Part shown: positions 1-64,000 of the stretch, piece after piece | Layout of the letters: each line of letters begins with the position of its first letter | How positions within the stretch are numbered: the stretch's first letter is position 1 | Source: Spirochaetia bacterium | GTDB taxonomy: Bacteria > Spirochaetota > Spirochaetia > SZUA-6 > Bin103 | Assembly (NCBI GenBank): GCA_965208575.1 | Contig: CBDBOV010000006.1 | Location: 32,001 to 96,000 of the forward strand | Direction: 5' to 3' | Length of the DNA stretch: 64,000 nucleotides | Program-made: the position numbers and the translations under genes | Notes under the pieces: generated by a model | The model's database searches: none | Seen by the model: only the letters and a program-made list of their open reading frames with translations | Told to the model about the DNA's origin: nothing

Positions 1-98
1 AGACGCCGCGTCGCCTGATCGGCGAACCCCTGAAACGCAGCAACGCGATTGCCCTCGAAGAATAGTCGCGTGTTCCGATCTCTGAAACCCCTGATCAA
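1..98 (-). CDS. higB: HigB-like (RelE/ParE superfamily) toxin, N-terminal part; runs off the window edge
   Basis: Manual translation from TTG at 98: MIRGFRDRNTRLFFEGNRVAAFQGFADQATRR, typical of the plasmid-maintenance killer family; imperfect TTACG-N5-CGTAG palindrome just upstream. Confidence 0.7.
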   Translation of the reverse strand, partial: MIRGFRDRNTRLFFEGNRVAAFQGFADQATRR

Positions 99-223
99 CG
101 GGGATACGGTAGCCGATCCTACGGTGTACGTAAAGCGTCGCTCCGTCCTACCGCTCCCTGAGAACGCGGCCCTGGCGAGGCACTCGCCGAATCGGTTACG
201 GTAACGGCGTGCTACAAGTGCGG

Positions 224-1177
224 ATGAGCGGGCGCAGCTTCGCGTTTCCGGGCGGCTATGTGGGCGGGCTGGCCGACTGCGCCGCCGATCCGCACGACCC
301 GGGCGCCGTGCCGGCGCTGCGGGCGGGCATGCGGCGGGACGGTTACCTGCTGCTGCGCGGGTTTGCCGACCGCGAGGCGGTGCTGGCAACGCGCCGCACG
401 CTGCTGGACCGGATGGCCGCCGACGGCTGGCTGGCGCCGGATGACGAGCCGTTGGCCGGGCGCAGCAATCCCGGGCGCCGGGGCGCCCCCACCGTCGACT
501 CCGAGCAGCCCGCCATCGCCGGATTCTACCGGGAGCAGCCGTTTCTGCCGTTCTTCGAGCGCTACTTCGGCGAGCCGGCGATGATCTACCCCAAGATCCT
601 CACCCGCGTAAAGAACACTGGCGGGCGCACCGGCATCCACTTCGACAACGTCTACATCGGAGATGGCTCGCCGCGCTTGCTGAGCTGCTGGATGCCGTGG
701 GGCGACGTCACTGCCGATCAGGGGACGCTGGCGATCTGCTCCGGATCGCACGATCTGGCCAGCTTTGCCCGCCTGCGCGACACCTACGGGCGCCACAACC
801 CCGACCGCGACTACATCAAGGGCGCCGACAACGCCGCCGGCCACTTCTCGTTCCAACTGCACGAGGTCACCGAGCGGTTCGGCGGGCGCTGGCTGACCGC
901 CAACTTTCGCGCCGGCGACGTGCTGGTGTTCCCGCCGTTCACCATGCACTGCGCGCTCGACAACACCACCGACCGCTTCCGCATCAGCTCCGACACCCGC
1001 TTCCAGCCGGCCGCCGACGCCACCGACCCGCGCTTCATGGCCGAGCAGCACATGCGCAGCGCGCTGCGCCACCGCTACCGCGTCGCCGACGGCGAGGTGG
1101 CCGCGCTGACCATGGACCAGGCGCGCGCCAAGTGGGGCCTGGGGGCAACCGCACCCACACGGCGCGAGCCGGGCTGA
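224..1177 (+). CDS. Phytanoyl-CoA dioxygenase (PhyH) family Fe(II)/2OG dioxygenase
   Basis: HxD (IHFD), GDVLVF, distal His (MHC) and RISSDTRFQ motifs; alternative start 209. Confidence 0.85.
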   Translation: MSGRSFAFPGGYVGGLADCAADPHDPGAVPALRAGMRRDGYLLLRGFADREAVLATRRTLLDRMAADGWLAPDDEPLAGRSNPGRRGAPTVDSEQPAIAGFYREQPFLPFFERYFGEPAMIYPKILTRVKNTGGRTGIHFDNVYIGDGSPRLLSCWMPWGDVTADQGTLAICSGSHDLASFARLRDTYGRHNPDRDYIKGADNAAGHFSFQLHEVTERFGGRWLTANFRAGDVLVFPPFTMHCALDNTTDRFRISSDTRFQPAADATDPRFMAEQHMRSALRHRYRVADGEVAALTMDQARAKWGLGATAPTRREPG

Positions 1178-1219
1178 TCGGCGCCGGGCGATTCGGATAG
1201 GCTGTCACCCGAGACACCG

Positions 1220-2227
1220 ATGCGAGTGAAACCGTTCATCGTCGGCAGCGGCATGTCGGGCAAGGCGATCGCCAAGGCCCTGGCCGTGATCGACATCGTC
1301 GACCCCGACCTCACCGTGGAGGCGCCCACCCAACTGCGCCGCGGGCAGCCCCTCGCCGGCCTGGCGGAGGGTCACGAGCAGCCGGTGCTGTGCATCTGCA
1401 ACCCGCACGGCCTGCACGCCCGCTACGTGATCGAGGCGCAGCGCGCCGGCTTCCGCGCCATCATTCTGGACAAGCCGCCGTGCGTGAACCTGGACGAACT
1501 GGCCGCCCTGCGCCGCCTGACCGCCGCGTGCGGCGACGAGTTGGCAGTGGCGGTGCTGCACGGCTACCGGCAGATGTGGGGGCCGCAGCAGATGCGGAAG
1601 ATGATCGCCGCCGGCGAGCTGGGCGACCTGTTCGCCATCGAGGGCGCCTATTGGCAGTCGTCGGCGGCCGAGCTGGCGGTGGCCACCGAGCCGCGCCCCG
1701 ACAAGGCGTGGAAGAGCGACGTCTCCCTCGGCGGCCCGACGGACACCTGCGTCGATCTCGGTACGCACTGGGTGGACCTGATGATGTTTCTGGCCGGCGA
1801 ACGGCCCGTGTCGGCGCGCACCTGGCTGTCGCACGTCAACGCCCCGGCGCCGAACCGGGACACCCACGTGCAGGTCTACCTGCAATTCCCGGCCTGCCGG
1901 TCGCTCGGGTCGGCCTCCAAGGGCGTGCACGGCGCCAGCCACCTGGACGTATCGGTGCTCGGCAGCGAGCGGGCGGTGCACTGGTCGTTCAACAATCCCG
2001 ACGAACTGCGTGTGGGGCGCGGCAACCAGGTCACCTGCATGCACCGCACCGCCGGGCGCTACGGCTCGCAGCAGCCGCCCTACCACGGCACCGGCTGGCT
2101 GGAGGGCTACACCGAGGTCTCGCACTGCTTCCTGCAGCGCCTCGCCGGGCGCGACGCCCCCGCGCACCCCACGCTGACCGAGGCACTCGACGTGATGGAG
2201 GTGCTGCTCACCGCCCAACCGCTGTAG
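1220..2227 (+). CDS. Gfo/Idh/MocA family oxidoreductase
   Basis: GSGMSG nucleotide-binding start, LDKPP, DLGTHWVD motifs. Confidence 0.8.
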   Translation: MRVKPFIVGSGMSGKAIAKALAVIDIVDPDLTVEAPTQLRRGQPLAGLAEGHEQPVLCICNPHGLHARYVIEAQRAGFRAIILDKPPCVNLDELAALRRLTAACGDELAVAVLHGYRQMWGPQQMRKMIAAGELGDLFAIEGAYWQSSAAELAVATEPRPDKAWKSDVSLGGPTDTCVDLGTHWVDLMMFLAGERPVSARTWLSHVNAPAPNRDTHVQVYLQFPACRSLGSASKGVHGASHLDVSVLGSERAVHWSFNNPDELRVGRGNQVTCMHRTAGRYGSQQPPYHGTGWLEGYTEVSHCFLQRLAGRDAPAHPTLTEALDVMEVLLTAQPL

Positions 2228-2277
2228 CAGTTTCCGCAGATTCCACTCCGGCTTGACGCCGCTACGCCAGTTCGGGG

Positions 2278-2583
2278 ATGGTGAAACCCGTGAATGCCGA
2301 GGCAATTGCCATAGCTGGTGTTGGCGTGGCCCTGCTGGCCGTACTGGTGCCGGTGGTGGTCCTGCAGAGCCGCCGCCTGGAACAACGCATAGACGCCGTC
2401 GCCGTCGCTCTGACAACTACCCGTACCGAGTTGCGCGCCGACGTGGCGGAGGTGCGCCGCGACCTCCACGCCCTGGCGGAACGCGTGGCGCGCATCGAGG
2501 GTGCGCTCACCGGTCCCTGGCGCCCCACCAACGGCTCGCCTGCGGCGGCATCCAAGACGCCCCCGGAAGCCACCGCCGAGTGA
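2278..2583 (+). CDS. Small membrane-anchored coiled-coil protein
   Basis: N-terminal hydrophobic helix, then heptad region ending LAERVARIEG. Confidence 0.65.
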   Translation: MVKPVNAEAIAIAGVGVALLAVLVPVVVLQSRRLEQRIDAVAVALTTTRTELRADVAEVRRDLHALAERVARIEGALTGPWRPTNGSPAAASKTPPEATAE

Positions 2584-2600
2584 GCAGTCAACCGCGCTAG

Positions 2601-4371
2601 CCCGCATCGCTCACCAAGGGGATCGGCTGGCCGATTTGGTCCCGAGTTGAGGGCGCCGGAAGTGTGCAGAGAGCAAGGAGGGGCCGTGGGGCGGCGGTGC
2701 GAGCGTGGTTTTCGTGCCACGCGCCGCTGATCAGGTCGTAATGGTCAGTCACAGGCGCTGCAAGCTGCGGAATTGGACGCACCTCCCCCTGGTCAGACCT
2801 GCTGCAGTGAGTTTCGTGGCGCTGTGGCGGGGCTACCCAGGTGCGTCGCGCACAGGGGCCACGCACACGGGGGCAGCGCGCAGGGCGGTGAGCGCCTGTG
2901 CGAACAGCTCCTGCAACGGATATACCGATGACAACGAGATCCGTACCCTGCGCACCGACACCTTGATACGTCCCGCGAGCTTGATCAGCCGCGCCCGGAT
3001 GGTGTCGAAGCGCGCGTTGGCAAGCTCGGTTCCTTGCAGTCCCACGCGGCGCAGGATCGTCAACAGGATGCCGGCAAAGGCGGAGAAGTACAGCCGTATC
3101 TGATTGGCACGCATCGTCGCCGTCGAGGTACGGTCGGCGAACAGCCACAGTTGCTGCTCCTTGATGCGGTTCTCCATGTCACCACGGGCGCAGTACAGCT
3201 CTTCGTAGAGGGCCTGCTTGGCAATCGTCTGCCGGTCGAGGCTGGTCACCACGAAGCGCGGATTGCCGCCGCCGGTGCCAGGCAGCCACTCCGCCTTGGC
3301 CACCACCCGGCGGCTTCGGCTCCACGAGTCCAGCGTTCGGTAGCGGAACTCCCGGAACCGTCGCGACGCCTTCCCGCTCGCCGCACTGCGGCGCCGCGAC
3401 TTGCGCAGCGCCTTGGCGATGCGCCGCTGCAGGCGTGCGTTGCGCGCCAAGCCGAGCACATAATCGACGCCGTTGTCCTCGCACCAAGCCATGATCGATT
3501 CGCGACAGAATCCCGAGTCACCGCGCACCAGAATCTTCGTCTCCGGCCAGCGTTGGCGGATCTGCGCCACTATCACTGTCAGTTCCTCCACCGCTCCGTC
3601 ACTCGCGTCGCAGTCGGCGCGGCGCAGACGGCAGCGCAGCACATGCTCGCCACAGGTGATGTACAGCGGCAGATAACAGTAATGGCCGTAGTAGCCATGG
3701 AAGAAGCGGCCTTCCTGGTTGCCGTGCAACCGGTCATCGGTCGCATCCAGATCCAGCACTACCTGTGCCGGCGGTCGCCGCTCGCTGTCCAGAAACAGAT
3801 CCACCAGCAGGTCGTCGATGATCCGGCCATCGGCGAGGATCTTCTTGTAGCGATGACACTTGGCCGTGTCTGGATCGCCCAGCTCCAGGCGGTTCAAGGT
3901 GCTGGACCCGGCCAGGGCGTGACCGCGGTCACGTTCGCGCAGGCGCTGCGCGCCGGTCACATCGGCGCACCCGGTGGCCAACGCCAGAGCGCTGTCGTCA
4001 CGCAATCGGTCATGGTCATTGAGGTCCTCATAGCCGGCCGCCAGCCCCAGCACCCGCTGGGCGATCAGGATCTGAAGGGGATGCTCGACCCGCTCCGGAT
4101 CGCGATAGTCGGTGAAACAGGCCGCCAGTCGGCCGGTCACGTCAAATAACCGGTCAGCTTCGCGGAGCAACAGCACGCCGCTGTCCGATGTCAGCCGACC
4201 GCCATCAAACGCGCCCACGACCGAGCGCCGTCCGAGACCTTCAAATAGCAGTTGTTCTGTAGTACAGTGTGTTTCCACGGGGTGGTTCCTTGTGGCTTTG
4301 TATTTGTTGCTACCATATACAGATAACCACAAATTCCACCCCGTGTCTATCCCCCTGGTGAGCTTTCCGGG
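2601..4371 (-). mobile_element. IS1380-family insertion sequence, complete
   Basis: Imperfect terminal IRs CCCGCATCGCTCACCAAGGGG / CCCGGAAAGCTCACCAGGGGG; CTAG duplicated at 2597-2600 and 4372-4375. Confidence 0.9.
2833..4278 (-). CDS. IS1380-family transposase (DDE)
   Basis: FDGGRLTSDSG, LDLDAT, RGDSGF, YCARGDMENRIKE motifs; GTG start 4278 lies in a long inverted repeat (4276-4345). Confidence 0.93.
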   Translation of the reverse strand: METHCTTEQLLFEGLGRRSVVGAFDGGRLTSDSGVLLLREADRLFDVTGRLAACFTDYRDPERVEHPLQILIAQRVLGLAAGYEDLNDHDRLRDDSALALATGCADVTGAQRLRERDRGHALAGSSTLNRLELGDPDTAKCHRYKKILADGRIIDDLLVDLFLDSERRPPAQVVLDLDATDDRLHGNQEGRFFHGYYGHYCYLPLYITCGEHVLRCRLRRADCDASDGAVEELTVIVAQIRQRWPETKILVRGDSGFCRESIMAWCEDNGVDYVLGLARNARLQRRIAKALRKSRRRSAASGKASRRFREFRYRTLDSWSRSRRVVAKAEWLPGTGGGNPRFVVTSLDRQTIAKQALYEELYCARGDMENRIKEQQLWLFADRTSTATMRANQIRLYFSAFAGILLTILRRVGLQGTELANARFDTIRARLIKLAGRIKVSVRRVRISLSSVYPLQELFAQALTALRAAPVCVAPVRDAPG

Positions 4372-5403
4372 CTAGGCGGCCTGGTCGCCGGGCCGGCCGC
4401 GCATGCGGGCGTGGGCGCGTTCGCGCATGCGGCGGTGGGCCTCCTTGGAGCCGTCGTGGAAGCTGCCGAACCAGCGGTCGATCGGCACCGTGCCGTCACC
4501 GCCGTAGTTGCACTCGAAGTAGCGGTGGTGCAGGTAGTGGAAGTAGTTGGCGTTGCGGACCGTTTTGCCCTTGTTGCCGAACTCCAGCTCGTCGAAACCG
4601 GAGTGGCCCGGCGCCGGCGACAGCCCGGCGTGCATCAGGTGCATCATCGCGTGCAGCGGGTGCGACGGTATGATCCAGTGCAGGAACACCCCGGTGAAGT
4701 AGATCAGGTGCTCGATCGGATGCATCGACAGCCCCGACCAGGGTCCGATGTTGACGTTCTTGTGATGCAGGTAGTGGGCCGCCTTGTAGAGCGGCTTCCA
4801 ATGGGTGAGCCGGTGCGCCCAGTAGAAGTGCACCTCGCGCATCAGGCCGACGGCCACGAGCAGCAGGACGAAGTAGACCGGGTTGGTGCGGAAGTCGACG
4901 TACGGCAGGTGGCCGTTGGCGTACATCCACATCGTCAGGGCCTCGAACAGCGACCAGACGCCGACCCCGCTGACCAGGGTCCAGAACATATTGTCACGCG
5001 TCTGATTGCCGAACAGGAACCGGCGGTTGCCGGTGCTGAGCCAGCGCTCGTTGTACTTGTAGTGCGTGCCCTGCGCCCGCTTGATGTACAGGCGCAGGTG
5101 CCAGGCGCCGAACCACAGCAGGACGATCCCGACGTTGCGCAGGTAGATACCGATCATCCAGCCCGGCTCGAAGCGCGCCATGCGCTCCAACTCCGGGGTC
5201 AGGAACAGCCAGGCGACCACGCTCACCGCGATGAAGATGGCGTTGAACGGATACAGGTAGCCGGGGAATCCGAACAGCCACTTCAGAAACGCCTTCGGCC
5301 GCGGCGGCCACACGAACACCGCCGGCGTCTGTATCAACTCCGCGGGCTGCCACTCGCCGCGTGCATCGCGCGCTCCAAGATCCGCTTCCGCCACTGCCGT
5401 CAC
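4372..5403 (-). CDS. Sterol desaturase / fatty acid hydroxylase family protein
   Basis: His boxes HFYWAHR, HYLHH, HSGF, HYLHHR; TM segments; GGGAGG RBS before GTG 5403. Confidence 0.9.
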   Translation of the reverse strand: MTAVAEADLGARDARGEWQPAELIQTPAVFVWPPRPKAFLKWLFGFPGYLYPFNAIFIAVSVVAWLFLTPELERMARFEPGWMIGIYLRNVGIVLLWFGAWHLRLYIKRAQGTHYKYNERWLSTGNRRFLFGNQTRDNMFWTLVSGVGVWSLFEALTMWMYANGHLPYVDFRTNPVYFVLLLVAVGLMREVHFYWAHRLTHWKPLYKAAHYLHHKNVNIGPWSGLSMHPIEHLIYFTGVFLHWIIPSHPLHAMMHLMHAGLSPAPGHSGFDELEFGNKGKTVRNANYFHYLHHRYFECNYGGDGTVPIDRWFGSFHDGSKEAHRRMRERAHARMRGRPGDQAA

Positions 5404-5618
5404 CCTCCCGGTTGGTGTGCGGCCCGCCACCCTGGCAAGCGCCGGGTTGCCCGCCCGCCCTCCTTTCTGGCACAAAACAGCTCTTCGCGCAAGGAGGCGA
5501 AGCGACTTCCGGCAGCTCCCGGCAGCCCGCGCTGCCGGCCCTACCGGTCGCTGCCGACGACCTGGGTGGCCGTGGCCTGCCGGTAGCGGTGGTCAGCAAC
5601 GACCGATTCGTTGCCGTG

Positions 5619-5647
5619 TTGCAAAAGAAACGATCATTTCTTAAGAT
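5619..5647 (+). promoter_or_regulatory. Putative sigma70 promoter of the Fic gene with overlapping operator
   Basis: TTGCAA-N17-TAAGAT with AAGAAA-N6-TTTCTT inverted repeat in the spacer. Confidence 0.55.
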
Positions 5648-5676
5648 CGCCATAAGGAAGGGAAGGCTTCTCAACG

Positions 5677-6834
5677 ATGGCACGCACTACCGGCCGGTAC
5701 CGCATCACCAGCACCATGGGAGAGCAGGTGCGCGCGTTCGTCCCCGACCCGTTGCCGCCGGCGAATCCGCCGCTGGCCCTGCATGGGCCGGCGACAGAGC
5801 TGCACGCCGGTGCTCTGGCCGCTCTTTCCCGCCTCACTCTGGCCGGAACGATGGTGCCGAGCACCGATTGGTTCCTGTACGGTTTCGTCCGCAAGGAGGC
5901 GGTACTCACCTCGCAGATCGAAGGGGTGCAGGCCACGCTCCCGGACGTGGTGACCTATGATGCGACCGCCCGCACCGAGCGATTCGAAGATGTCCAGGAG
6001 GTCTGCCACTACGTCGACGCCCTCGCATACGCTCGCGCCCAGATCGCCGATCCGCGTGGGCTGCCGCTCAGCATCCGCCTGCTGCGCGATACCCATCGCA
6101 TCCTGATGAGCGGCGTCCGCGGCAGTGACAAGCTACCGGGGGAGATACGCCGGTCGCAAAACTGGATCGGCGGCAGACGGCCGGGCACCGCCCGCTTCGT
6201 TCCGCCTCCGCCCGAGGATGTCCCGGCCGCGCTGGCGGCGCTGGAGCGGTGGTGGCATGCCGACAGCGACCTGCCGCCGCTGGTTCGGGCCGGGCTCGCA
6301 CACGTGCAGTTCGAGACGATCCACCCGTTCCTGGACGGCAACGGCCGCATCGGCCGGCTGCTGATCGCCCTGCTGATCGAGCACTGGGGCCTGCTCGATC
6401 AGCCATTGCTCTACCTCAGCGTGGCGTTCCGGCGGGCTCAGGCCGAGTACTACGAACGGCTGTCGGCCGTGCGCTCCGCCGGCGACTGGGAAGGCTGGAC
6501 CGCGTTCTTCCTGGAGTGTGTGCACGTCGCTGCCGACGACGGCGTGCGCGTTGCCCGCGACATCCATGCCCTGGTCGGGCGCCACCGCAGCCGCATCCTG
6601 TCGCACGGCCGCTCGACCGTTGCGGCGCTTCGCTTGGTGGAGCGCCTGCCCGCCAATCCGGTGGTAACCGTACCCAGGGCATCCGAGCTGCTCGCTCTGA
6701 CGGCGCCGGCAGTCCGGAAGGCAGTCGCGCTGCTCGAAGACCTTGGCGTGCTGCGCGAGGTCACCGGCCGGCAGCGCGGCCGCGTGTACGCATATCACGA
6801 GTACCTGGAAGCCCTGATCGGTGGCGACGGCTGA
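5677..6834 (+). CDS. Fic family protein with C-terminal wHTH
   Basis: Canonical HPFLDGNGRIGR; inhibitory-type TSQIEG motif; C-terminal REVTGRQRGRVY. Confidence 0.93.
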   Translation: MARTTGRYRITSTMGEQVRAFVPDPLPPANPPLALHGPATELHAGALAALSRLTLAGTMVPSTDWFLYGFVRKEAVLTSQIEGVQATLPDVVTYDATARTERFEDVQEVCHYVDALAYARAQIADPRGLPLSIRLLRDTHRILMSGVRGSDKLPGEIRRSQNWIGGRRPGTARFVPPPPEDVPAALAALERWWHADSDLPPLVRAGLAHVQFETIHPFLDGNGRIGRLLIALLIEHWGLLDQPLLYLSVAFRRAQAEYYERLSAVRSAGDWEGWTAFFLECVHVAADDGVRVARDIHALVGRHRSRILSHGRSTVAALRLVERLPANPVVTVPRASELLALTAPAVRKAVALLEDLGVLREVTGRQRGRVYAYHEYLEALIGGDG

Positions 6835-6880
6835 ACCGCCAGGCGGTCGGCGCGCCGGCGTTCCTGTGCCAGCTCGTCCG

Positions 6881-7057
6881 TCAGCCGGCCTGCTGCAGCT
6901 CACCCACCGTGGCGTCGAGCGCGGCTTGCTCGACGTCGGCGAGCACCACGCGCATGCCCTCACGCGCAAAACGCTCCGCCAGGCCACGACCGATGCCGGC
7001 TGCTGCTCCGGTCACCACCGCAGTGCGCCCCGCCTGGAGACTCGGCCGCCATCCCAC
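6881..7057 (-). pseudogene. Short-chain dehydrogenase N-terminal fragment
   Basis: RTAVVTGAAAGIGRGLAERFAREGMRVVLADVE then stop after ~58 codons. Confidence 0.75.
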
Positions 7058-7070
7058 CCTCTGTCTGGAC

Positions 7071-7139
7071 TTGCTTTTCTGTTACTACCAAGATTGCTAT
7101 ATTGCTTCTACGAGCGTTGCTATTTTGTTAATAGGAGCA
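7071..7139 (+). repeat. Three imperfect 23-bp AT-rich direct repeats upstream of an AAA-DUF4143 relic
   Basis: TTGCTTTTCTGTTA (7071), TTGCTATATTGCTT (7094), TTGCTATTTTGTTA (7117). Confidence 0.7.
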
Positions 7140-7167
7140 TTCCCCAGGTGCTGATGGCCGACTGTAG

Positions 7168-7576
7168 ATGACCTACCGAGCACGAATTGCAGACCGCGAG
7201 TTGCGGCGCCGCCTCGACGCCAACGGCGCCGTCGTCATCGAGGGGTCAAGACCCTTTGTTCGAGTCGCTGGTTATTCGCGACCTGCGCATCTACGCCCAA
7301 CACAGTGACGCCGAGGTACTCCAGTATCGTGACAATACCGGTCTCGAGGTCGATGCCATCGTGCAGCGCTCGGACGGGCGGTGGGCGGCGTTCGAAGTCA
7401 AGTTGGGGACGGGGATGATCGACCACGCAGCGACCAACCTGCTGCGCTTCGCCAAGCGCGTGGACACGAGCAGGAGCAGATCCCCAACCGCGCTCGCCGT
7501 GATCGTGGCTCGTGGCTACGGCTATGTGCGTCCGGACGGGGTCCACGTGATCCCAATCGGAGCGCTCGGACCGTAG
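7168..7576 (+). pseudogene. Internally deleted AAA_14/DUF4143 gene
   Basis: MTYRARIADRELRRRLDANGAVVIEG stops at the Walker A position and joins out of frame to the C-terminus LFESLVIRDL...EVDAIV...AFEVK. Confidence 0.8.
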
Positions 7577-7584
7577 CCCACGCG

Positions 7585-9132
7585 TCAGGCGTCGGCGGTC
7601 TCGAAGGCGGTGATGTTGCGAGTGGCGCGGCTGAACTCGACGCCCACCAGGTGGATCGGTTCGCCTGCGGCGCGGTACTTGTCGGCGTAGCGGCGCCCCT
7701 GCAACTGGGCGAGCGCCGACCCGGGCGGCGCCATCTCCGCCACCTTGAACTCGAACAGGTAGACGTGGCCGGCGGCGCGCACCGCCATGTCCAGCCGCCC
7801 GTGACTGCTCGACTCCTCCACCGTGATGTCGTAGCCGAGCGCGGCGAAGTAGGAGTAGAACACGCTGGCGTAGAAGCCCTCGTAATCGGCGATGTCGTTG
7901 TTGGTGTACCATTGGTACGGGATGCTGGCGAAGAACGCGCTGAACAGCTCCCGGAGGCCGGCGCAATCGTGCGCCTCCAGCAGGCGCGCCAGGCGGATGC
8001 TGTTGGCGGTCTGCTGCGCCGTGTCCTGCACCAGGTGGCGCAGCAGCACCCGGTTCAGGCTCTGCCGCACCTCCCGGTTGGGATAGCCGAGCCGATACAA
8101 CGCCTCGCCGCCCAGCCGCTCTTCCGCGGCGATGGTCAAGTAGCCGGTCTGGAACAGTAGCGCCTCGGTGCCGATGTGGTGCACGTCGAACGCCGACAGC
8201 AACTCCGCCGTGCTCACCGTGTCGTCCAGCGAAACCGACGACACGCGGCGTTCGAACAGCTTGTCCACCAGGAACGCGGGCGTCCCGGTCTCGAACCAGT
8301 GCGCAGCGTATTCGCCGCGGCGCAGCAGCAGGAGCACGTCGTAGGGGTTGTACACTTTCTCGGCGCCGCGCCAGCTATAGCCGTTGTACCAATCCCGCAC
8401 CTGCTCCCGGTCCAGCGCCGCCATCTCTGGGGCGAACACCGTGTCCAGGTCTTGTTCCGTGTAGCCGCAGATCGACGAGTACGGGGGATCGAGCGTGATG
8501 TCGGTGAGGTTGTTCAGTTGCGAAAAGAGGTTGACCTTCGAGAACTTGGTGATGCCGGTGAGGAACGTGAACCGCACGTGGGCGTCGTTGTCCTTGATCA
8601 CGCCGTACAGCCCGCGCAGGTAGTCGCGGTTGGCGCGCGCCGTCTCGCGCTCCTCCAGCACGTCCAGGATCGGCTTGTCGTACTCGTCCACCAGCACCGC
8701 CACCCGCTGCCCGGCGTGCGCATGCAAAGTCCGTAGCAGATGGGCGAACCGTTCCGGCGCGGTGGCGTAACGTGCGCTCACGCCCTCTCGTTCCGCCACC
8801 GCTTCCAATTGCGCCAGGACACTCGTGTTCACATTCGCCGGCTCGATGAAGCTGCCACCGCCGAAGCTCAACCGCACCACCGGATGGCGCTGCGACCAGT
8901 CGTGGCGGGCGTGGATGTGCAGGCCGGCGAACAGCTCCTCGCTGCCTTCAAACAGCTCCTTGAGGGTATCCAGGAACAGGCTCTTGCCGAAGCGACGGGG
9001 GCGCGACAGGAAATAGTGCTTGCCTTCAAGGAGTAGTCGCTCAATGTAGCCAGTCTTGTCGACATAATAGCAGTCCTGCTCACGCAACTCGCGAAACGTT
9101 TGTATACCGATCGGCAGCCTGCGCCTGATCAT
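7585..9132 (-). CDS. AAA-ATPase-like protein with C-terminal PD-(D/E)XK nuclease
   Basis: LPIGIQTF, YVDKT, RPRRFGKS, LVDEYDKP, GRLDM...FEFK. Confidence 0.92.
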   Translation of the reverse strand: MIRRRLPIGIQTFRELREQDCYYVDKTGYIERLLLEGKHYFLSRPRRFGKSLFLDTLKELFEGSEELFAGLHIHARHDWSQRHPVVRLSFGGGSFIEPANVNTSVLAQLEAVAEREGVSARYATAPERFAHLLRTLHAHAGQRVAVLVDEYDKPILDVLEERETARANRDYLRGLYGVIKDNDAHVRFTFLTGITKFSKVNLFSQLNNLTDITLDPPYSSICGYTEQDLDTVFAPEMAALDREQVRDWYNGYSWRGAEKVYNPYDVLLLLRRGEYAAHWFETGTPAFLVDKLFERRVSSVSLDDTVSTAELLSAFDVHHIGTEALLFQTGYLTIAAEERLGGEALYRLGYPNREVRQSLNRVLLRHLVQDTAQQTANSIRLARLLEAHDCAGLRELFSAFFASIPYQWYTNNDIADYEGFYASVFYSYFAALGYDITVEESSSHGRLDMAVRAAGHVYLFEFKVAEMAPPGSALAQLQGRRYADKYRAAGEPIHLVGVEFSRATRNITAFETADA

Positions 9133-9284
9133 GGCTCATCTTACCGCGCCGCACGGCGACACGAAACCGACGCGGGAAGGTGGGTGTTGACGGCCCGAGT
9201 CCTGCCACCGCGCATGTACGGGTCCAGGCGACATCCGCCACGCCGGCAGTGCCGAGGGCAGCGCGAGGTTCCGATGATAGGGAC

Positions 9285-10823
9285 ATGCAGAGAACGCGAA
9301 TCACTGCTCACACCGACTTTCGCATCGGCCGCGTCGACCCGCGCGTGTTCGGGGGATTCCTTGAACATATGGGCCGCGCCGTGTACGAAGGGGTGTACGA
9401 CCCGGACAGCGCGCTCGCGGATGCCGACGGCTGCCGCAGCGACGTGCTCGACGCCCTGGCCCGCTTGCGCATGACCGCCATGCGCTACCCCGGCGGCAAC
9501 TTCGCCTCCGGCTACCACTGGCAGGATGGCGTCGGCGCGCGCGAGCAGCGCCCGCGGGTGCGCGAGCTGGCCTGGCAAAGCATCGAGACCAACCGCTTCG
9601 GCACCGAGGAGTTCATCCGGCTGTGCCGGAAGCTGGACTGGACGCCGATGCTCACCGTCAACCTGGGCACCGGCACGCCGGAGGAGGCGCGCGACTGGGT
9701 CGAGTACTGCAACTGCCCCGCCGGCACGCGCTACGCCGACCTGCGCGCGGCATCCGGCGCCGCCGAACCCCACGGCGTGGGGCTGTGGTGCCTGGGCAAC
9801 GAGATGGACGGCACCTGGCAGCTCGGCCACGTGCCCGCCGACCAGTACGCCATCCGCGCCCAGCAGGCGGCCAAGATGATGAAAGATGCCGACTCCTCGA
9901 TCGAGCTGGTGGCGTGCGGCACCTGCTCCGTGGAACTGCCCACCTACATGGAGTGGGACCGCACCGTGCTGGAGCACCTCGGCGACCTGGCCGACTACGT
10001 CAGCCTGCACCGCTACGTCGGCAACCCGTCCGGCGATACCGCCGACTACCTGGCGGTGACGGCGGCGATCGACCGCCAGATCGAGGAGATGGACGCGGTG
10101 TGCCGCTACGTACAGGCGCGCCGGCGCAGCAACAAGCGCGCCTACCTGTGCTTCGACGAGTGGAACGTCTGGTACAAGAACCGCGAGATGGACGGCGCCG
10201 GCAAGGTCGCCCCGCACCTGATCGAGGAGGTGTACAACCTGGAGGACGCCCTGGTGGTGGCCGGCTTCCTGCACAGCTTCGTACGCCACGCCGACGTGCT
10301 CAAGATCGCCAACCTGGCGCAGATCGTGAACGTGATCGCACCGCTGCTCACGCGCGGCGACGAGCTGCTGGTGCAGAGCATCTTCTACCCGCTGGCGATG
10401 TTCGCAAATCGGCGCACCGGCACGGCTCTGCGCCTGGCCGTTGACGGCCCGCGCTACGACGGCGCGCAACACGGCACCGTCGACTACGTCGATGCCAGCG
10501 CCATCCTCGACGGCGACCGGCTGCACCTGTTCCTGACCAACCGCAGCCTGACCGAACCGGCGCCGGTGGCCCTGGCAATCGCCGACCGACCGGTGGCGGC
10601 GTGTGAGACCGCCGAGATCCTCACCGGGCCGAACCGGAAGGCCGCCGGACCGGATCCGAAGGCGGCCAACTCGTTCGCCGAGCCGGAGCTGATCAAGGCG
10701 CGGGCGTACAGCGCGGTGGCCGCCAAGGACGGCGAGGTGCGCTGCGAGCTGCCGCCGCTGTCGTTCGCCGCGCTGACGATCCGGCTGGCGCCGGCTGACG
10801 CCGCGTCCGGGAGGAGGAGCTGA
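9285..10823 (+). CDS. abfA: Alpha-L-arabinofuranosidase (GH51)
   Basis: FLEHMGRAVYEG, RYPGGNF, WCLGNEMDG, FDEWNVW, ANLAQIVN. Confidence 0.92.
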   Translation: MQRTRITAHTDFRIGRVDPRVFGGFLEHMGRAVYEGVYDPDSALADADGCRSDVLDALARLRMTAMRYPGGNFASGYHWQDGVGAREQRPRVRELAWQSIETNRFGTEEFIRLCRKLDWTPMLTVNLGTGTPEEARDWVEYCNCPAGTRYADLRAASGAAEPHGVGLWCLGNEMDGTWQLGHVPADQYAIRAQQAAKMMKDADSSIELVACGTCSVELPTYMEWDRTVLEHLGDLADYVSLHRYVGNPSGDTADYLAVTAAIDRQIEEMDAVCRYVQARRRSNKRAYLCFDEWNVWYKNREMDGAGKVAPHLIEEVYNLEDALVVAGFLHSFVRHADVLKIANLAQIVNVIAPLLTRGDELLVQSIFYPLAMFANRRTGTALRLAVDGPRYDGAQHGTVDYVDASAILDGDRLHLFLTNRSLTEPAPVALAIADRPVAACETAEILTGPNRKAAGPDPKAANSFAEPELIKARAYSAVAAKDGEVRCELPPLSFAALTIRLAPADAASGRRS

Positions 10824-10824
10824 C

Positions 10825-11895
10825 ATGACGGAAACGCACGCGGACGGCCCGGTGGTGGCGCCCGGCGAGTACCCGTTTGCCGTCGCCTTCCTCAGCCACA
10901 GCCATATCTTCGGCCAGACCAGGGGACTGGTGGACGCCGGCGCCACCCTGACCCGGGTGTTCGATCCCGATCCCGGCAAGGTGGCGGCCTTCCGCGAGCG
11001 CTTCCCGCAGGCGCAGCCCGCCGAGTCGTTCGAGGAGGTTCTCGCCGACCCGGCCATCCGCCTGGTGGCGTCCGCCGCCATCCCCGACACACGTGCCGCG
11101 ATCGGCGGGCGGGTGCTGGCGGCGGGCAAGGACTACTTCACCGACAAGGGGCCGTTCACGACCCTCGGGCAGCTCGCCGCCACCCGCGCCGCGGTGGCGC
11201 AGACCGGGCGCAAGTACCTGGTCTACTACGGCGAGCGGCTGCACAACGCCCCCACCTGGGAGGCGTGCGAGCTGGTGCGTGGCGGCGCCATCGGGCGCGT
11301 GCTGCAGGTGCTGATCCTGGCTCCGCACAACCTGCCCCAAGACTCCCGCCCGCCGTGGTTCTACGACAAGCGCCGCATGGGCGGCATCCTTACCGACATC
11401 GGCAGCCACCAGTTCGAGCAGTTCCTGTACGTCGCCGGCGCCGCGGGCGGGAGCGTCAACTACGCCCGCGCCGCCAACATGGGGCACCCCGAGCATCCCG
11501 GGCTGGAGGACTTCGGCGAGGCGTCGGTCACGCTCGACACCGGCGCCTCGGCGTACTGCCGGGTGGACTGGTTCAACCCGCGGGCGGCGCGCGCGTGGGG
11601 CGACGGGCGCGCCTTCATCCTGGGCAGCGACGGCTACGTCGAGGTACGCAAGAACGTCGATGCCGGCAACCCGGCCGGCGGACCGTGCGTGATCCTGGTC
11701 AACCACGACGAGGAGCGCACCATCACCTTCGACGGCAGCGAGCCGTTCCCGTTCTTCGGGCGCATGATCCTCGACTGCCTGCACCGCACCGAGCAGGCGA
11801 TGACCCAGGCGCACGCCTTCGCGGTGGCCGAGCTGACTCTGCAGGCACAGGCGGTCGCCGACAGCCACTCCGACAACCCGTTTCCGTCTCCTTGA
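10825..11895 (+). CDS. Gfo/Idh/MocA family oxidoreductase
   Basis: GKDYFTDK, GGILTDIGSHQ motifs. Confidence 0.88.
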   Translation: MTETHADGPVVAPGEYPFAVAFLSHSHIFGQTRGLVDAGATLTRVFDPDPGKVAAFRERFPQAQPAESFEEVLADPAIRLVASAAIPDTRAAIGGRVLAAGKDYFTDKGPFTTLGQLAATRAAVAQTGRKYLVYYGERLHNAPTWEACELVRGGAIGRVLQVLILAPHNLPQDSRPPWFYDKRRMGGILTDIGSHQFEQFLYVAGAAGGSVNYARAANMGHPEHPGLEDFGEASVTLDTGASAYCRVDWFNPRAARAWGDGRAFILGSDGYVEVRKNVDAGNPAGGPCVILVNHDEERTITFDGSEPFPFFGRMILDCLHRTEQAMTQAHAFAVAELTLQAQAVADSHSDNPFPSP

Positions 11896-12022
11896 CAAGT
11901 CTCCAGAATGCGCTATGGTGGCTGTGACTGGCTGCCCGCGGTGCGGGTGCGAGAGCAGCCAGGGAGCGGCACGCCGGTCCGCAATGCTCTCACGACTCCA
12001 AAGGATGCAATAAGGAGCACTC

Positions 12023-13813
12023 ATGCATATTGCACAAGTCACCAAGACCTTCGCGGTTGCGCTGGTCCTCGTGCTGGCCGCAACCGGCCTGTGGGCGGGC
12101 GCCGAAGCAGAGGAGGGGTCGGCGGCGGACGCCGACAAACGGTACGTCACCGACCCGGTCACCGGCAAGGTGTACACCGCGCACGAGTACGGCGGGTCAC
12201 TGACCTTCGTGAAGGGCAACGACGGCGGCTGGATCGACGCTTACAAGGAGAACGCGGTGTCCATGTGGGCCCTGGTAAACGAGAAACTGGGCAAGCTGGA
12301 CTGGGCGCTGGATCGCGATGCGTATCCGTTTACCGGCGGCTACATGACGCCGCTCTACGCACTGCGAGGGGCGCTGGCGGAGAGCTGGGAGCAGCCCGAC
12401 GACACCACCATCGTCATCAACGTGCGGCAGGGCGTGCACTGGCACGACAAGGCGCCGGTGAACGGTCGCGAGTTCGTTGCCACGGACGTCGAGCACTCCT
12501 TCCAGCGCTATCTGGGTCTGGGCAAGTTCGCCGGACAAGACCCTTCCCCAGGCGGAGGTGAGCTGACATCGGTGCCGTGGGAATCGGTCGAGGCGACCGA
12601 CCGGTATACGGTCGTGTTCAAGCTGCAGGAGCCGAGACTCCGTGCCCTCAACCTCATCCTGGACTGGTACCAGATGCTGATGCAGGCCCCGGAGGTGGTC
12701 GACGAACATGGCGGCATCACCGACTGGCGGCAGGGAGTGGGCACCGGGCCCTACGAGATGACGGACTGGGTCCTGGGCAGCTCGTTCGAGTACACCCGCA
12801 ATCCCAACTACTGGGGCTTCGACGAGAAGTGGCCGGAGAACCGCCTGCCCTACATCGAGAAGATATACGGCCTGGTCATCGTGGAGCATGCCACCCGCAT
12901 CGCGGGCCTGCGCGCCGGTACCATCGACTACATCGGTCATCCGGGATCCACCCAGATCTTCGACATCAACCAGTCCCTGAGTCTGCAGCGGACCCACCCC
13001 GAAATCAATCAGTACCCCTGGTCACAACGATCGGATAACTGTGCCGGCATCAACACCACCGTGCCGCCCTTCGATGACGTTCGAGTGCGCCGCGCGATGC
13101 AGATGGCACTGGACCTCGACACCATGAACGACTCCTACTACAAGGGGCTGGGCGGAACGACTCCTCGCGGATTCGTCGGCCGCAAGTTTCCGGCCTACAC
13201 GACCCTGTACGAAGATTGGTCCGAAGAGCTGAAGGGATCCTACAGTTACGATCCGGCCGGAGCCGAGGCGCTCCTCGACGAGGCGGGGTATCCGCGCGGC
13301 GCCGACGGCATCAGATTCAAGACCGAGTACATGCACTTCGACCGATTTCCGGTAAGCTGGTCGGAGTTCATGGTTTCGTACTGGCGGGAGATTGGCGTCG
13401 AGACCGACATCCTGACCCCGACTCAGGCGGAACATACGGCCCGGCGTAACGCCGGCGATTGGGCGCTGACGTCGGGCGCATGCGGCGTCGACGCAGATCC
13501 CATGATCATTGCACCTGGTTTTCGCTCGACAGTTGCTGGCTCGGGAGTCCACGACGCGCAATACGACGCTTGGTTCGAAACCGCGGTAAACGCCTCGACA
13601 ATCGAGGAACAGCAGAGCATCATCAAGCAGATGGACATGAGGTACATCGAACAGCACTGGATGATCTGGGGTCCCTGGGCGCCGCAGTACAACGTGGCCC
13701 AGCCATGGATCATGGGTTACAACGGCGAGGGCATTATCGGCGGCAACACCACCCATCTTGTCTTCTCGAAACTCTGGATCGATAGTCAGATGAAGGAGGC
13801 GATGGGTCACTAG
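12023..13813 (+). CDS. ABC transporter substrate-binding protein, family 5 (peptide/nickel type)
   Basis: Signal peptide, GALAESWE, GTGPY, PFDDVRVRRA, YDPAGAEALLDEAG; AAGGAG RBS. Confidence 0.9.
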   Translation: MHIAQVTKTFAVALVLVLAATGLWAGAEAEEGSAADADKRYVTDPVTGKVYTAHEYGGSLTFVKGNDGGWIDAYKENAVSMWALVNEKLGKLDWALDRDAYPFTGGYMTPLYALRGALAESWEQPDDTTIVINVRQGVHWHDKAPVNGREFVATDVEHSFQRYLGLGKFAGQDPSPGGGELTSVPWESVEATDRYTVVFKLQEPRLRALNLILDWYQMLMQAPEVVDEHGGITDWRQGVGTGPYEMTDWVLGSSFEYTRNPNYWGFDEKWPENRLPYIEKIYGLVIVEHATRIAGLRAGTIDYIGHPGSTQIFDINQSLSLQRTHPEINQYPWSQRSDNCAGINTTVPPFDDVRVRRAMQMALDLDTMNDSYYKGLGGTTPRGFVGRKFPAYTTLYEDWSEELKGSYSYDPAGAEALLDEAGYPRGADGIRFKTEYMHFDRFPVSWSEFMVSYWREIGVETDILTPTQAEHTARRNAGDWALTSGACGVDADPMIIAPGFRSTVAGSGVHDAQYDAWFETAVNASTIEEQQSIIKQMDMRYIEQHWMIWGPWAPQYNVAQPWIMGYNGEGIIGGNTTHLVFSKLWIDSQMKEAMGH

Positions 13814-13831
13814 AGGGTTCTGCCTCTGAAT

Positions 13832-13873
13832 CGAAGCCCCGCAAGATCTTTCGGTTTTGCGGGGCTTCGTTTT
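13832..13873 (+). terminator. Strong hairpin plus U-tract between SBP and permease genes
   Basis: CGAAGCCCCGCAA...TTGCGGGGCTTCG followed by TTTT. Confidence 0.7.
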
Positions 13874-13884
13874 CGGGAACCACA

Positions 13885-14889
13885 ATGAGAACGTACATCA
13901 TCAGGCGACTGTTGCTGATGATTCCGACCCTCCTGCTGCTGACCATCCTGGTCTTTCTGCTGGTCCGTTTCATCCCCGGGGATGTCGTCGACGCGATCGA
14001 GGCACAACTGGAATCCTTCAGTCCCGGCACCGAGATAGACCGTGCGGTCGTCGAGCGCCTGATGGGCCTGGACGTCCCGGTCTACGTGCAGTATGGACGC
14101 TGGATAGGCGTATTGCCGACGCCCGACCCGCTCACCGGCGAGTCCGAGTTCAGAGGCCTTCTCCAGGGTAGCCTGGGCCGATCCCTGTTCGGCCACTTTC
14201 CGATAGAGGCTGAAGTAATGCGGCGGCTGCCGCTCACCATCGAGCTCGGCGTCATGGCCATCGTCATCGGGCTGATAATAGCGCTGCCGGTCGGCATCTA
14301 CTCGGCGATCCGTCAGGACACGGCCGTCGACTACGCCGGCCGCACCGTCGCCGTCATCGGTCTGGCGACGCCCAACTTCTGGCTCGGGATCATGGTCATG
14401 GTGTTCCCGGCAATCTGGTGGGGCTGGTCACCTTCGATGAAGATGATTCCCTTCGCCGAAGACCCGCTCGGTAATCTCGGCATGTTTCTCATTCCCAGCG
14501 CGATTCTGGGCACGGCCCTGGCCGCGGGCACTATGCGGATGACCCGCACGATGATGCTGGAGGTGCTCAGGCAGGACTACATCAGGACGGCCTGGTCCAA
14601 GGGCCTCAAGGAGCGGGTGGTTGTTGTCAGACACGCCGTCAAGAATGCACTTATCCCCATCGTCACCGTGGTTGGCATGCAGGTGCCGCTCGTGGTCGGC
14701 GGCTCCGTCATCATGGAGAGCATATTCAATCTGCCGGGGCTGGGTCGGTTCCTGCTGGATGCCCTGAACCAGCGCAACTACCCGATCGTGTCCGGAGTAA
14801 ACATGTTCTTCGCCGCCGTCGTCCTGTTGAACAACCTGTTCATCGACCTGATCTATCCGTACCTGGACCCCAGGGTACGTTACCGGTGA
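13885..14889 (+). CDS. ABC permease, DppB/OppB-like
   Basis: YIIRRLL, QDYIRTAWSKGL, LDPRVRY. Confidence 0.93.
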   Translation: MRTYIIRRLLLMIPTLLLLTILVFLLVRFIPGDVVDAIEAQLESFSPGTEIDRAVVERLMGLDVPVYVQYGRWIGVLPTPDPLTGESEFRGLLQGSLGRSLFGHFPIEAEVMRRLPLTIELGVMAIVIGLIIALPVGIYSAIRQDTAVDYAGRTVAVIGLATPNFWLGIMVMVFPAIWWGWSPSMKMIPFAEDPLGNLGMFLIPSAILGTALAAGTMRMTRTMMLEVLRQDYIRTAWSKGLKERVVVVRHAVKNALIPIVTVVGMQVPLVVGGSVIMESIFNLPGLGRFLLDALNQRNYPIVSGVNMFFAAVVLLNNLFIDLIYPYLDPRVRYR

Positions 14890-15836
14890 TGAGTGACGCG
14901 ACGCTGACACCGGTCACCGGCAGCGAGCGCAAGCGACGTGGCCCCGTGGCCGACTTCTTCGTCAGATTGTGGAAGGAGAAGCCGCTGGGCACCGTCTGCG
15001 GGATCATCATTCTGCTGTTGATCCTGGTGGCGATCTTTGCCGATGTCCTGGCGCCCTATCCTTACTGGGAGGTTCATCCGGCGGACATGCTGCTTGGCTC
15101 ATCGGCCCGCTACTTGCTGGGCACCGATCAACTCGGCCGGGACTTTCTGAGCCGCATCATGTTTGGCGCCCGCCTGTCGTTGTTTGTCGGCCTTTCGGCG
15201 ACGGCGATCAACGTGGTGGTAGCGGTTCTGATCGGTGGCACCTCGGGATTCATCGGCGGCAAGCTGGACTTGGCGGTACAGCGGTTTGTCGATGCCTGGA
15301 TGGCGTTCCCGGGACTGCTCCTGCTGCTTTCGGTAATGTCGATCGCGGGAAAGGGTTTGCTGCAGATCATACTGGTCCTGGGGATATCGGGCGGCATCGG
15401 CGGCTCCCGGATAACGCGCGGCGCCGTCATTGCGGTCAAGGAGAATCTCTACTTTCAGGCGGCACGCGCGATCGGCGCTTCGCAGTGGACCGTGCTGGTG
15501 CGCCATGTCCTGCCCAACATCGCGCCGCCGGTAATCATCCTGTTCAGCATCAACATCGGTGGCGTGATCATTGCCGAGTCTTCATTGAGCTTCCTTGGAT
15601 TCGGCCTGCCGGCACAGATTCCGAGCTGGGGAGGAATGCTCAGCCGGGAAGGGCGGGTGTTCATGGAGACCGCGCCGTGGCTGGCTCTGTGGCCCGGCCT
15701 GTTCCTGACCGTCACCGTCTACAGCCTGAACATGTTCGGCGACGCGGTCCGCGACCTGCTCGACCCGCGCCTCCGGGGCGGCGGAAGCACGCTCCGCGGC
15801 GGCGGCGCCCGGGTCCGCACCGATCGCGCCAGGTAG
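14886..15836 (+). CDS. ABC permease, DppC/OppC-like
   Basis: LGTDQLGRD, AARAIGAS, RHVLPN, ESSLSFLG. Confidence 0.93.
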   Translation: MMSDATLTPVTGSERKRRGPVADFFVRLWKEKPLGTVCGIIILLLILVAIFADVLAPYPYWEVHPADMLLGSSARYLLGTDQLGRDFLSRIMFGARLSLFVGLSATAINVVVAVLIGGTSGFIGGKLDLAVQRFVDAWMAFPGLLLLLSVMSIAGKGLLQIILVLGISGGIGGSRITRGAVIAVKENLYFQAARAIGASQWTVLVRHVLPNIAPPVIILFSINIGGVIIAESSLSFLGFGLPAQIPSWGGMLSREGRVFMETAPWLALWPGLFLTVTVYSLNMFGDAVRDLLDPRLRGGGSTLRGGGARVRTDRAR

Positions 15837-15849
15837 CCGCCCGAACCGG

Positions 15850-16983
15850 TCAGGCCGGCGCACGGTACCGTTCGAGCGCCGGCACGGCGGTCATGCCGTC
15901 GCCGAGCGCGTAACGCAGGCGCCCCGGGTACACCACGTCGAGCGCATCCAGCGACAGGTCCCGGAAGGCGGTCGTCATCGAGTGGGTACGCCGCGGCGCG
16001 TCGACCCGCTTGATCTCGACGCCGATCCTTCGGCCGCGGACCAGCATCAGCAGGTCGAGTTCGGCGCCGTTGTGGGTCGCCCAGAAGTGGAGTTGATCCG
16101 GCTCGGTCTCGAACACGGTTTTCTCGATCACGAAGCCTTCCCACGAGGCGCCGATCTTGGGATGGCGCTGCAGCTCGTCCATGGTGCGGATGCCGAGCAG
16201 GTGATGGTACAGACCGGCATCGCGGAAATAGAGCTTCGGCCGCTTGACTTGGCGCTTGCCCAGATTCTCGTACCACGGACGGAGCTGCCGGATCAGGAAC
16301 AGTTGCTCCAGCAGGTCCAGGTAGCGGCGCACGGTTCCCTGACCGATCTGCAGCGCGTTCGCGAGCTCCGCGACGTTGACGATCTGACCGTGGTAGTGGG
16401 CAAGCATGAACAACAGGCGGTGAGTCGTCGGCGCCGGCAGCTCGGCACCGAACTGCGGCAGATCCCGCTCCACGAACGAGCGCAGGAATGCGCGCCGCCA
16501 CGTCATGCTGTCGGCATCGTTCGCGGCCAGGAACGAGCGCGGGAACCCACCTCGGCACCACAGGTCGGAGAACCCGTCCTCGTCGATCTCGACCGGCTGG
16601 AATCCGGTAAGCTCCAGGTACTCGATCCGTCCGGCCAGCGACTCGGACGCCTGGCGGAGCAAATCGGGCCCGGCGCTGCCCAGGATCAGGAACCGGCTTC
16701 CCGGGTCCGCGTCGACCAGCACCCGCAGGATCGGGAACAGGTCGGGCCGGCGCTGCACTTCGTCGATGACGGCAACTCCGACGACGGTCTGCAGCGCGGT
16801 CATCGGCTGGTCCAGACGTGCCAGATCGAGCGGATCTTCGAGGTCGAAATAGCCGGGCGAGCCGGCAGGCACGATCTGCCGGGCCAGGGTCGTCTTGCCG
16901 CACTGCCGGGGTCCCACGACGGCGACCACCGGAGTCCGGGCCAGCGCATGCCTGACGGTCTGCAGCGCTGCTCGGTCAATCAT
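15850..16983 (-). CDS. AAA_14 ATPase with DUF4143 domain
   Basis: GPRQCGKTT, IDEVQ, SLAGR, KRPKLYFRD, ELDLL...EIK. Confidence 0.92.
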   Translation of the reverse strand: MIDRAALQTVRHALARTPVVAVVGPRQCGKTTLARQIVPAGSPGYFDLEDPLDLARLDQPMTALQTVVGVAVIDEVQRRPDLFPILRVLVDADPGSRFLILGSAGPDLLRQASESLAGRIEYLELTGFQPVEIDEDGFSDLWCRGGFPRSFLAANDADSMTWRRAFLRSFVERDLPQFGAELPAPTTHRLLFMLAHYHGQIVNVAELANALQIGQGTVRRYLDLLEQLFLIRQLRPWYENLGKRQVKRPKLYFRDAGLYHHLLGIRTMDELQRHPKIGASWEGFVIEKTVFETEPDQLHFWATHNGAELDLLMLVRGRRIGVEIKRVDAPRRTHSMTTAFRDLSLDALDVVYPGRLRYALGDGMTAVPALERYRAPA

Positions 16984-16994
16984 TCCTCCTATGT

Positions 16995-17033
16995 ACCATG
17001 AAATTACACAGGCGACAATGCTTTTTTCATGGT
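16995..17033. promoter_or_regulatory. Inverted repeat upstream of AAA-DUF4143 gene (putative operator)
   Basis: ACCATGAAA-N21-TTTCATGGT in an AT-rich patch. Confidence 0.55.
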
Positions 17034-17124
17034 TAGCAGTGAGTCTGTACGGTCACTCCGTGACATGGAAGACGATAGAACCGATGCCCAAGCATCGCCC
17101 GCCGGCCCACTCTTTCGGACCAGG

Positions 17125-17979
17125 CTACCGGTAGCGGCCGGCGAAGCCGTCGATGTTGATGCCGACGCGGCCCGGCAGGTGGCGCTCGGCGACCCGTACC
17201 ATGCGGTCGCGGTAGGCCAGGCCGACTGAGTCGCGGTCGACGGCGGCCATCGCGGCCGGCAGCGACGTGCGCTCGGTGCGGCTGCCGTTGGCCGAGCCGT
17301 CGCCGCCGATATAGTGGTCGATCACCACGGCGTCCGCGCTCGCTGCGATGCGGGAGAAGAAGCCTTCCGGGTCGGCGATCGGCAGCAGCGGCGCTACCGT
17401 GATCACCGTCTCGATGCCGGCGGCCTTCAGCTCCGCGGCGGCCCGGAAGCGCTGCTCGACGGGGCTGGCGTGCGGCGGCAGCCCGGGCAGCCGGTCGCGG
17501 TCGGTCTCGATCGACAGGTGCACGCGCAGCCGGCAGCGGCGCCGCAGTTCGAGCAGCCGGTCGTGGTAGCGGGTGACCTGGTGGGAGTGGGTCTGCACGA
17601 TCAGCAGGTCGGGCGGCTCCTGTGCCATCGCCTCCAGCAGCCGGCCGGTGACGCCGTAGCGCGCCTCCTGCGGCGGGAACGGCTCGGTCGAACTGGACAG
17701 GAAGATGCTGAACGCGCCGCGGGCACGCCGCGCCCAGCGCCGTTCCCGGACCACGGCGGCGCGGTACGACGCCGCCGCGTTGTCACGCACCTCCAGAAAC
17801 GACCCCCAGGGCCGCCCGCGGGTCACGTGGCCGTTGTGGCGCACGTAACAGCCGGCGCCGCACAGGGCGTTGCCGAACGGACAGCCGCGGTACGGCTGCG
17901 CCGAGTGCGACGACACCGTGCGCAGGAAACCGCTGCTGCGGGTCAGTATGTTACCGATCTCGGTGACGGTGACCTTCAC
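17125..17979 (-). CDS. Radical SAM protein, spore-photoproduct-lyase-like family
   Basis: PYRGCPFGNALCGAGCY cysteine cluster, SSSTEPF, SIETD, VAPLLP. Confidence 0.8.
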   Translation of the reverse strand: MKVTVTEIGNILTRSSGFLRTVSSHSAQPYRGCPFGNALCGAGCYVRHNGHVTRGRPWGSFLEVRDNAAASYRAAVVRERRWARRARGAFSIFLSSSTEPFPPQEARYGVTGRLLEAMAQEPPDLLIVQTHSHQVTRYHDRLLELRRRCRLRVHLSIETDRDRLPGLPPHASPVEQRFRAAAELKAAGIETVITVAPLLPIADPEGFFSRIAASADAVVIDHYIGGDGSANGSRTERTSLPAAMAAVDRDSVGLAYRDRMVRVAERHLPGRVGINIDGFAGRYR

Positions 17980-18316
17980 GTCAGGCTATGCCCCGAGCTT
18001 CCGCCAATGCGCAACCCTCTCCGGAGGACGCCTGCCGGCGGCGGCGCGGCGCCACCCACGGCAGCGGGCGAAACGCCGAGTCGCAGGAGGGCCGCAGACG
18101 GGGCCGCGCAGGTTGATCGACGGCGGCAGGCTACCGGCGATGAGCGCCGCATGGCGCCGGTTGCCGCGACCGTGCACGTCCGCAAGCCCGAGCGGGCATA
18201 CGGCTACCCGCCGCACCCCGTTCGAGACCGCCCGCGACAATCGAGGATCGGCCCAAGCGGTCGCCGCCGTGCCGAGGCTCCCGACGCCGCCGCCGTGCAA
18301 GCGGCAGAACACCGCG

Positions 18317-19414
18317 CTACCCAACGGCCCGCCACACGTCGAGCGGGTGGCGGCGGTCGGCCATCGGCAGCGCGACGCGGGCGCCCGAGATCTGAGCGGC
18401 GTAGGGGGCGAGCACCAGCTCCAGCGCTTTGACGCCGTCGCGCCCGCTGCAGAGCGGCTCGCGGCCGTGCTCGATGGCGTCGATCAGGTCGGTGACCGCC
18501 AGGTAGTGGCTGCCGTGCTCGGGCGGCGGGCCCAGGTCGAGCTGCTGCCAGCGCTGCGCCACGCGCGCCGGCGCCCACAGCGGGTAGGGGTAGATCATCA
18601 GCCCGTCGGCGGTGCTGCCGCCGCGCAGCGAGATGATGCCCTCGCTGCCCACGATTTCCATGCCGTAGCGCTCGTTCACGCCGGCGCTGTGGCGCTTGGA
18701 GTCGAAGAACCCCGCCACCCCGCCGGCGAATGCGATATAGCTGTCGATGCGGTCGCCGGCCACCGGCCCGAGCGGCTCGGTGGCCTCGTGCACGTGCGCC
18801 GGCTCGATGTCGCGTCCCCCCACCGTGACGCGCGCGGATACCCACAGGGCGTCGCCGGCCAGGTACTGCATCAGGTTGAACAGGTGGATGCCCAGGTCCA
18901 TCATGTCCTCGCCGCCGCCGCGGTGGTCGTGCTTGCCGTGCGCGTGCAGCTCCTGCAGCCGCCCGATGCGCCCGCCGGCGACCAGCGCCTTCAGGCGGTC
19001 GACGCCCGGCAGGTAGGCGCCGTGAAAGTGCCCGACGGCGATCTTGACGCCCGCCGCGCGTGCCGCCGCGACCATGCGGTCGCCATCCTGCAGGCTGATC
19101 GCGAACGGCTTCTCGCAGTACACGTGGCAGCCGGCGTCGATGCAGGCCAGCACCATCTCCAGGCGCTGGTCCAGCCAGCGCGGCCCCACGCTGACCAGGT
19201 CCAGCTCCTCGCGCGCCAGCATCTTGCGGTAGTCGGCATAGCCGCGCTGTGCCGCCGCCTCCGCCTGCGCACGTGCCCGCCCTTCGGAATCGGGATCGGC
19301 CACCGCCACCATCTCCACGCCGGCCACCCCGCGGAAGGCGCGGTGCAGCCCGTGCCCGAACCCGCCGCGCCCGGTGTGGCCGATGGCGCCCGCGCGGTAG
19401 TGACGCTCAGCCAT
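18317..19414 (-). CDS. Gfo/Idh/MocA family oxidoreductase
   Basis: IGHTGRG, HVYCEKPF, DLGIHL. Confidence 0.9.
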   Translation of the reverse strand: MAERHYRAGAIGHTGRGGFGHGLHRAFRGVAGVEMVAVADPDSEGRARAQAEAAAQRGYADYRKMLAREELDLVSVGPRWLDQRLEMVLACIDAGCHVYCEKPFAISLQDGDRMVAAARAAGVKIAVGHFHGAYLPGVDRLKALVAGGRIGRLQELHAHGKHDHRGGGEDMMDLGIHLFNLMQYLAGDALWVSARVTVGGRDIEPAHVHEATEPLGPVAGDRIDSYIAFAGGVAGFFDSKRHSAGVNERYGMEIVGSEGIISLRGGSTADGLMIYPYPLWAPARVAQRWQQLDLGPPPEHGSHYLAVTDLIDAIEHGREPLCSGRDGVKALELVLAPYAAQISGARVALPMADRRHPLDVWRAVG

Positions 19415-19670
19415 GCCGGCCAGTCCGCCGCCCCGGGTCTACCTGGTCCATCGCCTCGATGGCCCGATCGAATTCCGGATCGTCCACCCAGGTGCCGGCA
19501 AGGTCATCCAGGTCGTGGTAACGAGGCTGTTCCTCAGCCAAGCCCAATCCCCGCTCCAGCGCACGCAGGGCCGTCTCGTTCAAGCTCCGCTGCTCTTCGC
19601 GCGCCTTCCTGCGCAGTTCCCGGTCAATCCTCGGCGGCACCCGTCTTATCGTGTACTGAATATGCGACAC
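19407..19670 (-). CDS. Ribbon-helix-helix (Arc/FitA-like) antitoxin-type protein, no toxin partner
   Basis: QYTIRRVPPRIDRELRRKAREEQRSLN...DLDDLAGTW. Confidence 0.7.
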   Translation of the reverse strand: MSHIQYTIRRVPPRIDRELRRKAREEQRSLNETALRALERGLGLAEEQPRYHDLDDLAGTWVDDPEFDRAIEAMDQVDPGRRTGRHG

Positions 19671-19828
19671 CGTACGTGCACCGTATGCCCCATCTTGCCT
19701 GCACGGCAAGTCGGCAGCACCGGGCGCACCCGGCTGTGCGGGGTTGCAATCCAAGGCGGAAACACTAACCCTTGCCAGGACCGATCTACGCGATTCGCCG
19801 GCTCCGGTCGGCGATGGGGAGGAGTTCG

Positions 19829-20944
19829 ATGCCACTACGAGCGGGAATCGTCGGCTGCGGCGGCATCAGCCGCAGTCATGCCACGGCCTACAGCCATCTG
19901 AGCGCTACCGATTTGGTGGCGGCGTGCGACGTCGACGCGGACCGGTTGCGGGAGCGGGCCGACCAGTTCGGCGTGCCGGCGCGCTATCGGGACTACCGGG
20001 AGATGCTCGCCCGCGAGTCGCTCGACGTGGTCAGCGTGTGCACGCACGCGCCGCTGCACGCGGACGTGGCGTGCGCGGCAGCGGCGGCCGGCACCCACGT
20101 GCTGTGCGAGAAGCCGCTCGCCCTCGACCTGGACAGCGCCGACCGCATGATGCGCGCGTGCGCCGCCGCCGGCGTGCAACTCGCGGTGAGCCACCAGTTC
20201 CGCTTCGTGCCGGCGCTGCGCATGGCCAGGGAGTGGGTGCAGGCGGGACGCATCGGCAACCTGATCAGCGTGCGCGAAGTCGGCAAGGGCCGCCCCGCCG
20301 GCTTCGAGCTGATGGAGATGGGCGTGCACTTCTTCGACGAACTCGCCTTTTTCATGGGCGGCGTCGAGTGGATTCACGGCCGCGTCACCTACCGCGGGCG
20401 CGAGGCGGAGGTGGGCGACATCATGCACAGCAGCAAGCTGTGCACCACCGACGCGCGCGACAACGGCATGGTGGCCGGCGACGTGATGCTGGTCCACGCC
20501 GGCGGACCGGGCGGCGTCTCCGGCGTCATCGAACTCTACCCGCGCCCGGAGCGCCAGAACTGGGTCGCCGGTCCGCACCTGGTCGGCGACGCCGGCCAAC
20601 TGATGGTCAAGTCCAACCCCGACAACGGGCTGTTCGAGCTGTGGCACTGTCCTACCGACATCTCGTTCGCATCCCATACCCCGCCCTGGCGGCAGGTGGA
20701 CATCCCCGACTCCGCGCTCACCATCGAAGGCAGGACCTGGCCCGGCCATCCCTCCATCTGGAGCGTACGCGACATGGTGCAGGCGATCACGGAGGGCCGC
20801 CCACCGGAACTGGGAGGTTCCGCAGCCGCCCAATCGCTGGAGTGCGTCAGCGCGGTCTACGAGTCGCACTTCACCGGCGCCCGCGCCACCCTGCCCCTCG
20901 CCGACCGCCGCCATCCCCTTATCCGGCGCATGCCCGCCGGCTGA
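19829..20944 (+). CDS. Gfo/Idh/MocA family oxidoreductase
   Basis: GIVGCGGI, HVLCEKPLA, EMGVHFFD; GGAGGAG RBS. Confidence 0.9.
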   Translation: MPLRAGIVGCGGISRSHATAYSHLSATDLVAACDVDADRLRERADQFGVPARYRDYREMLARESLDVVSVCTHAPLHADVACAAAAAGTHVLCEKPLALDLDSADRMMRACAAAGVQLAVSHQFRFVPALRMAREWVQAGRIGNLISVREVGKGRPAGFELMEMGVHFFDELAFFMGGVEWIHGRVTYRGREAEVGDIMHSSKLCTTDARDNGMVAGDVMLVHAGGPGGVSGVIELYPRPERQNWVAGPHLVGDAGQLMVKSNPDNGLFELWHCPTDISFASHTPPWRQVDIPDSALTIEGRTWPGHPSIWSVRDMVQAITEGRPPELGGSAAAQSLECVSAVYESHFTGARATLPLADRRHPLIRRMPAG

Positions 20945-21043
20945 TCCGTTGCACCAGCCGTCAGTCCCGCGGATGACCGCGAAACCGCACAGCAGGTACA
21001 CTACAAGCGACGCGAGTCTTCTCGCGAAGGAGCCCGACACCCC

Positions 21044-22753
21044 ATGATCCGACTACGAATACCGATTCTCACGGCGCTGGCGGTCGTTACGCTGGCGGTG
21101 GCGGCCGCGGCCGAGCGCGGCAGCGACGGCGAGCTCAGGATGCTGTACTGGCAGGCGCCGTCGATCCTCAACCCCTACCTGTCGGGCGGCACCAAGGACA
21201 TCCACGCCGCGTCCCTGGTCATTGAACCGCTTGCGCGCTACGACGAGAACGGCGACATGGTGGCCTGGCTGGCGGCCGAGATCCCGACCCTGGACAACGG
21301 CGGCGTGGCGAGCGACCTGAAGTCGATCACCTGGAAGCTGCGCGACGACGTGGTGTGGTCGGACGGCACGCCGTTCACGGCCGAGGACGTGGCGTTCACG
21401 GCCGCCTACTGCCTGGACCCGAGCGGCGGCTGCGCGTCGCTGGCTTCGTTCCAGGGCGTCGGCTCGGTGGAGGCGGTCGACGACCACACGGTGCGGATCG
21501 ACTTCGACGTGCCGATGCCGTTCCCGTACGCGCCGTTCGTCGGCTCGATTCGGCCGATCCTGCAGAAACGTCAGTTCGAGAACTGCATGGGCGCGCGGGC
21601 GCCGGAGTGCACGGCCGAGAACTTCGCCCCCGTCGGCACCGGGCCGTACCGGGTGGACGAGTTCCGGCCCAACGACGTGGTGCGCTACGTGGTGAACGAG
21701 CACTTCCGCGACCCCGACCGGCCCGCCTTCTCGTCGGTGCTGCTGAAGGGCGGCGGCGACGCGGTCTCGGCCGCGCGCGCGGTGCTGGTGACCGGCGAGT
21801 TCGACTACGGCTGGAACCTGCAGGTGGAGCCGGAGATCCTGCAGGACATGGAGCGGGCGGGCATGGGCGAGGTGGTCACCGCGTTCGGCACGCTGGTCGA
21901 GCGCCTGGTGATCAACAAGACCAATCCCGACCCGAAGCTAGGCGATATGCGGTCCACCCACCAGGACAGCGCCAATCCGCACCCGTTCCTGTCCGATCCG
22001 GCGGTGACGCGCGCACTGTCGCTGGCGATCGACCGTGACATCCTGGTGGAAGCCGGCTATGGACCCGCCGGCCAGGTTACCTGCAACGTCCTGCCCGCCC
22101 CGGCGGTGTACGCCTCCACCGCCAACGACTGGTGCACGACGCAGGACATCGAGTACGCCAACCGGATCCTGGACGACGCCGGATGGGAGCGAGCCCGCGG
22201 CGGCATCCGCGAGAAGGACGGGGTGCGCCTGTCGATCCTCTACCAGACCTCCACCAACTCGGTGCGCCAGGGCACGCAGGCGCTGATCAAGCAGATGTGG
22301 CGGGAGATCGGCGTGGACACCGAGCTGCGCAACATCAACGCCTCGGTGTTCTTCGGCAGCGACCCGGCCAGCCCGGACACCTACCAGAAGTTCTACGCCG
22401 ACATCCAGATGTACACCAACAACTTCGACGGCACCGACCCGCAGGCCTACATGGCCGGCTGGGTGTGCGACAAGATCCCCGGCCCCGAGAACCAGTGGAA
22501 CGGCAGCAACATCTCGCGCTACTGCAACCCGGCGTACGACGCGCTGGCCGCCGAGCTCGCCGAGACCGGCGGCATCGGGCAGCGTGCCGCGATCGCCAAG
22601 CGCATGAACGACCTGCTGGTCGCGGACGGCGCCATGATCCCGTTGATCCATCGCGGTGAGGTCGCCGCCCGCTCGCTGTCCCTCGGCGGCATGCGGCACA
22701 ACGCCTGGGACGCGACGCTGTGGAACGTGCACGAGTGGCACCGCATCAAGTGA
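21044..22753 (+). CDS. Peptide ABC transporter substrate-binding protein
   Basis: Signal peptide, WQAPSILNPYLSGGTKD, WSDGTPFTAED, GTGPY. Confidence 0.92.
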   Translation: MIRLRIPILTALAVVTLAVAAAAERGSDGELRMLYWQAPSILNPYLSGGTKDIHAASLVIEPLARYDENGDMVAWLAAEIPTLDNGGVASDLKSITWKLRDDVVWSDGTPFTAEDVAFTAAYCLDPSGGCASLASFQGVGSVEAVDDHTVRIDFDVPMPFPYAPFVGSIRPILQKRQFENCMGARAPECTAENFAPVGTGPYRVDEFRPNDVVRYVVNEHFRDPDRPAFSSVLLKGGGDAVSAARAVLVTGEFDYGWNLQVEPEILQDMERAGMGEVVTAFGTLVERLVINKTNPDPKLGDMRSTHQDSANPHPFLSDPAVTRALSLAIDRDILVEAGYGPAGQVTCNVLPAPAVYASTANDWCTTQDIEYANRILDDAGWERARGGIREKDGVRLSILYQTSTNSVRQGTQALIKQMWREIGVDTELRNINASVFFGSDPASPDTYQKFYADIQMYTNNFDGTDPQAYMAGWVCDKIPGPENQWNGSNISRYCNPAYDALAAELAETGGIGQRAAIAKRMNDLLVADGAMIPLIHRGEVAARSLSLGGMRHNAWDATLWNVHEWHRIK

Positions 22754-22779
22754 GGTAGACCGGACCCGCGGGCACCGCC

Positions 22780-23793
22780 ATGGTGCGCTACGCGATCCGG
22801 CGCCTGCTGTTCGCCATCCCCACCCTGCTGGCGATCAGTTTTGTCGTGTTCGCGCTGCTGGACCTGGCCCCCGGTGATCCCACCGCCCAGCTCCCGCTGA
22901 CCATCCCGCCGGAGACGCGCGAGCTGATCCGGCAGAGCCTCGGGCTCGGGCAGCCGTTCCCGGTGCGCTACGTGCGCTGGCTGGAGCAGTTCCTGGCCAA
23001 CGAGCCCTTGAACCTGGTCGAGGTGCTGTTCGGCATCGAGATCGGCGATTCGGAGGGCCGCCTGCGGGTCAGTTCCTGGGCCACCCGCTCGCCGGTGGTG
23101 GACCTGATCGCCCAGCGGCTGCCGCAGACCATGACCGTGGTGGGGGTGTCCTACCTGGTGGCGATTCTGATCGCGGTGCCGGTGGGCGTGTTCTCGGCTT
23201 ACCGCCAGTACTCGGTGTTCGACCAGGTCGGCACCTTCATCACCATGGTGGGGTTCTCGGTGCCCACCTTCTTCACCGGCACCGTGCTGATCGTGATCTT
23301 CAGCGGCGCCCTCGGCTGGCTGCCGTCGATCTACGACACCACCCACCGGGTCACCGACCTGGCCAGCCTCGGATACCAGCTCCGGCAGATGGCGATGCCG
23401 GTGATGGTGCTGGCGCTGTTCAGCGCCGCCCAGATCAGCCGCTTCACCCGCTCCGCGGTGCTCGACACCCTGCACCAGGAGTACGTGCGCACCGCGCGCG
23501 CCAAGGGGCTGTCGGAGCCGCTGGTGCTCCTGGTGCACGTGCTGCGCAACAGCATGATCCCGGTGGTTACCGTCATCGCACTCGGCATCCCCACCACCTT
23601 CGCCGGCGCGATCATTACCGAGCAGATCTTCCGCATCAATGGCGTCGGCGCGCTGCTGATCGGGGCGATCGAGGGCGCCGACATCCCCACCGTGCAGACC
23701 GTGACCTTCATCTTCGCGGGCCTGATCGTGTTCTTCAACCTGGTCGCCGACCTGCTGTACGGCATCCTCGACCCCCGCATCCGCTATGACTGA
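22780..23793 (+). CDS. ABC permease, DppB/OppB-like
   Basis: YAIRRLL, EYVRTARAKGL, LDPRIRY. Confidence 0.93.
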   Translation: MVRYAIRRLLFAIPTLLAISFVVFALLDLAPGDPTAQLPLTIPPETRELIRQSLGLGQPFPVRYVRWLEQFLANEPLNLVEVLFGIEIGDSEGRLRVSSWATRSPVVDLIAQRLPQTMTVVGVSYLVAILIAVPVGVFSAYRQYSVFDQVGTFITMVGFSVPTFFTGTVLIVIFSGALGWLPSIYDTTHRVTDLASLGYQLRQMAMPVMVLALFSAAQISRFTRSAVLDTLHQEYVRTARAKGLSEPLVLLVHVLRNSMIPVVTVIALGIPTTFAGAIITEQIFRINGVGALLIGAIEGADIPTVQTVTFIFAGLIVFFNLVADLLYGILDPRIRYD

Positions 23794-23852
23794 CAGCCCG
23801 CGGCGAAACTCCGGCTCCATTCGAGCGGCGGTGCATTCCGTCCTGACGTGCT

Positions 23853-23936
23853 CGGTGGTCGCGCCTCTCCAGCCGGACGCCTCGCCGCTCTCGGTGCGAC
23901 GCGGGGTTCCCCAACGCGCTGCAAGCGCGACCACCG
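23853..23936. repeat. REP-like palindromic element between the two permease genes
   Basis: Perfect 12-bp IR CGGTGGTCGCGC (23853) / GCGCGACCACCG (23925) with an inner hairpin. Confidence 0.6.
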
Positions 23937-23990
23937 GCGGTCGTTCGCCGACCCGCGTGCATCGGCTGCCACCGCCTTGGGCGGCGCGGA

Positions 23991-24998
23991 GTGGCCGTGG
24001 CTGCTGATCCGGTCGCCGCACCCGCCGCACCCGCGGGGTCCGCCCGCGCCGGCGGACACGGAGTGCCGGGCACCCACGCGGACCGCGCCAAGCACGCCGT
24101 CTGGCACCGGCTGCGGCGCCATCCGGGCGCCATCGCCGGCGCCGCCGTGTTCGCCGCGGTCGCGCTGGCGGTGCTGTTCGGCTCGTTCGTGCACGGCGTC
24201 GATCCGCACTACCTCGACTACCGGGCCAAGAACCAGGGCATGTCGCTCGCCCACCCGCTCGGCACCGACAACCTGGGCCGCGACACCTTCGCCCGCCTGC
24301 TCGCCGGCGGCCGCCTGTCGCTGGCCGTGGGCGTGGCAGCGATGGCCCTGTCGCTCACCGTGGGCACGGTGATCGGCGTGCTGTCCGGCTTCTTCCGCCG
24401 CCTCGACGGACCGCTGATGCGGTTCACCGACCTGTTCCTGGCCCTGCCCGTGCTGCCCCTGCTGATGGTCACCACCATGCTGTTCCGCGAACCGTTGCGC
24501 GCCGCGCTCGGCCTGGAGGCGGGCATCTTCATCCTGGTGGTGGGCGTGATCGGCATCACGAGCTGGATGCAGACCGCCCGCATCGTGCGCGGCCAGGTGC
24601 TCGCCATCCGCGCCCGCGAGTACGTCACCGCCGCCCGCAGCATCGGCGCCCGCCCGTGGCGCATCATCGGCCGCCACGTGTTCCCCAACGCCCTGAGCCC
24701 CATCGTGGTCGCCGCCACCCTGGACATCGCCACCGCGATCATCACCGAGAGCGCGCTCAGCTTCCTGGGCCTCGGCTTCCCCTCCGACTTCCCCACCTGG
24801 GGCCGCCTGCTCTACGACGGCGTGCCGTTTCTGACCCTCACCCCGGACCGCGTCATCTGGCCCGGCCTCGCCATCTCCCTCACCGTGCTCAGCGTCAACT
24901 TCCTCGGCGACGGCCTCCGCGACGCCCTCGACCCCCACGCCATACATGTGAATCGTCGGATCCGACGGAGCGTTGCCACGCCTCCCTCCACCTCATAG
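23991..24998 (+). CDS. ABC permease, DppC/OppC-like
   Basis: HPLGTDNLGRD, AARSIGA, ESALSFLG, GLRDALDP; last ~20 codons look foreign. Confidence 0.92.
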   Translation: MAVAADPVAAPAAPAGSARAGGHGVPGTHADRAKHAVWHRLRRHPGAIAGAAVFAAVALAVLFGSFVHGVDPHYLDYRAKNQGMSLAHPLGTDNLGRDTFARLLAGGRLSLAVGVAAMALSLTVGTVIGVLSGFFRRLDGPLMRFTDLFLALPVLPLLMVTTMLFREPLRAALGLEAGIFILVVGVIGITSWMQTARIVRGQVLAIRAREYVTAARSIGARPWRIIGRHVFPNALSPIVVAATLDIATAIITESALSFLGLGFPSDFPTWGRLLYDGVPFLTLTPDRVIWPGLAISLTVLSVNFLGDGLRDALDPHAIHVNRRIRRSVATPPSTS

Positions 24999-25000
24999 TT

Positions 25001-25783
25001 TTACCGACCAAACGACACGGACGTTGCGTCCTCGCCACCCAATAGCTTGAATTCGTCTGCCTCCATTGGCTCGTATCCGCGCGGCTAATGCCCACTCAAC
25101 TCAATCAGGACGCGCTGCGTTGATGGTGCCGGAACGGGATTCACCTTCACCACTCGAGCCGAGTAGTCGCCCGGCGCATGAGCCATCGCTGTAACCAGGT
25201 CGCGGACCAAATACCGGGGAGCCCAGCCGATCATGTGATACTGAGTTGTCTGAATCTGAACCGCAAGCTGAGTCTGTGGATTGGTAAGCTCGATGGTCAC
25301 ATATAGTGTCTCGCCTGATCGCAAGCGCTCGATCTCTTTCTGAGCGTCACCATTTGTGTGACGCCAACCGTGCAGGAAAAACCGGCAACGAAATGAACCG
25401 TCAGCCTGCGTATTGATCTTCGGGAATACTTGAAAATTGTCGGTGGCACGGTAGCCACCATCGACGGCCAAAATCTCCAGTGGGTCGGGAGACTCGCCGT
25501 CAATATCAAGGAAAGAAAGGTACTCGTAGAAGCTCCTGCGCTGATAGTTCATCACGCGATTCTTGAACAGTGGGAAGAGCCAAGAGGACGTATAGCGGTG
25601 ATGAAACTGTGGGAAGTCGTATAGCGGTGCGAGTCCACTCCGTTCCGCGGCCTCCGCTGCTCCTTGCGTGTAACCAAAGGAATACTTAGGAGGGGAATCA
25701 TCTACATCTAGCCTCCCAACAGGGTACCAGCGGTGCTCGTGAGGGTCTTTCCAACCCAAAAACAACGTTTTTTGATCGTTCAT
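25001..25783 (-). pseudogene. HipS-like/HIRAN-domain protein with premature TAG at 25085-25087
   Basis: WYPVGRL, FPLFKNRVM, FFLHGWRH, IGWAPRYL; frame continues past the TAG as PRGYEPMEADEFKLL to TAA at 25001. Confidence 0.75.
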
Positions 25784-25941
25784 ACCAATAATTGTAACTC
25801 GTCGAGATTGTAGTTGACAAGGCGGACGACGAACTCTCGCGCCAAGCCAGTCATCCAGGAACTCGGAATCTTGGAAACTATCTCCTGAACTCCTTCCATG
25901 TTCAGGTTCTCCACCTTCGTCAGTGCATTCCTAAAGAACAT
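25780..25941 (-). pseudogene. C-terminal remnant of a HipA-like kinase
   Basis: MFFRNALTKVENLNMEGVQEIVSKIPSSWMTGLAREFVVRLVNYNLDELQLLV*, stop overlapping the HIRAN start (ATGA); no upstream coding continuation. Confidence 0.55.
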
Positions 25942-26090
25942 CCCAATAGTCGGGATGTTCCACCCCTCATCGAATCAGCCCTACTAGCTGCCGTGCATCT
26001 GTCGCTGACGGTAAGAACGGTGACGGCGTACTCCCCGACTTCTTCCGACGCCTAGTCGGCATGCGAATTGTGCGTCGCCGACCTGTTAAT

Positions 26091-28075
26091 CCGAAGTTCC
26101 AGAGGGGGATGAGCGCACTTAATTCTTTGCTACGGAGATAATTATGGTCATTTCGGGAGGGTCAAAATGTGCAAAGTGTAGCCACTAAATAATGTGATAA
26201 TGGTTGACAATCATCCCTCATTGAGTTATTCTATCCGCAATGCCAACCAGAAACGGCCCTGTCCACGTAGCCACCACCTCCCGCCGCTACAAAGACAAAA
26301 CCTACCGCACCCATCTGCTCCGCAGAACCTTCCGCCAGGACGGCAAGGTCTGCCACGAAACCCTCGGCAACATCTCCCACCTCCCAGACCACGTCATCGA
26401 TCTCGTCCGCAGAGCCCTCAAAGGCGAGTCCCTCGTCAATCCCGAGGCCGCCTTCCGTTGCCTGCGCAGCCTCCCCCATGGTCACGTCGCCGCCGTCCTC
26501 GGTTCCCTCAAGGATCTCGCCCTGCACACTCTCATCGCTCGTCCCGCCTCCCGCCAGCGCGACCTGGTCGTCGCCATGATCGTCGCTCGCGTCGTCGACG
26601 CTCGCTCCAAACTCGCCACCGCCCGCGGCCTCAACCCCGAAAGCGCCGTCTCCTCCCTCGGCCACCTGCTGCAGTTGGGAGCCGTCGACGAGAATGAGTT
26701 GTACGCCGCCATGGACTGGCTGCTCGCTCGCCAGCACGGCATCGAAAAGCGCTTGGCCAAGCGCCATCTGCATGACAACACGCTCATGTTGTACGACCTC
26801 ACTTCCAGCTACTTCCATGGCCACACCTGCCCGTTGGTGCGCCGTGGTCACAGCCGCGACGGCAAACGCGGCACCTTGCAGATCGTGTTCGGCCTGCTGT
26901 GTACCGCCGACGGCTGTCCCATCGCCGTCGAGGTATTCGAGGGCTCCACCAGTGACCCCAAGACGGTCGCCGCTCAGGTCGACAAGATTCGCAACCGTTT
27001 CGGCTTGCAGCGCGTCGTGCTGGTCGGCGACCGCGGCATGCTCACCGGCGCGCGCATCCGCGAGGACCTGCAGGGGATCGACGGCCTGCGCTGGATCACG
27101 ACCCTGCGGGCGCCCACCATCCGCAAGCTGATCAAGGCCGGTGAATTGGCGCAGACCATGTTCGACGAGCGTGATCTGGCGGAGATCAGCTCACCCGACT
27201 TCCCCGGCGAGCGGCTGATCGTGTGCCGCAACCCGATACTGGCCGAGCAACGACAGCGCAAAAGGCAGAAGTTGCTGGCCGCCACGGAGAAGGAGTTGCT
27301 GCCGATCGTGACGGCCACGCAGCGCACCAAAGAGCCGCTGCGCGGCGCCGCCGCGATCGGCCTGCGCGTGGGCAAGGTGATCAACCACTACAAGGTGGGC
27401 AAGCACTTCACCACCTCCATCACCGACGACTCGTTCTCATTCGCGCGTGACCTGGACAAGATCGCGGCCGAGGAAGAACTGGACGGGCTCTACATCGTGC
27501 GCTCCAACGTGGAGCCGGAACTGTTCGACGCCGAGCAGACGGTGACGGCGTACAAGGACCTGGCCAAGGTGGAGCGTGCCTTCCGCAGCATGAAGACGGT
27601 GGATCTGAAGGTGCGACCGATCTACCACCGCAGCGCAGACCGGGTGCGGTCGCACGTGTTCCTGTGCATGCTGGCCTACTACGTGGAGTGGCACATGCGC
27701 AGCAAGCTGGCGCCGGTGCTGTTCGACGACCACGATCCCGCCGCTGGCGAGCAGTTGCGCGAGTCGGTGGTGCAACCGGCGGAACGCTCACCGGCCGCAC
27801 ACCGGAAGGCGGCCAGCAAGCGCACCGACGACGGTCTGCCGGTGCACAGCTTTCGCAGCCTGATGAGCGAGTTGGGGACGCTGACGGTCAACGAAATGCA
27901 ACTTGCCGAGGGCGGGGGCACCTTCTCGTTGCCGACGCAGCCGACGCCGGTTCAGAAGCGCTGCTTCGAGTTACTGGAGGTATCGCCTCGGATGTAGCCA
28001 CGGAAGGCACATCTACTTTTTTCGCAACTGATGACTATAAAACGACTTAAGAAGAATCCTACCCTGGAACTTCGG
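26091..28075 (+). mobile_element. IS1634-family insertion sequence, complete
   Basis: Terminal IR CCGAAGTTCCAG / CTGGAACTTCGG; 6-bp target duplication GTTAAT at 26085-26090 and 28076-28081. Confidence 0.92.
26240..27997 (+). CDS. IS1634-family transposase
   Basis: LYDLTSSYF, GHSRDGK, VGDRGM, YKDLAKVERAFR, LKVRPIYH. Confidence 0.93.
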   Translation: MPTRNGPVHVATTSRRYKDKTYRTHLLRRTFRQDGKVCHETLGNISHLPDHVIDLVRRALKGESLVNPEAAFRCLRSLPHGHVAAVLGSLKDLALHTLIARPASRQRDLVVAMIVARVVDARSKLATARGLNPESAVSSLGHLLQLGAVDENELYAAMDWLLARQHGIEKRLAKRHLHDNTLMLYDLTSSYFHGHTCPLVRRGHSRDGKRGTLQIVFGLLCTADGCPIAVEVFEGSTSDPKTVAAQVDKIRNRFGLQRVVLVGDRGMLTGARIREDLQGIDGLRWITTLRAPTIRKLIKAGELAQTMFDERDLAEISSPDFPGERLIVCRNPILAEQRQRKRQKLLAATEKELLPIVTATQRTKEPLRGAAAIGLRVGKVINHYKVGKHFTTSITDDSFSFARDLDKIAAEEELDGLYIVRSNVEPELFDAEQTVTAYKDLAKVERAFRSMKTVDLKVRPIYHRSADRVRSHVFLCMLAYYVEWHMRSKLAPVLFDDHDPAAGEQLRESVVQPAERSPAAHRKAASKRTDDGLPVHSFRSLMSELGTLTVNEMQLAEGGGTFSLPTQPTPVQKRCFELLEVSPRM

Positions 28076-28510
28076 GTTAATGAGCGTTCCGGGCCGACGC
28101 GCTTCACCCTATGCTGTTCCAAGAACCGCGGCGCGCTGCGCCACGCGAGGCGGGTTTCTTTGCTCTCGTCGCAGGTGTGAACGGAATCGCGAGGCGAATA
28201 CAGACCACGCGAATCGTTCGTCGCCAGCGGCTCGCCAGCACACGCGTCGACGTTTCCGGATCTGAATAGTCCCGTGCCAAGAACCCCAGTCACACCCACA
28301 GTCTGCACGAAATCCTCAGTTCCGCCTAGTCTGGCAGCTAAGCTACTTCGGCTCGGCTTCCCGTCCGAAATGCGTTCCAGGGGCAGTGTCCTCTATGACG
28401 GCATTGCACCCCACTGGCACGGTACCTAGTCCCCACGCGGCCGCTCTGTTATCTCGAACGGCTCGGGTTCCGGTCCGAGCCCACCTACGAACGTACTTGA
28501 GTGACCGAAT

Positions 28511-30472
28511 CTATCTTACATCCTTAGGTTTTCGACTATACCTCGATAGATATTTTTCAACATACTTCGCACGCAACTGGCAAAAGCTCTTCCGGAATGT
28601 GAAACCCTTCCCGAAACTTAGAAATCCAATCAACAAAGCCACCGCTGCCGAAATAATCCAGGCCATTGGCTCGACCATAATCCCCGCGGCACCTGAAACA
28701 ACCAATAGAACGGCCATCCCGACTGCGATTATCGAATTCAGCACCGTAGCCCACCGAGACCCATAGTCGTAAGCGGCTTCCGTGATCGCGTTCGCGGCAG
28801 CGTCACGCTCCTGTTCAGCCTTCTTACGCCTTGCGTCGATTTCATCGCTTCTCAACTCGACTTCCCTCAATCTCCTCCTCATCTCGCCGCGGATGCCGTC
28901 CTTCAATCCCTCCAGCACCTCAAATGCGGTATCGCTGGTGACGGCTTCTGGATCGCTGAGAGTCTTCTCCGACAAGAGATCCTTCGTCACAGAAGACATC
29001 GTCAGTAGGATATAGTCATCTCCACCGATTCGTCCCTCGTCTCGAAGTCGACGCGCGACGCGCACGATCTTACTCTCTAGGGCTGCATCAGGAGCCATCG
29101 CTGCATAGCACTCTGCAACAAGCCTACTGCGATAAGAAGCCCTCGCCTTTTGTGGTGAGTCAACCCACAATAGTGTGCCAAGAAAGACGTCAGTAACGCA
29201 TACGGGAACGAAACGCGACCCCGCTCGGCTGCCAAGGAGGTCCCGACTGGCGCGTGAGAGCGTCCAGTTATTGCTCAAGAAGACATGCTCCGCATCTTTC
29301 ATCAACACCGGTTGGACTCCGCCACGCAGCCGAGCAACAGCAGCAAGTGAAGCAACGTCCCTAAGCACCCGGTCGCGATGCATGTCTCTATCGAATCCCA
29401 AATCCGATTCGTGATAGAGATTCTCGATGACCCGCTCAATCCGGCCCTCATCAATCTGATGCTCTCGACTCTCGACATAAGGGTGATCTCGGTACACCTC
29501 AATTCCATGTGCACTAAGCGTGTCATCTAGTCGCAAAATAAACATCTCTATCCGAGAATCGCTAAATCCCTGTTGCCTAAAATAGAGCGAGGTACGGCTC
29601 GCCAGTTGGGGGTCGAAGTCCACTCTTCCAACCCAGGACCGCGCCCACTCAAGAATCTGAAGTGATTCTTGTCTTGTGTGCTCGAAGATCCACAGCTTCG
29701 CTCCTCTTTCACGCATTTCGGAAATTAGCTGTACGAATGTAGCAGCCTGCTCTTTTCCCGATGTTCCTATCAGCCGTAAGATGATGGGCGTGTCGATATA
29801 GACATTCACGTTCCGAACTGTGTCGCTTCTATAGTCGTATCCATCGTGGAGAATAGCGGACGTTATCATATTCCCCAATGCCATATCGCACAGAGTTCGA
29901 AAGTCTGCCGGATTCGCCTCATAAGCACTCATCACAAATCGGCTGAACATATAGACGACCGGCCTGTTCCTACGTCCTTTTGGTCGCTCTGGTAGTGCTG
30001 ATCGCGGTCCATCGTGTGAAATCAAGATCTCGATGTCAAATCGATGAAGGAAGTCCAACATTGCCATCTCCGCAATATCAGCGTCGATCGTTTCTTGGTA
30101 CGTTGTCTGAGCGTATTCTATGAAACCTTGCATAAGCGCTCGTTCCTTCCTAATGTAGGAATCTCGCTTCTGGGAAATGGAAAGGCCACTGGCTTTCTCA
30201 GCACTAACAGTGAAGCCGTGATCGGAACGGGTAAGAAGTCCCCGTCGGACGCACCGATTCAGGATGTACAACATCGGGAAATAAGGCAATGTGAGTCCGA
30301 ATTCCTCTTCAAACTGCCCGCATATCCATTGTATATCATCCCGCTCGAATCGACATATATTCCGCGCTCCTAGCAACGTCGCTAAGAACGGTACAAACGT
30401 GTCGATATAATCCTGTTTACGTTGGTCCCATAACGCAGTAGCGACCGCGAGCGACACAAGTGATCTATGCAC
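28511..30472 (-). CDS. Uncharacterised 653-aa protein: PIN-like core, coiled coil, two C-terminal TM helices
   Basis: VYIDTPIILRLIG...IFEHTRQE...RDVASL...VFLSNN acidic pattern; hydrophobic C-terminal hairpin; AT-richer codon use. Confidence 0.7.
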   Translation of the reverse strand: MHRSLVSLAVATALWDQRKQDYIDTFVPFLATLLGARNICRFERDDIQWICGQFEEEFGLTLPYFPMLYILNRCVRRGLLTRSDHGFTVSAEKASGLSISQKRDSYIRKERALMQGFIEYAQTTYQETIDADIAEMAMLDFLHRFDIEILISHDGPRSALPERPKGRRNRPVVYMFSRFVMSAYEANPADFRTLCDMALGNMITSAILHDGYDYRSDTVRNVNVYIDTPIILRLIGTSGKEQAATFVQLISEMRERGAKLWIFEHTRQESLQILEWARSWVGRVDFDPQLASRTSLYFRQQGFSDSRIEMFILRLDDTLSAHGIEVYRDHPYVESREHQIDEGRIERVIENLYHESDLGFDRDMHRDRVLRDVASLAAVARLRGGVQPVLMKDAEHVFLSNNWTLSRASRDLLGSRAGSRFVPVCVTDVFLGTLLWVDSPQKARASYRSRLVAECYAAMAPDAALESKIVRVARRLRDEGRIGGDDYILLTMSSVTKDLLSEKTLSDPEAVTSDTAFEVLEGLKDGIRGEMRRRLREVELRSDEIDARRKKAEQERDAAANAITEAAYDYGSRWATVLNSIIAVGMAVLLVVSGAAGIMVEPMAWIISAAVALLIGFLSFGKGFTFRKSFCQLRAKYVEKYLSRYSRKPKDVR

Positions 30473-30599
30473 AACAATCCTCGGCCGTTGGTAACACGTG
30501 CAGCTCGATCTTGTACACCGCCTTAGGGTACCTTGACGAACGGGTGAGAATAAAGGCTCGATCGGATGAACTGTGTCTGTGACTAGACATGCAGGTCAT
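30465..30599 (-). CDS. 44-aa upstream ORF coupled to the 653-aa gene
   Basis: GAGGGGAGG RBS before ATG 30599; MTCMSSHRH...AEDCCA*; stop overlaps next GTG start. Confidence 0.4.
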   Translation of the reverse strand: MTCMSSHRHSSSDRAFILTRSSRYPKAVYKIELHVLPTAEDCCA

Positions 30600-30889
30600 A
30601 ATATCCTCCCCTCACCAGTCGTACCAGTCTTGAGGCAATTTCGCTGAAGCGGTCTGTGGGCCGATGAGCGGACGGTCATGCCAGAAAGCGCGTGTCTTGG
30701 ACGTTTGACGGCGTCGCTCGACACTCGCCGGGCGTGAATGACGACTGTATCGAGTGTGCTGAATGGAGGCCGCGAGGTGGCATCAAGCCTCGTCCGCGGC
30801 TCGATAGCCGCTCGACGCGCAGATCGGGACAGAGCGGTCTCCCTGAGTAGCCGATGGGGATTGGGTTTCTCTTGGCGACCAGCGAGCGG

Positions 30890-31078
30890 TCGCCGGTCTG
30901 GTGGGTCTGACCAGACTCCGCAGGTTCTCAGGGTTGGTGGGCTCTGATGCGCCCAGGGCCTTCGCCAGCATGATCGTCAGCGCCATGGTGACGCGCAGTT
31001 GCATCTTCGCCAGCCCGCCGATGCCGGGTCGCTCGAACCCGAAGCCGCCAGCCAACCGGCTGTTGACCCGTTCCACGG
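30890..31078 (-). pseudogene. DDE transposase relic (IS5/IS1182-like), C-terminal piece
   Basis: VERVNSRLAGGFGFE...GLAKMQLRV...MLAKALG, frameshifted. Confidence 0.75.
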
Positions 31079-31132
31079 TGTTGGGTCTCACGTAATTCTG
31101 CTGTTTTTTCGCACGGTAATCTGGACACCATA

Positions 31133-31447
31133 TTATTCTGCACCGGGTTGCCGGTGGCCGCGGGCGAGATCTCCTGTCGGTGGTGCTGAGGGGTCCTCAG
31201 GAGATTGTCTCAGGAAGCCGAGAACGGCAGGATGTTTGAGAGAGAGTTCCTGTTCGACGAGAGTCAGCTTGACGGGTGAGTTCTGGAACACGGCGCGCAG
31301 CATGTCGGTGAAGTTGTGCAGCACCATGGCGCCCCAGATGTCATCACGGAAATACACGAAGTAGGTGGCGCGACCGGCGAACGTCCTGGCGTAGGCGAAG
31401 TATTCGCGGTCGCTGCCGGCGATTTTTCTGATAGCGACGTTGATCAC
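31133..31447 (-). CDS. Hypothetical 104-aa protein, last gene of the transposon
   Basis: Starts 10 bp after the ATPase stop; plausible globular sequence. Confidence 0.65.
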   Translation of the reverse strand: MINVAIRKIAGSDREYFAYARTFAGRATYFVYFRDDIWGAMVLHNFTDMLRAVFQNSPVKLTLVEQELSLKHPAVLGFLRQSPEDPSAPPTGDLARGHRQPGAE

Positions 31448-31456
31448 GGAACCGAC

Positions 31457-32287
31457 CTACAGAATCTCGGTGGCAGCGAGCCGGACATGCTCGGCGGCGA
31501 CCACCGAGCAATGCTCGCGAGCGGCCGCCATGAGGGCGCCGCGGGCGAGATGATTGGCGCGCCGCAGGAGCCCGCCGGAGCCCTGATGGATGGCGACGGC
31601 GGCTTCGTCGCTGAGCAGGTCGGCGCTGCGCCGCGCTGTGGCGGACTGGGTGTCCCGCCCGGCGGCGAGCTGCAGATGGTGGTCGAGGTAGCCGCGCATG
31701 TCATCAAGGGAGAGAGCATCGAGGTGGCTGCGGCCCACGACCCGTGAGGCGAGCGGGCGCGAGGTATGGAACAACAGGCGGTCAAGCAGGCTGCTCTGGC
31801 CGGCCAGCACCATCGGCATCAAGGTCTGCGAATCGAAGGCGAACTGAGTGAGAGTGTGGAGCTGTGCGAACACCTCGAAGCGGAGCAGATGTGCCTCGTC
31901 GACGACCAGCAACGGGGTCTGCTTCTTGCGCCTGATGTCGGTCAGCAGGTCGCGCACGGTGCGGCTGAGGACGGCCAGTGAGGAGCGCGGGGGGGTGCCC
32001 ATCTCCAGGCAGATCTGGCGCAGCAGGTCGAGCAGCGTGCCGGTGGTGGCGATGACCGCCAGGAGACGGTATTCGGCGGGGTGCAGGGTGCTCGTGACAT
32101 GGCGCAGGGAAGTGGATTTTCCCGCTCCCACCTCGCCGGTGATGACGGTGATGAGGCCGAGCCCGAGGGCATACTGAAAGCGCTCGGTGAGCGCTTTCAG
32201 GCCCGGGATCGGGTACAGACCGTTGATCGGGACGTCCTGGGGGAACGGATCGCGTTGGAAACCGAAGGCATGTCTGAGGTCGATCAT
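31457..32287 (-). CDS. ExeA/TnsC-like AAA ATPase
   Basis: FGFQRDPF, Walker A GEVGAGKST, Walker B LVVDEAH, LAGQ, SGGLLRRAN; ATGA overlap with transposase. Confidence 0.9.
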   Translation of the reverse strand: MIDLRHAFGFQRDPFPQDVPINGLYPIPGLKALTERFQYALGLGLITVITGEVGAGKSTSLRHVTSTLHPAEYRLLAVIATTGTLLDLLRQICLEMGTPPRSSLAVLSRTVRDLLTDIRRKKQTPLLVVDEAHLLRFEVFAQLHTLTQFAFDSQTLMPMVLAGQSSLLDRLLFHTSRPLASRVVGRSHLDALSLDDMRGYLDHHLQLAAGRDTQSATARRSADLLSDEAAVAIHQGSGGLLRRANHLARGALMAAAREHCSVVAAEHVRLAATEIL

Positions 32288-33600
32288 CGGTCGGACTCCT
32301 CGAACAGCTGGCCGCCGCGGGGGCCGGGCTGGGGGTCATCAGCGGGCGGCTCCGGCGCCGGCTCGAGCTCGGTCTCATGGCCGCTGATGCGGCGCACGCG
32401 GCTGTTGACGTGGGGGTTCAACTCACTGAGGAAGCCGTAAGAGCGATCTTCGAAGAACACCTCGATGCGGGACGGATCAGCCTCATGATAGAGCAGGTTG
32501 ACGGTGTTCCCGATGAGCCCCACCGGCGCTTCGTAGAGCTTGCCGTAGAGGGCGACGGCACGATCCTTGTCGACCTTGCGGCGCACCATGGTGCGGAAGT
32601 GGTCACGCACATTCTGGGGCGCAGGCCGCAGCAGTTCCAGGTGGCGCAGATAGCGCTGCAGGGGCTGCTCCCCGGTGCTGGAGTGAAGCCGCTGATGGTA
32701 GCTGTGGTCGAGCCACTCGGCAAGCTGGGCGTTGAGCTGCTCGAGGGTATCGTGATCGCTGACCAGAGGCAGCATCTGGGTGCGTATGGTGCGGAAATAG
32801 CGCTCGATTTTACCCTTTCCCTGGGGCGTGTATGGGGTCGCGAAGAGGAGCGCTATGCCCAGCGATGCACAGGCGTAACTGAGTCGTTGGGAGCGAAAGC
32901 TGGGGCCGTTATCGACATACAGTTTGCGTGGCAGACCGCGCGTTTCGAGCGCCCGCAGCAGGCAGTCCTGGAAACAGTCGATGTTTTCACGCAGATAGAA
33001 GCGGGCGCCGGTGATGAGCCGCGAGTGATCATCGATGCAGGCGAACAGAAACGTCTTGCGCAGCTTGCCGTCGCTTTTCACGCGCGGGCCGTGCATGCAA
33101 TCCGCTTGCCACAAGTCGTTCGGCAGTTCCGCTTCGAAGCGCCGCCGGTCCTGCGTCGCGGGCCGCTGCCGGTGCAGACCATGGCGCCGGAACAATCGGT
33201 AGATGCTTTGCCGTGAGGCTGCGAAGTCGGGCGGCAGGAGATTGCGGCGGCGCGCCACCTGCAGCACCACTGACAACGACGCCTGTGCCAGTTCACGCCG
33301 GAGATTGACCAGTGCCAACTCGGTCTCGGGATCGATGCTGCGCCCCACGCCGGCGTCCGCGCGGTCCTTCGGGAACAGGCTCTCCAGTTTCTTGCCGCTG
33401 TGCTCGTAACGCCGCAGCCAGTCGCGGATCGTCGACCGGCTGATCGAACTGCGCAGCGAGAATGGGATCTTCCATTCCTGCTCCGCCAGGTCCTTGATGC
33501 GCGCCTCGCGCTTGCCCTGGTCGAGCTTCGCATACCCGATCAGGCCGGCGATCACACCGAACCGGAACAACGCGATCCGCTTTTTCTTCTCTTCCTCCAT
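32284..33600 (-). CDS. DDE transposase/integrase (HTH + rve + Mu-transposase-C)
   Basis: IALFRFGVI, LWQADCMHG, YVDNG, GKGKIERYF; CAGGAGG RBS before ATG 33600. Confidence 0.9.
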   Translation of the reverse strand: MEEEKKKRIALFRFGVIAGLIGYAKLDQGKREARIKDLAEQEWKIPFSLRSSISRSTIRDWLRRYEHSGKKLESLFPKDRADAGVGRSIDPETELALVNLRRELAQASLSVVLQVARRRNLLPPDFAASRQSIYRLFRRHGLHRQRPATQDRRRFEAELPNDLWQADCMHGPRVKSDGKLRKTFLFACIDDHSRLITGARFYLRENIDCFQDCLLRALETRGLPRKLYVDNGPSFRSQRLSYACASLGIALLFATPYTPQGKGKIERYFRTIRTQMLPLVSDHDTLEQLNAQLAEWLDHSYHQRLHSSTGEQPLQRYLRHLELLRPAPQNVRDHFRTMVRRKVDKDRAVALYGKLYEAPVGLIGNTVNLLYHEADPSRIEVFFEDRSYGFLSELNPHVNSRVRRISGHETELEPAPEPPADDPQPGPRGGQLFEESDR

Positions 33601-33881
33601 GATCGAGGAACCTCCTGGGGTGTTGGTGGCATCAATTTGCTCCCCATTGGTTCGCCGATCACCGCAAAGATCCGGTAGGCTTGGGGTCACCCAGGCGCCA
33701 GTTCGCGTTATTTTCTCCGCTCCGATCATGATCAGCCGCGCCACCAGCGCCCTGCCCGCAGCGTCGCCCGGACAGCCACCCAAGCGCCAAAGGCGCTCGC
33801 CAGCACCGCGGCGGCGTCCTCCTGCACTGCTCACCAGCCACTTGCCCGGTCTGAGCCGGCACCCCGCGACCAGCACCGTGC

Positions 33882-34493
33882 TCATCGTGCCCCGTGACTG
33901 GGTGTCGGCTCATTCCCTGGCTCCTTCAGGGCGCTGTCTGCTGTGCTCCCGACGCCATCAAGGTGTCCCGCAAAGCCCACCACCGGCACCGCCAGCACCA
34001 ACTCGGGGGCGGCATCCACTCGCCGTATCTGGCGGTAGCTCACCGAATGCGTACTGACGATGATCAACCGCACCACCAGCGCCTTCAGCGCACTGGCCGC
34101 AACCTGGCCCGGCCGGCTCACCGCGGTCACCCCCTCCAGCAACAACTGCCGGCGCAACCCCTGGCGCCAGTACTGCTGCCGCTGTCGGCTCACCCGCGCG
34201 ATCCAGCGACCACCCTTCAGCTTGCCCAGCAGGGCTACCAGAATCACTCGCCACGGCGCCCAGAACCCGCGGTAGTGGCTGTCCGGTCGCAGCGTGTACA
34301 CGGTCCCGCAGTCCGGACACCGGTAGCGCTTCATCCACAGCGGCTCGCCGCAGCCATCGAAGCACCGTCCGACATAGCCATGGCCCCACGGCCGCCTCCG
34401 ACCGCACTCCAGGCAGCGCTCCGGCCGCGGCCACCGATACTCCTTGCCCTGTTCCTGAAGTCTCTTGAAATCAACCGCCAGATGGAGTACCAA
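33882..34493 (-). CDS. Zinc-ribbon protein (DUF6431-like), first gene of the transposon
   Basis: CLECG...WGHGY...RYRCPDCG motifs. Confidence 0.75.
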   Translation of the reverse strand: MVLHLAVDFKRLQEQGKEYRWPRPERCLECGRRRPWGHGYVGRCFDGCGEPLWMKRYRCPDCGTVYTLRPDSHYRGFWAPWRVILVALLGKLKGGRWIARVSRQRQQYWRQGLRRQLLLEGVTAVSRPGQVAASALKALVVRLIIVSTHSVSYRQIRRVDAAPELVLAVPVVGFAGHLDGVGSTADSALKEPGNEPTPSHGAR

Positions 34494-34654
34494 TCGGCTG
34501 TCCTTAGTTCAGGGTAGCTGTCCGGTTCTCATCACCTGGGGCAGCTACCCTGTTTTTCTGGTCAGTTTACCTCGACTCTCCCGTCCTCCACTCCAGTCGA
34601 TCGTGAGACGTCCGCCCCCATTCCGCTCAGATCAATCTGAGAGCCGACACACGG

Positions 34655-35127
34655 CTCCGCGCTGGGCGTAGAAGTCCTGCCACCGGTAGCTGGACCGCGC
34701 CACCGGCGTGAACACGCGCCGATCCTCGGCCAGCGGGATGCGTACCGCGTCGCTCACCGGGCACCGATCCATGCCTTTGCAGGTGATCCCCAAGTAGCGC
34801 GCCCGGACAGCGATACCCCGGCATCTCGCGATCCTGCTCGAAGCCGCCGTAGGCCATGCTGTGCAGCTCACCGGTCTGCGGGCACATACAGATACTTGGC
34901 CGTCGTGGGTATAGATCACGTTCTCCTGACCGTTCACCAGCTTGGTGAGGACGCCATCCCGTTCCGCCTCTCCGTCCTTCCAGCAGTTGCGAATCGCGAT
35001 GATCGGCTTGATCTGATGCTGTTGCCACAACCGATTGATCAGCTTGTGGGCGTCGTAGCCCTTGTCGGCGCTCATGCGATCGCACCGCTGCAGCAGTTCG
35101 GGATGACGCTACTGCATCTGAGCAAGG
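34655..35127 (-). pseudogene. DDE transposase relic, middle piece
   Basis: RHPELLQRCDRMSADKGYD...IKPIIAIRNCW...RVFTPVARSSYRW; frameshifts and a stop. Confidence 0.8.
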
Positions 35128-35171
35128 GGACTCCTCACCATTTGTCAAGGGCGAATTTCGGTCGCTGGAGC

Positions 35172-35769
35172 ATGAGGGCAGGTGCCTGGTGCGGAAGGAC
35201 TGGGAAGTGCACGCATCAGGCTCCCGGCGGAAGTTGAAGGCGGCAATTCTGAATAGTTCAGCAGAGAAAGCCCGGAAGGTGTGCTGTTCAGGCAGGATGA
35301 TCCTGGAATGCCAAGGACCGGACCTATAACCGTCGGATGGCGGGAAGTGGAGCGGAGAGCAGCACACTGGCGGATGAGGCCGCCAAGCGAGGATGGCCGC
35401 GACAACATAACGCGGCTGGAGCGAGGGCCTCAGGGCTCAGGAGGAGCCAGTGGTAGTGCGTCGCCCGGACACTGAGCCGGGGAAACGGCGACACGGTGAC
35501 CGCTGACTCGAAGCGACGGTCAAACCGGGGGCAGCACCCGCGTAGCCGGGGATCAGGCTGAGCGTGGATGCTGTCGCATCGGGAAGGGCCGCCGCGAGCT
35601 TGCGGGCGCCTGAGCTTCGAGCCGGACCGTGGGAAAACCCGATGTCCGGAATCCTAGGGGCGCGCTGGAAACGTGGCCTATGGTGGAACTGTGAACCCAC
35701 CTCGCTTATCGAAAGGGCGGGGCTGGAAACCCTCCGCCTACGGGTGCGCGCGCCAGCGCTCTACCCGAC
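35172..35769 (+). ncRNA. ORF-less group II intron, probably 5'-truncated
   Basis: Domain V GAGCCGGACCGTGGGAAAACCCGATGTCCGGAATC (35619-35653); long domain VI ending CTACCCGAC (35769); DII/DIII-like motifs CCTATAACCG, GACAACATAAC...GGAGCGAGGGCC; no RT ORF. Confidence 0.85.
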
Positions 35770-35822
35770 GGGGTGTCGTGACGCTGTGGATAAGTGGATA
35801 AGTCGGCGGCGTCGCGGGGAGG

Positions 35823-36026
35823 TCAGTAGCCAGATGGACGGCGCCGACGCTTGGGTGCGGGGCCGAGAACCGCGGGCAGAGCGGCCTCGATATCGGCGAC
35901 CTTGGTGATTTCTTCCTCGATCAGGCGAATCACCTCCGCGCGGATCGTCACTCCGCGGGTGGCACACAGCAGCTTGAAGCGGCGATGAAGCGAGTCGGGG
36001 AGATCGCGTACGTAGAGAGTTGCCAT
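35823..36026 (-). CDS. Ribbon-helix-helix DNA-binding protein (Arc/ParG/FitA-like)
   Basis: MATLYVRDLPDSLHRRFKLLCATRGVTIRAEVIRLIEE; AT-rich upstream patch with TAGC-N3-GCTA palindrome. Confidence 0.75.
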   Translation of the reverse strand: MATLYVRDLPDSLHRRFKLLCATRGVTIRAEVIRLIEEEITKVADIEAALPAVLGPAPKRRRRPSGY

Positions 36027-36495
36027 AGTAGCTTTGCTAACATTAATAACATAGATTGCGCAACGAACCGCCCGCGCGCTGTCCCACGGCCAGTTTCGCG
36101 TAACTCGCCAGCAGACCAAACCGATGCGATCCTGCGAGACCTCTCAGTCAGGCCGCCATGCGGTGACCGGTGGCAGGCTTCCGCTTTCGAAGCCCGACGC
36201 TCCGGGTGTCTCCCGTCGCCGGTCGTCTTCGTGGCTGCTCAGGCTGCAGCGCAGCCGCGTGCTCGTCGTCCCACGGCGCCGGCGCCCGGCGTTCACCGTC
36301 CACCGGAGTCGTCATCGACCGCAAAATTGGCCGTCTGCGCGCCGGTCGCCGTCCAAGCCGGCCTCTGACGCCCTCAGGACCGTCCGGGTACCCCAGGCAA
36401 CCCTCCGGAACCACCGCCGACGCCGTCTCCCGACCGCCGGCCGGCTCACGCTGGCCTCCACGCCACCCCTGTTACGTCCGCCCCACGCGCCTCGA

Positions 36496-37740
36496 TCAGG
36501 CGGCCGGCGTGCGTCCAACCCGGTGCTCGGGATCGTACGGCGTTCGATCTCGCAGCATCGCGCACGCCACCCTCAGCAGCCGCTCCGAGACCGTTCGCAG
36601 GGCGTGGCCATGGCGTTTGCCCCGCCCGCGCAGCTCGCCATACCGCTCCCGACTCGCCGCATCGTGCTGGATCGCCACCCGCGCCCAATGATACATCGCG
36701 TCGCGCAACCGCTTGTTGCACGCACGTCGCATTATCACCACGCGGGTCTTCCCCGACCGCCGGGTCACCGGCGCCACTCCGGTCAGGATGCGCAACGTGT
36801 GATAGTCTCGGGCTGCCAGGGCCTGTGTGGCCTCTGCGAGCAGCGTGGCGAGCACGATCCGACCGATTCCGGGCATGGACAGGAGGATGGAGGCGTCACG
36901 CTGCTCTTCTGTTTCTGCCGAGTCGTCGTTGCCCACCATCTCGGCGATCAGTTCGTCCAGTCGAGCGTGCGCCTGGTCGATCAACTGGTTCACCGGCCTC
37001 AGCCGGGTGATGAGACTCTCGATGTGCGCCTTCGCCGCGACCGTCGTCCCGCGGCTCACCTGCAGCGGCTGCTGCCGCAGGATGTGCAGCACCCCGGCGG
37101 CATCGAGGCGCCGGATGCGGTTTCTCTTCAGGATCGCCGCGATCGACGCCTTGCGGATGCGCGCCGCCTCCGCCGGCGTCGGCGCCTTCTCCCACAGCTC
37201 CAGGAACCAGGCGGCTCCGAGATCTCCGCCCAACTCCAGCATCTGCGGGTAGTAGCGCCGCAGTTGCTCGCGCCGGCGATTGATCAGCCGGTTGCGGTCC
37301 TGCTTCAACTCCTCCCTCATGCGCGACCATTCCCGCAACTCGATCACCTCCGGCTCCTCCACCTGCAGATGGCGAAAACTGCGCCGGTCGGTGCGTAGCG
37401 AGTCCGCCAACACCCGCGCGTCGCGCCGGTCGTCCTTGGCCCCGGCCGCCGTAAACCGGTCCCGAAATCGATCCAGCTGCTTGGGATTGATCGCGTACAC
37501 CTGCACCTCGCGCTCCAGCAGCATCTCCACCACCGCTCCATGCGGCATTTCGATCGCCGCGTGCACGCTCGCCAGGTGCCCGCCGGACAACTCGTCCAAC
37601 CACCTGCACAGGTCGGCGATGCCGGCGCCGCTGTGCGCCACCTCGCGCTCCCCGACTACCTTGCCGTCTCCTGCCAGCACACACACCTGGTGCTGTTCGG
37701 TCGCCCAATCCACTCCCACGAACCACTGTTCGGTTGACAT
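36496..37740 (-). CDS. IS110-family DEDD recombinase/transposase
   Basis: VGVDWA, AIEMP, KDDRRDA, PGIGRI, APVTRRSGK. Confidence 0.95.
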   Translation of the reverse strand: MSTEQWFVGVDWATEQHQVCVLAGDGKVVGEREVAHSGAGIADLCRWLDELSGGHLASVHAAIEMPHGAVVEMLLEREVQVYAINPKQLDRFRDRFTAAGAKDDRRDARVLADSLRTDRRSFRHLQVEEPEVIELREWSRMREELKQDRNRLINRRREQLRRYYPQMLELGGDLGAAWFLELWEKAPTPAEAARIRKASIAAILKRNRIRRLDAAGVLHILRQQPLQVSRGTTVAAKAHIESLITRLRPVNQLIDQAHARLDELIAEMVGNDDSAETEEQRDASILLSMPGIGRIVLATLLAEATQALAARDYHTLRILTGVAPVTRRSGKTRVVIMRRACNKRLRDAMYHWARVAIQHDAASRERYGELRGRGKRHGHALRTVSERLLRVACAMLRDRTPYDPEHRVGRTPAA

Positions 37741-37769
37741 CCCGTCACCCCCGAGTTTGTGTAGCTCGG

Positions 37770-38000
37770 CTGCCACGATGTCGTTTCCGCCGCTGTACTG
37801 GTGCTCCCGGGCTCCGCCGCTCCTGGCGCCTTCGCTCCTTGGCACGACTCCTCACTGGGTATCCATCGCGGCTCTCCTGCCGGGGCACACGTCCCCCCCC
37901 CAGGTGCTCTCTGGCGCTCGGGGGGCCAAGGTGCTCCGGGCAGGTTGCCTTGCCCGTCAGGGATTCTAGCAGTCCCTCACGAACTATCGAACTATCTACT
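37770..38000 (-). ncRNA. Putative IS110 bridge RNA in the left end
   Basis: Segments match target flank (37920-37928 = 38015-38023), right end (37846-37855 = 35129-35138) and left end (37793-37798 is the reverse complement of 38010-38015); RNA ends approximate. Confidence 0.8.
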
Positions 38001-38016
38001 TTCTAAAGGGTACAGG

Positions 38017-38270
38017 GGGGCCACTGTGCCCGTTGTTACTCACCGGTCGACGCCCTGGTGACCTCGAATGACAGCCGCAACTCGTAGGTGGCGTCCACGA
38101 CCAGATGCGACAGGTAGCCGAACCAGTAGCGCTTCTTCTCGCCGAAGCCATTGACGCCCCAATCGGAATCCCGGTCGCCGCGCCCGTCGGTATCTTCGGT
38201 GGTTCTATCCTTGGGCAGCGGATAGTTGCTCCCACCCTTGGCCAGGGAGTGCAGCTCAGCGGGAAGTCAC
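38017..38270 (-). pseudogene. DDE transposase relic, upstream piece
   Basis: DGRGDRDSDWGV...KRYWFGYLSHLVVDATYELRLSFEVTRAS. Confidence 0.75.
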
Positions 38271-38289
38271 GCCGCAGCGCGGCGCTGCC

Positions 38290-38883
38290 GTTGCCGCAGG
38301 AGACCGGGGAGACAACCTCAAGGACGACTATACATCCTGCGAGCGCGACCGCGCACCGCCTGCTCGATGGTGTTTCCGCGATTCCGTGCTCCGCACGGCT
38401 GCCTGTCCGCCTCCGCGGTCAGCGCAATTGTCGTGCGCCGAGCCATGAAGCGGGCTGGGATCGACGGCCAGGGCCTCCCGGCCGCCTACGTGTTCCGTCA
38501 CTCGAGAGCCACTCATCTGCTGCACGGCGGACCTGCACCGGAGGCCGTTGGCGCCCTCCTGCGTCACCAGCGGGTGGAGACGACCGCACCCTCCGCGTGG
38601 ATGCTCCCATGCTGCTCGCTGTGCCACAGCATTGGCCGGGGAACCCCGACGACGCTGGCCGACCATGTTCTGACCCATGCCGCGGTCAAGCGCGTCACCG
38701 GCCTGGGCTTCCCGGAACAAGGAGCGGCTTCTGGCCAGCTTCGCCCGGGACGCCGAAGCACAAGGCGAGCGATGCGTGCGCGATGAGACCTGTCTCGACT
38801 GGCGGCGCAGTCCGCGTCACCGCATGAAAAACAACAGCGGCTACACCTTGTGCCGGCTGGCCGCCTACTTGCAAGCTGACTAA
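38290..38883 (+). pseudogene. Degraded tandem tyrosine recombinase genes (RIT-like relic)
   Basis: VFPRFRAPH...VRRAMKRAGI...VFRHSRATHLL...LLRHQRVETT followed by LADHV...KRVTGLGF, the start of a second integrase; several frameshifts. Confidence 0.65.
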
Positions 38884-39219
38884 CGTCACGACCCCGCGGC
38901 ACGGAAGATGTTGCCGGTCGCCGAACGCAAGTTCCCGGCACCCCACCCACCCGAGCTATTGCCGGCTACGGACGCCCGGGCGGAGAGCCGATACCGCGTA
39001 CCTACCAAAGTGCGCCAACAGTAGGAGGCCGCCGCATGGTTCGTAAGAGCATCCGTTGACCGAACTCAACCCTCCGCTCAGATCCCACAGTCCGAGCATC
39101 GACAACCGTCTTCCCGGAATATCACGCATCGTACGCTCGTGCCAACTCGACGCAACGCTTCTCGCGCTTCGCAACATGCGTGCCTTGCACGATCGCGTTT
39201 ATCCCAGTATCGTCACAAT

Positions 39220-40578
39220 ATGGCCAGTTACGCACACTGCTGGCTCGACGGATTGCTGATCGGGTCAACCAGGAACTTCGTCCATCCAGACCTTATATCC
39301 CTTTTCAACCCGACTGACAAGATTGTCCTTTCACCACCGATTGAGATCTCCCCACCTCACGTACTTCATCATAAAGAGTGGTTAGTGGAAGATCCCGAAT
39401 CTAGGTTAATCTACTACGAGACCAACATAGGCATAGTACGAGACCGGCTCGAGATTCTCGGTTACGACCTAGAAACCAGCAAGAGCGCGTTTTGCGACTG
39501 GCGTAGAGCCGAGCTTGAAGGATACACCGACCGCATTCGAGAATTGCGATCTGACGAAGCAGATTATGTACCTATAATGATCGAATTCTGCAATCGTCAC
39601 ATCGATTTCTTAGAACGACTCACTCCGGATATATGGGTCAACGCGCTCAGATCGATACGTTCTAATGAGTCTAGATCTCAGCTTATCCGGACAAGTGAGT
39701 GTTTCGAGAAAAGTGATGTGATCGGACAGATGCAGTCACGAGAATGGCACGGTGCACCAGGTGAAGACGTTCTCGTGGCACTCAGGATGGCGATCGAATG
39801 TGCGGACCACACCAAGGCGATGATCTATGACCTTAGCGATCTTGTATGGGGAGACGGCGTCGACGACTACTCCATTAACTATGTAGAGTACGGACAAAAT
39901 GTCTCCGCAGAAGAATATAGAAACAGAGCAAAAACAGTAGTTCTTACCGAAGGCCGGACGGATGCATGGATACTAGAGGAGTCTCTCCGCGTCCTATTTC
40001 CTCATCTCATCGACTACTATTCTATTCTCGACTTTAGTACTGCCGCTTATGGCGGCGGTGTCGGCAACCTTGCGAATGTAGTGAAAGCACTATCGGGTGC
40101 CGATCTAGCGAACAATTTCGTTGCTGTATTCGACAATGACACTGCATCAAGTGCAGCATGCAAGAAGATGACAGACGAAGCCTTACCTTCGAATATTGAG
40201 ATAGTAAGGCTTCCCGAAATGGAGTTTCTGAAGTACTATCCGACGCTAGGTCCAAACGGGCAGGTTGAGTGTGACATAAACGGACTCGCAGCAAGCATTG
40301 AACTTTACTTGGGGAAAGATGTATTGGGATTAGAAGGAGGTCAGTTCATGCCAATCCAATGGATGGGATACGAGAAGGGGCTTAGACAGTACCAAGGCGA
40401 GATCTTGGACAAGGATACGCTACACAAGCGATTTCGGAGAAAACTCGCTGAAAGTGGTGCAGCGAGTGAGGCTGATTGGGAACCCTTGCGCCGAGTGTGG
40501 CGCACTATATTCAGTGCTTTTCGGAGAAAGAGGCGACGTACGATCTGTAGTCTTGCTAAGGAGCACTATGGCGGATAG
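39220..40578 (+). CDS. HEPN/Toprim-associated N-terminal domain plus TOPRIM-fold nuclease
   Basis: RDRLEILGY, IYDLSDLV, VLTEGRTD, GGVGNL, AVFDND, IELYLG; AT-richer than host. Confidence 0.75.
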   Translation: MASYAHCWLDGLLIGSTRNFVHPDLISLFNPTDKIVLSPPIEISPPHVLHHKEWLVEDPESRLIYYETNIGIVRDRLEILGYDLETSKSAFCDWRRAELEGYTDRIRELRSDEADYVPIMIEFCNRHIDFLERLTPDIWVNALRSIRSNESRSQLIRTSECFEKSDVIGQMQSREWHGAPGEDVLVALRMAIECADHTKAMIYDLSDLVWGDGVDDYSINYVEYGQNVSAEEYRNRAKTVVLTEGRTDAWILEESLRVLFPHLIDYYSILDFSTAAYGGGVGNLANVVKALSGADLANNFVAVFDNDTASSAACKKMTDEALPSNIEIVRLPEMEFLKYYPTLGPNGQVECDINGLAASIELYLGKDVLGLEGGQFMPIQWMGYEKGLRQYQGEILDKDTLHKRFRRKLAESGAASEADWEPLRRVWRTIFSAFRRKRRRTICSLAKEHYGG

Positions 40579-41276
40579 TAAAATACGCGCGCTCGCCGTC
40601 ACGCCGTCGGAATCTCACAGCTGCGTCTTATGTGGAGCGTGGGGCGCACCCTACTTGGCTCCCTCTTGATACCACGTGTGGATGGGCGCGACGGCGTTGG
40701 CTACGAAGGAAAACTGGTAACATCCTTGCGCCAGAGTAGCAAGCCCATGCTCGCCACTCAACTTTGGCGGGACGTGACAGTTTTCCGACTGGGAATGGAT
40801 AGTGGACAAGCGTGGTTTAGCACCTTGGACGTGCTCGGTGCGATCGGTGCGGTTGGCGGATTCCTTCTGGCGGTATGCCAAGCGCTCCTTCAATGTGAGA
40901 ATCTCCGGGTTTGAGTCCGAGCATCCATCGGCTAGATTATACCGAATTGACGTTCGTACCGTTAGCGGCGCGGATGGCTTGGCTGGTGGCTGCCGACACC
41001 GCCATTGTCTATGTTTCGTGCACCTTACAAGCGTCTATAGGGCATCCAGTTCGTCGCTCTCCGGAGTGTTAGGAGCGGTGCCCTGGTGCCAAGTGTCCGT
41101 CGGAACCTCGACGAGTACCAAAGGCCGAATCGGAGGACACGTCGCCGGTTGGCTTGATCACTTCCGATCACGCCCGCAACTTCCCACTATTCTACAATTG
41201 TCGAGTCATGCGCTCGTCGCTTGTCAAAGCGACACCGCATTTGACGTCCCGCTGGGAGAAGACACACATTGTGCAC

Positions 41277-41513
41277 ATGAAGCGGATCGGGATTCGGAAA
41301 CTGCACTTGAAGACCGGCGAGTGGGTACGCAGCGCGGCTCTCGGCGAGGGCGTGGCAACTACCGACCGCGGGCGGCCGGTGGCGTCTCTGCTGCCGGTTC
41401 GGCCGGGCGACCTGAGCGCGCCGTTCCGCCAGCGCCTGACGTTACGCGTGTTCGATGCCCTGCCGTCCGTATCGGGTTACTCCGGCCTGTACGTGTCGGA
41501 GGACCGTGAGTGA
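41277..41513 (+). CDS. Phd/YefM-type antitoxin, no toxin partner
   Basis: MKRIGIRKLHLKTGEWVR...TDRGRPVASLLP...VSEDRE. Confidence 0.7.
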   Translation: MKRIGIRKLHLKTGEWVRSAALGEGVATTDRGRPVASLLPVRPGDLSAPFRQRLTLRVFDALPSVSGYSGLYVSEDRE

Positions 41514-41586
41514 GCAGCGGCTACGGGATGCGGCGCCAGCGTTGGACATGCAGAGGTATAACGTGATTCGGACGGAGTAGCGGAAG

Positions 41587-43014
41587 ATGTATCAACAGAC
41601 CTTTTCAGCGGAGACGTTTGCCGGGCGGCGGCGGCGGGTGGCGGAACAGATTGGGGCTGGGGCCGTGGCGGTCGTTCAGGGAGCGCGCGGTTCGGGGTCG
41701 CATGACCAGTTTCGGCAGAGCAACGAGTTGTTCTACCTGTGCGGGGTGGAGGTGCCGCATGCCTACCTCTTGATCGAAGGCGGCGACGGCACGGCGGCGC
41801 TGTTTCTGCCGCACCAGGATCGGCACAGCGTGGAGGCGGAGGGCGAGCACCTGTCGGCGGACAACGCGGAGCGGGCGCGGGAGCTTACCGGCGTGGATCG
41901 GGTGGCGGCGCTCGCGGCGCTGCCGGCGGCGCTGCGCGGGGCGAAGGCGATATGGACGCCGCTGTCGCCGGCGGAGGGGGCGCGCTCCAGTTGGGACACG
42001 CTGCGGCGGGCGCAGGAGGAGGCGGAGGCCGACCCGTTCGATGGCACCCCGGCGCGGGAGGCGGCGTTTGCCGGCCTGCTGCGGCGGCGTTGCCCGGCGG
42101 CGCGCATCGAGGACCTGTCGCCGGTGCTGGACGAGATGCGGCTGGTCAAGGACGAACAGGAGGTGGCGGTGCTGCGGGAGGCGGGGGCAATCTGCGCGGA
42201 TGCGTTGACCGCCTGCATGCGCGCCATGGCGCCGGGAGTGATGGAGTATCAGCTCGCCGGTGTGCTGGAGTACCACTACCGGGTCAGCGGTTCGCGCGGC
42301 GCCTCCTATCACCCGATCATCGCCGGCGGCACCAACGCCTGGTACGGGCACTACGATGCCAATGACGCGCCCCTCGCCGACGGCGACCTGGTGCTGGTGG
42401 ACTGTGCGCCCGACCATCACTACTACACCTCCGACATCACCCGCATGTGGCCGGTGAACGGCGTCTACAGCGACACCCAGCGCGCCCTGTACGGCTTCAT
42501 GATCGCCTACCACAAGGCACTGCTGGCGGGCATCCGTCCGGGCCGCACCGACGACGACATTCACCGCGAGGCGGCTCAGGTGATGGCCGCCTACCTGGAG
42601 CGGACGCCGTTCGCCGACCCCGTGCACGAGCGGGCGGCGCGCAGCGCCCTGGAGTTCCCGCACCACCTGTCTCACCCGGTCGGCATGGCGGTGCACGACG
42701 TCAGCCACTACCGCGGCCAGCCGCTGCGGCCCGGCATCGTGTTCTCGGTGGACCCGCAGATGCGCATTCCGGAGGAGCGGCTCTACCTGCGGGTGGAGGA
42801 CACGGTAGTGGTCACCGACGACGGCTGCGAGAACCTCACCGCGGCCGCACCGCTGGAGATGGACGATGTCGAAGCCACCATGCGCGAACCGGGGATCATC
42901 CGGCGGAGGGACGAACGGGTCTTGGGCAGTATGCGTGACCGCACGAAAGTCGTCGGCGACATAGTCTCACCGGCATCGGATCCATCGGACTGGGAGGTGC
43001 TGCGCCCGACATGA
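41587..43014 (+). CDS. pepP: Xaa-Pro aminopeptidase (M24B)
   Basis: FRQSNELFYLCG, DEMRLVKD, YTSDITR, SHPVGMAVHD, RVEDTVVVT. Confidence 0.88.
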   Translation: MYQQTFSAETFAGRRRRVAEQIGAGAVAVVQGARGSGSHDQFRQSNELFYLCGVEVPHAYLLIEGGDGTAALFLPHQDRHSVEAEGEHLSADNAERARELTGVDRVAALAALPAALRGAKAIWTPLSPAEGARSSWDTLRRAQEEAEADPFDGTPAREAAFAGLLRRRCPAARIEDLSPVLDEMRLVKDEQEVAVLREAGAICADALTACMRAMAPGVMEYQLAGVLEYHYRVSGSRGASYHPIIAGGTNAWYGHYDANDAPLADGDLVLVDCAPDHHYYTSDITRMWPVNGVYSDTQRALYGFMIAYHKALLAGIRPGRTDDDIHREAAQVMAAYLERTPFADPVHERAARSALEFPHHLSHPVGMAVHDVSHYRGQPLRPGIVFSVDPQMRIPEERLYLRVEDTVVVTDDGCENLTAAAPLEMDDVEATMREPGIIRRRDERVLGSMRDRTKVVGDIVSPASDPSDWEVLRPT

Positions 43015-43030
43015 ACTGCTCAGGCGCGAC

Positions 43031-43111
43031 CCGCGCACTCGCCTGATCCGAAGACGCTACGGTTCGTCGGGCCAGCGGTAGTAGGCGGTGGTGCCGCCCA
43101 TGGCGTCGACG
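43031..43111. repeat. Copy 1 of an 81-bp direct repeat (duplicate of sulfatase 3' end)
   Basis: Aligns ungapped to 45419-45499 with 8 mismatches. Confidence 0.92.
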
Positions 43112-43232
43112 AGTCGTCGAAGCCGTCCCCTCACGCTACAAGGGGATCACTGGACATCACGGGACGACAGCGGCGCCCCCGCCTTGGTCGTCAGGACGGG
43201 TACCCGCCGCACCCCCAGCGCTTACGCGGGCT

Positions 43233-45035
43233 TCACTCGGACGTCACGGCGTCGCAGTATGCCAGCTCCCAGCCGTGGAACACGACCGCCAGCCCCGTGA
43301 ACCGCACGCCCGGAAACTGGCGCGGCAGCCGCTCGTCCGCCAGGTACCGCTTGAGCTGTGCCGTAGCCTCGCCCACCGCCGCCGCCACGACCGGCTCCGC
43401 CGGCTCGCCGCGCTGAAGGCTCTCGGAGCGCTGAAGTCGCCCACGGCGACTAAGGTACTTCAACTCGATCAGGTAGCCGCGTCGCAGGTGTGGATAGCGC
43501 GCCAGCAGCGGCTCCAGGCTGATGTCGGCGTATCCCTTTCCCAACTCCGCCTCGGACCGGAACACGAAGTAGTCGGCCAAGCTCAGATACGCCGCCAGGA
43601 ACCCCTGCAACACCTTCTCCCCCGCGATGTAGTCGCGAACTCCGGTCTGCTGCGCGATCGCCTCGCCCAGGAACTCGAACACCGGCCGCCACTCGCCCTC
43701 GTTCGCCATCCGCATCAGCAACTGCTCCAGCCGGAACAGGTTGAGCGAAAACACCTCGACATCCCGGTAGCCGTCGCGCAGGTACCCGTACAGCAGCCGC
43801 TTCACGGTCTGGTTGGGAATCGCCAGCCGCGGTGCTCCCTGCACCACCTCGCGGATGCTCAGCAGTCCGAAGTAGTGCAGCAGGGACAGGAAGTTCTCCG
43901 CGTCGGTGAGCCGCTCCTGCGGAAAGCCCGACCGAATGCGGAGGACGTCGATCTTTCCCGTGCCGATGATGCTCCGCAGCAGGTCGAAGTTGCCGTTGAG
44001 TTGCCGGCCCACGACCAACAGATGGCGCAGCTTGCCGTAGTCTATGCGCACGTTGGTGTCGATCAGATCGTCCGGCACCGGCCGGTTGGGGATCGATTCG
44101 TCAAGGAAATACAGCACCATGTCGCTGTTGTAGAGATCGACGCCGGCGCTGACGGCGAACCGGTAGCCGTTGTACCACTCCGCCATCAGCGCCATGGCGG
44201 TGTCCACGTCCTGATCGAACGCGCCATGGTCCCGGTAGGCTTCGACCAGACGCCGCACCTCCGCCGCGGTGAATCCGACCATCTCGTGGAAGTCGGCGTG
44301 CAGGCTGATGTTCTTGCCGATGTTGAATCCGCTGGTCACGTCGTCCATGGTGACCGGCGACACGCCGGTGATGAACAGGCGATCGATGCCGCCGCCGCTG
44401 CGTGCGGTACCAGCCTTCAGGGTGGCGAAGAAGTTGCGGTAGAAGCCTCCGCCGTGGGTGAGAGATTCGTACGCCTGCGCGCCGTGATGTGCCAGTACGG
44501 TGTTGGCGAAGTTGTCGTACTCGTCGATCAGCACGTACAGCGGGATGTCGTGGTCGCCGGCGTACAGGAACAGCTCGGCTAACTTGGTGGAGATGGAGGG
44601 AGGCGCGAGCAGGCGCTGCAGCGCCGCCTCGGGAAACAGGTCGGGATGTCGCTCCAGCGCGTGGCGCAACTCTATGTGACAATAGGCCTCGAACTCCCGC
44701 TCCAGCGTCTCGAGCTTGTCGTTGACCGCCGAGAAGTCGAAGCGCAGGACCACGTAGCGGTGATGCTCCGCGGTCGGGTTGCGCCCGATGTCGGTGCCGG
44801 CGAACACGGCGTCGAACTCGTGACCCCACCAGCGGTCGTAGTAGTTCTCCAGCAGCGAGACCCACAGCGACTTGCCGAAACGGCGCGGGCGGATCAGGAA
44901 GGCGTAACGCTCCCGCTCCAGCCGGCGCAGGTAGCGGGTCTTGTCGACGTACAGCCATCGGTTCAGGCGGATGCGCCTGAAGTCTGACTCGCCGTAGGGA
45001 ATACGCGGGTACGCGGTCGTCTCCAGCACGGACAT
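43233..45035 (-). CDS. AAA-ATPase-like protein with C-terminal PD-(D/E)XK nuclease
   Basis: IPYGESDF, YVDKT, RPRRFGKS, LIDEYDNF, GYADI...IELKY. Confidence 0.92.
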   Translation of the reverse strand: MSVLETTAYPRIPYGESDFRRIRLNRWLYVDKTRYLRRLERERYAFLIRPRRFGKSLWVSLLENYYDRWWGHEFDAVFAGTDIGRNPTAEHHRYVVLRFDFSAVNDKLETLEREFEAYCHIELRHALERHPDLFPEAALQRLLAPPSISTKLAELFLYAGDHDIPLYVLIDEYDNFANTVLAHHGAQAYESLTHGGGFYRNFFATLKAGTARSGGGIDRLFITGVSPVTMDDVTSGFNIGKNISLHADFHEMVGFTAAEVRRLVEAYRDHGAFDQDVDTAMALMAEWYNGYRFAVSAGVDLYNSDMVLYFLDESIPNRPVPDDLIDTNVRIDYGKLRHLLVVGRQLNGNFDLLRSIIGTGKIDVLRIRSGFPQERLTDAENFLSLLHYFGLLSIREVVQGAPRLAIPNQTVKRLLYGYLRDGYRDVEVFSLNLFRLEQLLMRMANEGEWRPVFEFLGEAIAQQTGVRDYIAGEKVLQGFLAAYLSLADYFVFRSEAELGKGYADISLEPLLARYPHLRRGYLIELKYLSRRGRLQRSESLQRGEPAEPVVAAAVGEATAQLKRYLADERLPRQFPGVRFTGLAVVFHGWELAYCDAVTSE

Positions 45036-45346
45036 CACTCGATGAGCAGGCGGTAGCGTCCGACCGTCGTCAGCAGGAATCCTTCGATGCGCACGTAATA
45101 GGTGCCGGCCGGCAACCGCGCCGAGAAGCCGAAATTCCGGCCCGGCCCGCTGTCGTCGTCGACGTCCAGCGCCCTGCCCAAGCGGTTTTCCAGAAGCCCC
45201 ACCGTGTCGGTGCCGCCGGTCGAGTACACGGTCACCCGCGTGTAGTCCCGGTCTACCACGAACTTGAAGTAGTCCACGTCATCCGCCGTAAGGAACCCGG
45301 AGAGCGGAGCGCGTGGAAGAGATGCGGAGACGCCTCCCTGTGTCAT
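45035..45346 (-). CDS. Stand-alone pre-peptidase C-terminal (PPC)-like domain, possibly a fragment
   Basis: DDVDYFKF, STGGTDTVGLL, DDDSGPGRNF, LPAGTYYVRI. Confidence 0.7.
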   Translation of the reverse strand: MTQGGVSASLPRAPLSGFLTADDVDYFKFVVDRDYTRVTVYSTGGTDTVGLLENRLGRALDVDDDSGPGRNFGFSARLPAGTYYVRIEGFLLTTVGRYRLLIE

Positions 45347-45418
45347 TGCCCTAACCCTACCTGCCGCTCCGGCCCACCGCAACGCTGTTTGCGAGAGCAA
45401 CGTGGCAGACCGCGCGCG

Positions 45419-45499
45419 CCGCTCACTCGCCTGGTCCGAAGAGGCTATGGTTCGTCGGGCCAGCGGTAGTAGGCGGTGGAGCCGTTTATGGCGTCGACG
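45419..45499. repeat. Copy 2 of the 81-bp direct repeat
   Basis: Covers last ~18 codons of the sulfatase and 26 bp beyond its stop. Confidence 0.92.
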
Positions 45500-47343
45500 G
45501 CGCGCTCCATCGGGAAGCGGTACTGGACGTCGTGCAGGCTGCCGCTCAGCGCGTCGATGGCGCGGCGCAACGGCTCCAGGGCCGGCCTGAGGTGCGGGGC
45601 CGCGGACGGGGGCTGCGAGTCGAGCACGTTGGCGGCGCGGCCCCTCGTGACCGGCAGCGGGTGTTCGAGCGCGGCGATCAGGGTGGGCAGGGCGGCGCCG
45701 TAGCGGCGCAGGCGGAACAGGCCGTCGGCGGCGGCGATCCGCACGCTCACCGCGGGGTCTTCGAGCGCGGCCGTGAACGCGTCCACGACCGCCTGGTCGG
45801 CGCAGCGCAGGATGACCAGGCCGGTTACCGCCCAGAAACGGATCGCCGAGTCGGGGTCGGCCAGCCGGCGCAGCAGCTCGGCGCGCTGCCCTACCCCGCG
45901 CCGGCTCAGGTCGGCGGTGTCCAGGATCTGCTCGTAGTTGCCGCACTGCCGGCCGACCCGCCACAGCGGGCCGCCGGCGGCGCGCTCGTGCAGCTCCGGC
46001 TCGTCGATCAGGCCCAGGTCGCGGTGCTCGATCATCCAGTCGTAGAGCTGGCCGCGCATCTCGTCGGCCACCGCGGCGTGCTCGCCGGCGGGCACCAGGT
46101 CGTCCACGAACCACGGGTCGGAGGCGCCGTCGTAGAGTTCCTCGCACGGCTTGCGCTGCGCCGCGATCTGGCGCTGCGGGCCGACCAGCTTGCCGGCGCG
46201 CGCCAGGCGGTCCCAGGCGTGGACGTAGCCGGACCAGTAGATCGAGGTCTCGTACGGGAAGTAGGGCAGGTGCGGGAAGAAGTTGCGCTGGTAGCGAAAG
46301 CGGCGGCCGCGTAGCGAGCGGATCAGCTCGAAGCGGGTGTCGAGGCGGTCGCGGCCGGTCACCACGTGCGGGCGGTGGGCGGCGCCGGCGCACAGGACGG
46401 GCCGGCTGTGCATGTAGTCCGGCACCGGCAGGCCGGTCATGGTCAGCGTGGAGGCGGCCAGGTCCATGGTGGTGACCGGCTCATCCACCACGCTTCCCGG
46501 GGCAGCCGGGGCCAGGTGCTGCCAGCGCGGCGGGAAGCGCACCATCAGCGGCACGTGGTCGCCCTGCTCCCAACCCCAGTGCTTGGCGCGCAGCATGCCG
46601 GTGCCGTGGTCCGCCCAGAACACCACGATGGTGTCGTCCCACACGCCGTCCTCTTTCAACTCCGCGACATGACGCCCGACGTGGTAGTCGATCTGGGTTA
46701 TCGCGTCGTAGTAGTCCGCCCACGCCTTCCGGATCTCGGGGATGTCGGGGTGGAAGGGCGGCAGCGGCGCCTGGTCGGGATCGTGGAAGTCCTCCGGCTG
46801 CAGCAGCGTCAGGCGCTCGGCGCGGATCGTCTCGATCGGCTCCTTCCGGTCCCAGGTCACGGACGAATGGCACTCGGTGTAATTGAACACCGAGAAGAAC
46901 GGCTGATCGGGGCTGCGCTGCCGCCAGTGCGCGCTGCCGCTCCAGGCGTTCCACGCCTCCGCCATGATCGGGGTTTCCGCTTCGGTCCGTGGGTTGCCGG
47001 TGCCGGCCAGGTTGTAGTCGGTCTTGACGCAGTTGGAGGTAAAGTAGCCGGCGTCGCGCAGGTACGCCGGCAGCAGGCGCAGGTGCGCGGGTGCGGCTAC
47101 CCGGGAGCGGTGGTGATGGGTGCCGAGCGCGAACGACGCCACCCCGGTGATGATGGCGGCACGGGACACCGAGCACACCGGGGCCATGGAGTGCGCGTTG
47201 GTGTAGCGGATGCTCCCGGCGGCGAGCGCGTCGAGGTTGGGGGTCCGGGCGTAGCGGTCGCCGTAGCAGCCGAGCAGCGGATTGATGTCCTCCACCGACA
47301 CCCACAGGATGTTGGGCACGCCGGCGGTACGCGGTTCGCTCAT
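45445..47343 (-). CDS. Sulfatase with C-terminal HEAT-like repeats
   Basis: PNILWVSVED, CSVSR formylglycine motif, WADHG, DPAVSVRIAAA repeats. Confidence 0.9.
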   Translation of the reverse strand: MSEPRTAGVPNILWVSVEDINPLLGCYGDRYARTPNLDALAAGSIRYTNAHSMAPVCSVSRAAIITGVASFALGTHHHRSRVAAPAHLRLLPAYLRDAGYFTSNCVKTDYNLAGTGNPRTEAETPIMAEAWNAWSGSAHWRQRSPDQPFFSVFNYTECHSSVTWDRKEPIETIRAERLTLLQPEDFHDPDQAPLPPFHPDIPEIRKAWADYYDAITQIDYHVGRHVAELKEDGVWDDTIVVFWADHGTGMLRAKHWGWEQGDHVPLMVRFPPRWQHLAPAAPGSVVDEPVTTMDLAASTLTMTGLPVPDYMHSRPVLCAGAAHRPHVVTGRDRLDTRFELIRSLRGRRFRYQRNFFPHLPYFPYETSIYWSGYVHAWDRLARAGKLVGPQRQIAAQRKPCEELYDGASDPWFVDDLVPAGEHAAVADEMRGQLYDWMIEHRDLGLIDEPELHERAAGGPLWRVGRQCGNYEQILDTADLSRRGVGQRAELLRRLADPDSAIRFWAVTGLVILRCADQAVVDAFTAALEDPAVSVRIAAADGLFRLRRYGAALPTLIAALEHPLPVTRGRAANVLDSQPPSAAPHLRPALEPLRRAIDALSGSLHDVQYRFPMERAVDAINGSTAYYRWPDEP

Positions 47344-47367
47344 GGGAGGCGGGTCGAAAGCCGGCCG

Positions 47368-48396
47368 TCAGGCCTCGGTCGCCGGGTGCGCAGCAGCCCG
47401 GTCGCCGAGCGCGGCGAACATCCGCCGCGAGCCGGTGAACGTGGCCCGTCCGTGCGCGATGAGCATATTGTCGAGGATGATCACCTCGCCGCGCCCGAGC
47501 GCGTAGGGCACCTCCAGGTCGCATACCAGCTTGAACCACGTCCGGCACTCCTCCGCGGAGATGGTGGTGCCGTCTTCCATGATCATGCGGTTGAGGCTCT
47601 CCGGATCGGTAGCCATCGTCCTGGCCAATCGCTCGGCTTCCTCGGTTCTGCCATCCCGCTCCGCCATCAGGCGCCACGACTCGGGCTGAAAGCCCATGGC
47701 CTGCGTACACCACAATTCGCCGTGGACCGGGTGCGGCCGGAAGAAGCGCGCCGGCTCCTGGGTGATCTCCAGGTAGTCGTCGTCGGTCCAGGCCAGCTCC
47801 CAGCCGCGCTGCCGCGCGACATTCCTCGCCTCCCGGCGGTCTGCGGTGCCGAGCGACTCCTGCCAGCTCTTGCGATCCTTGTACGCCCCGGCGCTGTTGC
47901 CCTCCGGCGGCAGCCTGCGGCGCAGGCGGGCACGCTTGCCGCGGAACCGCCGCTCGAAGTGCTCGGGCAACTCCTCCGTGAACGCCCGCATGTCGCCGAT
48001 CAGGTTGGTCTTCTGGCCGTGCCCGGCCGGCTGCTGGCAGAAGAACGCGACGTAGTCCGGCACGTCGTCGAGATACGCCATCTCCTGGTGCAGCAGGATG
48101 CCGCGCTGCGGAGGCAGGTCGGTGGCCGAGTACACCCCGGCGGCGTACTCGGTGCGCGGCGTGGTGCCGCCGACGTAGGAGTGCGGGCGGAAGTCGATCG
48201 CCTGCAGGAACGCGGCAAACTCGTGCGGCGTGCCGAGGCCGGTGTCCCGAACGAGCAGCGCGCCCTCGGTGTCCACCAGCCGGAAGATCTCCGCGGCCAT
48301 TCGGCCTGCGGGCGACGGACTTCCGTTTGCGGTCAGGCAAATGCGGGCGCACGGCACCGAGAACCCGTCGGCGAGATGTTCCCTCTCGTACTTCAT
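47368..48396 (-). CDS. TauD/TfdA family dioxygenase (SyrP-like)
   Basis: LHQEMAY, FFCQQP, LDNMLIAHGRATF. Confidence 0.87.
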   Translation of the reverse strand: MKYEREHLADGFSVPCARICLTANGSPSPAGRMAAEIFRLVDTEGALLVRDTGLGTPHEFAAFLQAIDFRPHSYVGGTTPRTEYAAGVYSATDLPPQRGILLHQEMAYLDDVPDYVAFFCQQPAGHGQKTNLIGDMRAFTEELPEHFERRFRGKRARLRRRLPPEGNSAGAYKDRKSWQESLGTADRREARNVARQRGWELAWTDDDYLEITQEPARFFRPHPVHGELWCTQAMGFQPESWRLMAERDGRTEEAERLARTMATDPESLNRMIMEDGTTISAEECRTWFKLVCDLEVPYALGRGEVIILDNMLIAHGRATFTGSRRMFAALGDRAAAHPATEA

Positions 48397-48575
48397 TACC
48401 CTGCCACTGTATACCGATGGCGCCGATGGCGCCACCCGGCGCCGGGCAGCGCCGTTATCCACCTTTTCGTGCCCCGATCCGCCGGTCGCGCGAACGCCGG
48501 GGCCGCCGGACGCTGTTGACGCGTGTTCGAGGCGCGCCAATACTGAATCATCCACAGATTCCCAAGGAGGATCAG

Positions 48576-49910
48576 ATGAATCGACTACGCATCGTACCGA
48601 TCATCGCCGTGTTGTTGTCCGCAATGGTCGCGGGCAGCGTGTTCGCCGCCGCCGACGGTGAGGGCGCCGCCGACGAGGAGCGCGGACCGATCGAGATGAC
48701 CTACCTGCGCTTCGGCGGTCCCGACGACATCACCCAGGACGAAGCGCTGATCGCGCGCTGGGAGGAGCGCAACCCCGGCGACACCATCGAACCGCTGATC
48801 GCGCCGTTCCCGCAGTGGAAGGAGAAGCTGGACACGATGGTCGCGGGCGGGCAGTCGCCCGACATCATCTTCGGCTGGCCGACGCCGTTCGCCAACCTGT
48901 GGGCCAACGAGCGCATCATCTCCCTGAACGAGTTGGTGCAGGGCGACGTCGACTTCAACATCGAGGACTACCCGCAGCACAAGCAATTCATCTTCGACGG
49001 CCAGCTCACCGGCATCCCCTACAACGCCACCGCCCACATCCTGGTCTACAACAAGACCATGTTCGAGGAGGCGGGGCTGGAGACACCGATCGAGATGTAC
49101 AACCGCGGCGCCTGGACCTGGTCCAACGCCATCGAGGCGGCCAAGGCGCTGACCGTCGACGAGGACGGCGACGGCGTGCCCGACCAGTACGGCATGGTGA
49201 ACATGGGCGACAACCCGGTGCCGATCATGACCGCCGTGTGGGCCCACGGCGGACGGCTGTTCAACGAGGACTTCAACGAGATCACCTTCGACACCCCCCA
49301 GGTGCACGATGCCCTGCAGTTGCTGGTCGATCTGGTGCGCGTGCACGAGGTGGCGCCGCCGCCGGAGATGCAGGCGAGCGAGATCGGCATCTCCTTCAAC
49401 TCCGGCAAGGTGGCGATCGGTCGGCAGAGTGCCGCCACCATCATGCTGCGCCACATCCGCTGGGAAGAGCCGTGGGAGTGGGACATCGTGCCATTCCCGG
49501 CCGGCCCCAATGGCTTCGCCGCGTGGGCGGACGGCAACAGCCTCGGCATCTCGGTCGGCGTGCCCGACAAGCTGCTGGCGTGGGACTTCGTCACCTCGAT
49601 GGTGGACGAAGAGTCGTGGCAGGTGCGCTTCGACCTGGGCCTGCCGTTCCGGTTGCCGCCCAACATCAAGGTGATCAACTCGTCCACCTTCCGCGACCTG
49701 TGGAGCTACGTGGACGTCGACATGATCATGGACGTGATGCTCGGCGAGAAGGCGCTCACCCCGCTGGTACCGCGCCAGGCGGACGCGTTCCGGATCGCCT
49801 ACAACGTGATGGACACCGAGGTAGAGAACGCGGTGCGCGGCGACATAACGGTCGAAGAAGCGATCGACGCCACCGTCAAGCAGGCCAACGACATCCTGGC
49901 CGGCTTCTAA
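48576..49910 (+). CDS. Sugar ABC transporter substrate-binding protein
   Basis: AAGGAGG RBS, signal peptide, LVYNKTMFEEAG, FNSGKVA, WDIVPFP. Confidence 0.9.
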   Translation: MNRLRIVPIIAVLLSAMVAGSVFAAADGEGAADEERGPIEMTYLRFGGPDDITQDEALIARWEERNPGDTIEPLIAPFPQWKEKLDTMVAGGQSPDIIFGWPTPFANLWANERIISLNELVQGDVDFNIEDYPQHKQFIFDGQLTGIPYNATAHILVYNKTMFEEAGLETPIEMYNRGAWTWSNAIEAAKALTVDEDGDGVPDQYGMVNMGDNPVPIMTAVWAHGGRLFNEDFNEITFDTPQVHDALQLLVDLVRVHEVAPPPEMQASEIGISFNSGKVAIGRQSAATIMLRHIRWEEPWEWDIVPFPAGPNGFAAWADGNSLGISVGVPDKLLAWDFVTSMVDEESWQVRFDLGLPFRLPPNIKVINSSTFRDLWSYVDVDMIMDVMLGEKALTPLVPRQADAFRIAYNVMDTEVENAVRGDITVEEAIDATVKQANDILAGF

Positions 49911-49930
49911 TCCGGCTCAGCTCCCCAAAC

Positions 49931-49961
49931 GCGCTGCCCCGGCGTTCAGCCGGGGCAGCGC
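49931..49961. terminator. 13-bp perfect GC hairpin between convergent genes
   Basis: GCGCTGCCCCGGC-GTTCA-GCCGGGGCAGCGC. Confidence 0.6.
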
Positions 49962-49983
49962 CGCTACGGAGTCGCAACCGCTT

Positions 49984-50394
49984 TTACTCGGGGCGGTAAC
50001 CCAATCCCCAGACTCGCAGAAGGTCGCGGGCACCTTGTTCGAAATCATGGGTGAAGTCGATAATCTGATAGCTCGCCAACGTCCAAGAGAGAGCCCCATA
50101 GTTGCAGGACTCAAACATCAGCGGCACGATTCTGTCACCGAGATGGTCCTGCTGCAGAGCGAAGATAAGTTCCCGCTTGACCCAGGCCGAGTTGACCGCT
50201 CCCGGCGACAGCACAAGCACGAACCAGTCGCACCGGCGCAACGCTGACCCGATCTCATCATGCCACAGCTGCGCTCCAACGATGTCGGTGCGGCTATACC
50301 ATACTGGGAGTCCGTGACGCCGTAGGGTCTCCGCCAGCCGCACGACGAATGTCCGGTCTCGATCCGAGTGGGAGAGAAATATCTCGTGCGGCAA
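49984..50394 (-). CDS. Stand-alone TIR-domain protein 2
   Basis: IFLSHSDRD, VLVLSPGAVNSAWVKRE, RIVPL; TTG start uncertain. Confidence 0.88.
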   Translation of the reverse strand: MPHEIFLSHSDRDRTFVVRLAETLRRHGLPVWYSRTDIVGAQLWHDEIGSALRRCDWFVLVLSPGAVNSAWVKRELIFALQQDHLGDRIVPLMFESCNYGALSWTLASYQIIDFTHDFEQGARDLLRVWGLGYRPE

Positions 50395-50426
50395 TGCTTG
50401 ATTGGGTTGAGAGCAGCTCGTGCCTG

Positions 50427-50849
50427 TCAGGCGACTTGCAGAAGAGTCCGGGCGACTTCCCTGATTCCCTCTTCTTCGTTCTCGTGTTGAGTCAGATCGA
50501 CCATCTTCTGATGGCGAAGAATCCAGGGAACGCTCTCGGTATTCAGGATGTTCGGATCTCCCGCAACGACCGGTATCAGACGGCTGCGAAAACGCACTTC
50601 GCCAAGTGCATACGCTATATTCCAACGCATCTCCCGACGCACCCACTCGGATCGGACCGCATCCGGTGTCAGGAGTATGACCATGGCCTCGGACTCACGC
50701 AACGCGTTACTCACTTCCTGTGCCCAATTATCGCCAGGCAGGATCTCGCGCGACGCATCCCATACCTCTAGACCCGCTTGCTCAAGAATTGCAGCAATCT
50801 TGTGGGCGAGCCGCTGATCAGAATGTGTGTGGCTGATAAATACCTTCAC
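50427..50849 (-). CDS. Stand-alone TIR-domain protein 1
   Basis: KVFISHTHSD, ILPGDNW, LLTPDAVRSEWVRRE, RLIPV. Confidence 0.88.
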   Translation of the reverse strand: MKVFISHTHSDQRLAHKIAAILEQAGLEVWDASREILPGDNWAQEVSNALRESEAMVILLTPDAVRSEWVRREMRWNIAYALGEVRFRSRLIPVVAGDPNILNTESVPWILRHQKMVDLTQHENEEEGIREVARTLLQVA

Positions 50850-51007
50850 AGTACACCTACCGCTCGTGTAGCTTCGACAATACCATACTTCCAACCGGGC
50901 GAAGAGCCGGCCAAGAGGCAATCGCGTGCGGAGAAGACCCTGCAACTCCAGATTACCTCGCCGAGTGGCCGGCAGGCAACTGTGGAGAGGACCGTCCCCG
51001 TGTGCCC

Positions 51008-53011
51008 TCACTTCAGCCGGTGCAGGGGGACTCGGCGGGCGCCGTAGGCGGGCAGGTGGACCTGCTCGGGGCGGTAGCCGCGTGCCGCGGCGGTTACCGT
51101 CCAGGGGTAGCCGGAGCGGTTGATCAGGAACAGCAGGCTGCCGGCGGCGCCCTCCAGCACCCGCGCTTCGACCAGCGAGCGGTACTCCTCCGGCACCTCG
51201 CCGGACAGCTCGATGTCGGGCGGCACGGAGGCCGGCAGCCAGCCCGCCAGCAGGCGGCGCAGGCCGCGGTGCAGGGACCACAGGTAGGAGCGGCCCAGCG
51301 CGAAGGTGGCCACCAGGATGCGGCCCTCCGGTCCCGCGGCGACCAGGCCGGGCGCGTCCACGTCGCGGTAGCGCGCCAGTTCCGTGCCGGCGAACCGGCC
51401 CGCAAGCACGCGGTCGAAGAAGGCAAAGCCGCCGAACCCGCCGTGCGCGTCGTTCAGGCTCCAGCCAGCCATCCAGTGGTCGGGCCGGATCCACTCCCGG
51501 CACTCCATGCCGAACGACGCCGCCGCCCGCCGGCAATCGTCCAGGCCGGTCATCGGCAGCTCGGCAACCACGCGCCCGCCGCCGGCCACGTAGGCGGTCA
51601 TGCCTTCCAGCTCGTCCGCCGACAGCCCCAGGGGAAACGGCACCGCCAGCAGCTCGATGCCGCCGTCCGCCGGCGGAAAGCTGCCGCCGGTCACGAACGT
51701 GACCTCGTAGCCCAGGTCCAGGAACAGCCCGTAGAGCCCATACACCGTGTCCGCCAGCGGCGCCCCGCGGGCGTTGGCCTGCCACACCGTCTCGCGGCTC
51801 AGGTAGATCGCTACCCGCGCCGGCACCGTGCGCGCACCGGCCAGCAGTTCCGCATCACCGCGCAGCTCGGAGATCACCCGCTTGGTCGCCAGCCGCCGCT
51901 CGGTGTCGTACTCGTCGGCGTCCACCATGTGGTTGATCCACGGCTCCGGCCCGCTCAGGAGCGGCTCCCAGCGGTAGAAGAACAGCGCGTCGGCGCCGTG
52001 GCTGGCCACCTGGTTCACCTCGGCCTCGATCTGGATGCCGCGCCACAGAATCGAGGCACCGGCGTCGCGCCCGGCGCCGGCGTACGGAAAGGGCCCGCCC
52101 TGGAACTCGGTGATCCACAGCTCCTGCTCCGGCGCCAGTGCCTTCAGCAGCGCCAGGTGGGCGCCGGAGATCGCCGCCGTCTGCGCGCCGGAGCCGTGGT
52201 ACAGGCTCGATGAGGTGTAGTCGAGCCGCGGCAGCAGCCACCAGTCCTGCCCCTTTGCCTGCAGCCCCTCGAAGTGGGTGTAGTTGAAGCTCACCCGCAC
52301 GCCGGGGCACTCGGCGCGGATGATGGCGGCGCCCTCCAGCAGGAAGGCGGACAGCCGCCGCGCCGAGAACTCGCGCCAGTCGCGCCACAGGCCGCCGGGA
52401 TCGGGGTCGGCCTCGCGCGGCGGCTCCACCTCCGCGAATCCCGCGAAGGCGGCGTCAAAACGCGCGTTGACCGCCTCGATGCTGCCGAAGCGGCGCTCCA
52501 GGTCGGCCCGGTAGCCGGCCACCGAGTGCACGCAGTAGCACGGATGGTCACCCACGCCCAGGTTGGGCTCGTTGTGGATGTCCCAGTCCACGATCGCCCG
52601 GTGGCCGCAAAAGCGGCGTGCGCTCTCCCGCACCAGTTCGTCGCGGCGCCGCCGGTAGGCGGGGTGGTCGATGCAGGCGCGCGGCCACAGGTAGTGGTGC
52701 GGGCCCTCCGGATAGGCGGCGCCGCCGCGATCCACCACCTTGGCGTCCGGGTGCTCCTCGAAGAACGGAAAGCCTACGTAGAAGGTGGCGAACCCGAACA
52801 GCACGCCCACCTCCAGCTCCGCGCACAGGTCGAGCAGCCTCCCCACCTCGTCGATGTCGCTGTCGAAACCGATGCGGATGCGGATGGCGTCGAACCCGGT
52901 GTCCCTGATCACCGCCAGGTCGCGCCGCCAGTCCTGCTCGCCGCGCGGCAGCCACTCGGGGCGCGCCGCCATGCCCCCGAACGGGTACTCGTAGTGAGTG
53001 CCGAATATCAT
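51008..53011 (-). CDS. Beta-galactosidase-like glycoside hydrolase (GH42-like)
   Basis: WDIHNEP acid/base, CYCVHS, WITEFQGG nucleophile, C-terminal trimerisation-like domain. Confidence 0.82.
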   Translation of the reverse strand: MIFGTHYEYPFGGMAARPEWLPRGEQDWRRDLAVIRDTGFDAIRIRIGFDSDIDEVGRLLDLCAELEVGVLFGFATFYVGFPFFEEHPDAKVVDRGGAAYPEGPHHYLWPRACIDHPAYRRRRDELVRESARRFCGHRAIVDWDIHNEPNLGVGDHPCYCVHSVAGYRADLERRFGSIEAVNARFDAAFAGFAEVEPPREADPDPGGLWRDWREFSARRLSAFLLEGAAIIRAECPGVRVSFNYTHFEGLQAKGQDWWLLPRLDYTSSSLYHGSGAQTAAISGAHLALLKALAPEQELWITEFQGGPFPYAGAGRDAGASILWRGIQIEAEVNQVASHGADALFFYRWEPLLSGPEPWINHMVDADEYDTERRLATKRVISELRGDAELLAGARTVPARVAIYLSRETVWQANARGAPLADTVYGLYGLFLDLGYEVTFVTGGSFPPADGGIELLAVPFPLGLSADELEGMTAYVAGGGRVVAELPMTGLDDCRRAAASFGMECREWIRPDHWMAGWSLNDAHGGFGGFAFFDRVLAGRFAGTELARYRDVDAPGLVAAGPEGRILVATFALGRSYLWSLHRGLRRLLAGWLPASVPPDIELSGEVPEEYRSLVEARVLEGAAGSLLFLINRSGYPWTVTAAARGYRPEQVHLPAYGARRVPLHRLK

Positions 53012-53877
53012 CCCTTGATGCCGGTGGTCACCACGCCGTGGATGTAGTACTTCTGCGCCACGAAGAACAGCGCCACGCTCGGCACCAGCACGATGATCGA
53101 CACCGCCATCAGGCTCGTCCAATCGGTAAAGTCCTGGTCCTGGAAGAAGCGCAGCCCCAGCGACAGCGTCATCTTGTCCATCGAGTGGATGTAGATCAGC
53201 GGCTCCAGGAAGTCGTTCCACACCCGGATGAAGGCGAACACCCCCACCACGCCGAGCACCGGGCGCGACAGCGGCAGGATGATCAGCAGGAAGCTGGCGA
53301 ACACCCCGGCGCCGTCGATGGCGGCGGCGTCCTCCATCTCCAGCGGGATGGTGAGGAAGAACTGGCGCACCAGGAATATGAAAAACGGCACCCCGCCGAA
53401 GAAGAACGGCACGATCAGCGGCAGGTAGGTGTCGATCCAGCCGAGAAACCGGAAGGTGATGAACATCGGGATCAGCCGCACGTGGAACGGCAGCATCATG
53501 GTGCTCAGCAGGATCACGAACAGGATGGTGCGGCCCGGGAACTCCAGGCGGGCGAAGCCGTACGCCACCAGCGAGGAGGAGATGACCGCGCCCGCCACCG
53601 ACAGCAGGGTGATGACCGAGGTGTTGAAGAACCAGCGCGTGAACGGCAGCGCCGTCCAGCCGTCGCTGAAGTTGTTCCAGCGCAGCGGCCGGGTGAACAG
53701 TTGCGGCGGATAGATGAACTCGGTGCCCGGCACCTTGACCGCAGTGGACAGCATCCAGATGAACGGCGCCAGGATCACCACGCCGCCGGCGGCCAGGGCC
53801 GCGTACACGAACGCCAGCGTGATGCGGCGCTTGAACGACTGCCGCTCGTAGTAGCGAACCAGGGTGGTGCTCGACAT
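53008..53877 (-). CDS. Carbohydrate ABC permease (MalG-like)
   Basis: AYGFARL, EDAAAIDGA, WNDFLEPL. Confidence 0.93.
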   Translation of the reverse strand: MSSTTLVRYYERQSFKRRITLAFVYAALAAGGVVILAPFIWMLSTAVKVPGTEFIYPPQLFTRPLRWNNFSDGWTALPFTRWFFNTSVITLLSVAGAVISSSLVAYGFARLEFPGRTILFVILLSTMMLPFHVRLIPMFITFRFLGWIDTYLPLIVPFFFGGVPFFIFLVRQFFLTIPLEMEDAAAIDGAGVFASFLLIILPLSRPVLGVVGVFAFIRVWNDFLEPLIYIHSMDKMTLSLGLRFFQDQDFTDWTSLMAVSIIVLVPSVALFFVAQKYYIHGVVTTGIKG

Positions 53878-53893
53878 GATGCGCTCGTTCCGC

Positions 53894-54757
53894 CTACTTC
53901 CGCGACTCGTAGTACACCCAGGCCGCCGACGAGCGCAGCACCACCAGGGTCATGGCGAGGATCAGCACGAACAGGAGCCACGCCTGGGCGGCGGCGTAAC
54001 CCATGCGGTACCACTGGAACGCGTGCCGGTACAGGTACAGCACGTACATCAGGCTGCCGTGGTTGGGGCCGCCGTCGGTCATCACGTAGGCGGGCGTGAA
54101 CACCTGGAACGACTGGATGATGCCCATGATCAGGTTGAACAGGATCACCGGCGAGATCATCGGCACCGTGATCTTCAGGAACCGCTGCCAGGCGTTGGCG
54201 CCGTCCACGATCGCCGCCTCGTAGTAGGAGGTGGGCACGTTCTGCAGCGCCGCCAGGTAGATCAGCATCGGCCCGCCGACCCCCCACAGGCTCATGATGA
54301 TCAACGCCGGGATCACCCAGGTCTCGTCCGCCAGCCAGGCCGGCCCCTGGATCCCGAATACCTGCGCCAGGAACAGGTTGAAGATGCCGAAGCGCGGGTT
54401 GAAGATCCACACCCACAGCAGCGACACCGCCACCCCCACGATCACGCTCGGCAGGTAGTAGATGGTGCGGAAGATGCCGAGCCCCTTGATCTTCTGGTTG
54501 AGCAGCACGGCGATCAGCAGCCCGAACACCAGGTTGAGCGGGATGCTCAGCGAGTACAGCGCGGTGACCTTGACCGACTTCCAGAACAGGGGATCGTCGA
54601 AGAACAGCTTGGCGTAGTTCTTGAGGCCGATGAACTGCGGCGTGGAGAGCGCGTTCCAGTTGGTGAAGCTCAGGAACAGCGACGCCAGCAGCGATCCCAC
54701 CACGAACACCAGAAAGCCGATCACCCACGGCGAGATGAACACGTACCCGGCGATCAT
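53894..54757 (-). CDS. Carbohydrate ABC permease (MalF-like)
   Basis: FIGLKNY, YEAAIVDGA, MGYAAA; start uncertain. Confidence 0.92.
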   Translation of the reverse strand: MIAGYVFISPWVIGFLVFVVGSLLASLFLSFTNWNALSTPQFIGLKNYAKLFFDDPLFWKSVKVTALYSLSIPLNLVFGLLIAVLLNQKIKGLGIFRTIYYLPSVIVGVAVSLLWVWIFNPRFGIFNLFLAQVFGIQGPAWLADETWVIPALIIMSLWGVGGPMLIYLAALQNVPTSYYEAAIVDGANAWQRFLKITVPMISPVILFNLIMGIIQSFQVFTPAYVMTDGGPNHGSLMYVLYLYRHAFQWYRMGYAAAQAWLLFVLILAMTLVVLRSSAAWVYYESRK

Positions 54758-54960
54758 GCGCTTCTGGTGGTAGGTATACAGGGCCGCCCTCCGGCGCCGA
54801 GATTAACACAGCCCGGTGCCTCCGGCCACCGTAGCCCGGCGTGTGCTGCGTGCGGCTTGCGGCGGCCACGCGGGTTGCTTGGACCGCGGCCCGCCCCTTC
54901 CCGCCCCGGAGTGCGCCTTGACCGGCATCCAGCTCTGAGACACACTGTCCAGGTATCGAC

Positions 54961-55389
54961 GTGGTGCGACGAATCGGCGGCGTGTTCCTGGTCCTGGTGG
55001 CGGTCGCGGTGGCCGTCCATACCGTGGTCGAGCCGCTCTACCACGCCTCGGCCGAGGGCCAGCCGTACAGCCCGCTGTGGAGCGTCCTGGATCCGCTGAT
55101 GGTCGCCGCGGTCGCCGTCGGGGCGATCTTCGCCTGGCTCCGCAAACGCGCCGAGGGGGGCAAGCGGGACGGCACCACGGTCACCCGCGCGTGGCTGGCC
55201 GCCAACACCTGGTTCTACGGCCTGTTGTTCGTCGCCACCCTGCTGCTGTGGAGCTGGTTCAACCTGCTCAGCCCCCGCTACACCGCGGCCCCGGACGCTA
55301 CCACGGCGACGGTCTGGATCATCATCGACGCCCTCCTCCCCCTCCTCCTCGCCTCCCTCGGCATCTCCCTCCTGCGGCGACAGGAGTAG
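54961..55389 (+). CDS. Hypothetical four-TM membrane protein
   Basis: Four hydrophobic segments, host-like codon use. Confidence 0.7.
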   Translation: MVRRIGGVFLVLVAVAVAVHTVVEPLYHASAEGQPYSPLWSVLDPLMVAAVAVGAIFAWLRKRAEGGKRDGTTVTRAWLAANTWFYGLLFVATLLLWSWFNLLSPRYTAAPDATTATVWIIIDALLPLLLASLGISLLRRQE

Positions 55390-55414
55390 TCAATCCGTTC
55401 CGACCGTGGGCGGC

Positions 55415-55855
55415 TCATGGAGGTGACTTCGTCGATGGGTCCTTCTCCGGGAGTTCCATTTGCGCTACGAGTTGGCGCGATATTGACGCCAAGTGTGGGT
55501 CTCGGTGGACCAGGACGGCGGAGTGGACGTGGGCGCACCCGGCGATCACCGCATCGACCAGGGGCAGCCGGGTGTCCGCCGATTCGCGCAACAGCATCGC
55601 GCTGTCGGCGGTCCGACGATCGACGATCAGGGTCGTGGTGAGTTCGTCGACGTACTCACGGAAAGCCCGCTCCACCTCTTGCGGGTCGTCCACCTCCACC
55701 GTCAGCCGGCCCTTCAGCTCGGGCAAGGACAACACGCACAGCGCGATGCGGTTGACGGAGTCGTGCCACAGCCGCTCTATCATCTCGGCTCCCGGCTCAT
55801 CGAAGTAGTGTGCAAGTATCGCCGAGGTGTCGAGAACGTGAGTGACCGCCCTCAC
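55415..55855 (-). CDS. vapC: PIN-domain (VapC-type) toxin
   Basis: HVLDTSAIL, LPEL, LVDAVIA, LVHRDPH; GTGA overlap with antitoxin stop. Confidence 0.88.
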   Translation of the reverse strand: MRAVTHVLDTSAILAHYFDEPGAEMIERLWHDSVNRIALCVLSLPELKGRLTVEVDDPQEVERAFREYVDELTTTLIVDRRTADSAMLLRESADTRLPLVDAVIAGCAHVHSAVLVHRDPHLASISRQLVAQMELPEKDPSTKSPP

Positions 55856-56106
55856 GGCATCGTGTCTTCTCGTTCGCGTTCCTGCACGAGCGCGTCGACG
55901 GCACTGCCGGTCCGCTTCCGGTGCTGCAACCCGCGCCCGCGCAGCCTGGCAGCCACCGCGGCGACGGTCGGCAGGACCCGCACCTCGAGCACGTGCTCGC
56001 GCTCGGTGGCGCTCCACTGCAGGCGGGTCCCCGGCTCGATCTCCTCGGCAGCCGCAATCGCCGCCGGTACCGTGACCTGGTTCTTCCCCGTGACGGTAGT
56101 AATCAT
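55852..56106 (-). CDS. AbrB/MazE-type antitoxin
   Basis: TTVTGKNQVTVPAAI...IEPGTRLQW. Confidence 0.87.
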   Translation of the reverse strand: MITTVTGKNQVTVPAAIAAAEEIEPGTRLQWSATEREHVLEVRVLPTVAAVAARLRGRGLQHRKRTGSAVDALVQEREREDTMP

Positions 56107-56257
56107 GGATTCATCATCGTCAAGTATGCATCATTGTCAAGGGACAGCGATTGTTTCAAGCTCCATCGGCATAGGCGCTGCATCGGTGCACGGGCGTGCC
56201 GGGGCGCAACTCTGTCCTGCTTCGCTGAGTTGTGCTACCATGTCGTCACAATGCAGC

Positions 56258-56286
56258 GTAAAATGACGACAACTATTACATTTTAC
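56258..56286. promoter_or_regulatory. Inverted repeat upstream of AAA-DUF4143 gene (putative operator)
   Basis: GTAAAATG-N13-CATTTTAC. Confidence 0.55.
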
Positions 56287-56312
56287 TGCCTTCGCGAGGC
56301 TGGCGGCGAGCC

Positions 56313-57467
56313 ATGACGCCCTACCGGTCCCGCATACTGACCGCGCCCCGCTCGTCCTTCTTCCTGTTCGGTCCGCGCGGCACCGGCAAGACGACCTGGG
56401 TGCGCCACGAGTATCCGGATGCGTATCGCATCGACTTGCTCGACGAGGCGCTGTACCAGAGCTATCTGGCCGACATCGGACGATTCGCCGGCGAACTGCA
56501 GGCAGTCGCTCCGGGCGCCTGGGTATTCGTGGACGAGATCCAGCGCCTGCCCGGGCTGCTCAATGAAGTGCATCGCCACATCGAAGGCAGCGGTCTCCGC
56601 TTCATCCTGACCGGGTCGTCGGCGCGCAAGCTGAAGCGGGCCGGCGTCAACCTCCTGGGTGGGCGCGCGGTGCACACGCGCATGTATCCGTTCCTGCCAC
56701 ACGAACTGGGCACCGACTTCGATCTCGACACGGTGCTCCGGCACGGCAGCCTGCCCTTGGTGTGGAATGCCGACGACCGGGCAGCCGCGTTGCGATCCTA
56801 CGTGCAGCTCTACCTGAAGGAAGAGATCAAGGGCGAGGCGCTGGTGCGCAACCTCGCCGGCTTCGCGCGCTTCCTGCCGGTCGCCGCCCTGTTTCACGGC
56901 CAGACCCTGAACATAGCTTCCGCCGCACGTGATGCCGAGGTCAGCCGGACCACGTTGGCCGGCTACGTGGAGATCCTGGAGGACACGCTCGTGGCGTTTC
57001 GCCTGCCGGCGTACGATCCGAAGCTGCGCGTCCGGGAACGAAAGCATCCCAAGCTGTATTGGGTCGATCCCGGAATGGCGCGGGCGGCGGCCGGACGATT
57101 CCGAGACCTCGATCCCCGTGAACGCGGCCCCCTGTTCGAGGGCTGGATCGCCACCGTGCTCGCCAGCTATCGCGACTACCACGACGTGTTCGACGAGATG
57201 TACTACTGGGCGCCGGCGCAAGCACGCGATACCGAAGTCGACTTCCTGTTGCTGCGCGACGGCAAGTCGGTCGCCATCGAAGCCAAGGCATCCGTGCGGG
57301 TCCATGACCGTCACCTCGCCGGGCTCCGCGCCGTCGCCCCGCTGCCCGGCCTGCAGCGGCGAATCCTCACCTACACCGGTTCACGCCGCATGCGGACCCC
57401 GGACGGCATCGACATCTGGCCCCTGCCCGACCTCCTCGAAGCCCTGCACTCCGACCGGCTCTGGTAA
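56313..57467 (+). CDS. AAA_14 ATPase with DUF4143 domain
   Basis: GPRGTGKTT, VDEIQ, LTGSSARKL, HPKLYWVD, EVDFLL...IEAK. Confidence 0.92.
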   Translation: MTPYRSRILTAPRSSFFLFGPRGTGKTTWVRHEYPDAYRIDLLDEALYQSYLADIGRFAGELQAVAPGAWVFVDEIQRLPGLLNEVHRHIEGSGLRFILTGSSARKLKRAGVNLLGGRAVHTRMYPFLPHELGTDFDLDTVLRHGSLPLVWNADDRAAALRSYVQLYLKEEIKGEALVRNLAGFARFLPVAALFHGQTLNIASAARDAEVSRTTLAGYVEILEDTLVAFRLPAYDPKLRVRERKHPKLYWVDPGMARAAAGRFRDLDPRERGPLFEGWIATVLASYRDYHDVFDEMYYWAPAQARDTEVDFLLLRDGKSVAIEAKASVRVHDRHLAGLRAVAPLPGLQRRILTYTGSRRMRTPDGIDIWPLPDLLEALHSDRLW

Positions 57468-57473
57468 CGCGGC

Positions 57474-57932
57474 CTACAGTCCTATGGCTTCCTTGGCGCC
57501 GACAAACGGCACACCGCGCGCCGGGAGATCGTCCAAAGAGCGGAGGAAGTCGACGAAAGCGCCGCCGAATCCCATCGATTCGAGTTGGTTGACGAAAAAG
57601 AAAGCAACCTCCGATATCGGGTTATCTTCGAACTCCGGAGGAGGGACCCTGATCGTTCCCCCGACACGGCTCAGCCGAAACCCGGCGTCGAACAACGGCG
57701 GGTCGGTTCGATGGGCCAGAAAAACCAACGACTTTGCGTTGGTGTCGAGGCCGGTCTCCTCCCATACTTCCCGCCTGCATGCCTCCACCAGCGTCTCGCC
57801 GACCTCCACCGTACCCCCCGGAAGCGACCAACCCCTGCGCGCCGACATGCGCTGCTTCACCAGCAGAACACGATCGTCCTGCAGCAGAATCCCGGTAACC
57901 CTGACCTTGTGCACTGCCGCCAGTGTACCCAC
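57474..57932 (-). CDS. NUDIX hydrolase
   Basis: WSLPGGTVEVGETLVEACRREVWEETGL Nudix box; start uncertain (57914/57932). Confidence 0.87.
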   Translation of the reverse strand: MGTLAAVHKVRVTGILLQDDRVLLVKQRMSARRGWSLPGGTVEVGETLVEACRREVWEETGLDTNAKSLVFLAHRTDPPLFDAGFRLSRVGGTIRVPPPEFEDNPISEVAFFFVNQLESMGFGGAFVDFLRSLDDLPARGVPFVGAKEAIGL

Positions 57933-58248
57933 CGCAGCGGTCGTCAACAAACAGCGGATAACCGCCCGTAACTCCCCCAGCGGGTCCGCGGAGCTGCCTG
58001 CCGAACGACTGGGTTGAGCGTAGCGACTCGCGATCGCGATCAACGCCCAATGCGTCGTCATTTGATTCGAAGGACCGTATTGAGTAGCCTGCAACGATGG
58101 CGGTCGTTGATCAGCAGCTCGCCGACGCTGCCACGGTGGCGAGCACTGCACCCGTGCTGGGGCGGCGGCTTCGGACGGCGATCGAGTGGGGCGAGTCGGT
58201 CCTGCCGATCGTGATCGTGCCGACGGACCGCCCCGTACGGCCGCCGTC

Positions 58249-59433
58249 ATGAGAGCCCCGCAGCGGCTGTTCACTCCCGGCGCGGGGGCGGCTCCGCCGG
58301 CGCTCACCGGGCGCGAGCGGGAGCAGGGCGTTCTGACGCGGTGCCTGGCGGACTTGGCCGGCGGCAACGCCCCGCCACACGACGTGGCGCTGATGGGGCC
58401 GCGCGGCAACGGCAAGACCGTGCTGCTCAACTGGTTCACGCGCGCCTGTCATGACGCTGCCCGGATAGACGTCGTGCGGCTGTCGCCAAGCCTGGTACGC
58501 AGCCGGGAGGCCGTGGCGGAGGCCTTGTTGCCCGTGTCCGTCATCAGGAAGATCCTGCCCAGGAAGCTTGGCGTGGCGGGCGTCGGTCAAGCGGAGTGGG
58601 CGGCGCCGGACGTGTCCGCGCAAGAGCTCATGGAGCGGCTGATCGCCCGGTGCCGGAAGAAACCAGTGGTCGCGCTGGTCGACGAAGCGCACACGCTCAC
58701 GCGTGACGTCGGCCAACTGCTGCTCAATCTGAGTCAGGAGGTGCGCGCAAACGCGCCATTTCTGCTGGTGCTGGCCGGCACTCCGGGCCTGCCCGCCCAC
58801 CTCGCTACCATGAACGCCTCCTTCTGGAGCCGGCTGGATGAAGGGCGCCTCGGCATCGGTTTGCTGAGCGAGGCCGCTGCTCGCGCCGCTCTGATCAACC
58901 CACTGGCGGCCCACGGCGTGGGCATCGACGCCGACGCCCTCGACGCGGTCGTGGAGCACAGCCAGCGCTACCCGTACTTCATACAGGTCTGGGGAAGCGC
59001 GCTGTGGCAGCAGCGCCTGGCCATCGAAGCCACCCGGTTGACCGCCGCGCACGCGGACGCGGCGCGGCCTCAGGTGATCGCCCGGGTCACCGACTACTAC
59101 CAGGACCGCTATCGGGAACTGGAAGCGCACAGTGTGCTGCCGGCAGCAGTCGCGGTGGCGGCACAGTTCGGAAGCGCAGCCTCTACCGCAACCGACCGCG
59201 ACCTCGATGCCGCGCTCGGCGCAACTGGCGACGACGCCGCGGGCCGGCTGGCGGCGCGCGAGGAATTGAATCGGCTCGGTTACCTCTGGAGCCCGCCGGG
59301 CCAAGTGCCGCCGGTCGTCTGGGTCGCCGGCATCCCATCGCTGATGACCTACGTCGTCGACCGCGCCCCGCCCCTCCGCCCGCCCGCAGCCGGCGCCAAC
59401 CGAGGTAATGGAACACGAGACTCATCACGTTGA
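58249..59433 (+). CDS. AAA ATPase (AAA_16-like)
   Basis: FTPGAGAAPPALTGRERE, GPRGNGKT, LVDEAH, YPYFIQ. Confidence 0.85.
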   Translation: MRAPQRLFTPGAGAAPPALTGREREQGVLTRCLADLAGGNAPPHDVALMGPRGNGKTVLLNWFTRACHDAARIDVVRLSPSLVRSREAVAEALLPVSVIRKILPRKLGVAGVGQAEWAAPDVSAQELMERLIARCRKKPVVALVDEAHTLTRDVGQLLLNLSQEVRANAPFLLVLAGTPGLPAHLATMNASFWSRLDEGRLGIGLLSEAAARAALINPLAAHGVGIDADALDAVVEHSQRYPYFIQVWGSALWQQRLAIEATRLTAAHADAARPQVIARVTDYYQDRYRELEAHSVLPAAVAVAAQFGSAASTATDRDLDAALGATGDDAAGRLAAREELNRLGYLWSPPGQVPPVVWVAGIPSLMTYVVDRAPPLRPPAAGANRGNGTRDSSR

Positions 59434-59719
59434 CTCATTCTGGAGAGTAGCTCCGTTCACTCTGCGGGTTCGGTTCGACGACGGCCACTCCCAGGTTATC
59501 GACTTTCGGCCGGTGTTGAAGGGAGAGCTATTCGGACCGCTCCGGGATCGCGAACTGTTCGACCAGGTCGCGCTCGACCAAGAGGCCCGAACGCTCGTTT
59601 GGCCCAACGGGGCAGACTTCGATCCGGCCACCCTGTATCACTGGCCTGACTGCGGACCGCGGCTCGCCGAACTCGCGGCTACGTGGACTTCCGCTCGCGC
59701 ACCCGAGGGTCGACGTTGA
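59408..59719 (+). CDS. DUF2442-family protein (antitoxin-like), no DUF4160 partner
   Basis: LRVRFDDG...LFGPLRD...TLVWPNGADFDPATLY. Confidence 0.85.
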   Translation: MEHETHHVDSFWRVAPFTLRVRFDDGHSQVIDFRPVLKGELFGPLRDRELFDQVALDQEARTLVWPNGADFDPATLYHWPDCGPRLAELAATWTSARAPEGRR

Positions 59720-61775
59720 TTACCAGGCCGGAGCCGGAGGTGGTGGTGATGGGGCCGGCGGCGAAGCGGGTGGCGGGGCCCCAGTCCCAGCGCAGGTGGG
59801 AGCGCAGCCAGGCGTAGGTCTTGCCGTCCTCGGCGCCGCAGATCAGGTCGGGGGCGCCGTCGCCGTCCAGGTCGTGGCACCACACCGAGCACTTGTGGTG
59901 GCCCAGGTCGATCGGGGTGCCGTCGGCCTCGGTGATGAGGCGGGGGCGCTCGAACAACGGCTCGTCGCCGGTGCCGGTGTTGCGCAGCCAGAACGGGGTG
60001 GCGCAGCCGGGGAAGTGGCCGTTGACGAGGCGGGAGATGTGCCAGTTGGTGCCGGCCACCAGGTCGCGCGTGCCGTCCAGGTCCCAGTCGCAGGCGCAGA
60101 ACACGCTGCGGCCCCACAGGCCGCCGGGGCCGCAGCCGCGCACCAGGTTGCCGTCCCGGTAGCGCACCAGCGGCCCGGCCTCGAGACGTGCCGGATCGGC
60201 GCCCGCGCGCCGGTAGAGTTGCAGGAAGCCGTCGCCGTTGAGCAGCAGCAGGCAGCCGTCTCCCCACGCCGCGGGACGCGAGCGCCACGCGCCGGTGAGC
60301 GGCTCGCCGGCACAGCGCAGCGGCTCGGCGGCGGCGAAGCGCGGCTCCTGCCGGCTGCCGATGTTGCGGTACCACAGGTAGCGCCCGTATATGTCGTTGG
60401 TGATCACGTCGAGCAGGCCGTCGCCGTCCCAGTCGGTCAGCAGCGGGTTGAGGTAGCCCCAGCGCGACTCGTTCGGCCCCTGTATGGAGCCGGTGGGGCC
60501 GGCGAGGTGGTGGATCTCGCTGCCGCCCGCGTGCAGGCGCGCTCCGGCGGCGAAGTGGAACGCACCCGGCTCGGCGGCGCGGTTGGCGAACCGCCACAGG
60601 TAGCCGGAGGAATCGCCCACCACCAGGTCGGGCGCGCCGCTGCCGTCCAGGTCCGCCAGGCACGGCACCGCCAGCGTCTCGACGCGGGCAGCGCCGCCGA
60701 CCCGCTGCAGGGGCGGTCGCTCATGCCACGCTCCATCCTCGAAGTCCAGCCAGATCACCACGCCCGGGTTGCCGGTGATCAGGATCTCCTGTTCGCCGTC
60801 GCCGTCCAGGTCGCAGCAGCCGAGCGAGGTCTCGAAGTAGCCGCGCCGCAGCGGGCTGCACGGCAACTCCCACTCCTCCCCGGTTGCTCCCAAGCGGGGT
60901 AGCTCTTCATCGGCACCGCTCGCCGTAACCGCCAGGCGCAGGGCGAACAGGCGGTCCACGTCGCGGCGCACCAGCAGTTCCAGGGCGCCGTCGCGGTCGA
61001 TGTCGACCAGGGCGGCGTCGGTGCGGCCGTCCCAGGAGCGGTACTCGGCCAGTTGCTCCGGCGGGCCGAACAGCGGCTGCGCGTTGCTGCCGGTGTTGCG
61101 CAGCAGGAACACGCGCGTGGTCGGCTTGCGGCCCATCCAGGTGCCGTCGGCGCGGTAGCCGCGCCCGGCGCCCATGTTCGGGTAGTCGCGCAGGTCGGTG
61201 CCGCGTGCGTCCGGCCAGTACTCCAGCACGTACTGGTACAGGCAGGAAATGACGACGTGGGTGACACCGGCCGCGTCATGGTACGGGTTCAGGTTCCACA
61301 GGTCGGCGGCGGCGAACACGTCGGCCAGTGGTCGGCCCGCGACCGGGACGCGCTCCACCGGAGCGGCGAAGCGGGGAGACGAGCGCGGCCCCCGGTTGCG
61401 GTACAGCTTGAGCCAGCCGGGGTCGGTCTCTCGTGCCGGGTCGCGCGTCCGGTTGCCGAAAGTGAGCAGGTTCAGGTCGCCCTCGGGAGTGACCAGCGGC
61501 ATGGCATGGTAGCCGGTTACCCCGGTGACCGGTTCGGGAGGCTCGTACACCGGCACCGCCGCCCGCCCGCCGCGGCGTTCGCGGTACAGGTAGACCCCGC
61601 CGCGGTGCATGTTTGGCAGCAGCGAGTACAGGATGTCGCGCCCGCCGTCGCCCCGCCAGTCGACCAGGAACGCCGTCCCCGACAGCCCGTCTCCCAACTC
61701 GCACCGCTCGCCGCCGCTCACCGGCAGCGGCTGCCCCGGACTGATGTCCGTTCCCTTGAGCACACCCCGCTTCAT
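59679..61775 (-). CDS. FG-GAP/VCBS repeat protein
   Basis: Repeated DxDGDG motifs (DWRGDG, DIDRDG, DLDGDG, DWDGDG, DWDLDG) followed by RNTG/RNIG. Confidence 0.85.
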   Translation of the reverse strand: MKRGVLKGTDISPGQPLPVSGGERCELGDGLSGTAFLVDWRGDGGRDILYSLLPNMHRGGVYLYRERRGGRAAVPVYEPPEPVTGVTGYHAMPLVTPEGDLNLLTFGNRTRDPARETDPGWLKLYRNRGPRSSPRFAAPVERVPVAGRPLADVFAAADLWNLNPYHDAAGVTHVVISCLYQYVLEYWPDARGTDLRDYPNMGAGRGYRADGTWMGRKPTTRVFLLRNTGSNAQPLFGPPEQLAEYRSWDGRTDAALVDIDRDGALELLVRRDVDRLFALRLAVTASGADEELPRLGATGEEWELPCSPLRRGYFETSLGCCDLDGDGEQEILITGNPGVVIWLDFEDGAWHERPPLQRVGGAARVETLAVPCLADLDGSGAPDLVVGDSSGYLWRFANRAAEPGAFHFAAGARLHAGGSEIHHLAGPTGSIQGPNESRWGYLNPLLTDWDGDGLLDVITNDIYGRYLWYRNIGSRQEPRFAAAEPLRCAGEPLTGAWRSRPAAWGDGCLLLLNGDGFLQLYRRAGADPARLEAGPLVRYRDGNLVRGCGPGGLWGRSVFCACDWDLDGTRDLVAGTNWHISRLVNGHFPGCATPFWLRNTGTGDEPLFERPRLITEADGTPIDLGHHKCSVWCHDLDGDGAPDLICGAEDGKTYAWLRSHLRWDWGPATRFAAGPITTTSGSGLVINVDPRVRERKST

Positions 61776-61899
61776 AGGGGCCGAGCGTAGGCGTGCGTGC
61801 ACCTTATGTCACGACCATTGCGGTTGATGCGGGTTGATGCGGACAATCGTCTTGCCGGACACAACCCTGCCTCGATAGCGTTACGGCAGGACGGGCGAG

Positions 61900-62148
61900 T
61901 TGATTGTCGTAGTCAAAGTCACGGCCAAGCGCCAAGTAACACTACCGGCGGCGGTACTGGAGGCACTCGGCGTCGGCGCCGGCGATCGGCTTGAGTTGCA
62001 CGAAGACCCTGGCGACTTCCTGCTCCGTCCGCAACGGGCCGCTTCTGTCCATCCGGCGCCGTTGCGCGACAAGATCCGGCGCGACCCGGGCCCGTTCGAC
62101 CTGGAGGAGTTCAGAGGCCAGCCCCATGACCCCGCGCTACGGGATTGA
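61900..62148 (+). CDS. AbrB/MazE-type antitoxin followed by an 8-codon PIN toxin stub
   Basis: VKVTAKRQVTLPAAVLEALGVGAGDRL; overlapping ATG at 62126 gives MTPRYGID, then the sequence switches to the convergent gene end. Confidence 0.82.
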   Translation: MIVVVKVTAKRQVTLPAAVLEALGVGAGDRLELHEDPGDFLLRPQRAASVHPAPLRDKIRRDPGPFDLEEFRGQPHDPALRD

Positions 62149-62160
62149 CAGGCCGGGCGG

Positions 62161-63174
62161 TTACTCCCAGGGGTTGAGGACGATCTTGGCGGATTCGCCG
62201 GCGGCGAGCAGGCCGAAGGCGTCCTGGATCTGGCTCATCGGCATGGTGTGGCTGATCAACTTGTCGATCAGCGGCGACTCGGCGATCACGCGCATCACGC
62301 CGTCGTAGTCGCGCAGGTTGTACAGCCAGACACCGGCGATGTGCAGGCCCTTGCGGATCATGTCTGGACTGATGGTGAGGGGCATCGCCTTGGAGTTTTC
62401 GCCCACGAATACCACGCGCCCGCGGCGCCGCACGGCGTCGATGCACAGCCGCTCGCCGGCCACGGCGCCGGAGCAGTCCACCGCGGCGTCCACGCCGCGT
62501 CCGCCGGTCAGGTCGCGGATGCGCGCCTCCAGGTCGCCTTCCGCCGGGTCGAGCACCACTTCCGCGCCTAGCTCGCGGCCGAGCGCGGCGCGCCACGGCG
62601 CCGGCTCCACCGCCAGCACACGCGCGCCGCGGAACTGCGCGTTGATGACGCCGCCCAGGCCCACCGGTCCGAGGCCGGTGATCAGCACCGTGTCGAAGGC
62701 GTCCACGCCGATCGCCTGCAGGCCGGCGAACGAGGCTCCGATGCCGTCGATCGCCATGGTGGCCTGCTCGTAGGTGACCTTGTCCGGGATCGGCATCAGC
62801 AGCCAGGATGGCTTGACGATATACTGCGAGAACGTCCCGCGCCCGTCGTTGGTGCCGTGCACGGCCTCGTGGTCGATGGTGTCCTCGCAGTAGGTGTAGT
62901 CGCCGGCGCGGCACAGGGCACAGGTGCCGCACGGGAGCTGCGGCATGATCACCACCCGGTCGCCCACCTGCACGCGCCCCGGCTGGGCGACCTCCACCAC
63001 CTCGCCGGCGCCCTCGTGGCCGATGGTTTCCATCCGATGCCCCGCCATCCACGCCTTGTACTCGGTGCACATCGCCGACGCGTGCACCTTGACCAGCACC
63101 CAGTCGTCCTTCGCCTCCGGCACCGACGCCGGCACCACGTCCGACTGCCGCTCCCCCGTGATCCTCGCCTTCAT
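62161..63174 (-). CDS. Zinc-binding (MDR) dehydrogenase
   Basis: MCTE, GHEGAGEV, CGTCALC...C, GLGPVG. Confidence 0.92.
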   Translation of the reverse strand: MKARITGERQSDVVPASVPEAKDDWVLVKVHASAMCTEYKAWMAGHRMETIGHEGAGEVVEVAQPGRVQVGDRVVIMPQLPCGTCALCRAGDYTYCEDTIDHEAVHGTNDGRGTFSQYIVKPSWLLMPIPDKVTYEQATMAIDGIGASFAGLQAIGVDAFDTVLITGLGPVGLGGVINAQFRGARVLAVEPAPWRAALGRELGAEVVLDPAEGDLEARIRDLTGGRGVDAAVDCSGAVAGERLCIDAVRRRGRVVFVGENSKAMPLTISPDMIRKGLHIAGVWLYNLRDYDGVMRVIAESPLIDKLISHTMPMSQIQDAFGLLAAGESAKIVLNPWE

Positions 63175-63250
63175 GTGCTCGTCTCCCCCTCCGCGGCTGG
63201 TCATGTCCGCGTGTCTCGCAGGCTCCCCCGGTTGCCCGCGAACGTCAAGC

Positions 63251-63290
63251 GACGCCGCACGGCGCCCCACGGCGACGCACGGCACCGCAC
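63251..63290. repeat. Four tandem imperfect 10-bp repeats in a divergent promoter region
   Basis: GACGCCGCAC GGCGCCCCAC GGCGACGCAC GGCACCGCAC. Confidence 0.6.
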
Positions 63291-63395
63291 GACGGTGGTT
63301 TACCAGTCGGCCTCCCCTGTGATTCCGTAACGGCAAACGGGAGGCGTCGTCCGCGCGGCTCGACCGCTCGTGCGAGCGCCATGCGGGAGCACTAC

Positions 63396-64000
63396 ATGAA
63401 GATTACCGGCGTTCGCGTCGAGAGCTACAAATGGCCGCGCAGGCGGCCGATCTCCAACGGCTTGCACACCTACACCCACAGCGGCGTGGGATTCGTTTTC
63501 ATCGACACCGACGAGGGCGTCACCGGCATCGGCCTCGGCGCCACCAAGCGCGGCGTGGTGGGAGACGCCATCGCGCACTTCACGCCGCAGCTCATCGGCG
63601 AGGATCCGATCAACGTGGAACGCATCTGGCACAAGCTGTGGGTGCCGAAGCTGGTCGGCCGGCGCGGCCTGACCACGCGCGCCATCAGCGCCATCGACAT
63701 CGCGCTGTGGGACCTGCGCGCCAAGGTGGCCGGCATGCCGCTGTACCGGATGCTCGGCGGCTACCGGTCGCGCGTGCCCACCTACATCGCCGGCGGCTAC
63801 TACGAGGACGGCAAGGGCCTGAAGGAGCTGCAGGAGGAGCTCGCCGGCCACGTCGAGGCGGGCGCGAAGGCGGTGAAGATGAAGATCGGCGCGGTGCCGA
63901 TCCGGGAGGACGCGGAGCGCGTGAAGGCGGCGCGCGCGGCGGTCGGGCCGGACGTCAAGCTGATGATCGACGCCAACTGCGCCTACCGCTGGTACCAGGC
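63396..64000 (+). CDS. Mandelate racemase/muconate lactonising enzyme family protein, partial
   Basis: MKITGV, TDEGVTGIG, SAIDIALWDL, VKMKIG, LMIDAN; runs off window. Confidence 0.92.
   Translation, partial: MKITGVRVESYKWPRRRPISNGLHTYTHSGVGFVFIDTDEGVTGIGLGATKRGVVGDAIAHFTPQLIGEDPINVERIWHKLWVPKLVGRRGLTTRAISAIDIALWDLRAKVAGMPLYRMLGGYRSRVPTYIAGGYYEDGKGLKELQEELAGHVEAGAKAVKMKIGAVPIREDAERVKAARAAVGPDVKLMIDANCAYRWYQ

Follow-up and report, generated by a model that had tools for sequence, protein, structure and literature searches.

The stretch of DNA analysed here (64,000 nucleotides, called the window) very probably carries a single IS110-group insertion sequence of about 2,885 bp, composed of a bridge-RNA left end, a recombinase gene, cargo and a right end, which would recombine at a CC core under the direction of its guides. 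What is established at the level of sequence is the identity of the gene, the position of the ends, the architecture of the RNA, the covariation of guides with flanks and the conservation of the promoter (Table 1). It is well supported that the element is a new example of the known IS110/bridge-RNA system and not a new kind of system.

Table 1. Coordinates of the element and its parts in the window.
Feature	Position	Strand	Remarks
Element proper	35130..38014	minus	2,885 bp, TGTAC (left end) to GAGGAGT (right end), one CC core per junction
Left target and core (TGG then six C)	38015..38023	minus	Inside the interrupted IS5-like pseudogene
Core and right target (CCCC then TTGCT)	35121..35129	minus	IS5-like pseudogene resumes here
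Non-coding left end, putatively encoding the bridge RNA	37741..38014	minus	274 nt, TGTAC (38014) to ATG (37740)
TACCCT, putative -10 half of the junction promoter	38007..38012	minus	Direct reading
Target-binding loop module	37876..37944	minus	Outer stem 37944-37932/37887-37876; inner hairpin 37917-37914/37907-37904
Left target guide, UGG then six C (TGGCCCCCC)	37920..37928	minus	In other families this position agrees with the left flank
Right target guide, nine G	37893..37901	minus	Same position predicts the right flank in other families
AC after right target guide, candidate handshake guide	37891..37892	minus	Complementary to the GT ending the right end
Donor-binding loop module	37772..37872	minus	Outer stem 37872-37865/37779-37772
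Left donor guide GUGAGGAGU	37847..37855	minus	Same letters as 35138-35130, the final 9 nt of the right end
Right donor guide GUACAG + C	37792..37798	minus	C at 37792 private to the window copy
Recombinase gene, 414 aa	36496..37740	minus	PF01548 + PF02371
Cargo between recombinase and right end	35195..36495	minus	About 1.3 kb
Small ribbon-helix-helix (RHH) ORF, 67 aa	35823..36026	minus	PF22513 FitA-like RHH, inside cargo
584-bp piece of a separate multi-copy repeat	35188..35771	minus	Nested in cargo
Right end, 65 nt	35130..35194	minus	-35 hexamer TTGACA at 35148-35143; kept in G001 and G003

Judged from its domains, the gene is a DEDD recombinase of the IS110 family. The N-terminal DEDD (RuvC-like) domain matched the full PF01548 profile (E=3.1e-36, residues 8-165) and the C-terminal Tnp domain matched PF02371 (E=1.1e-16). 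The best match with a solved structure was the ISCro4 transposase (PDB 9t56). Both domains aligned and their D, E, D..D and S-G motifs coincided, although similarity between the transposase chains compared was low (46 bits). GVD, IEM and KDDRRD of the recombinase line up with GID, MEA and KTDAVD of ISCro4, and its R-R-S-G stretch aligns with E-S-G, the conserved serine being present. The role of this Tnp serine is known from S241 of IS621, and the D, E, D and D residues of the recombinase would be catalytic by analogy with D11/E60/D102/D105 of IS621, an analogy made without direct alignment to the IS621 numbering (excerpts of PMC11208158).

The element splits an IS5-like transposase pseudogene (DUF772 and DDE_Tnp_1) whose uninterrupted relatives read straight across the site, and its ends are therefore placed about 2,885 bp apart. 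The placement is based on the continuity of the interrupted gene against these relatives and on the ends kept in the G001 and G003 copies. Elsewhere in the locus, the donor-guide 9-mer recurs just once, at the far end (35138). An earlier note, made from the letters of the window alone, had put the true ends 2.9 kb apart, and this held: the interrupted gene resumes only at 35129, and the right ends of relatives are also distant. The same note had named homologous copies ending elsewhere as a sign against its reading. DNA similarity to the copies of 10 relatives does stop at query 1557-1754, about 20 nt past the recombinase stop. However, this does not refute the 2.9-kb ends, because the right ends of relatives lie 2.9 kb (G001), 3.9 kb (G003) and 6.5 kb (G005) from their left ends. 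We consider it highly unlikely that the mobile unit is only the 1.55 kb shared with relatives (38020 to about 36475) and that the 1.3 kb further downstream adjoins it as unrelated DNA. Such a unit would suit the loss of similarity just past the stop codon and the compactness of the distant families (1,566-1,876 bp), but no right-end-like sequence follows the stop codon, both the donor-guide 9-mer and the host gene reappear only at the far end, the relatives' right ends are equally remote, and IS110 elements that bear cargo and have an extended 3' region are reportedly common (excerpts of 10.64898/2026.08.14.744561).

Relatives are insertions into poly-C tracts that likewise carry cargo, in which tandem duplication was seen. 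The RHH ORF in the window cargo matched PF22513 with E=1.3e-6 (28.7 bits against a cut-off of 27), and two partial copies of it are present in the G001 cargo. A Pfam search of the five other cargo ORFs and of the C-terminal piece of the pseudogene gave no match. The 584-bp repeat was found without any IS110, at 89-92% identity, in G005, G018 and G020-G023, and it is missing in one contig of run X6, where 35187 is joined to 35772.

The junction C-runs of the window copy (6 and 4 C) are compatible with a CC core; because of the run, the exact crossover point is hidden and the length of the original target is ambiguous. Given a CC-only donor, the original target would have contained eight C, which exceeds by 4 nt the 6-nt stretch that each of the four kinds of uninterrupted relative has at this place. 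At the G005 locus a right end, six C and a left end stand in series, which implies that donors with more C may exist. A true empty site was sought and none was found, the uninterrupted copies in G000, G003, G004 and G007 being only 75-93% alike with six other letters at the site. Contig joints from 35126 to 38039 or 38043 were considered as an empty allele and rejected, since the 21-25 other letters there mark paralogues. A GT or a CT core at the junctions of the window copy was dropped because the targets implied are 8-13 nt longer than the site in relatives. The CC core is fixed by the L033/L039 family, which has a non-homopolymer target: an unoccupied look-alike site adjoining L039 shows that the donor must read right end, CC, left end.

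The earlier note had reported four guide-like strings in the leader, and direct reading of the minus strand found each where it had been placed. In an alignment of 23 leaders from the family of the window copy and from distant families (alignment A3), the target-loop stems occupy columns 6-18/65-77 (outer) and 34-37/45-48 (inner hairpin), and the donor-loop outer stem occupies columns 81-88/177-184. Changes on both sides were observed in 9 of the 12 pairs of the target-loop outer stem and in 6 of the 8 pairs of the donor-loop outer stem. Over the 24 named pairs, 94% of the cells were paired and 16 pairs changed on both sides; none of 500 shuffles equalled this, and slid controls gave 34-52%. 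The four segments lie in two internal loops with covarying stems, in the order left target, right target, left donor and right donor guide, as in an IS621-type bridge RNA and as the note had proposed (target loop, then donor loop). An Rfam scan of 34500-38600 (E<=1) returned no bridge-RNA family and only two chance microRNA matches. Contigs of the RNA-library run X19 cover parts of the element and are 90-95% alike; they may stem from relatives or from DNA.

The nonamer TGGCCCCCC is present in the leader (37928-37920) and outside the left end (38023-38015), with 9/9 identity on the minus strand. Only its TGG is site-specific, because six of the nine letters are a C-run common to all relatives; TGG also precedes the six C of L096, an independent insertion of a 98%-identical copy with a different flank. 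The left target guide matched the left flank at 8/8 positions in the window copy (9/9 counting the U), as well as in L033, L103 and L109 (8/8 each). Against their own flanks, left target guides scored a mean of 6.35/8 (4.68 ± 0.23 permuted; 0/20,000 permutations; n=23) and right target guides a mean of 7.0/8 (4.84 ± 0.42 permuted; 2/20,000 permutations; n=11), figures that are rough because related elements are non-independent and many have a poly-C target in common. The proposed covariation of guide segments with flanks was thus recovered, for the target guides across families by permutation and for the left donor guide with the right end (see below). The right flank was predicted from the right-guide position in L103, L107, L109, L033/34/39, L035 and L040, and the flank agreed in L103 (7/8), L107 (7/8, CT core), L109 (8/8) and L035 (6 nt).

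The window copy departs from this pattern on the right side. Of the pairing claimed between its G9 and the CCCCTT right flank (35129-35121), four Watson-Crick pairs stand and two G-T wobbles are possible; mismatches follow. With 4 consecutive C matched and 5/8 overall, its right target scored lowest of 11 elements, the others reaching 7-8. The right target guide has seven G in most relatives and nine in the window copy, and a 2-nt length variant of the G-run occurs in other samples. The left target guide of the window lineage is 1 nt closer to the 5' stem than in other families. In the AC that follows the right target guide, A is present in 23/23 and C in 20/23 leaders of A3; this dinucleotide is a candidate handshake guide, a role suggested by the handshake guides of IS621 (excerpts of PMC11208158).

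It is barely credible that the guide-like matches are by-products of low-complexity C/G runs and chance, and that the leader is no more than a 5' untranslated region. It is true that homopolymer makes up six letters of the nonamer TGGCCCCCC and the whole of G9, and that the single-sequence fold of the leader, of ordinary stability (z = -1.35), pairs the C-run with the G-run. Guide segments falling in paired stems had been listed beforehand as a sign against bridge-RNA guides. The single-sequence fold is misleading alone, and this pairing is not kept where the target is non-homopolymer. Against the chance reading, the first-loop guides of six elements with non-homopolymer targets (L033, L034, L103, L105, L107 and L109) match their own flanks at the same positions, and the stems flanking the loops covary. 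In addition, in 200,000 first-order Markov imitations of the 269-nt leader, the far-end 10-mer was matched in 0.056%, the 9-mer in 0.6%, the 6-mer in 7.2%, and the 9-mer and 10-mer together in 0.001%.

In the second loop, GTGAGGAGTC (37855-37846) is repeated 10/10 on the minus strand at 35138-35129; in homologues its first 9 nt are kept and the 10th varies (C/A/T). The left donor guide covaries with the right end in three families (window, L033 group and L035 group), a match that is partly by construction because right ends were found by a donor-guide 9-mer search. One such 9-mer match, 1.7 kb into L048, was without a -35 hexamer and was treated as chance. GTACAG (37798-37793) is the reverse complement of C plus TGTAC (38015-38010). 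The right donor guide is GUACAGG in 20/23 leaders, GUACAAG in 2/23 (CT core) and GUACAGC in the window copy only, which matches at 6/7 positions; its mismatch is at the core-pairing position (37792, G-to-C; G in 22/22 other leaders). The core letters of this guide track the core, GG with CC and AG with CT (L107, L110). Three of the four guides cover the CC. The left donor guide does not, and is followed in the place of the core by variable letters (beginning with C, A or T; CC in L103 alone).

Joining the ends across CC would place TTGACA (35148-35143) 17 nt from TACCCT (38012-38007). A TACCNT-like hexamer was found at the same place in 30/30 left ends parsed, and a TTGNNN hexamer 13 nt from the end in 16/19 right ends read. 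The CC core and the circle-junction promoter (TTGACA, 17 nt, TACCCT) suggested by the earlier note are conserved in homologues and are thereby supported, from the DNA letters only. No right-end-to-left-end joint (circle or tandem) was found among the contigs of four runs, and contigs drop rare forms.

Transcription, circle formation and chemistry of the window element we infer from the analogy with IS621. The excised circle would have the right end joined to the left end across the CC core, as described for IS621 (excerpts of PMC11208160 and PMC11208158), and this junction would create the promoter for transcription of the bridge RNA. The RNA would expose the UGG plus six C guide and the G-run guide in loop 1, and the GUGAGGAGU and GUACAG... 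guides in loop 2. In the recombinase-RNA complex, one loop would bind the circle junction and the other a C-run target, with strand exchange at CC. The lineage would normally home to poly-C tracts, and the window copy probably landed in a C-run of the IS5-like pseudogene, where the left half-site is perfect and the right one poor.

It is quite conceivable, although we lean the other way, that this same element is now a dead or nearly dead copy: a half-matched off-target insertion, left as a single fossil after donor recognition was lost through 37792. The 6.5-Mb genome has no other full copy, despite 54 other C/G runs of at least 8 nt; the right-target score of the window copy is the lowest of the 11, and the core change in its right donor guide is unique. 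In IS621, right donor/guide mismatches are generally poorly tolerated (excerpts of PMC11208160), and half-matched insertions have been described (excerpts of 10.64898/2026.08.31.748434). By contrast, the recombinase frame is intact and differs from the 97.7%-identical G006 copy mostly by synonymous codons (18 synonymous, 10 non-synonymous), and the remaining guide and stem positions are all kept. The mismatch could be tolerable or an artefact of assembly, and a single copy may just reflect recent arrival.

Read as an IS110-group element with its own bridge RNA, the window element has much in common with IS621 of E. coli as covered by excerpts of PMC11208160 and PMC11208158: a DEDD RuvC-like plus Tnp recombinase, an RNA encoded in the left end upstream of the gene with the target loop preceding the donor loop, the same core dinucleotide in target and donor, and a -35 in the right end with a -10 in the left end. 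Nevertheless, the recombinase is distant from that of IS621 (E about 1e-8 to 8wt6, mainly in the Tnp domain) and longer (414 vs. 326 aa). The core is CC instead of CT, the right target guide is 7-9 nt vs. 4-7 nt in IS621, and the left donor guide ends before the core, which in IS621 is covered by all four guides. The target guides are complementary to each other, unlike those of IS621, because the target is a homopolymer. The window element also bears about 1.3 kb of cargo. With the 'expanded' IS110 elements (excerpts of 10.64898/2026.08.14.744561) it shares a size above 2 kb, an extended 3' region, cargo between recombinase and right end, half-matched boundaries and, in the cargo of relatives, tandem duplication; in contrast to them, its small cargo is for the most part non-coding (an RHH ORF plus a repeat fragment), without resistance or plasmid genes.

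The four bridge-RNA guides could be read correctly from raw sequence. The element is a worked example from nature in which the core is CC, the right target guides are long (7-9 nt) and the target is a homopolymer; natural variation of this sort helps in establishing the cores, guide lengths and loop registers that bridge recombinases accept. Both its half-matched site and its cargo fit recent preprints, on flexible recognition and on IS110 element growth respectively. The element by itself opens no new question. A literature search for homopolymer-targeting IS110 elements gave no relevant paper among the titles listed; the guide-target tables of PMC11208160 (thousands of pairs) may hold poly-C examples.

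A more far-reaching reading, which we regard as a long shot, is that the lineage is specialised for hypervariable poly-C tracts in conserved intergenic contexts, where insertion and excision would read and reset tract length and switch neighbouring operons. A homopolymer target makes the two target guides mutually complementary and would let recombination slip in register. If this were so, the unequal junction C-runs and the right-end/six-C/left-end junction of G005 would be footprints of slipping. Many of the tracts lie 250-450 nt ahead of SBP_bac_5 transporter operons, which form a large paralogous family in these sponge-metagenome-associated bacteria.

Finally, the compact relatives (L033/L038, L034/L039, L103, L107, L109 and L035/L040), whose recombinases are 44-63% identical to that of the window, have in common with the window element the TGTACC left end, the -35 offset and the loop layout. 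They differ in their length of 1,566-1,876 bp and in their lack of cargo; the core is CT in two of them, and several insert at targets other than homopolymers.

The four guide segments that the earlier note had read in the leader of this IS110 element were found exactly where it placed them on the minus strand. Among 200,000 imitation leaders from a first-order Markov model, the 9-mer of segment 1 arose in 0.6%, the 10-mer of segment 3 in 0.056%, the 6-mer of segment 4 in 7.2%, and the 9-mer and 10-mer together in 0.001%. The recombinase aligned to the transposases of ISCro4 and IS621, whose structures are solved, and the D, E, D..D and S-G motifs fell in register (residue roles assigned from PMC11208158). 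Its frame is open in this copy, as had been claimed, and differed from the copy in genome G006 by 18 synonymous and 10 non-synonymous codons. The observation is real and its interpretation right in all structural respects; that the window copy is active is unproven and open to some doubt. Earlier publications already cover bridge RNAs, junction promoters, half-matched sites and cargo-bearing IS110 elements, and this element therefore exemplifies a known system and is of modest interest.

Features of the IS110 element and its surroundings (window coordinates)
Feature	Position	Strand	Details
Segment 1, left target guide	37928-37920	-	TGGCCCCCC; again at 38023-38015
Segment 2, right target guide	37901-37893	-	run of nine G
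Segment 3, left donor guide	37855-37846	-	GTGAGGAGTC; again at 35138-35129
Segment 4, right donor guide	37798-37793	-	GTACAG; opposite C+TGTAC at 38015-38010
Recombinase ORF	37740-36496	-	414 aa; DEDD_Tnp_IS110 E=3e-36, Transposase_20 E=1e-16
Putative junction promoter, right-end part	35148-35143	-	TTGACA
Putative junction promoter, left-end part	38012-38007	-	TACCCT
Internal promoter-like site	37963-37990	-	TCGATA, 16 nt, TAGAAT; TG precedes -10
FitA-like ribbon-helix-helix ORF	35823-36026	-	67 aa; cargo
584-bp repeat piece	35771-35188	-	multi-copy without any IS110 in other genomes
Interrupted IS5-like element	34500-35128, 38015-38700

Relatives were gathered at 20 loci on genome contigs and 16 loci on metagenome contigs, and leaders were parsed at 30 of the 32 loci tried. 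The left-end finder passed over L085, L035 and L040, the last two of which were read by eye. The leader alignment comprised 23 leaders; L048, L082, L083, L086, L038 and L099 were left out because they were near-duplicates or carried insertions, and the near-twin of L098 was retained. Of the 32 pairs returned by RNAalifold, 18 had compensatory changes. A three-helix structure was 94% paired, with changes on both sides at 16 of 24 pairs; this level was attained in none of 500 shuffles, and slid controls gave 34-52%. Segments 1 and 2 form the 5' and 3' sides of an internal loop between the first two helices, and segments 3 and 4 sit within the third helix, in agreement with the layout described for the IS621 bridge RNA of E. 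coli. The G-run of segment 2 has nine G in the window and G003 and seven in G001, G004, G005 and G006; contigs of sequencing runs X5 and X6 omit 2 nt of the window's run. The dinucleotide AC following this run (A in 23/23 leaders, C in 20/23) is the complement of the right end's final GT and occupies the place of IS621's handshake guide, which makes it a possible handshake guide.

The guides also changed with the flanks and ends. The 8 nt homologous to the left target guide matched the 8 nt before TGTAC at all positions in the compact relatives L033/L038, L103 and L109, and at 7/8 in L034/L039, L105 and L107. The own-flank mean was 6.35/8 (n = 23), compared to 4.68 ± 0.23 with flanks permuted (0/20,000), and for the right target guide it was 7.0 (n = 11) compared to 4.84 ± 0.42 (2/20,000), in a sample whose kin are non-independent and where many elements have a poly-C target in common. 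The reverse complement of the right target guide matched the letters after the right end at 8/8 in L109, 7/8 in L103 and L107 and 7-8/8 in the L033 group, and predicted the 6 nt after the right end in L035 and L040. These right ends were located by searching for the donor-guide 9-mer; they are independently supported, because a -35 hexamer adjoins each match and the predicted flank follows. The left donor guide and the right end changed together in three families. The right donor guide carries GG opposite the CC core in 20/23 leaders and AG in L107 and L110, the two elements with a CT core in their flanks. An unoccupied look-alike site beside L039, in the L033/L039 family, gives a donor of right end, CC, left end, in support of the proposed CC core.

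The window's is the only full copy in the 6.5-Mb genome. It splits an IS5-like gene (DUF772 and DDE_Tnp_1) that, read directly, was already a pseudogene with in-frame TAA and TAG. Uninterrupted relatives in the window's genome (G000), G003, G004 and G007 are continuous across the site, and therefore everything between the two C-runs is a 2,885-bp insertion; neither a true empty allele nor a circle joint or an RNA end was found in contigs of the sequencing runs. Nucleotide similarity of the window element to copies in five same-genus genomes begins within the left C-run and ends ~20 nt past the stop codon. The 1.55-kb element suggested by this limit alone was disfavoured, since the donor-guide 9-mer recurs only at 35138. 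This far 9-mer, the split gene and a common right end with TTGACA in other genomes (2.9, 3.9 and 6.5 kb from the left end in G001, G003 and one G005 copy, respectively) bear out ends 2.9 kb apart. The interrupted IS5-like element has at least nine further family members in G000, to which its left part is 75-87% and its right part 92-93% alike; because of this difference, the pseudogene may be a mosaic.

Of 19 right ends read by eye, 16 have a TTGNNN hexamer 13 nt from the end and the other three have it at 12 nt, and the spacer across the window's CC junction would therefore be 17 nt. This near-constant offset supports the junction promoter at the level of sequence. At the internal promoter-like site, the CTGCTAGAATCCC block was invariant in seven aligned leaders of the window's family; the site could drive the bridge RNA from an integrated copy, with a start immediately ahead of the stem of the target loop. 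At L090 (G001:C1, near 1593746-1593812), a solitary right end minus its last T is followed by CCC, the left end's first five letters and unrelated DNA with a ribosome-binding site and ATG. Its -35/-10 spacing is still 17 nt, so it may be what is left of a promoter and now feed a host gene.

This copy has its own peculiarities. The left half-site is perfect (8/8, or 9/9 counting U), and L096, an independent insertion of a 98%-identical copy, also has TGG and six C. The right half-site is poor and scored lowest of 11 elements: of the proposed pairing between the G-run and the right flank, CCCC paired and was followed by TTGC, against eight or nine G. This fits the 'half-match' insertions of IS621 described in 10.64898/2026.08.31.748434. 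The right donor guide has C at 37792, compared to G in all 22 other aligned leaders, and the left target guide is shifted by 1 nt towards the 5' stem relative to other families. The two junction runs total ten C, so that a CC donor implies a target of eight C, 4 nt over the six letters at the site in every uninterrupted relative. A junction of right end, six C and left end occurs in G005, and a donor with more C of this kind would remove the excess.

Distant IS110 families are compact (1,566-1,876 bp). The G005 copies have 2-3 kb of other downstream DNA in common and, together with right ends at 2.9, 3.9 and 6.5 kb, indicate that the window's lineage carries variable cargo; a 2026 preprint (10.64898/2026.08.14.744561) describes IS110 elements that bear cargo and have extended 3' regions. 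No toxin-like partner of the FitA-like ORF was found in the window element's cargo. G007, G019 and G022 contain similar DNA (77-81%), and the G001 cargo contains two partial copies. The 584-bp piece, which had no Pfam or Rfam match, forms the 5' portion of a longer repeat (89-92% identity) that occurs without IS110 in G005, G018 and G020-G023 and runs on there into conserved sequence missing from the window. A contig of run X6 has the element minus exactly this piece. In G005, cargo 3' of the recombinase at L081 and L085 is 96-99% alike over 2-3 kb and includes tandem units of ~350 nt and a 2.1-kb duplication. At L082/L066 (G005:C4, near 277362), six C alone separate a right end with TTGACA from a left end, and the 584-bp repeat's tail lies ~330 nt further upstream; this is either a tandem arrangement or an insertion beside a resident right end.

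In the window's family, the left C-run measured 5-7 nt at 11 of 13 junctions, and right C-runs were 4 (window), 7, 8 and 11. Contexts of G000 poly-C tracts were matched by 7/12 other left flanks and 2/3 other right flanks, and therefore the lineage homes to poly-C tracts; the window copy, whose own flanks matched no such context, is the exception. G000 holds 55 C or G runs of at least 8 nt (longest 55 nt), one being the leader's G-run; others, for example those at C4:509488, C4:525131, C4:537711 and C6:815773, lie outside the window. The very long runs could be assembly artefacts. About half of the runs (29/55, by a crude motif filter) lie in one conserved context, and 13 of 17 other sites share with a reference site at least 1.1 kb of a gene starting 250-450 nt downstream. 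This gene, inspected at a single locus, encodes there an SBP_bac_5 solute-binding protein (E=1e-64), and a permease-like ORF comes after it; homopolymers of variable length in front of a family of paralogous transporters may constitute a distinct feature.

Follow-up and report, generated by a model that had tools for sequence, protein, structure and literature searches.

Insertion sequences of the IS110 group are reported to have long left ends (LEs) and short right ends (REs) (Durrant et al, Nature 2024, PMC11208160), and IS621 and its group, as presented there, combine a DEDD recombinase with a long left end that carries a sigma-70 promoter and a structured RNA, the donor guide of which matches the element end. 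Expanded, cargo-bearing IS110 loci have since been described that grow downstream of the transposase and contain tandem repeat units (Hu, Xie, Yang and Rubin, bioRxiv 10.64898/2026.08.14.744561), and in the IS110-family element ISPpu9 a hitchhiking module, MITEPpu9/ssr9, lies behind the transposase (Pares-Guillen et al, NAR 2025, PMC12288879). In IS605-family transposons the RHH protein Arc binds and represses the transposon's own promoter (Moon et al, bioRxiv 10.64898/2026.09.24.754181). Expansion of IS110 elements, hitchhiker modules of the MITE-like kind and an RHH repressor in IS605 have thus all been published (2025-2026).

The locus discussed here is in a stretch of 64,000 nt from a Spirochaetia bacterium (contig CBDBOV010000006.1, positions 32,001 to 96,000), which we call the window, and its features are given in Table 1. 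It has a recombinase and a left end of the kind known from IS621 and its relatives, and a putative donor guide that matches the element end, but an LE of 283 nt is joined with an RE of 1,369 nt that bears a gene, where the group has a short one. With the loci of Hu et al it shares a canonical transposase and bridge-RNA module, DNA added downstream of the transposase, and nested insertions; however the emphasis there is on plasmid-derived and resistance cargo of up to about 100 kb, whereas here there are 1.4 kb with one RHH gene and non-coding units. The main text of that preprint does not contain the word "antitoxin", and has "ribbon" only in the wording of figure plots. Like the window module, that of ISPpu9 is a separate unit behind the transposase gene that also occurs alone elsewhere in the genome, is in tandem in some strains and may regulate the element, but it codes for an sRNA and lies between copies of the two end boxes (A'/B'), whereas the window module encodes a protein and has a recognisable right terminus alone. 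Arc, too, is a small protein of the RHH type with its gene in an RNA-guided IS, but that IS is of a different family with a different mechanism (TnpA/TnpB), and its repression by Arc has been demonstrated, whereas the window protein is a putative repressor; IS110 is mentioned nowhere in the available text of Moon et al. An earlier note on this DNA had proposed a candidate undescribed IS110 subtype, a proposal overtaken by the 2026 preprint on cargo-bearing, downstream-growing loci and the 2025 report of a hitchhiking module, and we regard the locus as a real but modest example of a recently described IS110 growth habit.

Table 1. Features of the IS110-group element (positions are those of the window)
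Feature	Position	Strand	Remarks
Whole IS110-group element	35127..38023	-	About 2.9 kb; ends ± about 3-6 nt since both junctions are C-runs
RE terminal segment	35127..35185	-	TTGACA, outward-facing, 35143-35148; GGTGAGGAGT 35130-35139; C-run 35127-35129
ORF-less structured unit, about 600 nt	35186..35783	+	Antisense to RHH gene and recombinase; absent from L016 RE
Tandem TGTGGATAA/AGTGGATAA	35785..35801	+	Reads as TTATCCAC doublet on the RHH strand; 21-38 nt downstream of RHH stop
RHH gene, 67 aa	35823..36026	-	Co-directional with recombinase
Operator-like 9-bp tandem repeats	36035..36059	-	GTTAttaAT-GTTAGCA; end 8 nt before RHH start codon
Non-coding "A" region	36100..36495	-	Core about 36285-36465 is a repeat
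IS110-family recombinase	36496..37740	-	414 aa, ATG at 37740, apparently intact
Left end, 283 nt	37741..38023	-	Sigma-70-like promoter, followed by a putative bridge RNA (non-coding, structured and conserved)
Putative donor-binding guide GTGAGGAGT	37847..37855	-	In left-end RNA region; identical to RE terminal 9-mer

The recombinase has the two domains expected of the group, a DEDD/RuvC-like N-terminal domain (PF01548, DEDD_Tnp_IS110, 1-155 of 155, 124.6 bits) and the C-terminal Transposase_20 (PF02371, 2-86 of 87, 61.2 bits), and matches NF033542, "IS110 family RNA-guided transposase", over 1-343 of 343 with 168.5 bits (cut-off 140); the stop at 36496 was correctly placed in the earlier note. 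The element is inserted in a diverged copy of a multi-copy IS1182/IS5-like IS, and comparison with nine intact copies of this host IS gives the boundaries, as homology is lost at 35126 and regained at 38024. The right terminus given previously as 35130 thus holds, at 35127-35130, from the break in host-IS homology and the terminal motif shared with relatives. The ends can be aligned with those of related elements in L016, L018 and G403. There is only one copy of the element, with one recombinase of its kind in the genome (tblastn). Among contigs aligned over the site the sole joint spanning the element (35126 to 38039) had the letters of other host-IS copies, and we reject it as an empty site; at this contig level there was no sign of an excision product or of a circle junction. 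ARAGORN found no tRNA or tmRNA in 34000-39000. From its sequence this is a functional-looking insertion sequence of the IS110 group, presumably guided by a bridge RNA.

The left end contains a sigma-70-like promoter (TCGATA-16-TAGAAT at 37990-37963), the sole promoter-like match to a consensus scan within the element. GTTCG repeats lie over its -35 region. RNAalifold on seven left ends gives a fold of 73 pairs, five of them with compensatory changes, and a 9-mer in this structured region matches the donor end, with the guide assignment limited to the right-donor 9-mer. The 9-mer is matched at both ends in 9 of 15 relatives, in the RE only in one, in the LE only in two and at neither in three. 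It exists in three variants in three lineages that vary together at the two ends: GTGAGGAGT in the window element and L016, GTGGGAAGT in L021, L022 and L027, and GTGGGGAGT in L049, L040, L041, L043, L046 and L025. This co-variation is as expected of a bridge-RNA donor guide, which we take to be its putative role, and since the 9-mer GTGAGGAGT recurs in the LE RNA region and co-varies, the RE terminus at 35130-35148 is genuine. We had also considered a guide RNA of the IS1111 type downstream of the recombinase, encoded in the 450 nt or so that follow its stop, but rejected it: the left end is where both the promoter and the 9-mer that matches the donor are found, and the "A" repeat after the recombinase lacks convincing covariation (2 compensatory pairs of 28, and no convincing conserved structure). 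Nor did we find a convincing hybrid promoter at the circle junction, as TTGACA is 13 nt from the C-run and its spacing to TACCCT would be about 21 nt; this figure follows from the C-run lengths seen, including those at the one RE-LE abutment, which is in G407 (L117).

The RE terminal segment can be aligned with 6562-6623 of L016, the two having the terminal motif CTTGACAAATGGTGAGGAGTCCCC in common, and more distant relatives have a variant form. In multi-copy relatives, which are elements of 1.75 kb with ends mapped by comparison of copies, the motif is kept at the RE boundary. The distance from the recombinase stop to the start of the motif is 7 to 241 nt in ten relatives (+7 in L043 and L045, +31 in L025, +61 in L049, +227 in L022 and L027, +229 in L046, +232 in L021, +241 in L040 and L041); the corresponding values for the window and L016 are +1358 and +1366. 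The enlarged, gene-bearing right end of about 1.37 kb reported in the earlier note is therefore real, as are the roughly 450 bp of non-coding DNA after the recombinase: the interval to the RHH start is 469 nt and its ORFs have no family match.

The 67-aa RHH gene of the earlier note is confirmed by a match to PF22513 (FitA-like_RHH), marginal at 27.5 bits with a cut-off of 27, and by its dN/dS values. It has 19 clusters of homologues (69-97% identity, mostly 61-67 aa), and for 11 of the 19 PF22513 is among the precomputed assignments. The family has an N-terminal beta-strand followed by two helices, and an AF2 model of the protein (pLDDT 75) has helices at 11-24 and 28-54. The top Foldseek matches are ParG, Arc, CopG, AmrZ, PutA and omega with TM 0.5-0.59, none at E<=0.001, and a predicted complex of two copies scores 0.35 against a mark of 0.42. 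The dN/dS is 0.15 for window and G420, 0.25 for window and G423, 0.20 for G420 and G423 and 0.18 for window and G403, and by these comparisons the gene is under purifying selection between the four.

Upstream of the gene there are two or three repeats at 9-nt spacing in every copy read (window, G403, L016a and b, the G407 copies, L073 and L075). The earlier note had seen an AT-rich promoter with a palindrome at 36027-36065; the palindrome is more accurately a set of direct repeats of 9 bp in tandem (GTTAnnn-nn-GTTAGCA), and a consensus scan found no sigma-70 promoter for the RHH gene. The tandem DnaA-box-like 9-mers noted at 35785 are present, TGTGGATAA being exact to the consensus TTATCCACA and AGTGGATAA at 35793 having one mismatch. 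The window has nine matches to the 9-mer at up to one mismatch (3.7 ± 2.0 expected; 2 of 100 shuffles reach nine) and is not clearly enriched; support for the TTATCCAC doublet comes from its conservation in relatives. It is conserved in four lineages, following the RHH gene in the window, G403, L016b and L075, and a C-rich tract comes next in L016b and L075.

The earlier note suggested looking for the RHH gene inside the ends of recombinase homologues, and it is indeed found there, close to the terminus, in related elements of three other genomes. On contig C54 of G403 both the RHH protein (97%) and the recombinase (98%) are present, with an IS21 (IstB, PF01695) inserted between them. In L016 of G401 (recombinase 83%) two tandem modules of "A" plus RHH, 87% alike, are followed by the same RE terminus. 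G407 has seven RHH copies in RE remnants with no recombinase within 1.5 kb, and all six that could be aligned end about 230 nt later in CTTGCTTAATGGTGAGGAGT plus poly-C. The possibility that the relatives all lack the gene, and that the window copy is a one-off rearrangement or an assembly chimera, is thus disposed of; the linkage is not chimeric, as independent metagenome contigs bridge the two genes (X5, from an independent assembly, spans 35783-36879). Going by these sequences, the RHH module is a heritable feature of the lineage and has travelled with it to different sites and genomes. With the window RHH as query none was found in 34 other relatives (up to 82% identity). L018 (recombinase 82%) has no RHH in the visible 1.4 kb of its RE and has other DNA behind the recombinase, and the full-length G407 copies (recombinase 78%) lack the RHH gene, its place being taken by another small gene (X) and by group II introns in tandem. 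G420 and G423 have an intact RHH of 61 aa and no recombinase of the window's clade in the genome (E<=1e-20), so that the RHH gene does not depend on the IS. The RE remnants lie in front of ABC-transporter binding-protein genes for six of the seven G407 copies, with the same position in G401. We had read this as capture of a chromosomal RHH gene from ABC-transporter loci, and revised that view because the G407 copies end in the IS110 right terminus.

The lone copies could also mean that the window holds a pair in tandem: a short autonomous IS110 that ends soon after the recombinase stop, followed by a non-autonomous, MITE-like RHH module with its own right terminus, which hitchhikes and can move or persist alone, as for ISPpu9 and MITEPpu9/ssr9. 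Circles of ISPpu9 form with the transposase alone, with transposase and ssr9, or with ssr9 alone (PMC12288879). The G407 copies with their right termini would fit such a module, as would the tandem duplication in L016 and the terminus at +7 in L043 and L045. In the window and L016 there are also degenerate strings that by eye resemble the terminus (about 9 of 12-13 positions), 30-45 nt downstream of the stop, and the L076 and L088 units have such strings at their left edge. However no left-end-like box, the second end box of a MITEPpu9-type unit, was found at the module start, the left edges of the G407 units vary (L076 positions 1110, 1308, 1405, 1526 and 1539), and in at least one unit (L094) the cut is made by another IS110-type terminus, a pattern more like truncation than the exact transposition of a module. 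The window insertion itself has a single LE and a single RE at its limits. We consider the arrangement as a pair unlikely, though it is the best placed of the alternatives to one enlarged element.

The core of "A" occurs twice in the L016 RE, three times in the L018 RE and at nine other places in G401. Matches of 64% to seven copies in the window's own genome at first looked compositional; clearer copies (75-80%) in G401 adjoin the ends of IS3-type transposases. The unit of about 600 nt is missing from L016, in which homology is regained at 35185. Within this stretch, 35182-35435 is 93% identical to L117 of G407, and 35462-35767 resembles the intergenic DNA of SBP-permease loci in L037 and L038 (65-70% similarity) and is 95% identical over 87 nt to L036; contig X7 covers 35186-35567 with a different left flank. 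The earlier note called this part a group II intron fragment, a description that did not survive as stated, since Rfam, group II models included, gave no family for 35100-36500 (E<=10) or 30000-42000 (E<=1) beyond chance-level mir-1268 and isrD. Covariance models for domain V/VI or D1-D4 do not match 35186-35783, and it has no ORF with a family match, hence no intron-encoded reverse transcriptase. At the homologous L037 locus there is a sub-threshold match to group-II-D1D4-4 directly upstream (32 bits, gathering score 49), and an ORF-less relative of group II introns is possible for 35186-35783 on such indirect links.

Such findings raise the question of whether the right end does no more than tolerate the arrival of other mobile DNA, with RHH a decaying passenger that has no role for the element. 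The IS21 of G403, the tandem group II introns of G407, the "A" repeats in common with regions next to IS3-type transposase ends and the 600-nt unit of the window are all in keeping with this, as is the state of several RHH copies: those of G407 seem to be in decay, with a dN/dS of 0.6-0.7, helix 2 containing a proline and three of the four full-length copies read having no stop codon left, and in L016 the first has a scrambled stretch and the second is frameshifted. However the gene is under purifying selection between window, G403, G420 and G423 (dN/dS 0.15-0.25), most of the 19 homologue clusters have retained its length, conservation extends to the upstream repeats and the TTATCCAC doublet, and its position near the terminus recurs in three genomes. 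We think it improbable, somewhat more so than a pair in tandem, that the gene is without a role.

The suggestion that the protein is an orphan antitoxin of FitA/VapB type, neutralising a PIN toxin of host or plasmid (anti-addiction) and not regulating the element, we regard as very improbable: FitA of the Neisseria gonorrhoeae FitAB antitoxin (PDB 2H1O, 2BSQ) does give the best Pfam family and the best PDB sequence match (residues 2-45, E=0.25, not significant), and there are weak RHH paralogues elsewhere in the genome (33% identity, E=0.002), but no toxin-like ORF was noted beside RHH in the window, L016, G407, L073 or L075, nor a FitB/PIN partner in one operon with it (Pfam on the window's neighbouring ORFs only), and it is because no RHH copy is seen next to a toxin-like gene that this reading is weaker than that of an element regulator. 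The toxin-binding tails of VapB and FitA are also unlike the C-terminal tail here, which is short and strongly basic (PKRRRRP, with P58 and R61 invariant).

We thus favour, at a probability of about 60%, one enlarged IS110 element with a heritable RHH module, the protein of which is most likely a repressor acting at the 9-bp repeats. The left end would supply the promoter and guide RNA, and the recombinase would need only the last 10-25 nt or so of the right end as donor site, so that any DNA between the recombinase gene and the terminus would travel with the element. In the window lineage the right end would have grown stepwise from tens or hundreds of nt to about 1.4 kb. The repeat unit "A" and a small autoregulated RHH gene, with the TTATCCAC doublet behind it, were presumably taken up, and the ORF-less structured unit of about 600 nt probably in the window/G403 branch only. 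The RHH protein would act as a dimeric repressor on the tandem repeats over its own start region, and would lower transcription inside the right end or outward from it, possibly also that of the element, in the manner of Arc in IS605.

One could go further and see the protein as an accessory repressor dedicated to this IS110 lineage, a counterpart of Arc in IS605 that binds the 9-bp repeats and perhaps the left-end GTTCG repeats and the TTATCCAC doublet and so sets the level of bridge RNA, recombinase and outward transcription from the RE; in that case the RE remnants before ABC-transporter binding-protein genes would be regulatory cassettes that have been domesticated. We would hold this to be rather doubtful.

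Bridge-RNA recombinases are under development as genome-writing tools, and the natural rules on cargo and self-restraint are therefore of practical interest. The locus offers a small, traceable case of right-end growth in which the donor terminus has been preserved and still matches the guide. A predicted accessory DNA-binding gene stays near the terminus across genomes, and the stretch is also where other mobile RNAs and ISs have inserted. Should the RHH protein not regulate the element, this would be one more ordinary case of the expansion described in 2025-2026; if it does, IS110 would be a second family of RNA-guided IS with a built-in RHH repressor.

The element discussed here, on high-GC DNA (67-68% in the contigs of the genome), has a recombinase that matches the full length of the curated NCBI model for IS110-family RNA-guided transposases with 168.5 bits, the cut-off being 140. 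The first Pfam domain begins at residue 43 of its longest ORF, and we have therefore taken the ATG at 37740 as the start, giving 414 aa. The 469 nt downstream of the recombinase have ORFs without a family match. The match of the 67-aa RHH ORF is barely over threshold (27.5 bits against 27).

Features of the element, and terminal sequences of the element and its relatives (L-numbers are fetched loci; LE and RE, left and right end)
Feature	Position	Strand	Remarks
Sigma-70-like site TCGATA-16-TAGAAT	37990-37963		sole such site found in the element
IS110 recombinase ORF	stop at 36496	minus	PF01548 and PF02371, both IS110 domains
RHH gene, 67 aa	35823-36026	minus	same strand as recombinase; FitA-like_RHH
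Doublet TGTGGATAA/AGTGGATAA	35785-35801		downstream of RHH
Remaining right-end DNA	to 35127		about 650 nt beyond the doublet
RE motif start, L043, L045	+7 after recombinase stop
RE motif start, L025	+31 after recombinase stop
RE motif start, L049	+61 after recombinase stop
RE motif start, L022, L027	+227 after recombinase stop
RE motif start, L046	+229 after recombinase stop
RE motif start, L021	+232 after recombinase stop
RE motif start, L040, L041	+241 after recombinase stop
RE motif start, window element	+1358 after recombinase stop
RE motif start, L016	+1366 after recombinase stop
9-mer, window, L016	LE and RE		GTGAGGAGT
9-mer, L021, L022, L027	LE and RE		GTGGGAAGT
9-mer, L049, L040, L041, L043, L046, L025	LE and RE		GTGGGGAGT

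To define the ends, a 3.4-kb query was compared with the genome that contains the window. The segments 34900-35126 and 38024-38257 are two halves of one multi-copy IS, IS1182/IS5-like by sub-threshold NCBIfam matches, and as these halves are only 6 nt apart in nine intact copies the insertion is 35127-38023, about 2.9 kb. In recombinase orientation the element starts with CCCCCCTGTACCCTTTAGAAAG and ends with CCCTTGACAAATGGTGAGGAGTCCCC, and relatives at L016, at L018 and in genome G403 align with both ends. There are C-runs at both junctions, and the insertion sites have little in common except the C-run. Just one occurrence of the right-terminus motif in the genome is in the right context, and tblastn found no second recombinase of the same kind there. 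The region around the interrupted IS is a pile-up of mobile elements. Adjoining that IS are a Mu-type/rve transposase (rve, rve_3, Mu-transpos_C; 32284-33885, minus) and a 203-aa ORF without a family match (33882-34493, minus), and directly past it is an ORF of 479 aa (39139-40578, plus) for a defence-type protein, in which the N-terminal domain is HEPN/Toprim (PF18871, E=1.6e-7).

Downstream of the promoter-like site in the left end there is a conserved structured region, with 73 predicted pairs of which 5 are compensatory over 7 left ends, and within it the 9-mer of the right terminus is found again, letter for letter. This 9-mer changes in step with the terminus among the relatives, as is to be expected if it is a bridge-RNA guide that binds the donor, and it marks 35130-35139 as the functional right end.

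With regard to size, left ends in the IS110 group are described as long and right ends as short (Durrant et al., PMC11208160). We sampled relatives from genomes (20 loci) and metagenomes (16 loci). Copy-to-copy comparison of multi-copy relatives with 53% and 44% identity gives elements of about 1.75 kb, and their boundaries and recombinase stops give right ends of about 245 and 200 nt respectively. The sequence TTGAC-AA-N-GGTG[AG]G[AG]AGT, with Cs behind it, is conserved and marks the right boundary as a terminal motif. The motif was found at both ends in 9 of 15 relatives, at the right end only in one, at the left end only in two, because their contigs stop, and at neither end in three (L023, L024, L044). 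The right end of our element is enlarged relative to its clade, as the earlier note had claimed, with the motif at +1358 against +7 to +241 in the short-ended relatives.

The same note had an RHH gene as part of this right end, and it does recur inside the right ends of relatives, in L016, on a contig of G403 and in remnants in G407. L016, from genome G401, has a recombinase with 83% identity in an element at 3730-6623, and its right end of 1,378 nt comprises two tandem modules, each an "A" repeat (the non-coding repeat between recombinase stop and RHH) plus RHH, 87% alike and followed by the same terminus as in the window. The first RHH copy is open, with a scrambled stretch, and the second is frameshifted. 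This element is directly upstream of an SBP_bac_5 gene; the gene on its other side (2712-3716) matches DruA (PF14236, E=8.9e-49). Contig C54 of G403 has RHH (97%) at 107-307 and recombinase (98%) at 2931-4172 on one strand, with an IS21 (IstB, PF01695) interrupting the "A" region. Genome G407 has seven RHH copies, and there is no recombinase within 1.5 kb of any of them. All six that were aligned continue for about 230 nt to CTTGCTTAATGGTGAGGAGT and a poly-C tract, the right terminus. Left edges vary, and the unit at L094 is interrupted by the terminus of a different IS110-type element, ATGACAAAGGGTGGAAGTCCC, inserted at about 1485-1510 in RHH orientation where the remnant is C-rich. We read these copies as remnants of right ends that have been truncated. 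Of the seven, six are 500-900 nt upstream of SBP_bac_5 genes and co-oriented with them.

A rival reading is a tandem arrangement of an IS plus a hitchhiker instead of one enlarged element, and the G407 copies without a nearby recombinase are to be considered with it. G420 and G423 each have one intact 61-aa RHH and no recombinase of the element's clade at E<=1e-20. A contig of an independent metagenome assembly (X5) covers 35783-36879 with RHH joined to the recombinase. The RHH query found nothing in the loci of the other 34 relatives or in 75 of 91 genomes of G401's order; RHH was also not found in 398 of 400 other sampled genomes of the window's phylum, the other two having distant matches (39-42% identity). 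The finding at this locus is real, well bounded and not a one-off.

A second rival is that the right end is a functionless junkyard, and here the RHH gene itself is informative. Its homologues form 19 clusters with 69-97% identity and mostly 61-67 aa, and dN/dS is 0.15 for window and G420, 0.25 for window and G423, 0.20 for G420 and G423, and 0.18 for window and G403. For the copies in G407 the ratio is 0.6-0.7 relative to window, G403 and L016; their helix 2 contains a proline, and the stop codon is lost in three of four full-length copies. Both helices are present in an AF2 model (pLDDT 75), for which every one of the best structural matches is an RHH protein, none significant; the top PDB sequence match is FitA (E=0.25). 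Every RHH copy read is immediately preceded by GTTAGCA-like tandem repeats of 9 bp, two or three in number, which the earlier note had taken for a palindrome. On the 3' side the TTATCCAC doublet is present in window, G403, L016b and L075, followed by a C-rich tract in the last two. RHH looks like a working gene with its own putative control sites. As for RHH being an orphan antitoxin, the third rival, no adjoining toxin-like gene was noted at the copies read, with Pfam run on the window's neighbouring ORFs.

Other right-end content is more varied. The "A" repeat has two copies in the L016 right end, three in that of L018 and copies at nine other places in G401, which adjoin IS3-type transposase ends; no convincing conserved fold was found in the "A" region. 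Examples of this dispersed repeat of about 170 nt are L065 1531-1667, beside the 3' end of an IS3-type transposase, L068 1497-1664 and 2268-2398, and L069 1501-1621. The segment 35186-35783 is missing from L016, in which homology picks up again at 35185. The 3' half of the segment has 65-70% similarity with SBP-permease intergenic DNA at two loci of the window's genome, one with a sub-threshold group-II-D1D4-4 match immediately upstream, and has 95% identity over 87 nt with a third locus. Its 5' half has 93% identity with a piece in G407, likewise close to a right terminus, and in a contig from a further assembly (X7) the stretch 35186-35567 has another left flank. Rfam gave no match in this segment of the window, and from the similarity and Rfam results together we call it an unclassified structured unit without ORFs. 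It had been taken for a group II intron fragment, and it is possibly intron-derived. At both of two paralogous peptide-ABC-transporter loci on contig C6 of the window's genome (L037 311-530 and 2593-3160; L038 5896-6001), a match to group II intron D1D4-6 precedes the SBP gene, and a conserved non-coding stretch of about 600 nt lies between SBP and permease genes.

Right ends of the clade do attract group II introns. Behind the recombinase, full-length G407 copies have a small gene, X, along with intact introns in tandem (RF02005, RVT_1 ORF, RF00029), and no right terminus within about 7 kb. These IS110 copies (L116 3292-3579 and 3853-8542, also L117-L119) have 78% identity, RF02005 being D1D4-6, in tandem copies. 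The 95-aa gene X has no Pfam or NCBIfam match; X-like ORFs are at L018 2901-3164 (opposite strand) and L071 1491-1784, beside an IS3-type copy in the window's genome. On the reverse strand of L117, at about 8860-8882 (in recombinase orientation, 2120-2142), a right terminus and a left end directly adjoin, TTGACAAATGGTGAGGAGTCCCCCCTGTACCC, a head-to-tail or circle-junction-like arrangement.

To the anatomy, guide-terminus match, recurrence, RHH selection and repeat conservation that the data show we add a proposal for how the element works. Recombinase and left-end RNA would recognise terminal sequence only, in which case the right end could enlarge by insertions and duplications and still be mobile. 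RHH would be a putative dimeric repressor on its own repeats, and may act on element promoters too. Arc, an RHH protein, is reported to repress IS605 promoters, in a preprint with IS110 absent from its text (Moon et al. 2026, 10.64898/2026.09.24.754181), and a full-text search of the main texts of papers listed none that describes an IS110 right end with an RHH gene. ISPpu9 has behind it an sRNA module that is also mobile alone (Pares-Guillen et al. 2025, PMC12288879). Stepwise growth downstream of the transposase, with duplicated modules and non-coding units repeated in tandem, is described for thousands of IS110 loci (Hu et al. 2026 preprint, 10.64898/2026.08.14.744561), and the RHH-bearing right end is a variant of this growth process already in print.
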